In this document: one piece after another, positions 1 to 64,000 of the stretch
Position numbering within the stretch: the first letter of the stretch is position 1
Layout of the letters: every line of letters begins with the position of its first letter
From: a virus
Taxonomy: Duplodnaviria; Heunggongvirae; Uroviricota; Caudoviricetes
Reading direction: 5' to 3' (one strand)
IMG/VR virus record: IMGVR_UViG_2718218305_000006
Length of the DNA: 64,000 nt
Made by a program: the position numbers and the translations under genes
The notes under the pieces: generated by a model
What the model saw: the letters and a program-made list of their open reading frames with translations, nothing else
Database searches by the model: none
What the model was told of the DNA's origin: nothing

Positions 1-1
1 T

Positions 2-1945
2 AGTCAGGGTGAGGCAGATATTTATATTTATGACGAGATTGGTTTCTGGGGAGTTACCGCGAAGCAGTTTGTCAGCGATATGAATGCCCTGGGTGATATC
101 ACCCACATTAATCTCCATATCAATTCACCGGGTGGCGATGTCTTTGAAGGCATCGCCATTTTTAATGCCCTGAAAAATCAGGGGGCGACCATTACCGTGT
201 ATGTGGATGGCGTTGCCGCCTCGATGGCATCTGTGATTGCGATGGCCGGTGATACGGTCATTATGCCGGAAAATGCCTTCATGATGATCCATAAGCCATG
301 GGGATTCAGTGGCGGGGATGCTGAGGATATGCGCAGTTATGCCGATTTGCTGGATAAAGTCGAATCGGTACTGTTGCCAGCCTATGCGCAGAAAACCGGA
401 AAAACCACCGATGAAATTGCCGCCATGCTGGCGGATGAAACCTGGATGTCCGGTGCCGAATGTCTGGCACACGGATTTGCTGACCAGGTGACACCCGCTG
501 TTGAGGCAATGGCATGTATTCAGTCAAAACGTACAGAGGAATTTAAAAAGATGCCGGAATCCATCCGAAACATGATTACTCCGCCACGCAACAGTGCCCC
601 GCGTGATACCACAGTGACAATCCCTGCACCGGCGGTAACAGAACCATCACCGGTACCGGCAGTGTCTGATGAGGCGACCATTCGCGCCCGCGTTATGGCT
701 GAGCAGAAAGCCCGCATGTCAGGCATTAACGATCTGTTTGCCATGTTCGGTGGTCGCTATCAGACGCTTCAGGCACAGTGCGTGGCTGATCCTGACTGTT
801 CGCTGGAAATGGCCCGTGAACGTCTGCTGAATGAAATGGGCAAGGAGTCCTCGCCGACCAACAAAAATACACCGGCTCATATTTATGCCGGAAACGGCAA
901 TTTTGTGGGGGACGGGATCCGCCAGGCGATGCTGGCCCGTGCCGGATTTGAAAATGTCGAGAAGGATAACGCCTATAACGGGATGACCCTGCGTGAATGG
1001 GCTCGCATGTCACTGACGGAGCGCGGTATTGGGGTGGCCAGTTATAACCCCATGCAGATGGTCGGGCTGGCGCTGACGCACAGCACCTCTGATTTTGGCA
1101 ATATTCTGCTGGATGTGTCGAACAAGGGGCTGATCCAGGGCTGGGAGGAATCAGAAGAAACCTTCCAGAAGTGGACCCGTAAGGGACGCCTGTCAGACTT
1201 CAAAACAGCGTATCGCGTGGGGATGGGCGGTTTTGGTTCTCTGCGCCAGGTTCGTGAGGGGGCGGAGTATAAATACATCACCACCTCAGATCGCAAGGAG
1301 ACCATTGCACTGGCCACTTACGGGGAGATTTTCTCCATCACCCGCCAGGCCATTATCAATGATGATCTGAATATGCTGGTGGACGTGCCGATGAAGATGG
1401 GGCGTGCGGCGAAGGCAACGATTGGTGACCTGGTCTACAAGGTGCTGACGGATAACCCGAAACTGTCCGACGGTAAGGCGCTGTTCCATGCCGATCACAA
1501 AAATATTGCCACCGGGGGGATCTCCGTTTCCGGACTGGATGCGGCCCGTCAGATGATGCGCCTGCAGAAAGAAGGCGATCGTGCCCTGAATATCCGTCCG
1601 GCCTTTATGCTGGTACCGGTGGCACTGGAGACGGTGGCGAACCAGACCATCAAATCGGCCAGTGTGAAAGGGGCGGATGCAAACGCCGGTGTCATTAACC
1701 CTATCCAGAACTTTGCTGAGGTGATTGCAGAAGCGCGTCTTGATGCGGCAGACCCGAAAACCTGGTATCTGGCGGCGGCACAGGGCACTGACACCATTGA
1801 AGTGGCCTGGCTGGATGGTGTGGACACGCCATACATTGATCAGCAGGAAGGTTTCACCACTGACGGCATTGCCACAAAAATCCGTATTGATGCCGGAGTG
1901 GCACCACTTGACTGGCGCGGGCTGGTGCGTTCGTCGGTGGCCTGA
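2..1945 (+). CDS. Prohead protease (ClpP/S14-like) - major capsid protein fusion, 5'-partial
   Basis: Reading frame open from window start; N-terminal ClpP-like region (..GVAASMASVIAMAGD..) fused to long capsid-like C-terminal domain; typical HK97-like head gene of EHEC lambdoid prophages. Confidence 0.8.
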   Translation, partial: SQGEADIYIYDEIGFWGVTAKQFVSDMNALGDITHINLHINSPGGDVFEGIAIFNALKNQGATITVYVDGVAASMASVIAMAGDTVIMPENAFMMIHKPWGFSGGDAEDMRSYADLLDKVESVLLPAYAQKTGKTTDEIAAMLADETWMSGAECLAHGFADQVTPAVEAMACIQSKRTEEFKKMPESIRNMITPPRNSAPRDTTVTIPAPAVTEPSPVPAVSDEATIRARVMAEQKARMSGINDLFAMFGGRYQTLQAQCVADPDCSLEMARERLLNEMGKESSPTNKNTPAHIYAGNGNFVGDGIRQAMLARAGFENVEKDNAYNGMTLREWARMSLTERGIGVASYNPMQMVGLALTHSTSDFGNILLDVSNKGLIQGWEESEETFQKWTRKGRLSDFKTAYRVGMGGFGSLRQVREGAEYKYITTSDRKETIALATYGEIFSITRQAIINDDLNMLVDVPMKMGRAAKATIGDLVYKVLTDNPKLSDGKALFHADHKNIATGGISVSGLDAARQMMRLQKEGDRALNIRPAFMLVPVALETVANQTIKSASVKGADANAGVINPIQNFAEVIAEARLDAADPKTWYLAAAQGTDTIEVAWLDGVDTPYIDQQEGFTTDGIATKIRIDAGVAPLDWRGLVRSSVA

Positions 1946-2032
1946 TAACCGCGTTATCACAATCACTGCCCGAAAGGGCTTTTTTTATGCCTGAAAAACA
2001 GCCCCACAGGGGCTGTCCGGAGAAACAGCATT

Positions 2033-2359
2033 ATGGCGAAAAATTTTGTACAGGACGGTACCACCATTGAACTGGTGAATGCCGGAGATCAGACCATCCT
2101 GAGCGGTGCTGCGGTGGTGGTCGGCAGTATGGTGGCCGTGGCCATTACCGATATTCCTGCCGGTGAGGCCGGTGACGGTTTTGCCGAAGGCGTGTTCCTG
2201 CTGCCCAAACAGTCTGCTGACGACATTCAGTCCGGCGCGGTGGTTTATCTGAAGGACGGGGTTGTGCAGCTGGCTGCCGACGGTGCGGTGGCCGCGGGGG
2301 TAGCCTGGGAAAATGCTCCTGCAAACAGCGCCACTGTGGCGGTAAAAATCAATGTCTGA
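2033..2359 (+). CDS. Phage head protein, DUF2190-like (putative capsid decoration/cement protein)
   Basis: 108-aa Gly/Ala/Val-rich ORF immediately after capsid gene; resembles DUF2190 head proteins. Confidence 0.55.
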   Translation: MAKNFVQDGTTIELVNAGDQTILSGAAVVVGSMVAVAITDIPAGEAGDGFAEGVFLLPKQSADDIQSGAVVYLKDGVVQLAADGAVAAGVAWENAPANSATVAVKINV

Positions 2360-2633
2360 TCTGTTTACGCGAATGTGTTGCCGGATGGACGTGGCGACCG
2401 TTCGGATGATGGGCAAACAGGCGGAGATTAACGGCGTCGTGTACGACGTGATGCCGGAGGAAGAGTCCGCGGAGATGGGGGCGCTTTCGGGCAGCCAGTT
2501 GTCACTGGTGGTGTTTTCAGCCCGGTACCGTCCGGCCCGTCATGATGTTGTTGTGTTTGCGGGGCGCACACTGACGGTGACCCGTTATGACACGTACAAC
2601 GGTAAACCCCGGATTTTTGTCGAACAGGAATGA
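2352..2633 (+). CDS. Head-tail joining protein (FII-like)
   Basis: 93-aa ORF between head and tail genes, overlapping neighbours by a few nt; weak motif similarity to lambda FII. Confidence 0.45.
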   Translation: MSDLFTRMCCRMDVATVRMMGKQAEINGVVYDVMPEEESAEMGALSGSQLSLVVFSARYRPARHDVVVFAGRTLTVTRYDTYNGKPRIFVEQE

Positions 2634-3259
2634 GTATGGCAATAAAAGGTCTGGCGCAGGCCATGAAAAATCTGGATGCAATTGATCGCCGTGCCGTTCC
2701 CCGGGCCTCTGCCACGACACTGAACCGCGTGGCGGGGGCCATTATTGCGAAAACGGCCTCTTCAGTTGCCAGGGAGCTGGCCGTTCCCCGTCGTCTTATC
2801 CGTGCCCGCATCCGGTTAAGTCCGGCACGACCGGATAAGGTTTACGCAAAGGTTTACATCAATACCGGCAACCTGCCCGCCATCAAACTGGGGGAGGCCC
2901 GCGTTCGACTTTCCCGCAGAAAACGGAGAAAGAAAGGACAGCGTGCGGCCCTGAAAGGGGGCGGCAGTGTGCTGATTGTGGGGAAAAGACGGATCCCGGA
3001 CGCCTTTATCACCCGGCTGGCTAACGGACGCTGGCATGTGATGCAGCGTATGCCGTGGGCATCATCATCCACCGGCGCGGACAGCAAAGGGAGGCCGAAA
3101 CGCCACCGTCTGCCGATCGAAGTGGTGAAGATTACGACTGCCGGACCGCTGGCAGAAACCTTTGAACGTGAACGGGACCGGATGTACCGGGAAAAATTAC
3201 CGGCGCAGATGATGAAAGCCATGACGCATCAGTTACGCCTGGTGCTGAAAAGAAAATGA
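2630..3259 (+). CDS. Z: Minor tail protein Z (hybrid N-terminus)
   Basis: C-terminal part (..RRKRRKKGQR..GGGSV..NGRWHVMQR..) matches lambda gpZ; start ATG overlaps upstream stop (ATGA); alternative ATG at 2636. Confidence 0.75.
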   Translation: MSMAIKGLAQAMKNLDAIDRRAVPRASATTLNRVAGAIIAKTASSVARELAVPRRLIRARIRLSPARPDKVYAKVYINTGNLPAIKLGEARVRLSRRKRRKKGQRAALKGGGSVLIVGKRRIPDAFITRLANGRWHVMQRMPWASSSTGADSKGRPKRHRLPIEVVKITTAGPLAETFERERDRMYREKLPAQMMKAMTHQLRLVLKRK

Positions 3260-3271
3260 CTGGGAGGGTGT

Positions 3272-3670
3272 ATGAAACACCGTGAAATACGGGCGGCAGT
3301 TCTGTCTGCCCTGAAAGAAAATATTTCTGAGAGGGTGAGCTGGTTTGACGGTCGCCCGGTTTTTATTGATGAACAGGAACTGCCTGCTGTTGCTGTTTAC
3401 CTGACAGATGCGTCTGCTGCTGACGAGTTCGTTGATGAGGGAACCTGGGAGGCGACACTGCATATTGAGGTTTTTCTCAGGGCAAAAGAACCGGACTCGG
3501 CACTGGATATGTGGATGGAAGAAAAAATTCTTCCTGCGCTGGAGGCAGTTCCCGGGCTCAGTGCATTACTGCTGAAGATGAATCTTCAGGGGTATGACTA
3601 CCGCCGGGATGATGAGTTTATGATGTGGGGATCGGCAGATCTCCTGTGGAAAATTACCTACGAGATGTGA
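3272..3670 (+). CDS. U: Minor tail protein U
   Basis: 132 aa, lambda gpU-like (..[26 protein letters not shown]..); divergent (~50%) from the U copy at 47223. Confidence 0.85.
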
Positions 3671-3677
3671 GGACGAT

Positions 3678-4430
3678 ATGGCAACACCAAATCCCCTTGA
3701 GCCGGTAAAAGGTGCCGGTACCACTCTGTGGGTTTACAACGGCAAGGGTGATGCTTATGCAAACCCGTTGTCAGACGATGACTGGCAGCGACTGGCTAAG
3801 GTGAAGGATCTGACGCCGGGCGAGATGACGGCAGAACCCTACGATGATAACTACCTGGATGATGAAGACGCGGACTGGACCGCGACCGGGCAGGGGCAGA
3901 AGTCTGCAGGAGATACCAGTTTTACGCTGGCCTGGAAACCGGGAGAAGAAGGTCAGAAAGGGCTTATAGGCTGGTTTGAAAGCGGGGATGTGCGGGCCTA
4001 TAAAATCCGTTTCCCAAATGGCACGGTGGATGTGTTCCGTGGCTGGGTCAGCAGTATCGGTAAGGCCGTGACGGCGAAAGAAGTGATCACCCGCACGGTG
4101 AAAGTCACTAACGTGGGCAAACCTTCCGTGGCGGAAGAACGCAGCGAAATTACGCCGGCCACTGCAATTAAGGTGACACCGACATCCGGTACGGTGGCAA
4201 AAGGGAAAACAACCACCCTGACGGTTTCTTTTGAGCCGGAAAGTGCAACCGACAAGACGTTCAGAGCGGTTTCCGCCGATCCGTCGAAAGCCACCATTAG
4301 TGTGAAAGATATGACAATTACGGTAAACGGCGTGGCGACAGGTAAGGTGCAGATCCCTGTGGTGAGCGGAAATGGTCAGTTCGCCGCAGTGGCTGAAGTC
4401 ACCGTTACTGAAGCGGGCGCTGCAGGGTAA
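3678..4430 (+). CDS. V: Major tail protein V (with C-terminal Big_2-like domain)
   Basis: 250 aa, strong similarity to lambda gpV (..[35 protein letters not shown]..). Confidence 0.9.
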
Positions 4431-4443
4431 ACGGAGGTAATAC

Positions 4444-4866
4444 ATGTTTCTGAAAACAGAACAATTTGAATATAACGGTGTGTCCGTCACGCTTTCCGAA
4501 TTGTCTGCGCTGCAGCGGTTTGATTATATGAAGTTTGTTTCAGACGCAGCACAACAGAAGACAACGAAGCATAATGCCGTGCACATTAACCAGCGATATC
4601 TGGAAACGGCATCCCTGCTTGTGGCGATGTCGCTATGGCATTCCCATTCCCTCAAAGGCACTCTGGCCTCTCCGGAGACAGAGATGCAGCAGATCCGCCG
4701 TGAAGTGATGCTGGGATGGCCTGCTGATGCACTGAATCAGGCAACGAACCGGGTGCTTTATCTTTCAGGTATGCTGGATAACCGGCACGATGCCGATCCT
4801 GAACCAACCGGGAAAGCAGAAGCGACAGAGCCGGTAACATCAAAAAAGCATTCGAAGGTGAGCTGA
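4444..4866 (+). CDS. G: Tail assembly chaperone G
   Basis: 140 aa starting MFLKTEQFEYNGVSVTLSELSALQR, lambda gpG-like. Confidence 0.85.
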   Translation: MFLKTEQFEYNGVSVTLSELSALQRFDYMKFVSDAAQQKTTKHNAVHINQRYLETASLLVAMSLWHSHSLKGTLASPETEMQQIRREVMLGWPADALNQATNRVLYLSGMLDNRHDADPEPTGKAEATEPVTSKKHSKVS

Positions 4867-5201
4867 ACTTTGTCCTGAAACTGGCGCGTGAGATGGGGAG
4901 AGCCGACTGGCGCGCCATGCTTGCCGGGATGACATCCACCGAATATGCCGACTGGCGACGTTTTTACTGCACGCATTATTTTCAGGATACCCAGCTGGAT
5001 ATGCATTTTTCCGGGCTGACGTACGCCGTACTCAGCCTGTTTTTTTGCGATCCGGATATGCATCCGGCGGATTTCAGCCTGTTCGCTCCGGAGGCAGAGG
5101 AAGGACAGGCGGAGACGCCGGACGAAAATGATGTACTGATGCAGAAGGCGGCGGGCCTCGCCGGTGGAGTCCGTTTCGGGGAGGAGGGAAGGAGGTTGTG
5201 A
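4842..5201 (+). CDS. T: T segment of G-T fusion chaperone, reached by programmed -1 frameshift from G at A_AAA_AAG (4842-4848)
   Basis: -1 frame is open from 4803; in-phase slippery heptamer tcA AAA AAG; shifted frame reads ..KKAFEGELNFVLKLAREMGRADWRAMLAGMTSTEYADWRRFY, lambda gpT-like. Confidence 0.75.
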   Translation, partial: KKAFEGELNFVLKLAREMGRADWRAMLAGMTSTEYADWRRFYCTHYFQDTQLDMHFSGLTYAVLSLFFCDPDMHPADFSLFAPEAEEGQAETPDENDVLMQKAAGLAGGVRFGEEGRRL

Positions 5202-5244
5202 CAGTTATTGATGGTATCAGAGGACATTTCAGGAGGTGACCACG

Positions 5245-7890
5245 ATGGCAGGTAATTTTGCCGATCTGACAGCCGTGCTGACACTGGATTCTGCCCGTTT
5301 TTCTGAAGAGGCAGCGCGGGTAAAAAAAGAGCTGGGTGAAACCAGTGCGCTTGCTGATTTGATGTCCGGGAAAGTCAGTCAGTCTTTCAGAAAACAGGCT
5401 GATGCTGCTGAGCAGAGTCTGAGCCGACAGGCGCTGGCTGCACAAAAAGCCGGGATATCAGTCGGACAGTATAAGGCTGCCATGCGCACACTGCCCGCAC
5501 AGTTCACGGATATTGTCACTCAGCTTGCCGGTGGTCAGAATCCCTTCCTTATCATGCTGCAGCAGGGGGGGCAGATCAGCGATTCATTCGGTGGACCGCT
5601 CAGCCTGCTTACCCTGCTGAAGGAGGAACTTCTCGGGATCAGGGATGCCTCTGAATCATCAGAGGAGTCGCTGTCAGATACGGCAAATGCACTGGCTGAA
5701 AATGCCCGGAATGCCGGTGAGCTGGGACGATTTATGTCGGTGGCCCGTGTGGCGGCAGGTGGCGGGGTTGCCGTACTGGCCGCGCTTGCTGCCGCCGCCT
5801 GGCAGGCAGAGCAGGCTGACCGGGCCTTATTGCGTTCACTGACCCTGACCGGAGGGGCTGCTGCCACCACAACGGCAGAATTGTGGAAAATGGCCGGGGT
5901 GATCAGCGATGAAGCCGGTGGTGGTATCAGACAGGCGGCAGAAAATCTGGCCCGTCTGGCAGAAAGCGGGAAATATACCGCCGGGCAGCTACGGATCATG
6001 GGGGAAACCTCTCAGAGATGGCTGCAGACGGTGGGGGACGATGCCGGGAAGGTGGAAAAAGCCTTTGAAGGGATTGCAGCAGATCCGGTGAAGGCGCTGG
6101 CCTCCCTGAATCAGCAGTATAACTTCCTGAGCGTTTCCCAGTTACGCCATATTGATGAGCTTGAGCGCACGAAAGGTAAACAGGCTGCGGTGACGGAGGC
6201 GATGTCCCTGTTTGCGGATGTCATGAATGCACGTCTGGAGCAACTTGATAAAGCGGCCACGCCGGTGGAAAAAATCTGGGACGATGTTAAAACCTGGACT
6301 TCTGACGCATGGGCATGGATAGGTGATCATACACTGGGGGCACTCAGTCTGATCACTGACGTGGTGGCAGGAACCGTTGAACAGGTGAAGCTGCTGCTTG
6401 TGCAGGGGGATCTGGCGCTGGCTGAATTTATTCAGTCAGCCTGGGAAACGACAAAGAATGTGCCCGGCGTTGGTGCGTTGTTTGGTGAACTGGCAGAAGA
6501 GAACCGCGTATTTATTGAGAAAACAAAACGCGATGAACTGGCGCTGAGAAAATCCATTGCGGAACGGGATGCGCGTATACGCCAGGGGGAAATGGGGTAC
6601 ATCAACCGTTCGCGTGCAACAGGCGTCAGCAAAGGTCCGGGGCAGCAGGAAGCCGTCAGCCGTCTGGCTGAAGAGCTGACAGGTAAAAAGCATACATCAC
6701 CGAAAACGCGCTCTGCCGGGGAGAGGGAAGAGGAGCAGGCAAGAGAGGCTCTGCTTGCCCTTGAAGCTGAGCTCAGGACGCTGGAAAAACACAGCGGTGC
6801 GAATGAGAAAATCAGCCGGCAGCGCCGTGATTTATGGAAGGCGGAAAGTCAGTATGCGGTCCTGAAAGAGGCTGCCACGAAACGACAGTTATCTGAGCAG
6901 GAAAAATCCCTGCTGGCGCATAAAGACGAGACGCTGGAGTACAAACGCCAGCTGGCTGAGCTGGGCGACAAGGTTGAATACCAGAAACGCCTGAATGAGC
7001 TGGCACAGCAGGCGGTGCGGTTTGAAGAGCAGCAGAGCGCGAAGCAGGCCGCCATCAGCGCAAAAGCCCGCGGTCTCACTGACCGTCAGGCGCAGCGGGA
7101 GTCTGAAGCGCAGCGTCTTCGGGACGTGTACGGTGATAATCCGGCTGCGCTGGCGAAGGCCACATCGGCACTGAAGAACACCTGGTCTGCGGAGGAGCAG
7201 CTTCGTGGAAGCTGGCTGGCCGGGCTGAAGTCCGGCTGGGGGGAGTGGGCGGAAAGTGCGACGGACAGTTTTTCGCAGGTTAAAAGTGCTGCCACGCAGA
7301 CCTTTGACGGTATTGCACAGAATATGGCGGCGATGCTGACCGGTGCAGAGGCAGACTGGCGGGGATTCACCCGTTCGGTGCTGTCCATGATGACAGAAAT
7401 CCTGCTTAAACAGGCCATGGTGGGCATTGTCGGGCGTATCGGCAGCGCCATTGGCGGTGCTTTCGGTGGTGGTGCATCTGCTTCCTCGGGGACGGCCATT
7501 GAGGCTGCGGCGGCGAACTTCCATTTCGCGACCGGAGGATTTACGGGGACGGGCGGCAAATATGAGCCTGCGGGGATAGTTCACCGCGGGGAGTTTGTTT
7601 TCACGAAAGAGGCAACCAGCCGGATAGGTGTGGGGAATCTTTACCGTCTGATGCGCGGCTATGCGGAAGGTGGTTATGTGGGTGGTGCCGGAAGTCCGGC
7701 GCAGATGCGGCGGGCGGAAGGTATTAATTTTAATCAGAACAATCACGTGGTGATTCAGAACGACGGCACCAACGGACAGGCGGGGCCGCAGCTGATGAAG
7801 GCGGTGTATGACATGGCCCGCAAGGGGGCGCAGGATGAGCTCCGGCTGCAGTTGCGTGATGGCGGTATGTTATCGGGGAGCGGGCGATGA
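5245..7890 (+). CDS. H: Tail tape measure protein H
   Basis: ATG at 5245 with AGGAGG 8 nt upstream (track start 5236 is a GTG inside the SD); C-terminal two-thirds and last residues (..LRDGGMLSGSGR) match lambda gpH; stop overlaps M start (ATGA). Confidence 0.9.
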   Translation: MAGNFADLTAVLTLDSARFSEEAARVKKELGETSALADLMSGKVSQSFRKQADAAEQSLSRQALAAQKAGISVGQYKAAMRTLPAQFTDIVTQLAGGQNPFLIMLQQGGQISDSFGGPLSLLTLLKEELLGIRDASESSEESLSDTANALAENARNAGELGRFMSVARVAAGGGVAVLAALAAAAWQAEQADRALLRSLTLTGGAAATTTAELWKMAGVISDEAGGGIRQAAENLARLAESGKYTAGQLRIMGETSQRWLQTVGDDAGKVEKAFEGIAADPVKALASLNQQYNFLSVSQLRHIDELERTKGKQAAVTEAMSLFADVMNARLEQLDKAATPVEKIWDDVKTWTSDAWAWIGDHTLGALSLITDVVAGTVEQVKLLLVQGDLALAEFIQSAWETTKNVPGVGALFGELAEENRVFIEKTKRDELALRKSIAERDARIRQGEMGYINRSRATGVSKGPGQQEAVSRLAEELTGKKHTSPKTRSAGEREEEQAREALLALEAELRTLEKHSGANEKISRQRRDLWKAESQYAVLKEAATKRQLSEQEKSLLAHKDETLEYKRQLAELGDKVEYQKRLNELAQQAVRFEEQQSAKQAAISAKARGLTDRQAQRESEAQRLRDVYGDNPAALAKATSALKNTWSAEEQLRGSWLAGLKSGWGEWAESATDSFSQVKSAATQTFDGIAQNMAAMLTGAEADWRGFTRSVLSMMTEILLKQAMVGIVGRIGSAIGGAFGGGASASSGTAIEAAAANFHFATGGFTGTGGKYEPAGIVHRGEFVFTKEATSRIGVGNLYRLMRGYAEGGYVGGAGSPAQMRRAEGINFNQNNHVVIQNDGTNGQAGPQLMKAVYDMARKGAQDELRLQLRDGGMLSGSGR

Positions 7891-8216
7891 AAACATTTCG
7901 CTGGAAAGTGAAGCCGGATATGGAGGTGAACTCGCAGCCGTCGGTGCGTGAAGTGCGTTTTGGTGACGGGTACTCACAGCGTATGGCGGCAGGGCTGAAT
8001 GCTGACCTGAAAACATACCGTGTGACGCTTTCCGTGACCCGGGAGGAGGCCCGGCATCTGGAAGCGTTCCTGGCAGAGCACGGAGGCTGGAAGGCATTTT
8101 TGTGGAAGCCACCCTATGCATACCGGCAGATAAAGGTGACCTGTGCCGGGTGGTCTGCGCGGGTCGGGATGTTGCGCGTTGAGTTCAGCGCGGAGTTTAA
8201 GCAGGTGGTGAACTGA
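7887..8216 (+). CDS. M: Minor tail protein M
   Basis: 109 aa MKTFRWKVKPDMEVNSQPSVREVRFGDGYSQR.. lambda gpM-like. Confidence 0.9.
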   Translation: MKTFRWKVKPDMEVNSQPSVREVRFGDGYSQRMAAGLNADLKTYRVTLSVTREEARHLEAFLAEHGGWKAFLWKPPYAYRQIKVTCAGWSARVGMLRVEFSAEFKQVVN

Positions 8217-8914
8217 TGCAGGATATCCACGAAGAAAGTCTTAACGAGTCGGTAAAATCAGAGCAGTCACCGCGGGTGGTGCTCTGGGAAATTGACCTGA
8301 CGGTGCAGGGCGGTGAGCGCTATTTTTTCTGCAATGAGCTGAATGAAAAAGGGGAGGCGGTCACCTGGCAGGGGCGGCAATATCAGGCATACCCGATTGA
8401 CGGCAGTGGCTTTGAGATGAACGGGAAGGGCAGCAGTGCCAGACCGTCGCTGACGGTGTCCAATCTGTTTGGTCTGGTCACCGGGATGGCGGAGGACCTG
8501 CAGAGCCTGGTGGGGGCCACGGTGGTCCGCCGCCGGGTGTATGCCCGTTTTCTGGATGCGGTGAATTTTGTGGCGGGCAATCCGGAAGCGGACCCGGAGC
8601 AGGAGCTGAGCGACCGCTGGGTGGTGGAGCAGATGTCAGAGCTGACGGCCATGACAGCCTCGTTTGTGCTGGCAACACCGACGGAGACGGACGGGGCGCT
8701 GTTTCCTGGTCGCATCATGCTGGCGAACACCTGTATGTGGGATTACCGGGGAGATGAATGCGGGTATAACGGTCCTGCGGTGGCGGATGAGTTCGACAAC
8801 CCCACCACGGATATCCGTAAGGACAGATGCAGCAAGTGCATGCGCGGGTGTGAGATGCGCGGCATGGTGGCTAATTTTGGCGGTTTCCTTTCCATTAATA
8901 AACTTTCGCAGTAA
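8216..8914 (+). CDS. L: Minor tail protein L
   Basis: 232 aa lambda gpL-like, Cys-rich C-terminus. Confidence 0.9.
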   Translation: MQDIHEESLNESVKSEQSPRVVLWEIDLTVQGGERYFFCNELNEKGEAVTWQGRQYQAYPIDGSGFEMNGKGSSARPSLTVSNLFGLVTGMAEDLQSLVGATVVRRRVYARFLDAVNFVAGNPEADPEQELSDRWVVEQMSELTAMTASFVLATPTETDGALFPGRIMLANTCMWDYRGDECGYNGPAVADEFDNPTTDIRKDRCSKCMRGCEMRGMVANFGGFLSINKLSQ

Positions 8915-8924
8915 ATCCCGGTTT

Positions 8925-9668
8925 ATGACACAGACTGAATCAGCGATTCTGGCGCATGCCCGGCGGTGTGCGCCTGCGGAGTCGTGCGGCTTCGTGGTGA
9001 GAACGCCGGAGGGGGAGCGGTATATCCCTTGTGTGAATATCTCTGCAGAGCCGGAGGCGTATTTTCGTATTGCACCGGAAGACTGGCTGCGGGCAGAGAT
9101 GCAGGGGGAGATTGTGGCACTGGTCCACAGTCATCCCGGTGGTCTGCCCTGGCTGAGCGAGGCCGACCGGCGGCTGCAGATAAAAAGTGCACTGTCCTGG
9201 TGGCTGGTCTGCCGGGGGGACATTCATAAATTCCGCTGTGTGCCACATCTGACAGGACGGCTCTTTGAGCACGGGGTGACGGACTGTTACACGCTGTTCC
9301 GGGATGCATACCATCTGGCGGGGACTGAAATGCCGGATTTTCATCGCGAGGATGACTGGTGGCGCAACGGCCAGAACCTGTACCTGGACAATATGGAGGG
9401 AACGGGCTTTTACCGGGTGCCCCTGTCCTCTGCACAGGCGGGCGATATTCTGCTGTGCTGCTTTGGTGCTTCGGTACCGAACCATGCCGCCATTTACTGT
9501 GGCAACGGTGAGCTGCTTCACCATCTGCCTGAACAACTGAGTAAACGGGAGAGGTATTCCGAAAAATGGCAACGACGAACGCATTCTGTCTGGCGTCACC
9601 GCCACTGGCACGCATCTGCCTTCACGGGGATTTACAACGATTTGGCCGCCGCCTCAGCCTGTATGTGA
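8925..9668 (+). CDS. K: Tail assembly protein K (MPN/NlpC-P60-like)
   Basis: ATG at 8925 (MTQTESAILAHARRC..) equals the 247-aa copy at 52876; track ORF 8664 is an upstream in-frame extension. Confidence 0.85.
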   Translation: MTQTESAILAHARRCAPAESCGFVVRTPEGERYIPCVNISAEPEAYFRIAPEDWLRAEMQGEIVALVHSHPGGLPWLSEADRRLQIKSALSWWLVCRGDIHKFRCVPHLTGRLFEHGVTDCYTLFRDAYHLAGTEMPDFHREDDWWRNGQNLYLDNMEGTGFYRVPLSSAQAGDILLCCFGASVPNHAAIYCGNGELLHHLPEQLSKRERYSEKWQRRTHSVWRHRHWHASAFTGIYNDLAAASACM

Positions 9669-19533: not shown

Positions 19534-20079
19534 TTGATAACAGAGGGCGTTGCAGCGGGGTTGTCACTTAAGCGTATGGTCAACCTGACAACCCGGTGTC
19601 CTCAATGGGGAAGGAATAACCCCGCCATACTTACCGCCGCGCCATTTCGCGGAGTGCCACAACCGGAAGCGCACGTTCGAAGAAATCTAACGACAAGCCT
19701 TCTAAGGGAAAGAGCTTCGCCGTACGCTTTCGCGTTATGCACTGACTTTTCAGGGAAATATCCTTTCAGTAAACTGTCAGTACCGGATTCTTATCCGTGT
19801 CCGGCGCACGACCACACGTGACAGCGTGTTGGTCTCCATTTTTAACCCAGAACCTCAATGGAGGATAAAATGCCAAACAAAAAAAGAAATCCGCTTATTG
19901 AAAAACAGATTGAATGCCTGGTAAATCAACTCAGGCAATCAGGGTTATTAAAAACTCATTCAGAGTTGAGGCTCACAGAATCAGCATTCGACGATAAATT
20001 AAATAATGTCCTTTATAATGGCATTATTGATTTTAATCGTTCTGTTGGTCGCCGCGGCCCTGCTGGTGTTTCCTTATAA

Positions 20080-20730
20080 TTACCAGTCAATCCAGAGTGG
20101 ACCGTGTTCAGCGTAAATATAACTGTACACATCCAGATTATATTTGTGGTCTGTTAAGAACAGGCCGCAAATACATGCCGAAGCTTCCAGTGCAGCGGCT
20201 CTGTTACTGAATAACCATGTAGCAACATTCCAGCGTTTTTCTGCATCCCAGTCTTTCTCAAGGCCTGATACCATGAAGAAACCGTTAGTGTTGCCATCAA
20301 ATAATTCTGTTTCCAAATTTTTAAGCAATGCCTGATGGACTCTTGCCAGGTATTCCGCCGGAATTTCGCCACGAATTCTGATGAGATTGTCATAAACAAA
20401 CATGTTCCCCGCATATGGCGATTTTTCTTTCTTGTTTTTTAAACCAGCATCATGAGCAAACTGATCAATTTCTTCTTCCGTTGGTTTCGTATTGATGTTT
20501 TGCGCTGTCGTTTCTGCAATTTTATTTGCCACACTCTCTGAGTCGTGTTTATTTATAGACGCACAGAAATACAATCCGGTAAACGCATCGCGCACATTAC
20601 GAGCCATATTATCAGTGTCTTTTTTCGTTACCGATTCCAATTCAAGTTCGTTCAGACGATGACGAAGTGTGTGTGCTGCAATCTCCTGGATTGAAGGAGG
20701 TAAATCTTTAAATTCCATCGTCAACCTCAT
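20080..20730 (-). CDS. Hypothetical protein, 216 aa, early-left operon, no recognisable domain
   Basis: Hydrophilic ORF; ATG overlaps stop of upstream small ORF (1-nt overlap), suggesting translational coupling. Confidence 0.55.
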   Translation of the reverse strand: MRLTMEFKDLPPSIQEIAAHTLRHRLNELELESVTKKDTDNMARNVRDAFTGLYFCASINKHDSESVANKIAETTAQNINTKPTEEEIDQFAHDAGLKNKKEKSPYAGNMFVYDNLIRIRGEIPAEYLARVHQALLKNLETELFDGNTNGFFMVSGLEKDWDAEKRWNVATWLFSNRAAALEASACICGLFLTDHKYNLDVYSYIYAEHGPLWIDW

Positions 20731-20882
20731 CAGTCAGTGTTTCTGGCTAACCAGCGACGCGCGCCAGCTTCAGTTTTAAACGTTTTGCTTTTGGTATACG
20801 TCATCGCGGTGAACGTACCGTCCTGGTTGGGGAACACGCCACATACCAGAGATTCGTTGTTGCCAAGATTGAGCGTATCCAT
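20730..20882 (-). CDS. Small protein, 50 aa (YdfA-like position; first gene after the pL-like region)
   Basis: ATG at 20882 with GAGG 7 nt upstream; track ORF starts at an earlier ATG at 20963. Confidence 0.4.
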   Translation of the reverse strand: MDTLNLGNNESLVCGVFPNQDGTFTAMTYTKSKTFKTEAGARRWLARNTD

Positions 20883-21088
20883 GTTGACCTCATTTCCCCT
20901 TAACGCCGGGGTAGCGGAACAAAAACCTGCTGCATAGTTATTAAAGTTGAACCCTGCCGTCATGTTCTTACGCCTCGGGCTGGCTACTTAACCCCTGACC
21001 ACTGCCTGGTAACTCGAAGTATTGCCCTGCATTCTGTGGGGCGGGGTGAGGGAATGAATGAAGTTTAGAAAAACGAACATTTAAGGTC

Positions 21089-21110
21089 AATGTTTTTTTA
21101 TCAAAACATT
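21089..21110. promoter_or_regulatory. Palindromic candidate operator in pL-like region (AATGTTTT-tttatc-AAAACATT)
   Basis: Perfect 8-bp inverted repeat between cI 3' end and first early-left gene; shares ATCAAAAC/GTTTTGAT motif with the cI-cro intergenic region. Confidence 0.35.
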
Positions 21111-21174
21111 TTAAGCAGGCAGCTGTTACGCCATCACTACGATGGCATACAGTTAATCAAATAGATGAGGTTGG

Positions 21175-21813
21175 TTAAATATCTTGTTGAATTTTAAAGC
21201 ATACTCCCAATATGCAAGATAGATCATCCAGCATAATTGAAGGGTAGCGAGGATTCGTGGGGACTAAAAGAATATCCGGCCCTTCTATCTCCAGTTTGCG
21301 AATGACAGGCGTTGTGGTCCCTTTGGGTAAGGCAAGGACAATATTTCCTGGTTGTACGATTCGATCGGGATCAACAAAAACTGTTGAACCATTTGGGATG
21401 GAAACTCCACCACCAGATGTCGACATACTGTCACTCTCTAGAACAACAGCAAAGGTATTGGCCGGGATTTCTCCGACAAGCTGCACACAAGAGGTTATTG
21501 AGGAATTTTTCATATAATCACTCCAGCTTGCTGCCTGCTGAAGTGATAGTAGCGGAACCGTTTTTATCGGCGGTAAAGATAGATCAAGCGAATCACCTGT
21601 ATTTAACTCTCCTCCATTAAGAAGCCAATTTTCGTTTACTTTCAATATCTTTGCCAGTGAACTTATGTAACGCGAGGACGGCGCTCCTCCACCGTTCATC
21701 CATTGACTTACGGAGCCTTTTGATGCGCCAGTGGCATTGACAAGGTCTTTGCCTTTCAAGTTTAGCGCATGCATACGTTGGGTTATGCGTTCAGATATTG
21801 TTTGCTTGTTCAT
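21175..21813 (-). CDS. cI: CI-like repressor (HTH_XRE N-terminal domain + S24 LexA-like peptidase domain)
   Basis: 212 aa; N-terminal HTH (..LKGKDLVNATGASKGSVSQWMNG..), C-terminal self-cleavage-type domain; divergent from cro-like gene. Confidence 0.85.
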   Translation of the reverse strand: MNKQTISERITQRMHALNLKGKDLVNATGASKGSVSQWMNGGGAPSSRYISSLAKILKVNENWLLNGGELNTGDSLDLSLPPIKTVPLLSLQQAASWSDYMKNSSITSCVQLVGEIPANTFAVVLESDSMSTSGGGVSIPNGSTVFVDPDRIVQPGNIVLALPKGTTTPVIRKLEIEGPDILLVPTNPRYPSIMLDDLSCILGVCFKIQQDI

Positions 21814-21904
21814 GTTTTGATTTTAAAACACAGATGGTTTTGTTTCTTGACTTTCTTTGGTTTTGATTATTAAACTTTTGGCGTTCAGTTTTATGGAGCG
21901 ACTC
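21814..21904. promoter_or_regulatory. Immunity-region intergenic: candidate oR operators and divergent pRM/pR promoters
   Basis: Three GTTTTG(A/T)T repeats (21814, 21837, 21860), TTGACT -35-like hexamer at 21847-21852, SD TGGAG before cro. Confidence 0.45.
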
Positions 21905-22147
21905 ATGAAAAAATCAGAAGTATTAGGCTATTTTGGCGGAGTTGTTAAAACAGCCGCCGCTCTAGGAACGTCAAAAACCACAGTCAGCATGTGGGGGGAA
22001 GACGTTCCGTGGAAATGGGCGTTGCTAATTCAGGCAGTCACTGCCGGGGCGCTCAAATATGAGTTACACATACCGACGGTTGTCATTCCCGATTCTGATC
22101 ATAATCCGCCTTCTAACCAAGGGGGGATTCATGAAAATCAAGCATGA
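21905..22147 (+). CDS. cro: Cro-like HTH regulator (YdaS-like)
   Basis: 80 aa MKKSEVLGYFGGVVKTAAALGTSKTTVSMWGEDVPW..; divergent from cI. Confidence 0.65.
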   Translation: MKKSEVLGYFGGVVKTAAALGTSKTTVSMWGEDVPWKWALLIQAVTAGALKYELHIPTVVIPDSDHNPPSNQGGIHENQA

Positions 22148-22556
22148 ACACATCCGCATGGCGATGAATGCCTGGGCGCGTCCTGATGGCGAAAAAGTTC
22201 CGGCAGCTGGAATAACCCAGGCTTATTTTGAGTTGGGTATGACGTTTCCTGAACTGTACGACGACAGCCATCCGGAAGCCCTGGCTCGCAATACCCAGAA
22301 AATTTTCCGCTGGATAGAGAAAGACACCCCTGATGCAGTTGAAAAAATGCAGGCTCTGTTACCGGCGATCGAAAAGGCAATGCCGCCTCTGCTGGTGGCC
22401 CGTATGCGCAGTCACAGCTCTGAATATTACCGTGAGATCGTCGAACGGAGGGATCGGCTGGTGAAAGATGTGGATGATTTTGTCGCAGCGGCGATCGCCT
22501 GGGGCACCCTGACTAACAGTGGGGGTCAGCCTGGTAATGCTGTTGTCGTGCATTGA
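22131..22556 (+). CDS. YdaT-like protein (cII-position regulator)
   Basis: 141 aa from ATG at 22131 with GGGGGG SD; overlaps cro-like 3' end; resembles Rac YdaT family. Confidence 0.45.
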   Translation: MKIKHEHIRMAMNAWARPDGEKVPAAGITQAYFELGMTFPELYDDSHPEALARNTQKIFRWIEKDTPDAVEKMQALLPAIEKAMPPLLVARMRSHSSEYYREIVERRDRLVKDVDDFVAAAIAWGTLTNSGGQPGNAVVVH

Positions 22557-22624
22557 CCAACAATATTCATGCCGGATTTCTTCCGGATGTTCGAGGGTAA
22601 AGTTCGGTATCAGAAGAGGTGAGT

Positions 22625-23668
22625 ATGGCTAATGCCTGGCTCAGATTGTGGCATGACATGCCAAATGACCCCAAGTGGCGAACGATTGCCAGGGTATCAG
22701 GACAGCCAATCGCAACAGTGATGGCAGTGTATATCCATCTTCTGGTGAGCGCGTCACGAAATGTCACGACATGTCACGGCGTGTCACTACGTGGTCACAT
22801 TGATGTCACGACGGAAGATTTAGCAAGTGCGCTTGATGTGACGGAAGACGTAATTGATTCAATTTTGCATGCAATGCAGGGGCGGGTTCTGGATGGTGAC
22901 CTTATTTCCGGATGGGAAAAACGTCAGGTGCTGAAAGAGGACAATGGTAACGTTTCGCAAACGGCAAAATCCCCGGCAGAGCGCAAGAGAGCGCAGCGGG
23001 AGCGGGAAAAGCTGCGGAAACATAATGCTGATTGTCACGATGAGTCACGACGTGTCACGCATCTGTCACGACAAGTCACGACAGATAAAGATACAGATAA
23101 AGATACAGATACAGAATTAAACCCCACACATAACGCGCGCGAGAGTATTCCGACCAGTGAGTCGAATGGTGCGCCGTTGCAGACAGCCGAACCTGAATAC
23201 CTGGACGGCCTGAGCGAACCGATCGGGAAATTTTCGATGACTACTGTCTGGCAGCCGTCGCCGGATTTTCGACAACGGGCAGCAGTGTGGGGTATGGCTC
23301 TGCCTGAGCCGGAATTTACACCTGCTGAGCTTGCCGCATTCCGGGATTACTGGATGGCGGAGGGGAAGGTTTTCACGCAGGTTCAGTGGGAGCAGAAATT
23401 TGCCCGCCACGTGCAGCACGTCAGGGCACAGGTAAAACCAGTCAGCAAGGGGGGAAGCCATGCAGCATCAGGTGGCACGGCATCACGGGCAGTTCAGGAA
23501 ATCCGGGCTGCACGCGAACAGTGGGAACGTGACAACGGATTTATCAGCAACGGAAACGGCCTGGAAGCTGTGGGAGCTCATGGGGGAGGTGTATTCGAAC
23601 CGCTGGACTCAGAAGAACGGGGCCGCACCTTCGAAGCTCTGGATTGCCCAGATTGGTGCGATGACTGA
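22625..23668 (+). CDS. Replication initiation / replisome-organizer protein (O-like) containing internal origin iterons
   Basis: N-terminus ANAWLRLWHDMPNDPKWRTIA.. resembles phage replisome-organizer N-domains; GTG alternative start at 22619; two clusters of phased GTCACG repeats inside the coding sequence. Confidence 0.65.
   Translation: MANAWLRLWHDMPNDPKWRTIARVSGQPIATVMAVYIHLLVSASRNVTTCHGVSLRGHIDVTTEDLASALDVTEDVIDSILHAMQGRVLDGDLISGWEKRQVLKEDNGNVSQTAKSPAERKRAQREREKLRKHNADCHDESRRVTHLSRQVTTDKDTDKDTDTELNPTHNARESIPTSESNGAPLQTAEPEYLDGLSEPIGKFSMTTVWQPSPDFRQRAAVWGMALPEPEFTPAELAAFRDYWMAEGKVFTQVQWEQKFARHVQHVRAQVKPVSKGGSHAASGGTASRAVQEIRAAREQWERDNGFISNGNGLEAVGAHGGGVFEPLDSEERGRTFEALDCPDWCDD
22753..22810. 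repeat. Iteron cluster 1: six GTCAC(G/T) copies at 10-11 bp spacing
   Basis: GTCAC at 22753, 22763, 22773, 22783, 22794, 22805 (anchored to codons of the O-like gene). Confidence 0.6.
23034..23114. repeat. Iteron cluster 2: five GTCACG copies at 10-11 bp spacing, followed by a 12-bp tandem repeat (GATACAGATAAA x about 3)
   Basis: GTCACG at 23034, 23044, 23054, 23065, 23075; then acagataaagatacagataaagatacagatacag encoding TDKDTDKDTDTE. Confidence 0.6.
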
Positions 23669-24122
23669 ACAGCAAATCCGTCTGGTGTGCCGTCAGTGCA
23701 TGGACCGCTGCCGGGCGGGTGAAACGTGGCCCCCGGACCTGGCTGAGTTTGTTGCGCTGATTTCGGAGAGTGGGGCAAATCCATTTGGTCTTACGGTGGA
23801 TGCCGTGATGGAAGAGTACCGGCGCTGGCGCAATGAATCCTGGCGATACGACGGGAGTGATAAATACCCGTGGCCACAGCCTGTGCTGTACCACATCTGC
23901 CTCGAAATGCGTACCAGAGGGATTGAGCGCCAGATGACGCAAGGTGAGTTAAAACGACTTGCGGAACGGCAACTGACGAAATGGGCAAAGCATGTTGGTA
24001 ACGGGATGAGTGTTCCGCCAGTGCGACGACAACTGGAAGGGGCGAAACACCCGCAAGGGCCAACGCCAATTGAACGGCTGAAACAGGAATACGAACGCCG
24101 GAAGGCAGCTGGTTTTATTTGA
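23580..24122 (+). CDS. P: Replication protein P-like (helicase loader)
   Basis: C-terminal half aligns with lambda P (..YPWPQPVLYHICLEM.. vs ..YPWKSNAHYWLVTNL..; ..TQGELKRLAERQL.. vs ..TDAELRRKAADEL..); start ambiguous (ATG 23580 or 23661; track 23460), overlaps O-like 3' end. Confidence 0.55.
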   Translation: MGEVYSNRWTQKNGAAPSKLWIAQIGAMTEQQIRLVCRQCMDRCRAGETWPPDLAEFVALISESGANPFGLTVDAVMEEYRRWRNESWRYDGSDKYPWPQPVLYHICLEMRTRGIERQMTQGELKRLAERQLTKWAKHVGNGMSVPPVRRQLEGAKHPQGPTPIERLKQEYERRKAAGFI

Positions 24123-24155
24123 ATCTGAGAAACGATTTTGTCGGAGGAAATATTA

Positions 24156-24872
24156 ATGGAAACCGTATTTGACGCACTGAAAGCACTGAAAAAAGCCTCT
24201 TCACAGGTAGTGGCATCGCGCCTTGGAATCAGCCGCGAAGATGCTGTCAACGAACTGTGGAAACTGAAGCGCCGTGGTGAAGCGGATAACAAGGGGTCGA
24301 TGTGGTGGCTGACTCAGACTGGTGAAAGTGAACCAGTGTCACCGGTACCGAAAGTGACAGCGCAAATGCTGACTGAGGCGATTGAACATCATGGCCCACA
24401 AACGGCGGATGAGCTGGCACTGATGTTCGGGATTACCTCCCGCCGGGCGAATTCATCACTGGCCATGGCAATCAGCAAAGGGCGTCTGATTCGCGTGAAT
24501 CAGGGCGGTAAATTTCGGTACTGCATACCGGGCGCTGATTTACCGGCAGAGCCGAAAGCCGCATCCATAACGGAAACGGATGGTAAAGCCTTTCCTCAGC
24601 CAGCAGGTGTTGCGTTACCAGTCGGGGAAGCGGAAACACAGGAAGAAATAAAAACGGAAAGTGTGGCGGTCACAGTGCAGTCACAGCCGTCGTTCACCAG
24701 AAAGCATCCGGATGGTCTGATTTTACCATCGCTGCATGTGGCTAACCGCGAGCTGCGCCGGGCAAAAGGTCAGGTTCAGAAGTGGGAGCGAGTCTGCGCC
24801 GCGCTGCGGGAGCTGAACAAGTGCCGGGATATTCTCCGGGATATTACCGCCACCAGAGAACAGCAGCGGTGA
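24156..24872 (+). CDS. Hypothetical nin-region protein (238 aa)
   Basis: ATG at 24156 with GGAGG 8 nt upstream (track start 24138 is TTG). Confidence 0.55.
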
Positions 24873-25186
24873 GTGGGTGGAAGACGTGGTGCCGGGCGGA
24901 AATCATGATACTCCGGCAGTGTGCGGGAACGATGAAGGTAAAAAGCGTTGGCGCACTTATCGGACGAACTGAAGCGGCAGTGAGAACGAAGGCACGGGAG
25001 CTGGGCATCAGCATGATGTTACGTGGTGATTTTCACCCGTCGGCAAAATATTCTCAGCGTGATATTGAGCTGGCGCGGCAACTGCATCAGAGAGGCATGC
25101 AAAGAAGGGAAATTGCCAGAAAATTAGGCATGCCGCTGCGCATAGTGAATAACTACGTTTATTTCGACAGGAGGGTGTCTGCGTGA
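24869..25186 (+). CDS. Putative DNA-binding protein (HTH-like C-terminus)
   Basis: GTG start overlapping upstream stop (GTGA); ..[19 protein letters not shown].. HTH-like. Confidence 0.4.
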
Positions 25187-25410
25187 AAATCCTGTATCAG
25201 GATTACGGCCCGGTGGGGCAGGTGGTTATCAGCAGTACTGTAATGGAGTTTCGGAAGCATAACCGTGTGGTGGATGCTGTGCTGTTAACCTGTCCGGGGA
25301 TATCGGCGAGTCGTGCAGGTGTGTTTATTATGAAGACGAAATTATATGGCAGTAAGGCGTGGATAAAGAAGGCGTATCGTGTAGCGTTGCAGGAGGTTAA
25401 CAGTGAGTGA
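25183..25410 (+). CDS. Hypothetical protein (75 aa)
   Basis: GTG start overlapping upstream stop; translationally coupled series in nin-like region. Confidence 0.4.
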   Translation: MKILYQDYGPVGQVVISSTVMEFRKHNRVVDAVLLTCPGISASRAGVFIMKTKLYGSKAWIKKAYRVALQEVNSE

Positions 25411-25714
25411 AATTAAAGAAATGCCGGTAGTTCGTGACGGATATGGCTACTGGACACATCCTGAATATGAAAAATTCTGTGATGGTCGGGAATATATTTC
25501 AACGGAAGAGTTTAACGCCTGGATGGAGGAAAATAATCTTCAATACGTCCTCTGCTTCAGAGATGAAGGATGTGCTGACCTTGATGCGTGTGATGCTGAT
25601 ATTTCTGCATGGGAACCGGAACGACCAGAGGGCGATGGCTGGTTTATTGGTTCCATTCATGATACGGAAGATGGCCCGGTTTGTGTCTGGTTGCGAAATA
25701 AGGCTGAAGCATAA
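25403..25714 (+). CDS. Hypothetical protein (103 aa), acidic, Cys-containing
   Basis: ORF overlapping upstream gene by 8 nt. Confidence 0.45.
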   Translation: MSEIKEMPVVRDGYGYWTHPEYEKFCDGREYISTEEFNAWMEENNLQYVLCFRDEGCADLDACDADISAWEPERPEGDGWFIGSIHDTEDGPVCVWLRNKAEA

Positions 25715-25841
25715 AGGCGATAAACCAACTAACAACTAAATACTGAAGATTTAAATCAGAAACGATTTTTATTAAATCCTTAACCGGAGGGATTCCTGCA
25801 CCCTCAGAACATCAGGAGGCCGCCCGAAAGGGCGGTAAGAA

Positions 25842-26060
25842 ATGAAACATTATTTAGAAAAAAATTACCCACGAAAGAGCAGAACAACAGAGTTTCTGTT
25901 TTTCATTCTGTTTATAGTGTTGATGATACCGATATCCCCGCTATTACTGGTCTGGATAATTGGAAGGACATTTGAACCAGTTATTGAGCTATATACCGAT
26001 GTGACATGGGAATCATTCAGCGCACTGCACAATAAAATTAATCCGTATAAGGAAAACTGA
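25842..26060 (+). CDS. Small membrane protein (72 aa)
   Basis: Central hydrophobic helix FLFFILFIVLMIPISPLLLVWIIG. Confidence 0.45.
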   Translation: MKHYLEKNYPRKSRTTEFLFFILFIVLMIPISPLLLVWIIGRTFEPVIELYTDVTWESFSALHNKINPYKEN

Positions 26061-26061
26061 T

Positions 26062-26619
26062 ATGAGCACTATTACCAGAGAACGCGCGGAGATTAAATCA
26101 TACATCACAGGCTTCCTGAGCGACTCGGCGCACGATAACAAGTCTTCAGACAGCCTGCTGGCTAATGTGTTTCGTATCGCGCTGGCATCACTGGAAGCAG
26201 AGCCGATAGCAATGGTAGTGCCTGATGAAATGGATTTGCTTACCTGCCATCTCGACGGTGTAACTAAAACATATGCTGATGGCTGGAACGCCTGCCGCGT
26301 CGCCATGCTTCAGGCCGGAAACTTTCGGGAAAATAAGAATTCGTCAACCAACAATTTTCGGGAAATCTCGGAAACGTCAACCAGATCTCCGATAACTCTG
26401 GATGGCTGGATAAGCTGTACTGAGCGAATGCCTGAAAAGAGCCAGAACGTGCTTATTTCGATGAATATCGATAGCGAGGCTGGGCCATTAATATATTCCG
26501 CACGCTATCTCGGAGGCACGTTCCGGCGCGGAGGTATAGCAGTTAGTCCGGGTAATGATCTTAGGCAAGCAACCCACTGGATGTCGCTACCAGAACCGCC
26601 GCAGGAGGTGAATCAATGA
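26062..26619 (+). CDS. DUF551-like phage protein
   Basis: 185 aa; C-terminal ..DGWISCTERMPEKSQNVLIS.. typical of DUF551 prophage proteins. Confidence 0.55.
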   Translation: MSTITRERAEIKSYITGFLSDSAHDNKSSDSLLANVFRIALASLEAEPIAMVVPDEMDLLTCHLDGVTKTYADGWNACRVAMLQAGNFRENKNSSTNNFREISETSTRSPITLDGWISCTERMPEKSQNVLISMNIDSEAGPLIYSARYLGGTFRRGGIAVSPGNDLRQATHWMSLPEPPQEVNQ

Positions 26620-26699
26620 CCTGGCCTGAAGCATTCACAACGGTAGGAATTGCGATGGCGGTGGCGCTGGTGGTGTATTCGATTTGCCGCTGGGGATAA
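26616..26699 (+). CDS. Possible 27-aa hydrophobic peptide, translationally coupled (ATGA overlap)
   Basis: MTWPEAFTTVGIAMAVALVVYSICRWG; very short, speculative. Confidence 0.2.
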   Translation: MTWPEAFTTVGIAMAVALVVYSICRWG

Positions 26700-26909
26700 A
26701 AACGGTTTGCGGGAAAAGGATAGTTAAGTAGAATTGCTGCGGGTGCTTGAGGCTATCTGCCTCGGGCATGAACACCAACGGCAGATAGAGAAAAGCCCCA
26801 GTTAACATTACGCGTCCTGCAAGACGCTTAACATTAATCTGAGGCTCAATCCATGCTGAACACATGTAGGTTAGCCTCTTACGTGCCGAAAGGCAAGGAG
26901 AAGCAGGCT

Positions 26910-27065
26910 ATGAAGCAGCAAAAGGCGATGTTAATCGCCCTGATCGTCATCTGTTTAACCGTCATAGTGACGGCACTGGTAACGAGGAAAGACCTCTGCG
27001 AGGTGCGAATCCGAACCGGTCAGACGGAGGTCGCTGTCTTCGTAGACTACGAATCTGAGAAGTAA
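26910..27065 (+). CDS. hokD: Hok/Gef-family type I toxin (HokD/RelF-like)
   Basis: 51 aa MKQQKAMLIALIVICLTVIVTALVTRKDLCEVRIRTGQTEVAVFVDYESEK; near-identical over most of its length to recalled HokD; track ORF 26853 is an in-frame upstream extension. Confidence 0.8.
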   Translation: MKQQKAMLIALIVICLTVIVTALVTRKDLCEVRIRTGQTEVAVFVDYESEK

Positions 27066-27184
27066 GAGACCAGGCGGGGGAGTAATCTCCCGCCACCTCT
27101 GATGTGTCAGGCATCCTCAACGCACCCGCGCTTTACCATACTGAAAATGCTGTTTGAATGTTCATCTCTGAAAGAGGACTATGA

Positions 27185-27529
27185 ATGAAAAAGGTATTGA
27201 TTGCAGCACTTATTTCCGGTGTGTCTTTTGGCGCTTTTGCACAGCAGGGTGGTTTCCAGGGGCCAGAAGCAGAGCGTTCAACAGTAGCGCAGGCAAAAGA
27301 ACTGAAGGATGATGCATGGGTTATCCTTGAAGGGAGCATCGTTAAAAAAGTGGGTGATGAACGTTATGAGTTTCGTGACAATAGCGGGACAATTGTCACG
27401 GATATTGATGACAGCGTATGGGCCGGGCAGAATGTTTCTCCGAAAGACAAAGTAAGAATTGAGGGTGAAATTGATAAAGACCTGAGCAGTGTTGAAGTTG
27501 ATGTAAAGGCACTGAAATTATTAAAGTAA
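27185..27529 (+). CDS. Secreted OB-fold protein (BOF/YgiW family)
   Basis: 114 aa with signal peptide MKKVLIAALISGVSFGAFA; YgiW-like. Confidence 0.6.
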   Translation: MKKVLIAALISGVSFGAFAQQGGFQGPEAERSTVAQAKELKDDAWVILEGSIVKKVGDERYEFRDNSGTIVTDIDDSVWAGQNVSPKDKVRIEGEIDKDLSSVEVDVKALKLLK

Positions 27530-27650
27530 CCGCCCCTGCTTGTTAAGCCCGTCTTACTGACGGGTTTTCTGTTTGTACATTCCGGCGTATTGCCTTACAA
27601 TTCGCGCAGTCAGCCTGAACAACTGACACCTGCTGTCACCGGAGAATCCG

Positions 27651-27923
27651 ATGACACAACACATAAAATCCCACAATTCTGAAGCCGACCCGGAAATTAA
27701 GCAGGGGAGGCGTTTTCGTGCGCCTCAGTATGGCTGGTTTCACTATCTGTTCTGTACGATCGATGAGGCAGATATGCTTCAAGAGGCGTATCTGCGTCGC
27801 GGTGTCCGTGTGGAGCGGAGTCTGAACGCTGATCGTCTGACCTGGACCGTTTCTGTATATCTTCCTGTTCGTGCACATCTGCCACGGACACATGCCTGCT
27901 ACCGTCAGCGCGTCTGGAGGTAA
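27651..27923 (+). CDS. Hypothetical protein (90 aa)
   Basis: ORF with ATG start in nin-like region. Confidence 0.4.
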   Translation: MTQHIKSHNSEADPEIKQGRRFRAPQYGWFHYLFCTIDEADMLQEAYLRRGVRVERSLNADRLTWTVSVYLPVRAHLPRTHACYRQRVWR

Positions 27924-36817: not shown

Positions 36818-36959
36818 TGGGGTGGCTAATGATATCAGATAAACTCATAACGCTGGTGAAGAGCCTCTGTGTACTTGTCGGCATTTCATTTTCACTAATG
36901 CTGGTTGCTCTTTTTCTTTCCATGGCCTGGATGGCGTTGACTTCGGCAGGGCTGGTGGG

Positions 36960-37433
36960 GTGAGCATAAACCGAATGCTTTCCGCGTTTACCGTTATTCT
37001 GCTGGTGGTCTGTGGTGCGCTTAGTCTGGGGCTGAATCATTACCGCGATAACGCCATAACCTACAAAGAGCAGCGCGATAAAAAAGTCAGTGAGCTGGAG
37101 CTGGCAAATGCAACCATTACTGATATGCAGCAGCGCCAGCGTGATGTTGCTGCACTTGATGCCAGATACTCGAGGGAATTAGCTGATGCGAGAGCTGAAA
37201 ATGAAACTCTGCGTGCTGATGTTGCCGCTGGTCGTAAGCGCCTGCGCATCAACGCCAACTGTCCAGGCTCCTTGCGTAAAGCCCCCATCACCTCCGGCGT
37301 GGATAATGCAACCGGTCCCCGACTGGCAGAAGCCGCTGAACGGGATTATTTCATCCTCAGAGAACGGCTGATGGCAATGCAGAAGCAACTGGAAGGAGCA
37401 CAGGAATATATCCGTACCCAGTGTATACCGTGA
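36960..37433 (+). CDS. Rz: Spanin inner-membrane subunit Rz
   Basis: 157 aa lambda Rz-like (..NHYRDNAITYK.., ..ERDYFILRERLMAMQKQLEG..); GTG start. Confidence 0.85.
   Translation: MSINRMLSAFTVILLVVCGALSLGLNHYRDNAITYKEQRDKKVSELELANATITDMQQRQRDVAALDARYSRELADARAENETLRADVAAGRKRLRINANCPGSLRKAPITSGVDNATGPRLAEAAERDYFILRERLMAMQKQLEGAQEYIRTQCIP
37186..37371 (+). CDS. Rz1: Spanin outer-membrane lipoprotein Rz1 (embedded in Rz, +1 frame)
   Basis: Lipobox ..LVVSAC.., Pro-rich ..VKPPSPPAWIMQPVPDWQKPLNGIISSSENG, lambda Rz1-like. Confidence 0.8.
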   Translation: MRELKMKLCVLMLPLVVSACASTPTVQAPCVKPPSPPAWIMQPVPDWQKPLNGIISSSENG

Positions 37434-37896
37434 TGTTTTGTTACGAAGGTGTTACCGGTAACGTTAAGGTAATTTAACAAAGAGTCAGTTCCGGACTTTA
37501 TAGTGTGCTCAGTTCATGGCCAAAAACGATTTCTGTGATAAATATTTTGAATATTATTTACAGGTAAATGGAGTGGGGCACATGGATAGAAATATTACAA
37601 TAGAGTATGAAGTATATGCCCGTATTGTATGGGCAGAGAAGGCAAAAACATGGTAATTCCGTGTGTTGCCATGATACCTGACTGGCAGAATTGTTGTTTG
37701 GTTTTGAGTATATAGTCAGCGTCTTTTGTTCGGTAATTGCTCTTTCAATTAAAATGCCAGATATGATTTGCTTTTCTTTGTTGTTTAGTTTTTTTGTATA
37801 TTATTTTTATTGTTTTTATATAATTAGTTTTTTATTGTTGTCTTATTAAGGACGGTAAATTCAGGATGGCAGTCTGTAGATAAACGGAGGTTACTT

Positions 37897-38211
37897 ATGC
37901 TACATGATCACCTGGCAGAATGTCTGGAGAAAAAAGGACTGTACCGGAGAGCAGCTGAACGATGGGCAAAAGTGATGGTACAGCTAAGTGATGACCAGAA
38001 AAGAAAAGTGGCGGCACAGAAACGAGCAGAGTGTTTGCGTAAGGCGCGCCGGACTCCGGTTTCACCGGTGAACCTGACCGAAATAAAACAAGCGGTCAAC
38101 AGACTACATTCTGAGTTGGGAATGGGATTTGAAGAGCGGCGGGTATTCCGACGATATAAAGGGACAGGAGAACAGAATACGTCCGGAAACGCGCGGTCAA
38201 AAAAATGCTAA
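37897..38211 (+). CDS. PerC-family-like transcriptional regulator (Pch-like), tentative
   Basis: 104 aa, basic, ..GLYRRAAERWAKVM..; GGAGG SD; preceded by about 450 bp of very AT-rich DNA. Confidence 0.4.
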   Translation: MLHDHLAECLEKKGLYRRAAERWAKVMVQLSDDQKRKVAAQKRAECLRKARRTPVSPVNLTEIKQAVNRLHSELGMGFEERRVFRRYKGTGEQNTSGNARSKKC

Positions 38212-38292
38212 AAAATATCTGAGAGCGTTATTGCCTGTTACCATAAGAAAAAGCGACTTTAGTGGTCGCTTTTTGTGTCATATATAAGTCGT

Positions 38293-38517
38293 TTAAGTAA
38301 ACCTGTCTGAACAGGTTCTCTGGTCGTGTTTGTCTTTGTTGGGTACAAATTGAGAATATTTTTCATTAATTAATCTTCTTCTGCAGGCTTCAATAACCCA
38401 CGCTGAAAAATTTCCTGAACCTTTCAGATCAAGAGCGATGTTAATTTGTTCAATCATCTGGTTTGGAAATCGGATGTTGCGGGTTGTTGTTCTGCGGGTT
38501 CTGTTCTTTGATGACAT
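38293..38517 (-). CDS. Small putative DNA-binding protein (YnfO/YlcI-like position upstream of terminase)
   Basis: 74 aa basic N-terminus; only minus-strand gene in the late region. Confidence 0.35.
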   Translation of the reverse strand: MSSKNRTRRTTTRNIRFPNQMIEQINIALDLKGSGNFSAWVIEACRRRLINEKYSQFVPNKDKHDQRTCSDRFT

Positions 38518-38716
38518 AATGTTGCCCCATATTCAGTGTTGCTGATTTGTATTATCTGAAGTTGCTTTTACGTTAATTTGATGCAGATCAATTAATACGA
38601 TACCTGCGTCATAATTGATTATTTGACGTGGTTTGATGGCGTAGATGCACGTTGTGACATGTAGATGATAATTATTATCATTTTGCGGGTCCTTTCCGGC
38701 GATCCGACCGGTTACG

Positions 38717-38728
38717 GGGCGGCGACCT
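38717..38728 (+). other. cos: cosN cohesive-end sequence (GGGCGGCGACCT) with lambda-like cosB downstream
   Basis: Exact lambda 12-nt cohesive end followed by CGCGGGTTTTCGCTATTTATGAAAATTTTCCGG, about 175 bp upstream of nu1. Confidence 0.8.
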
Positions 38729-38903
38729 CGCGGGTTTTCGCTATTTATGAAAATTTTCCGGGGAAAATCATGTCGGTACTTCTCGAACATAACTATTTGT
38801 TTTTTCTAATATCGAATCCGTAAAGGTCCGACATGAAAACGCCTGAAAAAGTCATTTTCGGGCACTTTCATGTCGGACCCTGTATTTGTTGTGAGACTGT
38901 TTC

Positions 38904-39423
38904 ATGAAGGTTAATAAAAAGAAACTTGCCGAAATTTTCAACGTGGATCCGCGAACGATTGAACGCTGGCAGTCTCAGGGGCTCCCTTGCGTCTCCGGAG
39001 GTGGTAAGGGCGTTGAATCTGTATTTGATACCGCCACGGCAATTCAGTGGTATGCGCAGAGGGAAGCTGATATCGAAAATGAAAAACTCCGTAAAGAGGT
39101 TGAGGATTACAGGGCTGCCAGCGAGGCAGATCTCCAGCCTGGGACTATTGAGTACGAACGCCATCGACTTACGCGTGCGCAGGCTGACGCCCAGGAGCTG
39201 AAGAATGCCAGAGACTCCGCAGAAGTGGTGGAAACCGCATTCTGTACTTTCGTGCTGTCACGGATCGCAGGTGAAATTGCCAGTATTCTTGACGGGATCC
39301 CTCTCTCAGTACAGCGGCGTTTTCCGGAACTGGAAAACCGACATGTTGATTTCCTGAAACGGGATATTATCAAAGCCATGAACAAAGCAGCCGCGCTGGA
39401 TGAACTGATACCGGGGTTGCTGA

Positions 39424-39449
<26 letters not shown>
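38904..39449 (+). CDS. nu1: Terminase small subunit Nu1
   Basis: 181 aa; near-identical to lambda Nu1 over C-terminal 120 aa. Confidence 0.9.
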
Positions 39450-43130
<3,681 letters not shown>

Positions 43131-43150
<20 letters not shown>

Positions 43151-44450
43151 TCTCCCGCATATTGCCAGCATGGCTTTTAATGAGCCGCTGATGCTTGAAC
43201 CCGCCTATGCGCGGGTTTTCTTTTGTGCGCTTGCAGGCCAGCTTGGGATCAGCCGCCTGACGGATGCAGTATCCGGCGACAGCCTGACTGCCGGAGAGGC
43301 ACCCGCGGCGCTGGCGTTATCCGGTGATGATGACGGACCACGACAGGCCCGGAGTTATCAGGTCATGAACGGCATCGCCGTGCTGCCGGTGTCCGGTACG
43401 CTGGTCAGCCGGACGCGGGCGCTGCAGCCGTATTCGGGAATGACCGGTTACAACGGCATTATCGCCCGTCTGCAACAGGCTGCCAGCGATCCGATGGTGG
43501 ACGGCATTCTGCTCGATATGGACACACCGGGCGGGATGGTGGCGGGAGCATTTGACTGTGCTGACATCATCGCCCGTGTGCGAGACATAAAACCGGTATG
43601 GGCGCTGGCCAACGACATGAACTGCAGTGCAGGTCAGCTGCTTGCCAGCGCCGCCTCCCGGCGTCTGGTCACGCAGACCGCCCGGACAGGCTCCATCGGC
43701 GTCATGATGGCTCACAGTAATTACGGTGCTGCCCTGGAGAAACAGGGCGTGGAAATCACGCTGATTTACAGCGGCAGCCATAAGGTGGATGGCAACCCCT
43801 ACAGCCATCTACCGGGTGATGTCCGGGAAACACTGCAGTCCCGGATGGATGCAACCCGCCGGATGTTTGCGCAGAAGGTGTCGGCATATACCGGCCTGTC
43901 CGTGCAGGCTGTGCTGGATACCGAGGCTGCAGTGTACAGCGGTCAGGAGGCCATTGATGCCGGACTGGCTGATGAACTTGTCAACAGCACCGATGCGATC
44001 ACCGTTATGCGTGATGCACTGGATGCACGTAAATCCCGTCTCTCAGGAGGGCGAATGACCAAAGAGACTCAATCAACAACTGTTTCAGCCACTGCTTCGC
44101 AGGCTGACGTTACTGGCGTGGTGCCAGCGACGGAGGGCGAAAACGCCAGCGCGGCGCAGCCGGACGTGAACGCGCAGATCACCGCTGCGGTTGCGGCAGA
44201 AAACAGCCGCATTATGGGGATCCTCAACTGTGAGGAGGCTCACGGACGCGAAGAACAGGCCCGCGTGCTGGCAGAAACCCCCGGTATGACCGTGGAAACG
44301 GCCCGCCGCATTCTGGCCGCAGCACCACAGAGTGCACAGGCGCGCAGTGATACTGCGCTGGATCGTCTGATGCAGGGGGCACCGGCACCGCTGGCTGCAG
44401 GTAACCCGGCATCTGATGCCGTTAACGATTTGCTGAACACACCAGTGTAA
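43131..44450 (+). CDS. C: Head protease / minor capsid protein C (S49 family), with nested scaffold Nu3 frame
   Basis: GTG at 43131 after GAGGAGAAGA; product VTAELRNLPHIASMAFNEPL.. matches lambda gpC; track ORF 42996 is an upstream extension. Confidence 0.9.
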
Positions 44451-44459
44451 GGGATGTTT

Positions 44460-44792
44460 ATGACGAGCAAAGAAACCTTTACCCATTACCAGCCGCTGGG
44501 CAACAGTGACCCGGCTCATACCGCAACCGCGCCCGGCGGATTGAGTGCGAAAGCGCCTGCAATGACCCCGCTGATGCTGGACACCTCCAGCCGTAAGCTG
44601 GTTGCGTGGGATGGCACCACCGACGGTGCTGCCGTTGGCATTCTTGCGGTTGCTGCTGACCAGACCAGCACCACGCTGACGTTCTACAAGTCCGGCACGT
44701 TCCGTTATGAGGATGTGCTCTGGCCGGAGGCTGCCAGCGACGAGACGAAAAAACGGACCGCGTTTGCCGGAACGGCAATCAGCATCGTTTAA
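44460..44792 (+). CDS. D: Head decoration protein D
   Basis: [27 protein letters not shown].. lambda gpD; ATG 44460 with AGGGA SD. Confidence 0.9.
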
Positions 44793-44847
44793 CCTGACCC
44801 TTCATCACTAAAGGCCGCCTGTGCGGCTTTTTTTACGGGATTTTTTT

Positions 44848-45873
44848 ATGTCGATGTACACAACCGCCCAACTGCTGGCGGCAAATGAGCAGAAATTTAA
44901 GTTTGATCCGCTGTTTCTGCGTCTCTTTTTCCGTGAGAGCTATCCCTTCACCACGGAGAAAGTCTATCTCTCACAAATTCCGGGACTGGTAAACATGGCG
45001 CTGTACGTTTCGCCGATTGTTTCCGGTGAGGTTATCCGTTCCCGTGGCGGCTCCACCTCTGAATTTACGCCGGGATATGTCAAGCCGAAGCATGAAGTGA
45101 ATCCGCAGATGACCCTGCGTCGCCTGCCGGATGAAGATCCGCAGAATCTGGCGGACCCGGCTTACCGCCGCCGTCGCATCATCATGCAGAACATGCGTGA
45201 CGAAGAGCTGGCCATTGCTCAGGTCGAAGAGATGCAGGCAGTTTCTGCCGTGCTCAAGGGCAAATACACCATGACCGGTGAAGCCTTCGATCCGGTTGAG
45301 GTGGATATGGGCCGCAGTGCGGCGAACAACATCACGCAGTCCGGCGGCACGGAGTGGAGCAAGCGTGACAAGTCCACGTATGACCCGACCGACGATATCG
45401 AAGCCTACGCGCTGAACGCCAGCGGCGTGGTGAATATCATCGTGTTTGACCCGAAAGGCTGGGCGCTGTTCCGTTCCTTCAAAGCCGTCAGGGAGAAGCT
45501 GGATACCCGTCGCGGCTCTCATTCCGAACTGGAGACAGCGGTAAAAGACCTGGGCAAAGCGGTGTCTTATAAGGGAATGTATGGCGATGTGGCCATCGTC
45601 GTGTATTCCGGACAGTACGTGGAAAACGGCGTCAAAAAGAACTTCCTGCCGGACAACACGATGGTGCTGGGGAACACTCAGGCACGCGGTCTGCGCACCT
45701 ATGGCTGCATTCAGGATGCGGACGCACAGCGCGAAGGCATTAACGCCTCTGCCCGTTACCCGAAAAACTGGGTGACCACCGGCGATCCGGCGCGTGAGTT
45801 CACCATGATTCAGTCAGCACCGCTGATGCTGCTGGCTGACCCTGATGAGTTCGTGTCCGTACAACTGGCGTAA
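44848..45873 (+). CDS. E: Major capsid protein E
   Basis: MSMYTTAQLLAANEQKFKFDPLFLRLFF.. lambda gpE, 341 aa. Confidence 0.95.
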   Translation: MSMYTTAQLLAANEQKFKFDPLFLRLFFRESYPFTTEKVYLSQIPGLVNMALYVSPIVSGEVIRSRGGSTSEFTPGYVKPKHEVNPQMTLRRLPDEDPQNLADPAYRRRRIIMQNMRDEELAIAQVEEMQAVSAVLKGKYTMTGEAFDPVEVDMGRSAANNITQSGGTEWSKRDKSTYDPTDDIEAYALNASGVVNIIVFDPKGWALFRSFKAVREKLDTRRGSHSELETAVKDLGKAVSYKGMYGDVAIVVYSGQYVENGVKKNFLPDNTMVLGNTQARGLRTYGCIQDADAQREGINASARYPKNWVTTGDPAREFTMIQSAPLMLLADPDEFVSVQLA

Positions 45874-45914
45874 TCATGGCCCTTCGGGGCCATTGTTTTT
45901 CTGTGGAGGAGTCC

Positions 45915-46313
45915 ATGACGAAAGATGAACTGATTGCCCGTCTCCGCTCGCTGGGTGAACAACTGAACCGTGATGTCAGCCTGACGGGGACGAAAGAAGA
46001 ACTGGCGCTCCGTGTGGCAGAGCTGGAAGAGGAGCTTGATGACACGGATGAAACTGCCGGTCAGGACACCCCTCTCAGCCGGGAAAATGTGCTGACCGGA
46101 CATGAAAATGAGGTGGGATCAGCGCAGCCGGATACCGTGATTCTGGATACGTCTGAACTGGTCACGGTCGTGGCACTGGTGAAGCTGCATACTGATGCAC
46201 TTCACGTCACGCGGGATGAACCTGTGGCATTTGTGCTGCCGGGAACGGCGTTTCGTGTCTCTGCCGGTGTGGCAGCCGAAATGACAGAGCGCGGCCTGGC
46301 CAGAATGCAATAA
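45915..46313 (+). CDS. FI: DNA packaging protein FI
   Basis: MTKDELIARLRSLGEQLNRDVSL.. lambda gpFI; GGAGGAG SD. Confidence 0.9.
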   Translation: MTKDELIARLRSLGEQLNRDVSLTGTKEELALRVAELEEELDDTDETAGQDTPLSRENVLTGHENEVGSAQPDTVILDTSELVTVVALVKLHTDALHVTRDEPVAFVLPGTAFRVSAGVAAEMTERGLARMQ

Positions 46314-46324
46314 CGGGAGGCGCT

Positions 46325-46678
46325 GTGGCTGATTTCGATAACCTGTTCGATGCTGCCATTGCCCGCGCCGATGAAACGATACGCGGGTACATGGGAACGT
46401 CAGCCACCATGACATCCGGTGAGCGGTCCGGCGCAGTAATACGTGGTGTTTTTGATGACCCTGAAAATATCAGCTATGCCGGACAGGGCGTGCGCGTTGA
46501 AGGCTCCAGCCCGTCCCTGTTTGTCCGGACTGATGATGTGCGGCAACTGCGGCGTGGTGACACGCTGACCATTAACGGCGAGATGTTCTGGGTGGACCGT
46601 GTTTCTCCGGATGACGGAGGGAGTTGTTATCTCTGGCTCAACCGTGGGCAACCACCGGCAGTTAACCGGCGACGATAA
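46325..46678 (+). CDS. FII: Head-tail joining protein FII
   Basis: MADFDNLFDAAIARADETIRGYMG.. lambda gpFII; GTG start. Confidence 0.9.
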   Translation: MADFDNLFDAAIARADETIRGYMGTSATMTSGERSGAVIRGVFDDPENISYAGQGVRVEGSSPSLFVRTDDVRQLRRGDTLTINGEMFWVDRVSPDDGGSCYLWLNRGQPPAVNRRR

Positions 46679-46692
46679 ACGCAGGGTGAATT

Positions 46693-47226
46693 ATGGCGAT
46701 AAAAGGGCTTGATCAGGCGATTGAAAATCTGAGCCGGGTTCGTAAAAACGCCATTCCGGCGGCTTCAGCAATGGCCATTAACCGCGTGGCCACAACGGCG
46801 ATTAATCAGTCTTCATCACAGGTTGCCCGGGAGACAAAGGTACGCCGGAAACTGGTAAAGGAACGGTCCAGACTGAAACGGGCCACGGTCAGAAATCCGA
46901 ATGCCAGAATTATCGTTAAACGCGGTGATCTCCCTGTGATTAAGCTGGGGATCAGGATGCTGGGCCGTCGTCCGGACAGCATACTTAAAGCTGGTCAGCA
47001 TCGGTATCAGCGGGCATTTATCCAGCGATTAAAAAATGGTCGCTGGCATGTCATGCAGCGTGTGGCCGGGAAAAACCGTTACCCCATTGATGTGGTGAAA
47101 ATCCCGATGGCGGCCCCACTGAAACAGGCGTTTGATGAGAATATTGACCGTATCCGGCGTGAACGTCTGCCCGGAGAACTGGCATACGCGCTGAAACAAC
47201 AACTTAGGATTGCGATAAAACGATGA
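46693..47226 (+). CDS. Z: Minor tail protein Z
   Basis: 177 aa lambda gpZ-like along full length. Confidence 0.9.
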   Translation: MAIKGLDQAIENLSRVRKNAIPAASAMAINRVATTAINQSSSQVARETKVRRKLVKERSRLKRATVRNPNARIIVKRGDLPVIKLGIRMLGRRPDSILKAGQHRYQRAFIQRLKNGRWHVMQRVAGKNRYPIDVVKIPMAAPLKQAFDENIDRIRRERLPGELAYALKQQLRIAIKR

Positions 47227-47618
47227 AACATACTGATATCCGTGCGGCAGTGCTGGATGCACTGGAGCTGCATGAACACGGGGCGACGCTGTTTGATGGT
47301 CGCCCCGTTGTTTTTGACGAAGAGGATTTTCCGGCCGTCGCGGTTTATCTGACGGATGCAGAGTATACCGGTGAAGAGCTGGATGCAGATACCTGGCGGG
47401 CCACACTGCATATTGAGGTGTTTTTACCGGCACAGGTACCGGATTCGGAGCTTGATCAGTGGATGGAAAGCCGGATTTATCCGGCGGTGACTGCGATCCC
47501 GGCACTGGCAGACCTGATTACGACGATGGTTACGCAGGGCTATGAGTATCGTCGTGATGACGATATGGCGTTATGGAGTTCTGCGGATCTGACTTATTCC
47601 ATTACATACGAGATGTGA
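47223..47618 (+). CDS. U: Minor tail protein U
   Basis: 131 aa lambda gpU-like. Confidence 0.9.
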
Positions 47619-47625
47619 GGACGAT

Positions 47626-48378
47626 ATGGCAACACCAAATCCCCTTGAGCCGGTAAAAGGTGCCGGTACCACTCTGTGGGTTTACAACGGCAAGGGTGAT
47701 GCTTATGCAAACCCGTTGTCAGACGATGACTGGCAGCGACTGGCTAAGGTGAAGGATCTGACGCCGGGCGAGATGACGGCAGAACCCTACGATGATAACT
47801 ACCTGGATGATGAAGACGCGGACTGGACCGCGACCGGGCAGGGGCAGAAGTCTGCAGGAGATACCAGTTTTACGCTGGCCTGGAAACCGGGAGAAGAAGG
47901 TCAGAAAGGGCTTATAGGCTGGTTTGAAAGCGGGGATGTGCGGGCCTATAAAATCCGTTTCCCAAATGGCACGGTGGATGTGTTCCGTGGCTGGGTCAGC
48001 AGTATCGGTAAGGCCGTGACGGCGAAAGAAGTGATCACCCGCACGGTGAAAGTCACTAACGTGGGCAAACCTTCCGTGGCGGAAGAACGCAGCGAAATTA
48101 CGCCGGCCACTGCAATTAAGGTGACACCGACATCCGGTACGGTGGCAAAAGGGAAAACAACCACCCTGACTGTTTCTTTTGAGCCGGAAAGTGCAACCGA
48201 CAAGACGTTCAGAGCGGTTTCCGCCGATCCGTCGAAAGCCACCATTAGTGTGAAAGATATGACAATTACGGTAAACGGCGTGGCGACAGGTAAGGTGCAG
48301 ATCCCTGTGGTGAGCGGAAATGGTCAGTTCGCCGCAGTGGCTGAAGTCACCGTTACTGAAGCGGGCGCTGCAGGGTAA
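47626..48378 (+). CDS. V: Major tail protein V
   Basis: Identical protein to copy at 3678. Confidence 0.9.
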
Positions 48379-48391
48379 ACGGAGGTAATAC

Positions 48392-48814
48392 ATGTTTCTG
48401 AAAACAGAACAATTTGAATATAACGGTGTGTCCGTCACGCTTTCCGAATTGTCTGCGCTGCAGCGGTTTGATTATATAAAGTTTGTTTCAGACGCAGAAC
48501 AACAGGAGACAACGAAGCATGATGTCGTGCACATTAACCAGCGATATCTGGAAACGGCATCCCTGCTTGTGGCGATGTCGCTATGGCATTCCCATTCCCT
48601 CAAAGGCACTCTGGCCTCTCCGGAGACAGAGATGCAGCAGATCCGCCGTGAAGTGATGCTGGGATGGCCTGCTGATGCACTGAATCAGGCAACGAACCGG
48701 GTGCTTTATCTTTCAGGTATGCTGGATAACCGGCACGATGCCGATCCTGAACAAACCGGTAAAGCAGAAGCGACTGAGTCGGTAACATCAAAAAAGCATT
48801 CGAAGGCGAGCTGA
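48392..48814 (+). CDS. G: Tail assembly chaperone G
   Basis: 140 aa, few substitutions versus copy at 4444. Confidence 0.85.
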   Translation: MFLKTEQFEYNGVSVTLSELSALQRFDYIKFVSDAEQQETTKHDVVHINQRYLETASLLVAMSLWHSHSLKGTLASPETEMQQIRREVMLGWPADALNQATNRVLYLSGMLDNRHDADPEQTGKAEATESVTSKKHSKAS

Positions 48815-49254
48815 ACTTTGTCCTGAAACTGGCGCGAGAGATGGGGAGACCCGACTGGCGCGCCATGCTTGCCGGGATGACATCCACCGAATATGCCGAC
48901 TGGCGACGTTTTTACTGCACGCATTATTTTCAGGATACCCAACTGGACGCTCATTTTTCCGGGCTGATGTACGCCGTACTCAGCCTGTTTTTTGGCGATC
49001 CGGATATGCATCCGGCGGATTTCAGTCTGCTTGCTCCAGCGTGTGAGGAAGAGCAGACGGAGATGCCGGACGAGGAAGAAATGCTGATGCAGAAAGCGAC
49101 AGGAGTTGCCGGAGGCGTCCGGTTCGGAGGGGACGGAGGGCGCGATATTTCACCTTCTGCGGATGTGGTGGATGTCAGCGAGGATGATGTTGCATTAATG
49201 ATGGCTTCAGCGGGGATTTCCGGAGGTGTGAGATATGTCCCAGCCAGCGGGTGA
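48790..49254 (+). CDS. T: T segment of G-T fusion (programmed -1 frameshift at A_AAA_AAG 48790-48796)
   Basis: Same in-phase heptamer as copy 1; the out-of-phase GGGAAAG of copy 1 is GGTAAAG here; C-terminus differs from copy 1 and overlaps H start. Confidence 0.75.
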   Translation, partial: KKAFEGELNFVLKLAREMGRPDWRAMLAGMTSTEYADWRRFYCTHYFQDTQLDAHFSGLMYAVLSLFFGDPDMHPADFSLLAPACEEEQTEMPDEEEMLMQKATGVAGGVRFGGDGGRDISPSADVVDVSEDDVALMMASAGISGGVRYVPASG

Positions 49255-51907
49255 TCTGGTTATTGATTTGAGTCTGGATGCGGCCCGGTTTGATGAACAG
49301 ATGGCCCGGGTACGCCGTCATTTTTCCAGTCTGGAGGCGGATGCCAGAAAAACCGCCAGTACTGTTGAACAGGGGCTGAGCCGACAGGCGCTGGCGGCAC
49401 AAAAAGCCGGGATATCAGTCGGACAGTATAAGGCTGCCATGCGCACACTGCCCGCACAGTTCACGGATATTGTCACTCAGCTTGCCGGTGGTCAGAATCC
49501 CTTCCTTATCATGCTGCAGCAGGGGGGGCAGATCAGCGATTCATTCGGTGGACCGCTCAGCCTGCTTACCCTGCTGAAGGAGGAACTTCTCGGGATCAGG
49601 GATGCCTCTGAATCATCAGAGGAGTCGCTGTCAGATACGGCAAATGCACTGGCTGAAAATGCCCGGAATGCCGGTGAGCTGGGACGATTTATGTCGGTGG
49701 CCCGTGTGGCGGCAGGTGGCGGGGTTGCCGTACTGGCCGCGCTTGCTGCCGCCGCCTGGCAGGCAGAGCAGGCTGACCGGGCCTTATTGCGTTCACTGAT
49801 CCTGACCGGAGGGGCGGCTGCCACCACAACGGCAGAATTGTGGAAAATGGCCGGGGTGATCAGCGATGAAGCCGGTGGTGGTATCAGACAGGCGGCAGAA
49901 AATCTGGCCCGTCTGGCAGAAAGCGGGAAATATACCGCCGGGCAGCTACGGATCATGGGGGAAACCTCTCAGAGATGGCTGCAGACGGTGGGGGACGATG
50001 CCGGGAAGGTGGAAAAAGCCTTTGAAGGGATTGCAGCAGATCCGGTGAAGGCGCTGGCCTCCCTGAATCAGCAGTATAACTTCCTGAGCGTTTCCCAGTT
50101 ACGCCATATTGATGAGCTTGAGCGCACGAAAGGTAAACAGGTTGCGGTGACGGAGGCGATGTCCCTGTTTGCGGATGTCATGAATGCACGTCTGGAGCAA
50201 CTTGATAAAGCGGCCACGCCGGTGGAAAAAATCTGGGACGATGTTAAAACCTGGACTTCTGACGCATGGGCATGGATAGGTGATCATACACTGGGGGCAC
50301 TCAGTCTGATCACTGACGTGGTGGCCGGAACCGTTGAACAAGTGAAGCTGCTGCTTGTGCAGGGGGATCTGGCGCTGGCTGAATTTATTCAGTCAGCCTG
50401 GGAAACGACAAAGAATGTGCCCGGCGTTGGTGCGTTGTTTGGTGAACTGGCAGAAGAGAACCGCGTATTTATTGAGAAAACAAAACGCGATGAACTGGCG
50501 CTGAGAAAATCCATTGCGGAACGGGATGCGCGTATACGCCAGGGGGAAATGGGGTACATCAACCGCTCGCGTGCAACAGGCGTCAGCAAAGGTCCGGGGC
50601 AGCAGGAAGCCGTCAGCCGTCTGGCTGAAGAGCTGACAGGTAAAAAGCATACATCACCGAAAACGCGCTCTGCCGGGGAGAGGGAAGAGGAGCAGGCAAG
50701 AGAGGCTCTGCTTGCCCTTGAAGCTGAGCTCAGGACGCTGGAAAAACACAGCGGTGCGAATGAGAAAATCAGCCGGCAGCGCCGTGATTTATGGAAGGCG
50801 GAAAGTCAGTATGCGGTCCTGAAAGAGGCTGCCACGAAACGACAGTTATCTGAGCAGGAAAAATCCCTGCTGGCGCATAAAGACGAGACGCTGGAGTACA
50901 AACGCCAGCTGGCTGAGCTGGGCGACAAGGTTGAATACCAGAAACGCCTGAATGAGCTGGCACAGCAGGCGGTGCGGTTTGAAGAGCAGCAGAGCGCGAA
51001 GCAGGCCGCCATCAGCGCAAAAGCCCGCGGTCTCACTGACCGTCAGGCGCAGCGGGAGTCTGAAGCGCAGCGTCTTCGGGACGTGTACGGTGATAATCCG
51101 GCTGCGCTGGCGAAGGCCACATCGGCACTGAAGAACACCAGGTCTGCGGAGGAGCAGCTTCGTGGAAGCTGGATGGCCGGGCTGAAGTCCGGCTGGGGCG
51201 AGTGGGCGGAAAGTGCGACGGACAGTTTTTCGCAGGTTAAAAGTGCTGCCACGCAGACCTTTGACGGTATTGCACAGAATATGGCGGCGATGCTGACCGG
51301 TGCAGAGGCAGACTGGCGGGGATTCACCCGTTCGGTGCTGTCCATGATGACAGAAATCCTGCTTAAACAGGCCATGGTGGGCATTGTCGGGCGTATCGGC
51401 AGCGCCATTGGCGGTGCTTTCGGTGGTGGTGCATCTGCTTCCTCGGGGACGGCCATTCAGGCTGCGGCGGCGAACTTCCATTTTGCGACCGGCGGATTTA
51501 CGGGAACCGGCGGCAAATATGAGCCTGCGGGGATAGTTCACCGCGGGGAGTTTGTTTTCACGAAAGAGGCAACCAGCCGGATAGGTGTGGGGAATCTTTA
51601 CCGTCTGATGCGTGGCTATGCGGAAGGGGGGTATGTGGGTGGTGCCGGAAGTCCGGCGCAGATGCGGCGGGCGGAAGGTATTAATTTTAATCAGAACAAT
51701 CACGTGGTGATTCAGAACGACGGCACCAACGGACAGGCGGGGCCGCAGCTGATGAAGGCGGTGTATGACATGGCCCGCAAGGGGGCGCAGGATGAGATTC
51801 AGGCGCAGTTGCGTGATGCGGTATGTTATCGGGGAGCGGGCGATGAAAACATTTCGCTGGAAAGTGAAGCCGGATATGGAGGTGAACTCGCAGCCGTCGG
51901 TGCGTGA
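49235..51907 (+). CDS. H: Tail tape measure protein H (lambda-like N-terminus; 3' end frameshifted relative to copy 1)
   Basis: Starts MSQPAGDLVIDLSLDAARFDEQMARVRRHF (lambda-like); single-base difference near 51818 changes the last 11 codons and extends the ORF 65 nt into M. Confidence 0.85.
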   Translation: MSQPAGDLVIDLSLDAARFDEQMARVRRHFSSLEADARKTASTVEQGLSRQALAAQKAGISVGQYKAAMRTLPAQFTDIVTQLAGGQNPFLIMLQQGGQISDSFGGPLSLLTLLKEELLGIRDASESSEESLSDTANALAENARNAGELGRFMSVARVAAGGGVAVLAALAAAAWQAEQADRALLRSLILTGGAAATTTAELWKMAGVISDEAGGGIRQAAENLARLAESGKYTAGQLRIMGETSQRWLQTVGDDAGKVEKAFEGIAADPVKALASLNQQYNFLSVSQLRHIDELERTKGKQVAVTEAMSLFADVMNARLEQLDKAATPVEKIWDDVKTWTSDAWAWIGDHTLGALSLITDVVAGTVEQVKLLLVQGDLALAEFIQSAWETTKNVPGVGALFGELAEENRVFIEKTKRDELALRKSIAERDARIRQGEMGYINRSRATGVSKGPGQQEAVSRLAEELTGKKHTSPKTRSAGEREEEQAREALLALEAELRTLEKHSGANEKISRQRRDLWKAESQYAVLKEAATKRQLSEQEKSLLAHKDETLEYKRQLAELGDKVEYQKRLNELAQQAVRFEEQQSAKQAAISAKARGLTDRQAQRESEAQRLRDVYGDNPAALAKATSALKNTRSAEEQLRGSWMAGLKSGWGEWAESATDSFSQVKSAATQTFDGIAQNMAAMLTGAEADWRGFTRSVLSMMTEILLKQAMVGIVGRIGSAIGGAFGGGASASSGTAIQAAAANFHFATGGFTGTGGKYEPAGIVHRGEFVFTKEATSRIGVGNLYRLMRGYAEGGYVGGAGSPAQMRRAEGINFNQNNHVVIQNDGTNGQAGPQLMKAVYDMARKGAQDEIQAQLRDAVCYRGAGDENISLESEAGYGGELAAVGA

Positions 51908-52172
51908 AGTGCGTTTTGGTGACGGGTACTCACAGCGTATGGCGGCAGGGCTGAATGCTGACCTGAAAACATACCGTGTGACGCTTTCCGTGACCCGGGA
52001 GGAGGCCCGGCATCTGGAAGCGTTCCTGGCAGAGCACGGAGGCTGGAAGGCATTTTTGTGGAAGCCACCCTATGCATACCGGCAGATAAAGGTGACCTGT
52101 GCCGCCTGGTCATCACGGGTTCGCATGCTGCGGGTTGAATTCAGTGCCGAGTTTAAGCAGGTGGTGAACTGA
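51843..52172 (+). CDS. M: Minor tail protein M
   Basis: ATG at 51843 (MKTFRWK..); track ORF 51765 is an upstream extension. Confidence 0.9.
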   Translation: MKTFRWKVKPDMEVNSQPSVREVRFGDGYSQRMAAGLNADLKTYRVTLSVTREEARHLEAFLAEHGGWKAFLWKPPYAYRQIKVTCAAWSSRVRMLRVEFSAEFKQVVN

Positions 52173-52870
52173 TGCAGGATATTCACGAAGAAAGCCTGAA
52201 CGAGTCGGTTAAATCAGAGCAGTCACCGCGGGTGGTGCTCTGGGAAATTGACCTGACGGTGCAGGGCGGTGAGCGGTATTTTTTCTGTAATGAGCTGAAT
52301 GAAAAAGGGGAGGCGGTCACCTGGCAGGGGCGGCAATATCAGGTATACCCGATTGACGGCAGCGGTTTTGAGATGAACGGGAAGGGCAGCAGTGCCAGAC
52401 CGTCGCTGACAGTGTCCAATCTTTTCGGCCTTGTCACCGGGATGGCGGAGGATTTGCAGAGCCTGGTGGGTGCCACGGTGGTCCGCCGCCGGGTGTATGC
52501 GCGTTTTCTGGATGCGGTGAATTTTGTGGCAGGCAATCCTGAGGCAGACCCGGAGCAGGAGCTGACGGACCGGTGGGTGGTGGAGCAGATGTCATCGCTG
52601 ACGGCCATGACGGCCTCGTTTGTGCTGGCGACACCGACGGAGACGGACGGAGCGCTGTTTCCCGGTCGCATCATGCTGGCGAACACCTGTATGTGGGATT
52701 ACCGGGGAGATGAATGCGGGTATAACGGTCCTGCGGTGGCGGATGAGTTCGATAAACCCACCACGGATATCCGGAAGGACAGATGCAGTAAATGCATGCG
52801 CGGGTGTGAGATGCGCGGCATGGTGGCTAATTTTGGCGGTTTCCTTTCCATTAACAAACTTTCGCAGTAA
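52172..52870 (+). CDS. L: Minor tail protein L
   Basis: 232 aa, near-identical to copy at 8216. Confidence 0.9.
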   Translation: MQDIHEESLNESVKSEQSPRVVLWEIDLTVQGGERYFFCNELNEKGEAVTWQGRQYQVYPIDGSGFEMNGKGSSARPSLTVSNLFGLVTGMAEDLQSLVGATVVRRRVYARFLDAVNFVAGNPEADPEQELTDRWVVEQMSSLTAMTASFVLATPTETDGALFPGRIMLANTCMWDYRGDECGYNGPAVADEFDKPTTDIRKDRCSKCMRGCEMRGMVANFGGFLSINKLSQ

Positions 52871-52875
52871 ATCCA

Positions 52876-53619
52876 ATGACACAGACAGAATCAGCGATTC
52901 TGGCGCATGCCCGGCGGTGTGCGCCTGCGGAGTCGTGCGGCTTCGTGGTGAGAACGCCGGAGGGGGAGCGGTATATCCCTTGTGTGAATATCTCTGCAGA
53001 GCCGGAGGCGTATTTTCGTATTGCACCGGAAGACTGGCTGTGGGCAGAGATGCAGGGGGAGATTGTGGCACTGGTCCACAGTCATCCCGGTGGTCTGCCC
53101 TGGCTGAGCGAGGCGGACCGGCGGCTGCAGATAAAGAGTGCCCTGCCCTGGTGGCTGGTCTGCCGGGGGGAAATTCACAAATTCCGCTGTGTGCCGCACC
53201 TGACCGGGCGTCGTTTTGAGCACGGGGTGACGGACTGTTACACCCTGTTCCGGGATGCATACCATCTGGCGGGGATAACGCTGCCGGATTTTGTGCGTGA
53301 GGATGACTGGTGGCGCAACGGTCAGAACCTTTACCTGGACAATATGGCGGTCACCGGCTTTTACCGGGTGCCCCTGTCCTCTGCACAGGCGGGCGATATC
53401 CTGCTGTGCTGCTTTGGCGCATCGGTGGCCAATCATGCCGCCATTTACTGCGGCAACGGTGAACTGCTTCACCATCTGCCTGAACAACTGAGTAAACGGG
53501 AGAGGTATTCTGAAAAATGGCAACGACGAACGCATTCTGTCTGGCGTCACCGCCACTGGCACGCATCTGCCTTCACGGGGATTTGCAACGATTTGGCCGC
53601 CGCCTCAGCCTGTACGTGA
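52876..53619 (+). CDS. K: Tail assembly protein K
   Basis: 247 aa. Confidence 0.9.
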   Translation: MTQTESAILAHARRCAPAESCGFVVRTPEGERYIPCVNISAEPEAYFRIAPEDWLWAEMQGEIVALVHSHPGGLPWLSEADRRLQIKSALPWWLVCRGEIHKFRCVPHLTGRRFEHGVTDCYTLFRDAYHLAGITLPDFVREDDWWRNGQNLYLDNMAVTGFYRVPLSSAQAGDILLCCFGASVANHAAIYCGNGELLHHLPEQLSKRERYSEKWQRRTHSVWRHRHWHASAFTGICNDLAAASACT

Positions 53620-54194
53620 ACACGGCAGCGGAAGCCATCCGTGCCCTGTCGCTGCAGATGCCGGGATTCCGCCGTCAGATGAACGAAGGCTGGTACCAGA
53701 TACGTATTCGCGGTGAGGACACGGCACCGGAGGCGGTGTACGCCCGTCTTCACGAACCTCTGGGTGAGGGGGCGGTCATCCATATTGTGCCGCGACTGGC
53801 CGGAGCCGGAAAGGGCGGACTGCAGATTGTGCTGGGGGCGGCAGCCATCGTGGGCTCTTTCTTCACCGCCGGCGCAACGATGGCGTTGTGGGGCGCAGCC
53901 CTGAGTGCCGGAGGGCTGACTGCCACCACGATGCTGTTCTCACTGGGTGCCAGCATGATACTGGGCGGTGTGGCCCAGATGCTGGCACCGAAGGCAAAAA
54001 CACCGGAGTACAGGGCGACGGATAACGGTAAACAGAACACGTATTTTTCGTCACTGGATAACATGATTGCCCAGGGGAACCCGATGCCGGTGCCTTATGG
54101 TGAAATGCTGGTTGGTTCACGACGGATATCCCAGGACATCAGCACCCGTGATGAGGGCGGAGACGGGAAAGTGGTGGTTATCGGGCGGGGATGA
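53517..54194 (+). CDS. I: Tail assembly protein I
   Basis: 225 aa. Confidence 0.85.
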   Translation: MATTNAFCLASPPLARICLHGDLQRFGRRLSLYVNTAAEAIRALSLQMPGFRRQMNEGWYQIRIRGEDTAPEAVYARLHEPLGEGAVIHIVPRLAGAGKGGLQIVLGAAAIVGSFFTAGATMALWGAALSAGGLTATTMLFSLGASMILGGVAQMLAPKAKTPEYRATDNGKQNTYFSSLDNMIAQGNPMPVPYGEMLVGSRRISQDISTRDEGGDGKVVVIGRG

Positions 54195-54434
54195 AAATAA
54201 AAAAATCCCGCAGAGTTAGCGGAGCTGCGGGAGAGAACGATGAAGATTAACGTTATGGAGTTATTTTTCAGGCATCAAAAAAGTAATGCAGCGTCATTAT
54301 TGCGGCTACAGGCAATTGCCGGAAATGTGAAGAGTTTCAGAAATTTTATTCCGTCATGACACAGGCACCCTCCGGGGTGCCTGTTGTTTTCTGGCATAAA
54401 CAGATTCAGACATCAGACAGGAGAGGGGGACAGA

Positions 54435-57400
54435 GTGGGTAAAGGGGGCGGCAAGGGGCACACGCCGGTAGAGGCAAAGGACAATCTTAAGTCCACGCAG
54501 ATGATGAGCGTGATTGATGCCATTGGTGAAGGGCCGATTGAAGGTCCGGTGAAGGGGCTGCAGAGTATCCTGGTGAACAAAACCCCGCTGACGGACACGG
54601 ACGGTAATCCTGTGATACATGGTGTGACAGCGGTCTGGCGCGCCGGGGAGCAGGAGCAGACACCACCTGAAGGCTTTGAGTCCTCCGGGGCGGAAACCGC
54701 ACTGGGCGTGGAAGTGACGAAGGCAAAGCCGGTGACGCGCACCATTACGTCCGCGAACATTGACCGCCTGCGGGTCACCTTCGGGGTGCAGTCACTGTTG
54801 GAGACCACCTCAAAGGGCGACCGTAATCACTCTTCTGTCCGACTGCTGATTCAGTTGCAGCGTAACGGTAACTGGGTGACGGAAAAGGATGTCACCATTA
54901 ACGGCAAGACCACCTCGCAGTTTCTGGCGTCGGTGATTCTGGATAATCTGCCTGAGCGGCCCTTTAACATCCGGATGGTCCGGGAGACAGCGGACAGCAC
55001 CCCGGACCAGCTGCAGAATAAGACGCTCTGGTCGTCATACACCGAAATCATCGATGTGAAACAGTGCTACCCGAACACGGCGATTGTGGGGCTGCAGGTG
55101 GATGCGGAGCAGTTTGGCGGTCAGCAGATGACGGTGAACTACCATATCCGCGGTCGCATCATCCAGGTACCGTCAAACTATGACCCGGAAAAACGCACGT
55201 ACAGCGGCATCTGGGACGGCAGCCTGAAACCGGCATACAGCAACAACCCTGCCTGGTGCCTGTGGGACATGCTGACCCACCCGCGCTACGGAATGGGAAA
55301 ACGCCTGGGGGCGGCGGATGTGGACAAGTGGGCGCTGTATGCCATTGCGCAGTACTGCGACCAGACGGTCCCGGATGGTTTCGGGGGCACAGAGCCGCGG
55401 ATGACTTTCAATGCGTACCTGTCACAACAGCGTAAGGCGTGGGACGTTCTCAGTGATTTCTGCTCGGCGATGCGCTGTATGCCGGTATGGAACGGGCAGA
55501 CGCTGACGTTTGTGCAGGACCGTCCGTCAGATGTGGTGTGGCCCTACACCAGCAGTGATGTGGTGGTGGATGATAACGGCGTGGGGTTTCGCTACAGCTT
55601 CAGCGCCCTGAAGGACCGCCACACGGCGGTGGAGGTGAATTACACCGACCCGCAGAACGGCTGGCAGACCTCCACGGAACTGGTGGAAGACCCGGAAGCC
55701 ATACTGCGCTACGGACGCAACCTGCTGAAGATGGATGCGTTCGGCTGCACCAGTCGCGGTCAGGCCCACCGTGCCGGGCTGTGGGTGATAAAGACCGGAC
55801 TGCTGGAAACGCAGACGGTGGATTTCACGCTCGGGTCACAGGGGCTGCGTCACACACCCGGTGACATTATTGAAATCTGTGATAACGACTATGCCGGGAC
55901 CATGACCGGCGGACGTATCCTGTCCATCGATGCCGCCAGCCGCACCCTGACACTGGACCGTGAGGTGACCCTGCCGGAGACCGGTGCCGCCACGGTGAAC
56001 CTGATTAACGGCAGCGGTAAGCCGGTGAGCGTGGCCATCACTGCACACCCCGCGCCGGACCGGATACAGGTCAGCACCCTGCCTGATGGCGTGGAGACAT
56101 ACGGTGTGTGGGGGCTCTCCCTGCCGTCACTGCGCCGTCGCCTGTTCCGCTGTGTCTCCGTCCGGGAAAACACGGACGGCACCTTTGCCATCACGGCGGT
56201 GCAGCACGTACCGGAAAAAGAAGCCATCGTGGATAACGGGGCGCACTTTGACGGCGACCAGAGCGGCACCCTGAACAGCGTCATCCCTCCGGCAGTGCAG
56301 CACCTGACGGTGGAGGTGAGTGCAGCTGACAGCCAGTATCTGGCGCAGGCGAAATGGGACACGCCGCGGGTGGTGAAGGGCGTGCGCTTCAGTCTGCGCC
56401 TGACCAGTGGAAGCGGTCAGGACAGCCGTCTGGTGACCACCGCCATCACTGCGGATACAGAGCATCGTTTCAGTGGTCTGCCGCTCGGGGAATACACCCT
56501 GACAGTCAGGGCAATTAACAGTTATGGCCAGCAGGGGGAACCGGCCATCACCACCTTCCGGATTAACGCGCCAGCAAAACCCGCCACCATTGAACTGACG
56601 CCGGGCTATTTTCAGATAACAGCGGTCCCGCGTCTTGCGGTGTATGACCCGACGGTACAGTTTGAGTTCTGGTTTTCGGAGACAAAAATCGCAGATACAT
56701 CTCAGGTGGAAACCTCTGCCCGTTATCTGGGGACCGGCAGTCAGTGGAGTGTATCCGGCCCGCACATTAAGCCCGGGAAGGATTTCTGGTTTTACGTGCG
56801 CAGCGTCAACCTGGTGGGGAAATCTGCTTTTGTGGAAGCCAGTGGCCGGGCCAGCAATGATGCAGAAGGGTATCTGGGGCTGTTTCGGGAAAAAATAGGA
56901 AAACTGCATCTGGCTCAGGGGCTGTGGGAGCTGATAGACAACAGCCAGCTTGCGGATGAGATGGCGGAGATGAAGACCTCCATCACCGAAACCCGCAATG
57001 AAATCACACAGACGGTCAGTAAAACGCTGGAGGATCAGAGCGCCACCATACAGCAGATACAGCGCGTGCAGAAGGACACAAATGATGACCTTGCTGCACT
57101 TTACATGCTGAAGGTACAGAAAACAAAAAATGGCATACCCTATGTTGCCGGTATTGGAGCGGGGATTGAGGATACTGATGGCCAGCCCCTGAGCAACATA
57201 CTGCTGCTGGCTGACCGTATCGCGATGATAAATCCGGAGAGCGGCAACAGCACGCCGTTATTTGTGGCGCAGGGGAATCAGCTGTTCATGAACGACGTGT
57301 TCCTGAAGCGACTGTTTGCGGTGAGTATCACGTCATCCGGCAACCCCCCGACGTTTTCCCTGACGCCGGAGGGCAGGCTGACCGCAAGAAATGCTGATAT

Positions 57401-57914
57401 CAGCGGTAACGTGAATGCGAATTCCGGGACGCTCAACAACGTCACGATTAATGAGAACTGTCAGATTAAGGGGAAACTGTCAGCCAACCAGATTGAAGGT
57501 GATATTGTCAAAACGGTCAGCAAGTCTTTCCCCCGCACGAACAGTTATGCCAGTGGCACCATCACGGTAAGAATCAGTGATGATCAGAAATTTGACCGGC
57601 AGGTCATGATACCGCCAGTGTTATTCCGCGGTGGTAAGCATGAGAATTTCAACAGTAATAACCAACAGTCATACTGGTATTCAACCTGCCGGTTAAGAGT
57701 GACCCGCAATGGTCAGGAGATTTTTAATCAGTCCACGACGGATGCTCAGGGCGTATTTTCCTCAGTTATAGATATGCCTGCCGGACAGGGGACGCTGACA
57801 CTGACATTCACCGTATCTTCATCAGGAGCGAATAACTGGACACCAACAACCAGTATCAGCGATCTGCTGGTTGTGGTGATGAAAAAATCCACAGCAGGTA
57901 TCAGTATCAGCTGA
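54435..57914 (+). CDS. J: Host specificity protein J
   Basis: GTG start homologous to copy 1; 1159 aa; small indel versus copy 1 (HFDGDQSGT vs SFEPQSGT). Confidence 0.9.
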
Positions 57915-57932
57915 ATTTTATAACCCAGAACG

Positions 57933-57956
57933 GGCGTCAGAAATGACGCCTTTTTT
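57933..57956 (+). terminator. Rho-independent terminator after J (copy 2)
   Basis: Same hairpin as 13979-14002. Confidence 0.55.
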
Positions 57957-57980
57957 ATTGCAGAAAAGCGAGAGGTAATT

Positions 57981-58580
57981 ATGCGTAAACTTTATGCCGC
58001 CATTTTGTCCGCAGCCATTTGTCTGGCCGTATCCGGTGCGCCTGCATGGGCGTCTGAACATCAGTCCACGCTGAGCGCGGGGTATCTTCATGCCCGGACG
58101 AGCGCTCCCGGTAGCGATAATCTTAACGGGATTAACGTGAAATACCGTTATGAGTTTACGGACACACTGGGGATGGTGACGTCATTCAGCTATGCAGGAG
58201 ACAGGAATCGCCAGCTTACCCGTTACAGCGATACCCGCTGGCATGAAGATTCCGTGCGTAACCGCTGGTTCAGCGTGATGGCGGGGCCCTCTGTGCGCGT
58301 GAATGAATGGTTCAGCGCGTATGCGATGGCGGGTGTGGCTTACAGCCGTGTGTCGACTTTCTCCGGGGATTATCTCCGCGTAACTGACAACAAGGGGAAA
58401 ACGCATGATGTGCTGACCGGAAGTGATGACGGTCGCCACAGCAACACGTCTCTGGCGTGGGGAGCTGGCGTGCAGTTTAACCCGACCGAATCCGTGGCCA
58501 TTGATATTGCTTATGAAGGCTCCGGCAGTGGCGACTGGCGCACTGACGGCTTCATCGTGGGTGTCGGCTATAAATTCTGA
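57981..58580 (+). CDS. lom: Lom outer-membrane protein
   Basis: 199 aa, few substitutions versus copy 1. Confidence 0.9.
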
Positions 58581-58605
58581 TTAGCCAGGTAACACAGTGT
58601 TATGA

Positions 58606-59796
<1,191 letters not shown>

Positions 59797-59797
59797 C

Positions 59798-60067
59798 ATG
59801 AATATACTAAAAAAACTTATGCAGCGTCTGTGTGGTTGCGGAAAGCATGATGACCGTGAACACGGGGAGTTACTTACAGCACAGCTGCGACTGGGGCCGG
59901 CAGACATCCTGGAGTCAGATGAGAATGGTATTATCCCGGAGCAGGACAGGGTAATCACGCAGGTGGTGATACTGGATGCGGATAAAAAGCAGATACAGTG
60001 TGTGGTAAGACCGCTGCAAATCCTGCGTGCTGACGGGACGTGGGAAAATATTGGCGGGATGAAATAG
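59798..60067 (+). CDS. Small tail-fibre-associated protein (unknown function)
   Basis: Paralogue of 16006-16275. Confidence 0.5.
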   Translation: MNILKKLMQRLCGCGKHDDREHGELLTAQLRLGPADILESDENGIIPEQDRVITQVVILDADKKQIQCVVRPLQILRADGTWENIGGMK

Positions 60068-60084
60068 CCGACAGCTTCACAAAA

Positions 60085-60108
60085 ACCGGAGTCCGGCTCC
60101 GGTTTTTT
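60085..60108 (+). terminator. Rho-independent terminator at end of tail operon (copy 2)
   Basis: ACCGGAG-tccgg-CTCCGGT hairpin followed by T6. Confidence 0.55.
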
Positions 60109-60180
60109 GTTGTCACGTATGGGGGATGTTTGTTACAGCTATTTAAGTCTGGAGTTCAAATTAAAATAGGGAGCTTTGTT

Positions 60181-60756
60181 ATGCCATTAACCTCAGATAT
60201 TAGATCACATTCATTTAATCTTGGGGTGGAGGTTGTTCGTGCCCGAATTGTAGCCAATGGGCGCGGAGATATTACAGTCGGTGGTGAAACTGTCAGTATT
60301 GTGTATGATTCTACTAATGGGCGCTTTTCATCCAGTGGCGGTAATGGCGGATTGCTTTCTGAGTTATTGCTTTTGGGATTTAATAGTGGTCCTCGAGCCC
60401 TTGGTGAGAGAATGCTAAGTATGCTTTCGGACTCAGGTGAAGCACAATCGCAAGAGAGTATTCAGAACAAAATATCTCAATGTAAGTTTTCTGTTTGTCC
60501 AGAGAGACTTCAGTGCCCGCTTGAGGCTATTCAGTGTCCAATTACACTGGAGCAGCCTGAAAAAGGTATTTTTGTGAAGAATTCAGATGGTTCAGATGTA
60601 TGTACTTTATTTGATGCCGCTGCATTTTCTCGTTTGGTTGGTGAAGGCTTACCCCACCCACTGACCCGGGAACCAATAACGGCATCAATAATTGTAAAAC
60701 ATGAAGAATGCATTTATGACGATACCAGAGGAAACTTCATTATAAAGGGTAATTGA
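60181..60756 (+). CDS. nleG: NleG-family type III secretion effector (U-box E3 ubiquitin ligase type)
   Basis: 191 aa from ATG 60181 with AGGGAG SD; C-terminal ..CPITLEQPEKGIFVKNSDGSDVCTLFDAAAFSRLVGEGLPHPLTREPITASIIVKHEEC.. NleG U-box signature; AT-rich coding sequence. Confidence 0.8.
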   Translation: MPLTSDIRSHSFNLGVEVVRARIVANGRGDITVGGETVSIVYDSTNGRFSSSGGNGGLLSELLLLGFNSGPRALGERMLSMLSDSGEAQSQESIQNKISQCKFSVCPERLQCPLEAIQCPITLEQPEKGIFVKNSDGSDVCTLFDAAAFSRLVGEGLPHPLTREPITASIIVKHEECIYDDTRGNFIIKGN

Positions 60757-60828
60757 AATGAACATTACCATTTATTTTATTTAATGAAACATCCTGCAAA
60801 CTGATATGAATTACTGAATGAGGTTTTT

Positions 60829-61458
60829 ATGCCTGTTACCACCTTAAGTATCCCAAGTATATCTCAATTATCTCCTGCAAGAGTACAGTCTTTGCAGGAT
60901 GCAGCCAGACTTGAAAGTGGAATAAGAATATCCATTGGTAGTGGCCAATATTCTGTTCACTATGTCCAACTACTGGATGGATTTTCAGTTGAACCGGTGA
61001 GAGGAGGCTTACTGGATAGGCTATTGGGGCGTGAGCATCGAATGGATAGAAGGGCTGTGGCTCTGGAAAGGCAATTAAATGGAGGTGTCGATTTTTTAAG
61101 TAGTGTTAATAACTATTTTCAGAGTGTCATGGCAGAACACAGAGAAAATAAAACAGGTAATAAAATATTAATGGAAAAAATAAATTCTTGTGTATTTGGA
61201 ACGGATTCTAATCACTTTTCTTGCCCGGAGTCATTTTTGACATGCCCGATAACGCTGGACACACCTGAGACTGGAGTGTTCATGAGAAACTCACGAGGTG
61301 CTGAGATATGCTCTCTATATGATAAGGATGCGTTAGTGCAACTTGTTGAAACTGGTGGAACTCATCCTCTGAGTCGAGAACCTATAACAGAATCAATGAT
61401 TATGAGAAAAGACGAATGTCACTTTGATGCAAAAAGAGAAGCTTTTTGTTGTAAGTGA
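60829..61458 (+). CDS. nleG: NleG-family type III secretion effector
   Basis: 209 aa; C-terminal ..CPITLDTPETGVFMRNSRGAEICSLYDKDALVQLVETGGTHPLSREPITESMI.. NleG signature. Confidence 0.8.
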   Translation: MPVTTLSIPSISQLSPARVQSLQDAARLESGIRISIGSGQYSVHYVQLLDGFSVEPVRGGLLDRLLGREHRMDRRAVALERQLNGGVDFLSSVNNYFQSVMAEHRENKTGNKILMEKINSCVFGTDSNHFSCPESFLTCPITLDTPETGVFMRNSRGAEICSLYDKDALVQLVETGGTHPLSREPITESMIMRKDECHFDAKREAFCCK

Positions 61459-61539
61459 TAATTAATGCTATAAATATAGTTTTGTGTATTTTTATTTTTT
61501 ACTAAAGCAAAATTAAATTATTAAAATGGAGGGAGAGGA

Positions 61540-64000: not shown

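What the first reader, a model, noticed from the sequence alone, without database searches (positions are those of the whole stretch)
5245..5400. Mosaic junction at the T/H boundary: the two H copies have unrelated N-termini
H of prophage A begins MAGNFADLTAVLTLDSARFSEEAARVKKELGETSALADL.. while H of prophage B begins MSQPAGDLVIDLSLDAARFDEQMARVRRHFSSLEADARK.. (lambda-like); they converge at ..SRQALAAQKAGISVGQYKAAMRTLPAQFTD. The C-termini of T also differ. A recombination breakpoint therefore sits inside the otherwise identical tail cassette.
Basis: seen in the sequence. Interest (0 to 1): 0.35.

Follow-up and report, generated by a model that had tools for sequence, protein, structure and literature searches.

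The report
Swapped tape-measure start in twin prophages
Two neighbouring lambda-like prophages of an O157-type E. coli share near-identical tail genes except for a 340-base replaced patch spanning the end of gene T and the first 58 codons of the tape-measure gene H; this is ordinary phage mosaicism, but the patch version goes with the phage's tail-terminator and head genes rather than with its immediate neighbours.

Summary
From V to H the two cassettes differ at 1.1% of aligned columns. The exception is one patch (A 5078-5418, B 49026-49375), where 49% of columns differ.

The interpretation needs three corrections.
- The two H N-termini are old, divergent homologues, not unrelated sequences (44% amino-acid identity, same frame, dS about 1 against 0.01 downstream).
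- The feature is a cassette with two boundaries, not a single breakpoint.
- The short T of prophage A comes from a 1-base deletion that creates a stop, plus a 41-base deletion. The old T end is still readable after the stop.

Both versions are common. The A version ('alpha') occurs with this H body in 444 of 5426 complete E. coli genomes, and the B (lambda-type) version in 522. VT1-Sakai carries alpha.

The added result concerns linkage. In 118 distinct haplotypes the patch version is tightly linked to the tail-terminator U and head module (40/4/1/73). It is unlinked to G and to the H body, which are linked to each other. All 12 GenBank phages with A-type U carry alpha. About 4% of genomes break the rule.

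This is ordinary mosaicism, with a testable hint that the tape-measure N-terminus is matched to the terminator or neck.

The parts
3272..3670 (+). U of cassette A: tail terminator, 'U_A' type, 132 aa. It marks the HK97-like head-neck module upstream.
   Evidence: It is 59% identical to U of B and 89-100% identical to U in every alpha-patch locus examined. A/B nucleotide homology starts at 3653, at the U/V junction.
4444..4866 (+). G of cassette A: tail assembly chaperone, 'STEC-type' allele.
   Evidence: ORF. PGAP calls it gpG in strain RM12581. It is about 45-60% identical in nucleotides to lambda G.
4842..4848 (+). A AAA AAG heptamer in the G frame: the likely -1 frameshift site that produces G-T.
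   Evidence: Read directly from the sequence. The -1 frame is open from 4848 into T. Lambda and PU-1 have G GGA AAG at the same place.
4848..5201 (+). T reading frame of cassette A (ATG-bounded ORF 4893-5201), truncated. It keeps the whole TIGR01715/PF06223 core and the first copy of the C-terminal repeat.
   Evidence: TIGR01715 scores 154.9 bits and covers model positions 12-110 of 111. PF06223 is covered 1-73 of 73. PGAP labels the identical gene 'missing C-terminus'.
5078..5418 (+). The divergent cassette in A, the 'alpha1' allele. It holds the last 41 codons of T, the T remnant, the H ribosome-binding site and H codons 1-58.
   Evidence: Two-breakpoint fit. dS is 0.97 in the patch against 0.011 downstream.
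5202..5255 (+). Remnant of the ancestral T C-terminus (QLLMVSEDISGGDHDGR*) in the T frame, after the premature TGA.
   Evidence: It aligns with lambda MLMTVSEGIAGGVRYG* and PU-1 MLMMVSEGIPGGVRYGG*.
5231..5236 (+). AGGAGG Shine-Dalgarno sequence for H, 8 nt before the ATG.
   Evidence: Read directly from the sequence.
5245..7890 (+). H of cassette A: tape measure protein, 881 aa from ATG 5245.
   Evidence: Matches PF06791 (TMP_2) and PF09718. The start agrees with the PGAP annotation in RM12581.
5419..5590 (+). Conserved block of H (SRQALAAQKAGISVGQYKAAMR..QLAGGQ..LQQGGQ), the right-hand homology arm.
   Evidence: It is 76-88% identical among A, B, PU-1 and lambda. A further recombinant joint lies at about 5455 in locus L012.
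47223..47618 (+). U of cassette B: lambda-type terminator, 'U_B', 131 aa.
48392..48814 (+). G of cassette B, with the A AAA AAG heptamer at 48790-48796.
48796..49254 (+). T reading frame of cassette B (ATG-bounded ORF 48841-49254), full length with both C-terminal repeat copies. It overlaps the start of H by 20 nt.
   Evidence: TIGR01715 matches in two stretches.
49026..49375 (+). The divergent cassette in B, the lambda-type allele.
   Evidence: The H part is 77% identical in amino acids to lambda gpH residues 1-48.
49235..51907 (+). H of cassette B. Its 3' end is frameshifted by a 1-nt deletion at 51818/51819.
   Evidence: The Sakai Sp11 homologue ECs_2166 is intact at 870 aa.

Best explanation
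The feature is an allelic cassette of about 340 bp. It covers the C-terminal tail of T and the first 58 codons of the tape-measure gene H. It sits between two conserved stretches: the T core on the left and the H block SRQALAAQ..QQGGQ on the right.

The two prophages carry two old, homologous but very divergent versions. A carries 'alpha'. B carries the lambda type.

Shown: around the cassette, V-G-T(N) and the H body are about 99-100% identical. Both cassette versions occur on both kinds of G and H-body background, so exchange has happened on both sides.

Inferred: the exchange is homologous recombination within the conserved arms, between co-resident or incoming lambdoid phages.

Shown: the cassette version follows the type of the tail terminator U and the head-neck genes about 1.6 kb upstream. 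It does not follow the adjacent G or H body.

[quoted passage not shown] On this reading each prophage kept its own version while the rest of the tail block was exchanged or homogenised.

Shown for sequence, unknown for function: the alpha1 version also carries a truncated T, caused by a 1-nt deletion. This T keeps the conserved T domain and one of two C-terminal repeat copies.
For: **The patch and its age**
- Sharp two-boundary patch: 49% of columns differ inside, 1.1% outside, likelihood-ratio statistic 805.
- Synonymous divergence is 0.97 in the patch and 0.011 in the next 241 codons.
- The two N-termini align in the same frame, z about 10 against shuffles.

**The same alleles on other backgrounds**
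- PU-1 has alpha2 with a lambda-type G and H body and an intact T.
- L012 has alpha1 with a lambda-like H that begins about 40 bp beyond the patch.
- The independent pair L049/L131 is 100% identical on both sides and divergent only from -250 to +175 of the H start.

**Frequency**
- alpha1 with this H body is in 444 of 5426 complete E. coli genomes; the lambda-type version with this body is in 522.

**Linkage**
- Among 118 distinct haplotypes drawn from 159 classified loci, out of 225 fetched from the IMG/VR viral-contig collection: U x patch 40/4/1/73 (0.70 bit, Fisher 1e-25); G x body 72/1/4/41 (0.71 bit); all other pairs 0.003 bit or less.
- The U x patch link survives clustering at 97% identity (11/3/12/1).
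- In GenBank phages, the 12 records with A-type U are exactly the 12 with the alpha junction.

**Published context**
- gpG binds gpH, and the T domain binds gpV (PMC5009743).
- In T5 the tape-measure N-terminus fills the lumen up to the terminator ring (PMC11784142).
- O157 prophages recombine through shared sequence (PMC2669165).
Against: No donor with matching flanks was found for either version, so the direction of the exchange is unresolved.

The link between U and the patch is not absolute. A-type U with the lambda-type patch is fully present in 17 complete genomes (19 at 80% coverage or more; O145:H28, O111:H8, O121:H19 and some O157). Five IMG/VR contigs are also discordant.

U cannot be separated from the rest of the head-neck block: MCP, FII and Z travel with it.

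The haplotypes are related prophages, not independent samples, so the Fisher values overstate the evidence.

No physical contact between gpH and gpU is known for lambda, where the gpH N-terminus is unresolved in cryo-EM (PMC10721106, PMC12617516). The AlphaFold model of the N-terminus was low confidence (pLDDT 51).
Confidence: 0.75

Rival explanations
1. Neutral mosaicism only. Under frequent gene conversion between resident prophages, everything similar enough to pair becomes homogenised. The patch and the U/head region are too divergent to pair, so they survive as islands of heterology. On this view the U-patch link is a by-product of shared ancestry, not of function.
For: Both the patch and the region upstream of 3653 are too divergent for megablast, while the DNA between them is 99-100% identical. 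Discordant combinations persist in established serotype lineages, so a mismatch is at least tolerated in a prophage. Many O157 prophages are defective anyway (PMC2669165).
Against: G (about 45% nucleotide identity between types) and the H body are equally divergent islands, yet they reassort freely relative to U and to the patch (0.003 bit or less). A single exchange that moves G together with the H body should carry the patch lying between them, yet G and the patch show no linkage at all. The same patch boundaries recur in a second background.
Confidence: 0.4
2. Rapid divergence in place. The H N-terminus evolved quickly under diversifying selection, without any import of sequence.
For: The divergence is confined to a short coding stretch. 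dN is high at 0.73.
Against: Synonymous divergence is also near saturation (0.97) against 0.011 next door. The non-coding spacer and the T tail are replaced too. Each version exists as several sub-alleles on unrelated backgrounds.
Confidence: 0.03
3. Frameshift, sequencing error or mis-assembly across repeated prophage DNA.
For: The short T of A does result from a 1-nt deletion. H of B has a 1-nt deletion at its 3' end that Sakai Sp11 lacks. The exact arrangement around A is not found at 100% identity in the collection.
Against: No alternative frame of B resembles A's N-terminus. Both junction versions recur at 99% identity or more in hundreds of complete genomes and in deposited phages.
Confidence: 0.02
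4. Illegitimate recombination joined unrelated sequence to H.
For: Megablast and BLASTN find no nucleotide match across 5190-5404.
Against: The proteins are homologous in frame (tblastn against lambda H gives 39.7% identity, E=2e-3). Nucleotide motifs such as GATCTG..CTGGAT..GCCCG.TTT line up. Both boundaries lie in sequence conserved across all alleles.
Confidence: 0.03

Closest known systems
Bacteriophage lambda T and H (gpGT chaperone, gpH tape measure)
   Same: The gene order V-G-T-H-M-L is the same. There is a -1 frameshift site at the end of G. T carries a duplicated C-terminal motif. H matches TMP_2 and Tape_meas_lam_C. B's T/H junction is of the lambda type, with its H N-terminus 77% identical to lambda's.
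   Different: The G allele and the central H body of both window cassettes are a different ('STEC') type, with about 25-50% nucleotide identity to lambda over much of H. The slippery site is A AAA AAG rather than G GGA AAG. A's junction is the alpha allele with an 11-codon insertion and a truncated T.
VT1-Sakai (Sp15) and the long-tailed Stx2 phages, CP-1639, ASU11 and 1720a-02
   Same: They carry the same alpha1 junction at 97.7-99.8% identity, including the truncated T, together with the same A-type U.
   Different: They are different prophages at other chromosomal sites. The window's cassette A sits next to an Sp11-like prophage, where Sakai has Sp12 with an unrelated 1080-aa tape measure.
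Lambdoid genome mosaicism and recombination within the O157 prophage pool (PMC2669165; modular theory as reviewed in PMC9836094)
   Same: Near-identical stretches alternate with divergent ones, exchange runs through shared sequence, and several related prophages sit in one cell.
   Different: Here the module boundary lies inside two genes. It cuts T about 40 codons before its end and H after codon 58, rather than falling between genes.
Co-transfer of functionally interdependent genes in lambdoid phages (PMC9836094)
   Same: Non-random co-inheritance of interacting structural genes. The G and H-body pairing found here fits the known binding of gpG to gpH (PMC5009743).
   Different: The second pair (U/head with the first 58 codons of H) involves only part of a gene and skips over intervening genes. 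In my searches I found no description of it. No interaction is established.

Membership tests
Lambda-type tail tape measure protein | Pfam TMP_2 (PF06791) and Tape_meas_lam_C (PF09718) score above the gathering thresholds. | tested here: met
   For A: 156.2 and 73 bits. For B: 157.6 and 73 bits.
Lambda-type tail tape measure protein | The gene lies directly downstream of the G/T chaperone pair and upstream of M and L. | tested here: met
   ORF order. The PGAP and Sakai annotations of identical DNA agree.
phage_lam_T (TIGR01715) tail assembly protein T | The equivalog model scores above its cutoff over its full length. | tested here: met
   A scores 154.9 bits and B 180.6 bits against a cutoff of 77.35. 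Both cover model positions 12-110 of 111.
phage_lam_T (TIGR01715) tail assembly protein T | A full-length C-terminal extension carrying the second repeat copy, ending in overlap with the start of H as in lambda. | tested here: not met
   B meets this feature. A does not: it has TGA at 5199-5201 after a 1-nt deletion, leaves a 43-nt gap before H, and is flagged by PGAP as 'missing C-terminus'.
G/GT programmed -1 frameshift chaperone pair | An X XXY YYZ slippery heptamer in the G frame near its 3' end, with T open in the -1 frame. | tested here: met
   A AAA AAG lies at 4842-4848 and at 48790-48796. The -1 frame is open into T.
G/GT programmed -1 frameshift chaperone pair | The G-T fusion protein is actually produced at a low ratio. 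| not testable with these tools
   This needs protein analysis.
Mosaic module exchanged by homologous recombination | Abrupt changes in identity, with synonymous divergence far above that of the flanks. | tested here: met
Mosaic module exchanged by homologous recombination | Each allele is found on more than one flanking background (all four combinations present), and the flanks are conserved across alleles. | tested here: met
Co-adapted (co-transferred) module pair: U/head with the H N-terminus | Linkage between the two loci exceeds the linkage of either with the loci lying between or beside them, and this holds in more than one data set. | tested here: met
   0.70 bit against 0.003 bit or less. 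Concordance is 12 of 12 in GenBank phages. About 4% of complete genomes are discordant.
Co-adapted (co-transferred) module pair: U/head with the H N-terminus | A physical or functional interaction, and reduced fitness of mismatched combinations. | not testable with these tools
   The only support is indirect: the position of the tape-measure N-terminus in T5 and phiTE (PMC11784142, PMC11972413).

The most novel reading that the evidence does not exclude
The first ~58 residues of the lambda-family tape measure form a separate specificity module. It would have to match the tail terminator gpU, or another head-proximal partner such as Z, FII or the incoming DNA end. The central body of H would be matched separately to the chaperone G. 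The H gene would then be a chimera of independently co-adapted parts. The alpha/lambda-type pair would offer a natural swap experiment on how the end of the tape measure signals tail termination.
Probability: 0.4. Interest if true: 0.6.

Novelty: new member of a known kind. Interest (0 to 1): 0.33.

Why it matters
As a mosaic junction it matters little. Both versions have been in public sequences since VT1-Sakai, and recombination among O157 prophages is well documented.

Its value lies in the linkage pattern along U-V-G-T-H. G goes with the H body, as expected from chaperone binding. The H N-terminus goes with the terminator and head module instead. How the head-proximal end of the tape measure stops tube growth and hands over to the terminator is still unclear, and that end is unresolved in the lambda structures. 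A natural pair of interchangeable N-terminal modules, with known rare mismatches, makes the question directly testable.

There is also a practical point for annotation. The 'truncated T pseudogene' is a fixed feature of a widespread allele that keeps the whole conserved T domain.

Tried and rejected
- **Chi sites as the cause of the breakpoints.** There are 14 in the window, which is an enrichment, but the nearest is at 1375 and none lies near the patch.
- **Distant relatives or a donor lineage for the alpha patch.** A search of 1.8 billion representative proteins gave nine hits. Most are E. coli-like fragments of the same allele. The other two, a 4611-aa protein and a 1024-aa repeat protein at 24% identity, look like chance matches. 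The word-indexed search returned only short fragments, which could show N-terminal variants but not full-length context.
- **Structure of the N-terminal 118 residues.** The model is all-helical but at pLDDT 51, too weak to use, so no fold search was run.
- **Source genome.** Window 17000-41900 is 100% identical to Sakai Sp11. The cassette-A arrangement has no match at 100% identity; the best is 98%. It is neither Sakai Sp12 nor RM12581.
- **Literature.** The primary paper on gpG/gpGT interactions (J Mol Biol 2014) is not held, so I relied on a review. Nothing was found on phage ASU11.
I had noted a frameshift in K of cassette A. That was wrong: the 5-nt indel at 8919 lies in the L-K spacer, and K (8925-9668) is intact.
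- **Loci L083-L086.** These have a third U type but lack this tape-measure family, so they could not extend the test.
Full report
**What the window is.** It holds the right arm of one lambdoid prophage (cassette A, to about 17024) followed by a whole second prophage (cassette B). Window 17000-41900 is 100% identical to prophage Sp11 of E. coli O157:H7 Sakai. B's H start coincides with Sakai ECs_2166. The prophage carrying A is not Sakai's Sp12, which has an unrelated 1080-aa tape measure. No complete genome in the collection has the A arrangement at 100% identity; the best is 98%. The tail cassettes match from 3653 to 16343 and from 47601 to 60135 at about 96.6% identity.

**Checking the observation.** The quoted protein starts, the point of convergence and the different T ends are all correct.
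- BLASTN breaks the homology at 5189/5405 in A and 49137/49362 in B.
- From V to H, a two-breakpoint likelihood scan puts the divergent tract at A 5078-5418 and B 49026-49375.
- Inside it 188 of 383 columns differ. Outside it 44 of 4060 differ. The likelihood-ratio statistic is 805.
- 'Otherwise identical' holds only for V to H. L to J is a patchwork of 88-100% identity, and a second strongly divergent stretch lies at 15345-15745.

**What the patch contains.** It holds three things.
- The last 41 codons of T.
- The T/H junction. In A this is 43 nt of spacer with AGGAGG at 5231-5236. In B it is a 20-nt overlap of T and H.
- H codons 1-58 in A, or 1-47 in B.

**The two H N-termini are homologous.**
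- They align in the same frame with 21 of 48 residues identical and share DL..L.LD.ARF.E..ARV.
- The score is 69 against 23.2 +/- 4.5 for shuffles, and none of 2000 shuffles reached it. No other frame of B resembles A.
- A has an 11-codon insertion.
- Synonymous divergence is 0.97 in the patch and 0.011 in the following 241 codons. This means old alleles were brought together, not fast change in place.

**T of cassette A.**
- T in lambda, PU-1 and B ends with two copies of a motif: EDDVLMQKAAGLAGGVRFG followed by EDDVMLMTVSEGIAGGVRYG in lambda.
- A keeps the first copy.
- A 1-nt deletion after 5185 (GAC GGG became GA GGG) brings TGA 5199-5201 into frame. A further 41 nt are missing after about 5205.
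- The second copy survives in degraded form in the old frame, as QLLMVSEDISGGDHDGR* at 5202-5255.
- PGAP marks the identical gene as lacking its C-terminus. Even so, the truncated protein covers all of PF06223 and positions 12-110 of 111 in TIGR01715.
- The same truncation is present in VT1-Sakai, 1720a-02 and L012, so it is part of the alpha1 allele.
- An O158:H23 prophage has a different, in-frame loss of one repeat copy.

**Distribution.**
- GenBank phages: the alpha junction occurs in 12 of 164 matching records. These are VT1-Sakai, CP-1639, eight long-tailed Stx2 phages, ASU11 and 1720a-02. The lambda-type junction aligns over its length in 131 records, across a continuum of identities.
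- Complete E. coli genomes: the alpha patch is in 531 of 5426. By record, 451 are at 99% or more, 73 at 80-90% (alpha2) and 7 lower (alpha3).
- alpha1 joined to this H body is in 444 genomes. B's version joined to this body is in 522.
- More distant lambda-type N-termini, for example from Brenneria, lack the 11-codon insertion. No relatives of alpha were found outside E. coli-like sequences.

**Exchange on both sides of the patch.**
- PU-1 joins alpha2 and an intact T to a lambda-type G and H body.
- L012 joins alpha1 to a lambda-like H from about 40 bp beyond the patch.
- All four combinations of patch type and body type therefore exist.
- The flanks are conserved in all alleles at 76-96% identity: the T core at 4848-5077 and the H block at 5419-5590.
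- I infer homologous recombination in these arms. Chi sites are not involved.
- The direction of the exchange and the donor remain unresolved.

A and B also differ in U (59% identity) and in everything upstream. Every alpha locus first examined had A-type U.
- I fetched 225 loci from the IMG/VR viral-contig collection (L013-L237) using either U type or the STEC-type H body as query.
- I classified U, G, the patch and the H body in 159 loci, which gave 118 distinct haplotypes.

| Pair of loci | Counts | Shared information | Fisher p |
|---|---|---|---|
| U x patch | 40/4/1/73 | 0.70 bit | 1e-25 |
| G x H body | 72/1/4/41 | 0.71 bit | 6e-26 |
| U x G, U x body, G x patch, patch x body | not shown | 0.003 bit or less | 0.55-1 |

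- The U x patch link survives clustering at 97% identity (11/3/12/1).
- MCP, FII, Z and U travel as one block.
- In the lambda-type background an independent pair, L049 and L131, repeats the picture. Identity is 100% on both sides, and divergence runs only from -250 to +175 of the H start.
- In GenBank phages, the 12 records with A-type U are exactly the 12 with the alpha junction.
- Exceptions exist. A-type U with the lambda-type patch is complete in 17 genomes, and in 19 at 80% coverage or more. That is about 4% of the genomes that carry A-type U with this H body.

**Interpretation.**
- The G and H-body pairing fits the known binding of gpG to gpH, while the T domain binds gpV (PMC5009743). 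T and H are therefore probably replaced together because they are adjacent and overlap.
- The tape-measure C-terminus sits in the tail tip, and its N-terminus is unresolved in lambda (PMC10721106, PMC12617516).
- In T5 the N-terminal density reaches the top of the terminator ring, and terminators are thought to act with the tape measure in stopping growth (PMC11784142). In phiTE the N-terminal region is a loose helical bundle in the head-proximal lumen (PMC11972413).
- A functional match between the H N-terminus and the terminator or neck is therefore plausible but unproven.
- The neutral alternative is that islands of heterology escape homogenisation. It cannot be excluded. It does not easily explain why G and the H body reassort around a patch that stays with U.

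**Verdict.** As a mosaic junction it is ordinary and its alleles are long known. The linkage of the patch to the terminator and head module is a modest new lead that can be tested.

Noticed in passing
window 51810-51825 (compare 7853-7868): H of cassette B lacks one G (GATGGCGG became GATGCGG). This shifts the last ~11 codons and runs the ORF on to 51907, over the start of M. Sakai Sp11 (ECs_2166, 870 aa) and cassette A do not have the deletion. It may be a real mutation or an assembly error.
   Followed up: partly
IMG/VR loci L013-L237 (G and H body; window 4444-4866 and 5590-6500 as the reference types): The G allele and the central body of H are almost perfectly co-inherited (72/1/4/41 haplotypes), although the T/H patch between them is unlinked to both. 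This fits chaperone G being matched to the tape-measure body.
   Followed up: partly
window 5100-5255 and 49060-49254; L006 1460-1600: The T C-terminus holds a tandem duplicated motif of about 19 aa (..DD.LM....G.AGGVR[FY]G). Natural variants have lost one copy in different ways: truncation in alpha1, and an in-frame deletion between the copies in an O158:H23 prophage.
   Followed up: partly
window 4842-4848 and 48790-48796: Both cassettes use A AAA AAG, the dnaX-type heptamer, as the presumed G-T slippery site. Lambda and PU-1 have G GGA AAG there. The conserved T sequence begins immediately after this site, while G upstream is a different allele.
   Followed up: no
whole window, e.g. 22391, 26666, 27966, 28023, 30043, 30359, 35862, 36951, 37001: Chi (GCTGGTGG) occurs 14 times against 2.9 expected from shuffles, and 12 of the 14 are on the + strand. 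Most lie in the early region of prophage B.
   Followed up: no
window 3653 (47601 in B): The left edge of A/B homology falls at the U/V gene junction. Upstream, A has an HK97-like head (protease-capsid fusion, DUF2190, Gifsy-2-type connector, 209-aa Z) and B a lambda-like head (B, C, D, E, FI, FII, 177-aa Z).
   Followed up: partly
window 15345-15745 vs 59299-59537: This is a second strongly divergent stretch (45-72% identity), with a 162-bp indel at A 15492 / B 59445, in the region downstream of J (Lom / tail fibre).
   Followed up: no
window 16539-17024 vs 62239-62725: A 486-bp direct repeat at 97.7% identity lies at the right ends of the two prophages. The first copy ends where Sakai places the Sp12/Sp11 boundary.
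   Followed up: no
NZ_CP007136.1 1993486-1996908 and 16 other complete genomes: Prophages in O145:H28, O111:H8 and O121:H19 combine A-type Z/U with the lambda-type T/H patch. They are natural 'mismatch' cases worth testing for tail production.
   Followed up: no

What the first reader, a model, noticed from the sequence alone, without database searches (positions are those of the whole stretch)
20080..20963. Two coupled early-left genes of unknown function immediately downstream of the cI/pL-like region
A 50-77 aa ORF and a 216-aa hydrophilic ORF with a 1-nt stop/start overlap occupy the first positions of the leftward early operon. Neither resembles N, the recombination genes or known exclusion proteins. 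Early-left positions next to the repressor are typical sites for host-takeover, exclusion or abortive-infection functions.
Basis: inference. Interest (0 to 1): 0.5.

Follow-up and report, generated by a model that had tools for sequence, protein, structure and literature searches.

The report
First genes of prophage dicBF operon

Summary
Both ORFs exist at the stated coordinates on the minus strand and are genuine, selected genes. The likely starts give 50 aa (20730-20882) and 212 aa (20080-20718). These are separated by 11 nt carrying a GAGG ribosome-binding site, so the 1-nt overlap is probably a longest-ORF artefact.

Gene 1 is an 86%-identical copy of K-12 YdfA (Pfam DUF1391), the first gene of the Qin dicBF operon. 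DicF RNA, dicB, a ydfD-like gene and a truncated recE follow downstream. A sigma-70-like promoter with the same 16-mer operator found twice between cI and cro lies upstream. The "early-left operon" reading is therefore right, but it is a known operon type.

Gene 2 (PHROG 2151, "Ybl81") replaces ydfB/ydfC. It has a constant about 55-aa N-module shared with many prophage proteins, a disordered linker, and an orphan alpha/beta C-domain.

That C-domain is always paired with a convergent 69-aa basic protein gene at 19870-20079: 74 of 74 viral loci, plus Salmonella int-C-cox prophages. Both are under purifying selection.

No Pfam, NCBIfam, PADLOC, PDB or fold match gives a function. My best guess is a cognate lysogeny/lytic partner pair. 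This is inference only.

The parts
21175..21813 (-). cI-like repressor (212 aa: N-terminal HTH plus C-terminal S24 LexA-type peptidase domain).
   Evidence: Pfam Peptidase_S24 8e-13 and HTH_3; PHROG 4 transcriptional repressor.
21814..21875 (.). OR-like region between cI and cro, with two copies of the 16-mer operator GTTTTGATNNNNAAAC (21814-21829 and 21860-21875).
   Evidence: There are only 3 matches in 64 kb, 0.36 are expected, and 0 of 100 shuffles reach 3.
21092..21107 (.). OL-like operator, the third copy of the same 16-mer, abutting the -35 hexamer of the leftward promoter.
21062..21090 (-). pL/dicBp-like sigma-70 promoter (TTGACC, 17 nt, TAAACT) reading into ydfA.
   Evidence: Consensus scan. 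Its position matches the K-12 dicBp upstream of ydfA (PMC10448788). The promoter call is a consensus match and has not been shown to function.
20730..20882 (-). ydfA homologue (DUF1391, 50 aa), first gene of the operon. The 77-aa extension to 20963 is probably untranslated leader.
   Evidence: PF07151 at 102 bits against a cut-off of 27.3; 86% identity to K-12 YdfA; RefSeq WP_000380316.1.
20539..20718 (-). p212 gene, constant N-module (aa 1-60; two helices; MEFKDLP..DNMARNVRDAFTGLY).
   Evidence: The module is shared with PHROGs 1363, 9419, 6937 and 33007. About 45 of 53 representative hits share it. In 53 of 54 ydfA loci it starts at a fixed 10-11 nt after the ydfA stop.
20428..20538 (-). p212 gene, acidic low-confidence linker (aa 61-97), which is the recombination zone between the modules.
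   Evidence: pLDDT is below 50 for residues 48-99. dN/dS is about 0.5. The same N-module is fused to unrelated tails after ..AFTGL.
20080..20427 (-). p212 gene, orphan C-domain (aa 98-212, beta-beta-alpha-beta-beta-alpha-beta sandwich) plus the stop codon.
   Evidence: pLDDT is about 80. dN/dS is 0.14-0.18. Relatives occur only in Escherichia and a few Salmonella prophages.
19870..20079 (+). Convergent 69-aa basic protein gene (s69, PHROG 4274), stop-to-stop with p212.
   Evidence: PHROG 4274 at 1.4e-51; RefSeq WP_001133037.1; GGAGG 5 nt before the ATG; dN/dS 0.21-0.27. It is always next to the C-domain gene.
19532..19810 (-). Conserved block upstream of dicF (the processed part of the polycistronic RNA). 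Its left edge, GTGCGCCGGACAC, is also conserved upstream of s69 in Salmonella.
   Evidence: Alignment of 8 cassette types; E. coli versus Salmonella alignment; RNase E/III processing described in PMC10448788.
19480..19531 (-). DicF small RNA.
   Evidence: Rfam RF00039 at 75 bits (gathering score 48), E 1.7e-15, full length.
19117..19305 (-). dicB (62 aa cell-division inhibitor).
   Evidence: PF05358 at 123 bits; RefSeq dicB.
18932..19120 (-). ydfD-like DUF1482 gene.
   Evidence: PF07358 at 56 bits.
17595..18839 (-). Truncated recE (exonuclease VIII N-terminal part), marking the end of the operon in a defective prophage.
   Evidence: PF06630 at 1.6e-34. RefSeq marks the recE pseudogene as incomplete (missing its C-terminus) and the integrase fragment beside it as frameshifted and incomplete.

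Best explanation
The region is the promoter-proximal part of a Qin/Rac-like 'dicBF' early-left operon in a defective O157-type lambdoid prophage.

When the cI-like repressor leaves the OL-like operator, one transcript runs through ydfA, p212, DicF, dicB, the ydfD-like gene and truncated recE. Gene 1 is a YdfA (DUF1391) orthologue. Gene 2 (p212) fills the variable slot that holds ydfB/ydfC in K-12. It is a soluble acidic protein built from a constant two-helix N-module, a disordered linker and an exchangeable C-terminal domain.

Proposed mechanism (inferred, not shown): the C-domain and the convergent basic 69-aa protein (s69) form a cognate pair with mutually exclusive expression.
- s69 would be made in the lysogen from its own signals, antisense to the operon.
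- p212 would be made only after derepression. The pL-type transcript would then also be fully antisense to s69 mRNA.
- p212-C would bind and neutralise s69, or the reverse. This would switch off a lysogen-state activity (exclusion or regulation) during the prophage's own lytic programme, in the manner of sieB/esc.

Confidence differs by layer. The operon identity and gene models are near certain (about 0.95). The claim that the cassette is a linked unit is good (about 0.7). The partner-switch mechanism is a low-confidence guess (about 0.3).
For: Operon identity:
- DUF1391 at 102 bits, DicB at 123 bits, DUF1482 and ExoVIII; DicF at 75 bits.
- 86% identity to K-12 YdfA and the same gene order as Qin.
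- 100% identical DNA in O157:H7 and O121 chromosomes.
- A 16-mer operator occurs 3 times, only in the immunity region, next to sigma-70-like promoters.
- Published data show that the K-12 transcript starts upstream of ydfA and yields DicF (PMC10448788).

Modularity:
- The N-module is shared by many short proteins with unrelated tails.
- N-module alleles reassort independently of the C-domain.

Cassette:
- In all 74 IMG/VR loci that encode s69, the C-domain gene sits convergent and stop-to-stop.
- In Salmonella-type int-C-cox prophages at 4 or more insertion sites, a C-domain protein (34-38% identical over the C-domain) with a non-homologous N-terminus sits right after cox. It again has a convergent s69 homologue at 42-53% identity.
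- The two families have the same narrow Escherichia/Salmonella range.
- Both are under purifying selection.
- Their charges are opposite: pI 5.2 against 9.7.
- No terminator-like site lies between the two genes, so the two transcripts must be mutually antisense.
- Rac carries the exclusion gene sieB convergent at the equivalent position, right after its DUF1391 gene.
Against: - No physical interaction, expression or phenotype data exist.
- No consensus promoter for s69 was found in E. coli or Salmonella.
- Adjacency alone can keep two small genes together during horizontal transfer.
- In other cassette types the pairing is not strict. The 124-aa tail occurs with no convergent gene in 7 loci, with a different one in 1 locus, or truncated with a third one in 4 loci.
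- s69 carries an A7-to-A6 frameshift in 8 of 57 A7-type loci while p212 stays intact where checked (L030 and L071). A strict dependence of p212 on s69 is therefore unlikely, unless these are sequencing errors.
- The structure model is only moderate (mean pLDDT 61), and the fold matches are generic.
Confidence: 0.45

Rival explanations
1. The genes are independent accessory genes. p212 is an early lytic host-takeover or counter-defence protein: the constant N-module docks onto a common host or phage partner (possibly YdfA), and the interchangeable C-domains reflect an arms race. s69 and the other convergent small genes are unrelated morons that landed in the same recombination hot spot.
For: - p212 is promoter-proximal in an early operon whose other products act on the host (DicF, DicB, YdfD; PMC5069750 and PMC6832061).
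- At least 5 unrelated tails sit on one N-module.
- The 124-aa tail occurs with 0, 1 or another convergent gene.
- N-module proteins in Stx2a phages lie deep in the early-left operon with no convergent partner.
- s69 frameshift variants keep p212 intact where checked (L030 and L071).
Against: The C-domain and s69 co-occur in 74 of 74 loci. The pairing survives transfer to a different prophage type with a different N-terminus and 50-65% protein divergence. No known anti-defence or takeover family matched.
Confidence: 0.3
2. The module is a toxin-antitoxin or abortive-infection unit. One of p212 and s69 (or YdfA and p212) would be a toxin, and the other would neutralise it, protecting the lysogen population against superinfecting phages.
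For: The genes form a tight pair with opposite charges. They sit next to the repressor, where rexAB and sieB-type exclusion genes lie (Rac sieB). The downstream gene dicB is itself known to exclude phages (PMC6832061).
Against: - PADLOC gave no hit for any of the three proteins or for 10 relatives.
- There is no Pfam toxin or antitoxin domain.
- The convergent layout is unlike type II toxin-antitoxin operons.
- p212 sits behind a repressed promoter, so it would be absent in the lysogen that needs protection.
- s69 is frameshifted in some genomes without loss of p212.
Confidence: 0.12
3. The genes are regulators of the lysis/lysogeny switch. p212 and s69 would modulate the repressor or early transcription, for example as a CII-, antirepressor- or Cox-helper-like function.
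For: - The genes sit directly after the switch genes in both prophage types: after cI/pL here, and directly after cox in Salmonella.
- One relative (P0141) has an HTH_3 domain inserted between its N-terminus and the C-domain.
- s69 is small and basic, with a conserved ..SGLLK.PS.LK.. and RR.PAG tail.
Against: Most family members lack any DNA-binding domain. The fold matches are generic ferredoxin-like hits. The prophage already has cro-, cII-position and repressor genes. K-12 Qin functions with unrelated ydfB/ydfC in this slot.
Confidence: 0.1
4. The genes are decaying, functionless remnants of a cryptic prophage.
For: The prophage is defective, with a truncated recE and integrase. No function is known for any ydfA-slot gene (PMC10448788).
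Against: Purifying selection acts on all parts, with dN/dS 0.14-0.38. The ORFs are intact in hundreds of genomes. The cassette is conserved across genera.
Confidence: 0.03

Closest known systems
E. coli K-12 Qin prophage dicBF operon (dicA/dicC - ydfA - ydfB - ydfC - dicF - dicB - ydfD - ydfE)
   Same: The gene order and content at both ends match: ydfA first (86% identical protein), then DicF RNA, dicB, a ydfD-like gene and a recE/ydfE remnant. Transcription comes from a repressor-controlled promoter upstream of ydfA.
   Different: The repressor here is a cI/LexA-type protein with an S24 domain, not DicA. Induction by SOS is therefore plausible, which is an inference. ydfB and ydfC are absent and show no similarity to p212. 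They are replaced by the 212-aa modular gene plus a convergent 69-aa gene. The 5'-proximal genes have no known function in either case.
Rac prophage early-left region (racR - ydaG - ydaF(DUF1391) - sieB(convergent) - kilS - kilR - recE)
   Same: A DUF1391 gene sits near the repressor and is followed immediately by a gene on the opposite strand whose 3' end meets it. Ten of the 74 s69 loci have kilR instead of dicB downstream.
   Different: sieB encodes a 162-aa protein and is not homologous to s69 (no tblastn match). s69 has no hydrophobic segment. Rac has no N-module protein.
sieB/esc (and the sas antisense RNA) of phages P22 and lambda. This comparison comes from my own knowledge (Ranade and Poteete 1993) and was not retrieved here.
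   Same: The concept is the same: an exclusion gene expressed in the lysogen and embedded in the early-left operon, countered by a phage-made antagonist during lytic growth, with sense/antisense transcription involved.
   Different: There is no sequence or structural relationship. Esc is an in-frame part of SieB, whereas here the proposed antagonist is a separate protein domain on the other strand. The activity of s69 is unknown.
Polymorphic effector/immunity cassettes (CdiA-CT/CdiI, Rhs-CT/RhsI). This is an analogy from general knowledge.
   Same: A constant N-terminal part is joined to interchangeable C-terminal domains, each variant arriving with its own small neighbouring gene. Recombination break-points fall at the domain junction.
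   Different: The proteins are small and cytoplasmic, with no secretion signal and no toxin domain. The partner gene is convergent rather than downstream and co-directional. The pairing is not strict for every tail type.

Membership tests
YdfA / DUF1391 (Pfam PF07151) | Match to the family profile above the curated threshold | tested here: met
   102.1 bits against a gathering score of 27.3, with model positions 1-47 of 48 covered.
YdfA / DUF1391 (Pfam PF07151) | About 50-aa protein encoded near the start of a repressor-controlled prophage early-left operon | tested here: met
   50 aa; 86% identical to K-12 YdfA; first gene after the operator and promoter; RefSeq names it a 'DUF1391 family protein'.
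dicBF-type operon (Qin) | DicF sRNA followed by dicB in the same orientation, downstream of ydfA | tested here: met
   RF00039 at 75 bits against 48; PF05358 DicB at 123 bits.
dicBF-type operon (Qin) | DicA repressor and DicC upstream | tested here: not met
   The repressor carries an S24 peptidase domain. NCBIfam DicA scores 41 bits against a cut-off of 101, on the HTH only. DicC scores 31 bits against 130.
dicBF-type operon (Qin) | ydfB and ydfC between ydfA and dicF | tested here: not met
   MAFFT alignment of p212 with K-12 YdfB and YdfC shows no meaningful similarity: nominal 17% and 22% identity over gap-rich alignments, with 2 invariant columns. BLAST of YdfB and YdfC against the window gave no hit.
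PHROG 2151 ('Ybl81', unknown function) | Full-length match to the family profile | tested here: met
   E 1.9e-147, with profile positions 1-212 of 212 covered. There is one 50%-identity cluster worldwide.
Known anti-phage defence systems (PADLOC-DB v2) | Match of any component to a defence-system model | tested here: not met
   There were no hits at E up to 1 for YdfA, p212 and s69, and none at E up to 0.1 for 10 relatives except a generic HTH.
Type II toxin-antitoxin pair | Two co-directional, co-transcribed small genes with a recognisable toxin or antitoxin domain | tested here: not met
   p212 and s69 are convergent. There is no Pfam or NCBIfam toxin or antitoxin domain.
Type II toxin-antitoxin pair | Toxicity of one partner relieved by the other | not testable with these tools
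   This needs expression experiments.
SieB superinfection exclusion | Sequence similarity to SieB and hydrophobic membrane segments | tested here: not met
   BLAST searches (blastp, tblastn) with Rac SieB found nothing in the window or the cassette loci. The maximum 19-residue hydropathy of s69 is 0.22.
Lambda N-type antiterminator (first gene of pL operons) | Match to N-family profiles; a basic arginine-rich protein | tested here: not met
   There is no such Pfam or PHROG hit. YdfA is near neutral and p212 is acidic. The leader RNA is not unusually structured, with z 0.48. nut sites were not searched for specifically.
Prp/YsxB-like cysteine protease fold (weak BFVD and PDB hits) | Conserved catalytic His and Cys, and confident fold similarity | tested here: not met
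   The best E-values are 1.8e-3 (BFVD) and 0.03 (1s12), with TM-scores below 0.45. No His or Cys is invariant between the E. coli and Salmonella C-domains.

The most novel reading that the evidence does not exclude
The slot between ydfA and dicF (and the equivalent slot after cox in Salmonella-type prophages) would be a hot spot for a previously undescribed class of polymorphic two-gene modules. Each module would be a variable C-terminal domain grafted onto a constant early-lytic N-module, plus a cognate small protein encoded convergently and expressed in the lysogen. Each pair would work as a lysogeny/lytic switchable effector-antagonist system, either exclusion or defence with built-in self-immunity, or a timed host-shutoff device. 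This would give a function to the long-unexplained ydfABC region of dicBF operons.
Probability: 0.22. Interest if true: 0.65.

Novelty: new variant of a known kind. Interest (0 to 1): 0.4.

Why it matters
dicBF operons are present in most E. coli and in several copies in EHEC O157. Their products DicF and DicB affect cell division, metabolism, phage resistance and virulence regulation.

The promoter-proximal genes have had no assigned function since the 1980s. That still held in 2023 (PMC10448788).

This work shows three things about the slot:
- It is modular and polymorphic.
- In about 10% of complete E. coli genomes it holds a selected two-gene convergent cassette.
- The same cassette is shared with unrelated Salmonella prophages.

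Together these turn 'hypothetical proteins' into a concrete, testable pair: binding, exclusive expression, exclusion or toxicity. If the pair is an exclusion/antagonist or timer module, it would add a new kind of prophage accessory system. If it is not, these remain ordinary uncharacterised early genes.

Tried and rejected
- **Profile libraries.** Pfam, NCBIfam, PHROGs and PADLOC on all three proteins and on relatives gave only DUF1391 and function-less PHROGs.
- **PDB sequence searches.** Searches with p212, YdfA and s69 gave nothing below E 0.05.
- **Structure models.** Two AlphaFold2 models of p212 reached pLDDT 63 and 61. Only the C-domain is usable.
- **ydfB/ydfC.** Homology of p212 to K-12 YdfB and YdfC was rejected.
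- **N-termini across genera.** Homology between the E. coli N-module and the Salmonella N-terminus was rejected (hhalign probability 0.75%).
- **Isolated phages and plasmids.** Full-length p212 and s69 are absent from both collections. Only the N-module appears, in Stx2a phages and PPompW.
- **Species representatives.** The GTDB species-representative scan for s69 found nothing.
- **s69 promoter.** A sigma-70 promoter for s69 was not found by the consensus scan in the window or in Salmonella. Candidates picked by eye were unconvincing.
- **Leader RNA.** A structured (put/nut-like) leader between the promoter and ydfA was not supported (z 0.48).
- **Literature.** Searches for Ybl81, DUF1391, the WP accessions and YdfA/YdaF gave no functional data. 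The 'ydfA' on IncI plasmids in PMC12111858 is discussed only as a gene of the ibfA operon and adds nothing on function; I take it to be an unrelated gene name (own knowledge, not tested).
- **Strict tail-partner covariation.** The idea that every tail type has a strictly cognate convergent gene was weakened by the 124-aa tail type.
Full report
**What is there.**
On the minus strand, the ORF listing gives a 77-aa ORF at 20730-20963 and a 216-aa ORF at 20080-20730. They share one base in the sequence TGATG. Upstream lies a 212-aa cI-like repressor gene at 21175-21813, with an HTH and an S24 peptidase domain. It is followed by divergent cro-like and YdaT/cII-position genes and replication genes.

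Downstream on the same strand are:
- a full-length DicF RNA at 19480-19531 (Rfam 75 bits, gathering score 48);
- dicB at 19117-19305 (PF05358, 123 bits);
- a ydfD-like DUF1482 gene;
- a truncated recE running into an integrase fragment.

Window 17654-28104 differs from the E. coli O157:H7 strain TR01 chromosome at only two positions (17654 and 27951). Window 19400-21200 is 100% identical to that chromosome and to O121 and other EHEC genomes. There the region belongs to the second of two tandem lambdoid prophages.

**Gene models.**
The first gene is YdfA.
- Pfam DUF1391 aligns model positions 1-47 to residues 29-75 of the long ORF (102 bits).
- K-12 YdfA aligns from Met28 at 86% identity.
- GAGG lies 5 nt before that ATG.
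- RefSeq annotates 50 aa.

The second gene most likely starts at MEFKDLP (ATG 20718, 212 aa).
- PHROG 2151 and RefSeq both start there.
- In 53 of 54 related loci the MEFKDLP start lies at one fixed distance after the ydfA stop.
- The 11-nt spacer TGAGGTTGACG carries the ribosome-binding site.

The upstream ATG that creates the 1-nt overlap is conserved, because it lies in that same spacer. It has no ribosome-binding site of its own. The two genes are therefore tightly linked but probably not overlapping.

**Early-left operon.**
A 16-mer, GTTTTGATNNNNAAAC, occurs three times in the 64-kb window and nowhere else. Two copies lie between cI and cro (21814-21829 and 21860-21875). One lies at 21092-21107, directly against the -35 hexamer of a leftward TTGACC-17-TAAACT promoter at 21090-21062. 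Only 0.36 matches are expected, and 0 of 100 shuffles reach three.

This is the classic OR/OL arrangement. It matches the experimentally mapped K-12 situation. [quoted passage not shown]

It differs from Qin in two respects:
- The repressor is of the cI/LexA type rather than DicA.
- ydfB and ydfC are missing.

**The 212-aa protein.**
It has no Pfam, NCBIfam or PADLOC match. Its full-length family is tiny. There is one 50%-identity cluster among 1.8 billion representatives. About 150 clusters at 90% identity exist, all from Escherichia or Salmonella, some labelled 'Ybl81'.

The protein is modular.
- **N-module.** Residues 1 to about 55 (MEFKDLP..IQEIAA..L....DNMARNVRDAFTGLY, two predicted helices) recur at the N-terminus of dozens of short prophage proteins with unrelated C-terminal tails. 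These include proteins of Stx2a phages and PPompW.
- **Linker.** Residues 61-97 are acidic, predicted disordered and weakly constrained (pLDDT below 50; dN/dS about 0.5).
- **C-domain.** Residues 98-212 form a beta-beta-alpha-beta-beta-alpha-beta sandwich (pLDDT about 80). Strong purifying selection acts on it (dN/dS 0.14-0.18).

**ydfA and the N-module travel together.**
Among 80 IMG/VR loci recovered with YdfA, 54 have an N-module gene right after ydfA. At least five unrelated tails occur, giving proteins of 106/124, 112, 119/133, 122 and 212 aa.

The same N-module allele, identical over 49 residues, is fused to two unrelated tails. The break-point follows ..AFTGL.

A distant N-module protein (P0162, about 25% identical) is also preceded by a DUF1391 gene, in a repressor-DUF1391-X-kilR-recE operon. 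Another (P0170) is not.

It does not show what the unit does.

**The partner outside the finding.**
A 69-aa ORF at 19870-20079 on the plus strand ends exactly where the 212-aa gene ends, stop codon against stop codon. It is a real gene.
- It matches PHROG 4274 end to end.
- RefSeq annotates it.
- GGAGG lies 5 nt before its ATG.
- Its dN/dS is 0.21-0.27.
- The protein is basic, soluble and without a membrane segment (pI 9.7).

The pairing with the C-domain is consistent.
- In all 74 IMG/VR loci that encode it, the C-domain gene lies convergent and abutting. dicB lies downstream in 48 loci and kilR in 10.
- The only distant relatives of the C-domain are Salmonella-type proteins of 206-286 aa, 34-38% identical over the C-domain.
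- Their N-terminus is not homologous to the E. coli N-module (hhalign probability 0.75%). One of them has an inserted HTH_3 domain.
- They sit immediately after cox, in int-C-cox prophages at four or more chromosomal sites.
- Each of them again has a convergent s69 homologue overlapping its 3' end, at 42-53% identity.
- The s69 family has the same narrow Escherichia/Salmonella range.

So [C-domain + s69] is a mobile two-gene cassette. It has been plugged into two different early operons behind two different N-terminal modules.

**A variable slot.**
An alignment of eight cassette types shows that about 280 nt upstream of DicF are conserved in all of them. The variable segment begins right after the start codon and ribosome-binding site of the convergent small gene, and ends inside the N-module gene.

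Other tails have their own convergent small genes. These are PHROGs 4987, 18692, 7249 and 10348, each matched end to end, all of unknown function.

The pairing is consistent for tail112 (10 of 10 loci) and tail133 (5 of 5 loci). It is not consistent for the 124-aa tail. That tail occurs without a partner in 7 loci, with PHROG 7249 in 1 locus, and truncated with another gene in 4 loci. I therefore treat cognate pairing as well supported only for the cassette in this window.

In Rac, the exclusion gene sieB occupies the equivalent convergent position right after the DUF1391 gene ydaF.

**How it most likely works.**
The following is shown or well supported:
- The two genes are the first cistrons of a repressor-controlled early-left transcript that continues into DicF and dicB.
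- No terminator-like site separates p212 from s69. That transcript is therefore antisense to the whole s69 gene, and any s69 transcript is antisense to p212.

The following is inferred:
- s69 is expressed in the lysogen and p212 only after derepression.
- The acidic C-domain and the basic s69 are a cognate binding pair.
- p212 switches off the lysogen-state activity of s69, or is buffered by it, during the prophage's own lytic programme. This would resemble sieB/esc.

Several observations count against this model:
- No s69 promoter could be identified. A 13-mer, GTGTCCGGCGCAC, about 60 nt upstream of s69, is conserved between E. coli and Salmonella.
- 8 of 57 loci have an A7-to-A6 frameshift at s69 codons 3-5, and in the two frameshifted loci examined directly (L030, L071) p212 is intact.
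- Pairing is loose in other cassette types.

The rival explanations are independent early takeover or counter-defence genes, a toxin-antitoxin or abortive-infection module, a switch regulator, and decaying remnants. They are scored separately in the report.

**Comparison with known systems and novelty.**
- Gene 1 is a member of YdfA/DUF1391. All features tested were met.
- The operon is a dicBF-type operon in which two defining features of the Qin prototype are not met: the DicA repressor, and ydfB/ydfC.
- Gene 2 belongs only to a function-less PHROG.
- No known defence, toxin-antitoxin, SieB or N family fits.

No paper in the searchable library assigns a function to ydfA or ydfB/ydfC-slot genes, or mentions this protein.

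I rate the finding a new variant of a known kind. It is ordinary in being hypothetical early prophage genes. It has a modestly interesting and testable twist in the cross-genus convergent cassette and the polymorphic slot.

Noticed in passing
window 19870-20079 (+): A 69-aa basic protein gene (PHROG 4274) converges stop-to-stop on the 212-aa gene. It accompanies the C-domain in 74 of 74 viral loci and in Salmonella prophages. It lies outside the coordinates of the finding.
   Followed up: yes
window 19873-19890; loci L139-L146, L030, L071: A run of 7 A at codons 3-5 of the 69-aa gene is 6 A in 8 of 57 loci, which frameshifts the gene. This could be phase variation or homopolymer sequencing error in draft assemblies.
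   Followed up: partly
window 21175-21813 (-): The cI-like repressor ORF is intact at 212 aa (HTH plus S24). On identical DNA, RefSeq/PGAP (strain TR01) annotates only the C-terminal 112 aa as a 'LexA family protein'. PHROG 8558 also covers only residues 101-212.
   Followed up: partly
window 19796-19810; L005 about 8880; L003 and L004: The 13-mer GTGTCCGGCGCAC, about 60 nt upstream of the 69-aa gene, is conserved between E. coli and Salmonella cassettes. It also marks the edge of the conserved block upstream of dicF in all cassette types. It may be a regulatory or recombination boundary element.
   Followed up: partly
window 19273-19482 (-): A sub-threshold Rfam match to STnc100 (34.7 bits against a gathering score of 47, E 1.3e-4) spans the DicF-dicB spacer and the start of dicB.
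   Followed up: no
window 17062-18839 (-): recE is cut to 414 aa, and its end overlaps a 183-aa integrase C-terminal fragment. The left end of this prophage is deleted, so the element is defective. IS66 and IS256 copies lie nearby in strain TR01.
   Followed up: partly
window 1-16300 and 47600-62200: There are two near-duplicate sets of lambdoid tail genes (tape measure, J-like and fibre-size ORFs). This is consistent with two tandem prophages, as in O157 Sp11/Sp12 or CP-933O-type regions. nleG7 is annotated in the corresponding TR01 region.
   Followed up: no
L164-L166 (protein P0141): One variant of the C-domain protein has an HTH_3 (XRE) domain inserted between its N-terminus and the C-domain. 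It still sits directly after cox and still has the convergent small gene.
   Followed up: partly
L041, about 420-1600 nt after ydfA: An IS3-family-like transposase pair is inserted between the N-module gene and its convergent partner gene in one locus. This shows that the slot tolerates insertions.
   Followed up: no

Follow-up and report, generated by a model that had tools for sequence, protein, structure and literature searches.

The window (the whole stretch of 64,000 nucleotides analysed here) contains on its + strand a coding sequence identical to ECs_2182, the pchB gene of prophage Sp11 of Escherichia coli O157:H7 Sakai. Three such genes are annotated in Sakai: pchA (Sp4), pchB (Sp11) and pchC (Sp14). 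Their coding sequences differ at positions 16, 172 and 183 alone, the same positions that were reported as diagnostic SNPs among pchA/B/C (Uhlich et al., 2018; PMC5931665). The window has the pchB combination (C/G/C), the other two being G/G/C for pchA and C/A/A for pchC. The gene is pchB and forms, together with the near-identical pchA and pchC, the set of three group-1 PerC homologues of enterohaemorrhagic E. coli (EHEC). The locus is real but already known, since the gene, its family, its location in a prophage and several of its regulatory layers have been published since 2004. The coordinates of the gene and of the features around it are collected in Table 1.

A PerC-like regulator, basic, of 104 aa and preceded by a strong SD, had been proposed at this place from the sequence alone (hereafter, the original prediction), and each of these attributes is borne out. 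The product has a pI of 10.33 and 25 K+R residues vs. 12 D+E residues, as computed from the translation, and the GGAGG lies 6 nt 5′ of the ATG. Similarity to the PerC/Pch family, the check on which the proposal hung, is clear-cut: the PF06069 PerC profile matches the ORF with E=5.4e-44 and 148.8 bits (cut-off 22.6), residues 1-89 of the protein aligning with profile positions 1-89 of 90, so that the match is essentially full-length. PerC of EPEC E2348/69 shares 47.1% identity with the pchB protein (E=1e-17; tblastn, NC_011603.1 pMAR2, 18493-18747). Purifying selection acts on the pch coding sequence (pN/pS ~0.22 vs. the most diverged allele). Sequence searches of the PDB gave no relatives of the protein, and a single-sequence AlphaFold2 model was all-helical with a mean pLDDT of 50.5, too poor for a fold search.

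The likeness to EPEC PerC, which is encoded on the EAF plasmid pMAR2, extends over residues 2-88 and includes the Pfam family and, according to the literature, activation of the LEE1/ler promoter by both proteins. On the other hand, PerC is shorter, the match stopping at residue 88, and it is plasmid-borne as the third gene of perABC, without a leader of its own, whereas pch is prophage-borne and monocistronic.

Table 1. Coordinates of the pchB locus and of related features in the window (SD, Shine-Dalgarno sequence).
Feature	Position	Strand	Description
dicF sRNA gene copy	19480..19531	-	Early region of the pchB prophage; Rfam RF00039, 75 bits vs. gathering score 48, E=1e-14
Rz (i-spanin), 157-aa ORF	36960..37433	+	Pfam Phage_lysis, E=1.3e-46; last gene of the lysis cassette, left cassette boundary
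Rz1, embedded in Rz	37186-37371		Part of the Rz locus
Conserved 5′ part of the leader	37434..37742	+	GC ~0.38; 2.6-5.8% divergence among six alleles
T-rich hypervariable promoter-proximal core, pchB-type allele	37743..37850	+	31-42% divergent from pchA, pchC and other alleles
Proximal 5′ UTR with SD GGAGG (37886-37890)	37851..37896	+	6.5-26% divergence; GGAGG invariant in six alleles
pchB CDS	37897..38211	+	104-aa PerC-family transcriptional activator of ler/LEE1
Candidate anti-SD	37984-37996	+	Predicted from the full-length fold
DicF-seed complement ACCAGAAA, 8 nt	37994-38001	+	Duplex prediction; overlaps the candidate anti-SD
Putative bidirectional intrinsic terminator	38248..38274	.	AAAAAGCGAC-TTTAGTG-GTCGCTTTTT
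YlcI/YnfO-family (DUF3950) 74-aa gene	38293..38517	-	Pfam DUF3950, E=1.7e-18; NCBIfam NF041551
cosN GGGCGGCGACCT	38717..38728	+	Read from the sequence
Nu1	from 38904		Pfam, E=4e-91; large terminase gene next

The prophage and its Rz-cos cargo slot

The prophage that carries pchB here is lambdoid, of the Sp11 type, and its host is an O157:H7 strain. Positions 21212-59455 of the window are 99.3% identical to Sakai Sp11, and in the pch region 2 mismatches were found in 1601 bp. Both prophages share the flanking genes (antirepressor, Rz/Rz1, YlcI/YnfO, Nu1 and terminase) and the pchB-type T-rich leader. The differences from Sakai amount to two leader SNPs (C at 37456 and C at 37682 in the window) and nothing else substantial in this region, and to the host, which is another O157:H7 strain whose best matches are bovine isolates (e.g., Z885, 99.7%).

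The distribution of the locus was surveyed with its 861-bp pch region. Sequences 99.9% identical to it, annotated as “PerC family transcriptional regulator”, occur in 672 of the 5426 complete genomes of E. coli, typically in three copies each (median); the genomes bearing them belong to O157:H7, O121 and O145, and also to O103, O111 and O55:H7. Leader and gene are always found together (1875 vs. 1878 places, the 672 genomes being the same). Of 50,697 phage records, just two carry pch, both of them short fragments from an O157:H7 strain.

At a larger scale, two lambdoid prophages in tandem meet within the window (positions 1-16000 and 17595-18839, - strand). Its upstream 16 kb correspond to the tail region of the neighbouring lambda-like prophage, whose tail genes are 96.6% identical to those of Sp11 over 10 kb, a large direct repeat on which recombination is likely to act; on the right, the window reaches into ydfJ. 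Other features of the window include a sok antisense RNA (26741-26915, + strand; RF01794, 113 bits), which marks a hok/sok-type toxin-antitoxin module (a MokC/HokC gene is annotated in the corresponding region of Sakai), and two prophage tRNA genes at 31209-31284 and 31385-31461 (+ strand), called by ARAGORN as Met (CAT) and Arg (TCT), the CAT gene being annotated in Sakai as ileZ (tRNA-Ile).

The original prediction placed the gene between Rz and cos, at a recognised moron site, and the order of Rz, cosN and Nu1 (Table 1) bears out this position. The Rz locus is annotated in Sakai as an endopeptidase plus a lipoprotein precursor. In pch-less lambdoid phages (a Stx2c phage, a Stx1 phage and Lambda_4B5), BLAST homology to the window ends at ~37411-37425 and returns at ~38370-38383, within the DUF3950 gene, which sets the right edge of the cassette. 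This break, from ~37425 to ~38370-38383, therefore identifies the pch unit as a replaceable cassette of ~950 bp. The same slot holds bor or other cargo in pch-less phages (bor and small ORFs in Lambda_4B5), in agreement with the moron-site reading; the gene is absent from this slot in close relatives and is followed by a terminator of its own. The latter is a hairpin formed by a perfect 10-nt inverted repeat with A5/T5 arms (-14.7 kcal/mol), with the same sequence in pchA, pchB and pchC, and it is predicted to terminate pch and, from the opposite side, the convergent DUF3950 gene. Judged from its sequence, the pch unit is a self-contained cargo cassette (leader, gene and terminator) in the lambda bor slot. 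It resembles lambda bor and other Rz-cos morons in the slot itself, in its foreign composition, in having its own terminator and in its absence from sister phages. It differs from bor in that the latter is on the opposite strand and codes for a lipoprotein, whereas pch codes for a regulator and is co-oriented with the late operon.

Farther downstream, GGGCGGCGACCT is what we take to be the lambda cohesive-end sequence. Between cosN and the start of Nu1 there is an inverted repeat of 25 nt (38825-38879), 88% complementary with a 5-nt spacer, which was the source of spurious microRNA matches in Rfam. Its position is presumably that of the inverted R2/R1 terminase-binding sites in lambda cosB, the sequence here being different.

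Composition and allelic structure of the leader

From the Rz stop codon (37433) to the pchB ATG, the leader comprises 463 bp of non-coding DNA with a GC content of 0.335 vs. 0.528 for the window. A stretch of about 450 bp that is very AT-rich, with phased A/T tracts, had been described here as the signature of an H-NS-silenced, horizontally acquired regulator locus. The AT-richness holds for the leader as a whole, but its extreme part covers only ~110-160 bp, the first 300 bp having a GC content of ~0.38. In the 108-bp core GC falls to 0.176, the lowest value in the 64 kb, with 60% T on the coding strand; only 0.003-0.005% of the 110/160-bp segments in the 64 kb are equally AT-rich, and the AT content of both leader and core is well above background. 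The sole comparably AT-rich stretch is an intergenic region at 61367-61542, between nleG effector genes in the right-hand end of the prophage. The proposed phasing, in turn, did not hold up: the Fourier power of AA/TT and of A4/T4 at 10-11.5 bp was not above that of 1000 shuffles (p=0.34-0.94), nor was any other periodicity of the leader A/T tracts significant in the same comparison. T-tract centres are spaced by ~14, 9 and 15.5 bp; the tracts are abundant, without helical register.

Six alleles were aligned: that of the window (pchB), those of pchA and pchC, and three others, taken from a plasmid copy and from isolates of monkey and human origin. The core is 31-42% divergent vs. 3-6% for its flanks and <1% for the pchA/pchB/pchC coding regions; therefore, the divergence of pchB from pchA and pchC is almost all placed in one promoter-proximal block. 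Within this block, the indels among alleles are not multiples of 3. From the alignment, the T-rich core looks like a swapped, allele-specific promoter-proximal block, and it would constitute a module giving pchB inputs unlike those of pchA, which fits the differential regulation by LrhA reported for these genes. The part upstream of the core probably serves in regulation, belongs to a long 5′ UTR, or both.

Several sequence elements were also noted within the leader. The core contains three imperfect 18-nt direct repeats with spacings of 22 and 25 bp. At 37533-37563 there is a 31-bp AT-rich palindrome (CTGTGATAAATATT-TTG-AATATTATTTACAG), invariant in the six pch alleles, which could possibly be a regulator-binding site; its assignment as a LexA box was ruled out, since the spacing is wrong. 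A perfect palindrome of 12 bp, GTTACCGGTAAC, is located at 37453-37464, 20 nt past the Rz stop codon. It is the C at 37456 that completes it, all other alleles examined having GTTACTGGTAAC or GTTATTGGTAAC.

The composition of the leader raises the question of H-NS. It is conceivable that the AT-rich leader is chiefly a nucleation and silencing site for H-NS on curved DNA, keeping pchB off until counter-silenced. [quoted passage not shown] Against it, the A/T tracts lack the helical phasing that had been put forward as its signature, and pch-specific H-NS data were not found in the accessible literature; the supplements of Fukui (2016; PMC4764244) hold no per-gene H-NS table. Moreover, the T-rich core is hypervariable between alleles, so any effect of H-NS would rest on composition and not on a conserved site. 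From AT-richness alone, it is reasonable to infer that H-NS may silence the pchB leader. As the chief role of the leader, we regard this as a serious possibility leaning slightly to the unlikely side; it is compatible with the explanation preferred here, in which a conserved upstream part is joined to an allele-specific core, and does not exclude it.

The conservation of the upstream part admits a second reading, namely, that the near-invariant 37434-37742 may be an undescribed functional element (it could encode a small protein, act as a long 5′ UTR that is structured or binds Hfq, or be a common operator platform) and the core a swappable promoter module providing each pch paralogue with inputs of its own. 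This part accompanies pch in all of its ~1,875 copies (672 E. coli genomes), and within it the 46-codon ORF discussed below and the 31-bp palindrome are kept intact. A search of 34000-40000 for Rfam families returned chance matches only, and the leader had no match at gathering scores. We consider such an element rather unlikely, and keep the two-part leader described above as the working description.

Transcription and translation of pchB

A scan of the leader for the sigma-70 consensus detected no promoter. A perfect TATAAT is present at 37819-37824, in the pchB-type core only, with no recognisable -35 element. Upstream, the segment 32231-32446 (+ strand) holds an STnc100-family RNA (105 bits) with a strong terminator directly after it (32428-32446); it probably corresponds to the short late leader transcript (pR′-tR′) that follows the Q gene. 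From this point to pch every gene is on the + strand, and the same strand is free of terminator-like sites from 36278 to pch; therefore, Q-antiterminated late transcripts should reach pch. Group-1 pch transcripts are indeed increased after SOS induction; when the copies were told apart by their SNPs in RNA-seq of strain PA20, the significantly induced one was pchC and not pchB (PMC5931665).

Taken to its extreme, this would mean that pchB has no consequential promoter of its own and is mainly expressed as the tail of the pR′-Q late transcript, coupled to induction, in place of being a moron expressed in the lysogen. The uninterrupted run of + strand genes from the STnc100/tR′ region, the lack of terminator-like sites between Rz and pch, the lack of a consensus promoter in the leader and the late rise of group-1 pch transcripts after SOS all suit this reading. 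It is opposed by the requirement of pch genes for LEE expression in uninduced, DMEM-grown lysogens, and by the response of pch to LrhA, Lrp/butyrate, RpoS/NtrC and Fur, which implies regulated promoters of their own; furthermore, a synthesised native PpchA fragment has served as a butyrate-responsive biosensor part (PMC7279287). We thus consider it distinctly unlikely that read-through is the main source of the transcript. In the preferred explanation it would be an additional input: on prophage induction, Q-antiterminated late transcripts would read into pchB.

Regarding translation, a copy of the dicF sRNA gene is located in the early region of the pchB prophage (Table 1). It differs by one base (GUGGCUG for GUGACUG) from what we take to be the K-12 DicF. 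In pchA, DicF has been described to pair at an anti-SD inside the coding sequence, freeing the RBS under low oxygen (Melson and Kendall, 2019, as recounted in PMC7873438, PMC7769764, PMC9438474 and PMC13138055). In the predicted fold of the full-length sequence, the SD/AUG of pchB (37886-37899) pairs with the candidate anti-SD with p ~0.75, shorter fragments folding differently. ACCAGAAA is complementary to the 5′ end of DicF, UUUCUGGU, the chance expectation for a given 8-mer in 315 nt being ~0.005. The three paralogues pchA, pchB and pchC have the same sequence in the coding segment that contains the SD partner and the DicF complement. On the other side, the SD-masking fold does not exceed shuffled sequences in stability (z=-0.08), and when the proposed DicF site is blocked in the model, the accessibility of the SD goes up only modestly, from 0.42 to 0.52.

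The likeness to the published control of pchA by DicF (Melson and Kendall, 2019) thus consists of the shared predicted SD partner and seed complement, and of the dicF copy in the window; the difference is that the mechanism was published for pchA only, the pairing site in pchB being the one we infer, at its exact position, from the folding and duplex models. Altogether, the in silico results are suggestive of DicF gating, agreeing with the published pchA mechanism without proving it. As published for pchA, the SD would probably be masked by the coding segment of pchB and freed by DicF under low oxygen.

Small ORFs in the leader add little to this picture. ORF52 (37691-37849), within the T-rich core, was discarded as a composition artefact, the indels between alleles not preserving its frame. 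As for ORF46 (37516-37656), the proposal that its 46-aa protein is truly encoded in the conserved leader, which would turn the cassette into a two-gene moron, is highly unlikely: none of the six alleles interrupts the ORF, its region is better conserved than are synonymous positions of pch (A25 allele), and a full-length match to phrog_2157 was obtained (E=1e-37), but the ATG of the ORF has no preceding SD, its substitutions are mostly non-synonymous (pN/pS ~0.8 vs. 0.22 for pch), it has no Pfam or NCBIfam match, it is unannotated in RefSeq and Sakai and absent from the Sakai RIBOseq small-gene lists, and its tblastn match is confined to an EDL933-derived fragment, so that phrog_2157 probably represents repeated gene calls on near-identical prophages, which would make that match circular. 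ORF46 is accordingly unsupported as a gene.

pchB in the regulation of the LEE

The pchABC genes correspond in EHEC to PerC of EPEC, and neither the expression of the attaching-and-effacing (LEE) virulence genes nor adherence reaches its full level without them (Iyoda and Watanabe, 2004, in the summary given by PMC4456613; PMC6265319); pch has been described as essential for LEE expression in EHEC (PMC4764244). Among five Pch proteins, PchB was the strongest activator of ler::lacZ (12,513 vs. 1,577 Miller units, ~8-fold; PMC5931665). Pch activates LEE1 only under repression by H-NS, StpA and Hha, and lowers the occupancy of H-NS there (Fukui, 2016; PMC4764244). Several inputs to the pch genes have also been described. 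LrhA acts directly on pchA and pchB, with differential regulation (Honda, 2009, in the summary given by PMC4456613), and Lrp/butyrate, acting on pchA, and LeuO are further reported inputs (PMC4456613; PMC7279287). NtrC-RpoS and Fur have been reported as inputs to pchA as well, the effect of Fur being indirect.

A single scheme can be drawn from these data and from the features of the locus. The leader would join the conserved upstream part of 300 bp to the ~110-bp T-rich core, which differs sharply between pch paralogues, and translation and late read-through would be governed as set out above. The protein would, as has been shown in the literature for an identical one, bind the regulatory region of LEE1, as well as other targets covered by H-NS, and relieve the silencing by H-NS and StpA, leading to expression of ler and, through it, of the whole LEE type III secretion system. 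The explanation taken as a whole (pchB identity, cassette, two-part leader, DicF gating and late read-through) is one in which we have very high confidence.

The present analysis makes modest, descriptive additions to what had been published on this locus: the divergence between paralogues is concentrated in a T-rich block of ~110 bp, and pchB and dicF are found together in one prophage. PchA, PchB and PchC are master switches of LEE type III secretion in EHEC, and the locus is thus medically relevant.

Follow-up and report, generated by a model that had tools for sequence, protein, structure and literature searches.

A one-base deletion at the end of tape-measure gene H in a defective Sp11-like prophage and its probable arrival on a short recombination tract

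Results

Tail genes of the two prophages

The window, meaning the whole 64,000-nucleotide stretch of DNA that was analysed, contains two lambdoid prophages, here called A and B, whose tail modules share about 96.6% identity (3653-5189 compared with 47601-49137, and 5405-15501 compared with 49362-59455). The features that concern the end of gene H in prophage B are as follows.

17062-18839, minus strand: truncated integrase and RecE/ExoVIII genes at the left end of prophage B, identified by Pfam and partial in the Z885 RefSeq annotation.
48392-49254, plus strand: tail assembly chaperone genes G (48392-48814) and T (48841-49254), intact, lying 5' of H.
49235-51907, plus strand: gene H of prophage B, a lambda-type tail tape-measure gene encoding 890 aa, supported by the open reading frame list, Pfam, the Z887 RefSeq annotation and a PDB match.
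51817-51818, plus strand: site of the one-nucleotide deletion, T51817-G51818; in copy 1 and in all the other alleles checked the reading is T-G-G (GGCGG to GCGG).
51818-51907, plus strand: out-of-frame tail of H, 29 codons (AVCYRGAGDENISLESEAGYGGELAAVGA) and a TGA stop, which supplants GGMLSGSGR.
51843-51907, plus strand: overlap of H and M produced by the deletion, 65 nt; the canonical overlap is the 4-nt ATGA.
51843-52172, plus strand: gene M of prophage B, a distal tail protein of 109 aa, intact (Pfam Phage_min_tail, E = 6e-38).
5236-7890, plus strand: gene H of prophage A (copy 1), with a canonical C terminus and an ATGA junction with M (7887-8216); the internal reference.
51470-53510, plus strand: inferred recombination (gene-conversion) tract of 2,041 bp, identical to L003 including the deletion, with flanks that match Z887.

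The product of prophage B H matches the Pfam families TMP_2 (PF06791, E = 4.6e-46) and Tape_meas_lam_C (PF09718, E = 2.2e-20). The open reading frames, the Z887 annotation and the Pfam match of M place the gene in a tail operon between G/T and M-L-K-I-J. The names H and M had been proposed for these genes in the original prediction, and Pfam and the RefSeq annotation of the near-identical locus of O157:H7 strain Z887 agree with them. In that annotation the lambda-like genes form a complete series that begins with terminase and ends with J, followed by Lom, a tail fibre, three DUF1076 proteins and a truncated ydfJ. The H gene of Z887 is intact, encodes 870 aa and meets M in an ATGA junction. 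In prophage B, M keeps its own Shine-Dalgarno-like GGGGAG 6 nt 5' of its ATG, and a protein identical to prophage B M is widespread. The remaining morphogenesis genes of prophage B are all intact.

The left end of prophage B is degraded. The integrase remnant (17062-17613) retains the C-terminal catalytic part only, 182 aa, and the adjoining RecE/ExoVIII gene (17595-18839) is truncated. The RefSeq annotation of O157:H7 strain Z885, to which the window is identical there except for three mismatches, marks both integrase and recE as partial. These truncations mean that prophage B is already defective, and because of this the earlier description of H as a usually essential gene carries little weight here. 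Judged by its sequence, the host of prophage B is O157:H7-type Escherichia coli. Prophage B is Sp11-like, a label taken from its features only and not from an alignment to Sakai.

A base is missing near the end of H

Copy 1 reads TTGCGTGATGGCGGTATG at 7852-7869 and has GG where copy 2, in prophage B, has a single G. Set against each other at the site, the two copies are CGTGATGGCGGTATG and CGTGATGCGGTATG, with one G fewer in copy 2 at 51818. H of prophage A ends in ..LRDGGMLSGSGR / ..QLRDGGMLSGSGR, and its TGA stop (7888-7890) overlaps the ATG start of M (7887-7889) as ATGA. A stop/start junction of this kind is the usual arrangement for translational coupling. H of prophage B terminates in ..LRDAVCYRGAGDENISLESEAGYGGELAAVGA, with AVCYRGAGDENISLESEAGYGGELAAVGA from codon 862 on. 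The final nine residues, GGMLSGSGR, are replaced by 29 unrelated residues (AVCYRGAG...VGA), and both the canonical DGG-hydrophobic-hydrophobic-SG..R end and the ATGA junction are absent. Only nine of 870 residues are altered, and the coiled-coil helix is untouched. When the two H copies were aligned with MAFFT (5405-8300 against 49362-52260), the deletion was the sole internal indel among 49 differences. H of prophage B is therefore a frameshifted allele of a gpH family member.

The original prediction had described copy 2 as one G short of copy 1 near 51818, an ATGA overlap of H and M in copy 1, and a replaced C terminus with a 65-nt overlap in copy 2. Each of these can be read directly from the sequence: the missing base is at exactly 51818, the copy 1 junction occupies 7887-7890, and the overlap runs from the M start at 51843 to the H end at 51907. 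The term homopolymer did not survive, since the missing base comes from the GG dinucleotide in GGCGG, where there is no homopolymer run.

The deletion allele is rare

A 60-nt query spanning the site had 1,513 matches, distributed over 749 of the 5,426 complete E. coli genomes searched, and none of them was exact. Among the matches listed the span was 61 nt, meaning that the extra G was present. All 44 phage records that hold the segment are wild type, as are all ten loci that encode an identical M protein. Strain 2013C-4830 equals the window over 51727-52293 save for the one deleted base. The exact-protein look-up of the 890-aa H returned no record, and the exact 42-mer carrying the deletion was not found in the genome contig and metagenome contig collections. 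Comparison with other strains had been proposed as a check on the deletion, and it separates 749 genomes and 44 phage records without the deletion from four assemblies with it. These data indicate that the deletion allele is rare and derived.

The same deletion occurs in other assemblies

The quality of the window was assessed against its nearest relatives. Over 16349-34000 (17,652 bp) it differs from O157:H7 Z885 by three substitutions and no indels (99.98% identity), and over 40000-51483 (11.5 kb) it differs from O157:H7 Z887 by about one to two mismatches and no indels. In these comparisons, which together cover about 29 kb, no isolated single-base indel was detected. The window assembly is not noisy, because it has no indels relative to either Z885 or Z887.

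The 42-mer that contains the deletion (TTGCGTGATGCGGTATGTTATCGGGGAGCGGGCGATGAAAAC) has an exact match in IMG/VR contig IMGVR_UViG_2718218305_000005 (L003), and it is also present in the NCBI drafts GCA_014442055.1, GCA_039687395.1 and GCA_014441675.1 (together L004, L005 and L006). When the last 150 aa of H served as a protein query, the hits were short fragments only, none of which spanned the new tail. A 51-aa query centred on the new tail led to P0121, a 45-aa open reading frame (MARKGAQDEIQAQLRDAVCYRGAGDENISLESEAGYGGELAAVGA) encoded on short contigs of the same three drafts, all of which have the deleted sequence. The three drafts have one SNP in common that is absent from both L003 and the window, and they are therefore different strains. 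Thus, the same lesion on the same haplotype was independently sequenced in L003, L004, L005 and L006. The sequencing platforms of the assemblies that share the deletion were inferred.

Several other candidates were set aside. In L018 (GCA_003015365.1) the G at the same site is missing, and the contig has 27 isolated one-base deletions and three one-base insertions in 8.3 kb, a count that leaves out one diverged stretch; its H gene is shredded. P0042, which lies on L018, was considered as an independent recurrence on another allele and was rejected, the contig being riddled with single-base deletions. P0052, P0055, P0062 and P0106 have H ends that are frameshifted elsewhere and are uninformative for 51818.

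The deletion lies within a probable recombination tract

The window is identical to Z887 over 50044-51483, and a block of differences extends from 51483 to about 53500. Compared with L003, the window has many differences up to 51469, none over 51470-53510 and many again beyond. The left crossover is placed in 51470-51483 because the window equals L003 from 51470 and equals Z887 up to 51483. The tract takes in the end of H from about codon 746, the whole of M and L, and the first 211 or so codons of K. L003-type alleles have zero or one mismatch to the window over the tract, and outside it the identity between L003 and the window falls to about 96-97%. Past 53510, L004 follows L003 and not the window; therefore, the three drafts carry the L003-type prophage and not the recombinant found in the window. 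An IMG/VR scan for the recombinant crossover sequence (51455-51510) found none.

The backbone of prophage B is of an O157 type that is widespread and whose H is wild type. Other occurrences of the tract allele are in non-O157 prophages (2013C-4830 and 2012C-4227). Because the 2,041-bp tract around the deletion is identical to another prophage lineage, the deletion appears to have been imported. Parsimony favours transfer from an L003-type prophage to prophage B. The original prediction mentioned neither the tract nor the defective state of prophage B.

The altered residues correspond to the end of lambda gpH

A phmmer search of PDB aligned the C terminus of H with lambda gpH residues 724-852, the last 129 alignable residues (E = 6e-60). 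In the alignments to 8iyk_H and 9e7m_Ha, GPQLMKAVYDMARKGAQDEIQAQLRD pairs with lambda 819-844, and D861 of prophage B H corresponds to lambda D844. Therefore, the frameshift hits the equivalents of lambda residues 845-853 (GGLFSGGGR), which come directly after the coiled-coil helix. Lambda residues 818-849 are ordered; within them, 818-842 build a coiled coil of three helices seated on the gpI trimer, the plug of the tail tip (PMC10721106, PMC12617516, PMC11101478). Residues 818-849 lie in gpHC, the C-terminal fragment produced by cleavage (PMC12617516). The last four residues, 850-853, are disordered in the structures (PMC10721106, PMC12617516). The deletion alters five residues that are ordered beside the gpI plug and lengthens each chain by 20 residues within a closed lumen (PMC12617516). 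Homologue C termini read GG[LMVI][FL]SG... in 68 of 72 representatives; the other four are frameshift or fusion derivatives.

Disruption of H in related loci

H is uninterrupted in just one of ten sampled loci with the same M allele; some of the remaining nine are in noisy assemblies. The H lesions are the same in two CDC genomes, and RefSeq marks the H gene of 2013C-4830 as frameshifted. L003 has a second lesion in H, an extra G (CGCGGTG compared with CGCGTG). Frameshifts in morphogenesis genes are a usual class of defect in O157 prophages (PMC2669165).

Discussion

The reading that we consider highly probable is that the window carries a real, heritable 1-bp deletion, imported on an L003-type tract of about 2 kb, and that it is a decay lesion in an integrase-defective Sp11-like prophage. 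The deletion would have originated outside prophage B; the L003 lineage has it in several independently sequenced strains. An L003-type lambdoid prophage would then have given a patch of about 2 kb, lesion included, to the Sp11-like prophage by homologous recombination. There the deletion would add to the decay of a prophage that is unable to excise by itself. At the protein level, anchoring of the H C terminus in the tail tip would probably be impaired, and translational coupling of H to M would be lost.

Two other readings leave the H protein unchanged. A G may have been dropped by sequencing or assembly error in the G+C-rich GGCGG, in which case the actual H is intact. One-base G/C deletions do occur at the same site in public assemblies, as in L018, where dozens of others accompany it, and none of the 749 matching complete genomes has the deletion. 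L003 could in principle stem from a close relative of the window's strain; the three drafts, however, differ by a SNP. Against an error stand the window's freedom from further isolated indels in about 29 kb, in contrast to the error-driven case of L018, the dinucleotide at the site, and the identical deletion on an identical 2-kb haplotype in four further assemblies, three of them with the SNP. The original prediction had left the choice between a real frameshift and a homopolymer error open; the four other assemblies and the clean 29 kb or so favour the mutation and count against the error. The deletion is thus very probably a real mutation on the evidence of the assemblies compared, and an error is very improbable. 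The remaining way to an unchanged protein is programmed recoding near 51818, by which ribosomes would return to the original frame and make the normal C terminus. Programmed frameshifting has a precedent one gene upstream, where the G-T site has the slippery motif A_AAA_AAG near 48790. Here the site reads CGT GAT GCG GTA, with no slippery heptamer and no X_XXY_YYZ at 51812-51825, and the two-frame arrangement occurs in none of the 749 genomes and none of the 44 phages that hold the segment, so it is not conserved. A programmed frameshift site was rejected on these grounds, and we assign recoding a negligible probability.

If the mutation is real, the function of H is on balance probably impaired, as judged by analogy with lambda and by conservation of the terminal motif. 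The deletion could instead be real and neutral or tolerated, with the longer-tailed H still measuring and anchoring, M translated from its own ribosome-binding site, and the module usable, for instance in packaging or rescue by co-resident prophages. We regard this as a tenable minority reading. It accords with the sparing of the helix (lambda 818-842) and of everything upstream, with the position of lambda 850-853 outside the resolved part of the structures, with the GGGGAG that M retains, with the other morphogenesis genes of prophage B being intact, and with an allele that is found in at least five assemblies and has moved into a second prophage backbone. On the other side, the terminal GG-hydrophobic-hydrophobic-SG motif is kept in the 68 of 72 homologues across diverged alleles, five of the nine residues lost lie in the ordered part beside the gpI plug, inside a closed lumen, the same allele in L003 belongs to an H with a second frameshift, and H is interrupted in nine of the ten sampled prophages with the same M allele, which makes its decay the norm. 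The stronger proposal, that the allele is tolerated or favoured, anchors on the gpI plug, gives working tails and uncouples H from M at no cost, is unlikely. Were it true, the allele would be a natural mutant showing that the ordered lambda gpH residues 845-849 are dispensable, and this would explain its persistence and its spread by recombination between prophages. Persistence in several strains and survival of the transfer fit a neutral change equally well.

The lesion has little importance apart from annotation. The appropriate label for H of prophage B is frameshifted allele or pseudogene, with no silent correction of the base as a sequencing error. The locus is a small, clean example of lesion movement between co-resident or related lambdoid prophages on short recombination tracts, and it bears on predicting which O157 prophages are still able to make tails. 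The allele is also a natural variant for probing the contact between the gpH C terminus and the gpI plug seen in the lambda cryo-EM structures.

Comparison with known systems places the lesion in a familiar setting. Lambda gpH (853 aa; PDB 8IYK, 8IYL, 8K35 and 9E7M) has the same Pfam domains and the same gene order, G-T-H-M-L-K-I-J, and its 818-842 helix, which contacts gpI, has an intact equivalent in prophage B H. The two differ at the end, where lambda has GGLFSGGGR (845-853) and prophage B has 29 unrelated residues, and the H stop of prophage B no longer lies on the M start. The L003-type allele has the same deletion as the window, whereas L003 H differs by its additional +1 G insertion. 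Sakai Sp11 resembles prophage B in its lambda-like morphogenesis genes, its disrupted integrase and ExoVIII recombinase, and its position in tandem with a second lambdoid prophage, Sp12; it is non-excisable (PMC2669165). All morphogenesis genes of Sp11 are listed as conserved (Asadulghani et al. 2009, PMC2669165); prophage B differs in the additional lesion near the H terminus. As a frameshift in a known gene, carried by a defective prophage of a known kind, the deletion represents ordinary decay and no new type of feature.

Lesions in the H gene of related prophages

IMG/VR prophage contig L003 (IMGVR_UViG_2718218305_000005), which shares the 1-nt deletion in the prophage B tape-measure gene H, has an extra +1 G insertion in H at L003:3033 (window 50570; CGCGGTG versus CGCGTG). 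Because of this insertion, L003 H is broken into two ORFs, 1655..3091 and 2976..4370. The H ORF was uninterrupted in only one of the 10 sampled prophages that carry the prophage B M allele (L007-L016). Two CDC genomes in this set, CP027325 and CP013029, have H lesions in common with each other, and others look like noisy long-read assemblies.

Organization of the tandem prophages

The tail modules of prophages A and B are about 96.6% identical across about 11.6 kb (window 3653-15501 versus 47601-59455), and such long near-repeats are substrates for the inter-prophage recombination seen in the window. In both prophages, gene G has an A_AAA_AAG motif close to its end, where the canonical G-T programmed -1 frameshift would be expected to occur.

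About 48789-48795 (prophage B) and about 4842-4848 (prophage A), A_AAA_AAG slippery motif in the last part of gene G

At its left end, prophage B retains only a 182-aa C-terminal remnant of its integrase, and its RecE/ExoVIII gene is truncated. RefSeq annotates the same two genes as partial in Z885, an E. coli O157:H7 strain among the nearest relatives of the window.

17062-18839, minus strand, integrase remnant and truncated RecE/ExoVIII of prophage B

Relative to Z885, a 1,417-bp segment (L017:2353-3769) is missing from the window at about 16349/16350. This segment, which includes the type III effector gene nleC, is situated between the prophage A tail-fibre genes and the prophage B left end. 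A 616-aa esterase-like ORF, located downstream of the Q region, is unbroken in the window; RefSeq annotates its Z885 counterpart, which has an internal stop, as a pseudogene. One of the three total mismatches to Z885, at 32918, falls inside this gene.

32540-34390, DUF1737/SASA/DUF6645 esterase-like ORF, 616 aa

The right end of prophage B marks the prophage-chromosome boundary, where ydfJ is 5'-truncated at 62717.

60040-64000, three DUF1076 (NleG-like) effector genes, then a DinI-like gene and ydfJ

Mosaic patches in prophage B

Comparison with Z887, another E. coli O157:H7 relative, revealed a second mosaic patch in gene J at window 56500-57500, with about 70 mismatches and paired indels; this sequence pattern is suggestive of a further recombination tract, located in the host-range region. 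A micro-mosaic was also observed at 51797-51804, immediately 5' of the deletion, and the IQAQ version in this context is common to only two complete genomes. The residues encoded here are DELRLQL in copy 1 (prophage A H) and Z887, and DEIQAQL in copy 2 (prophage B H), the same as in lambda.
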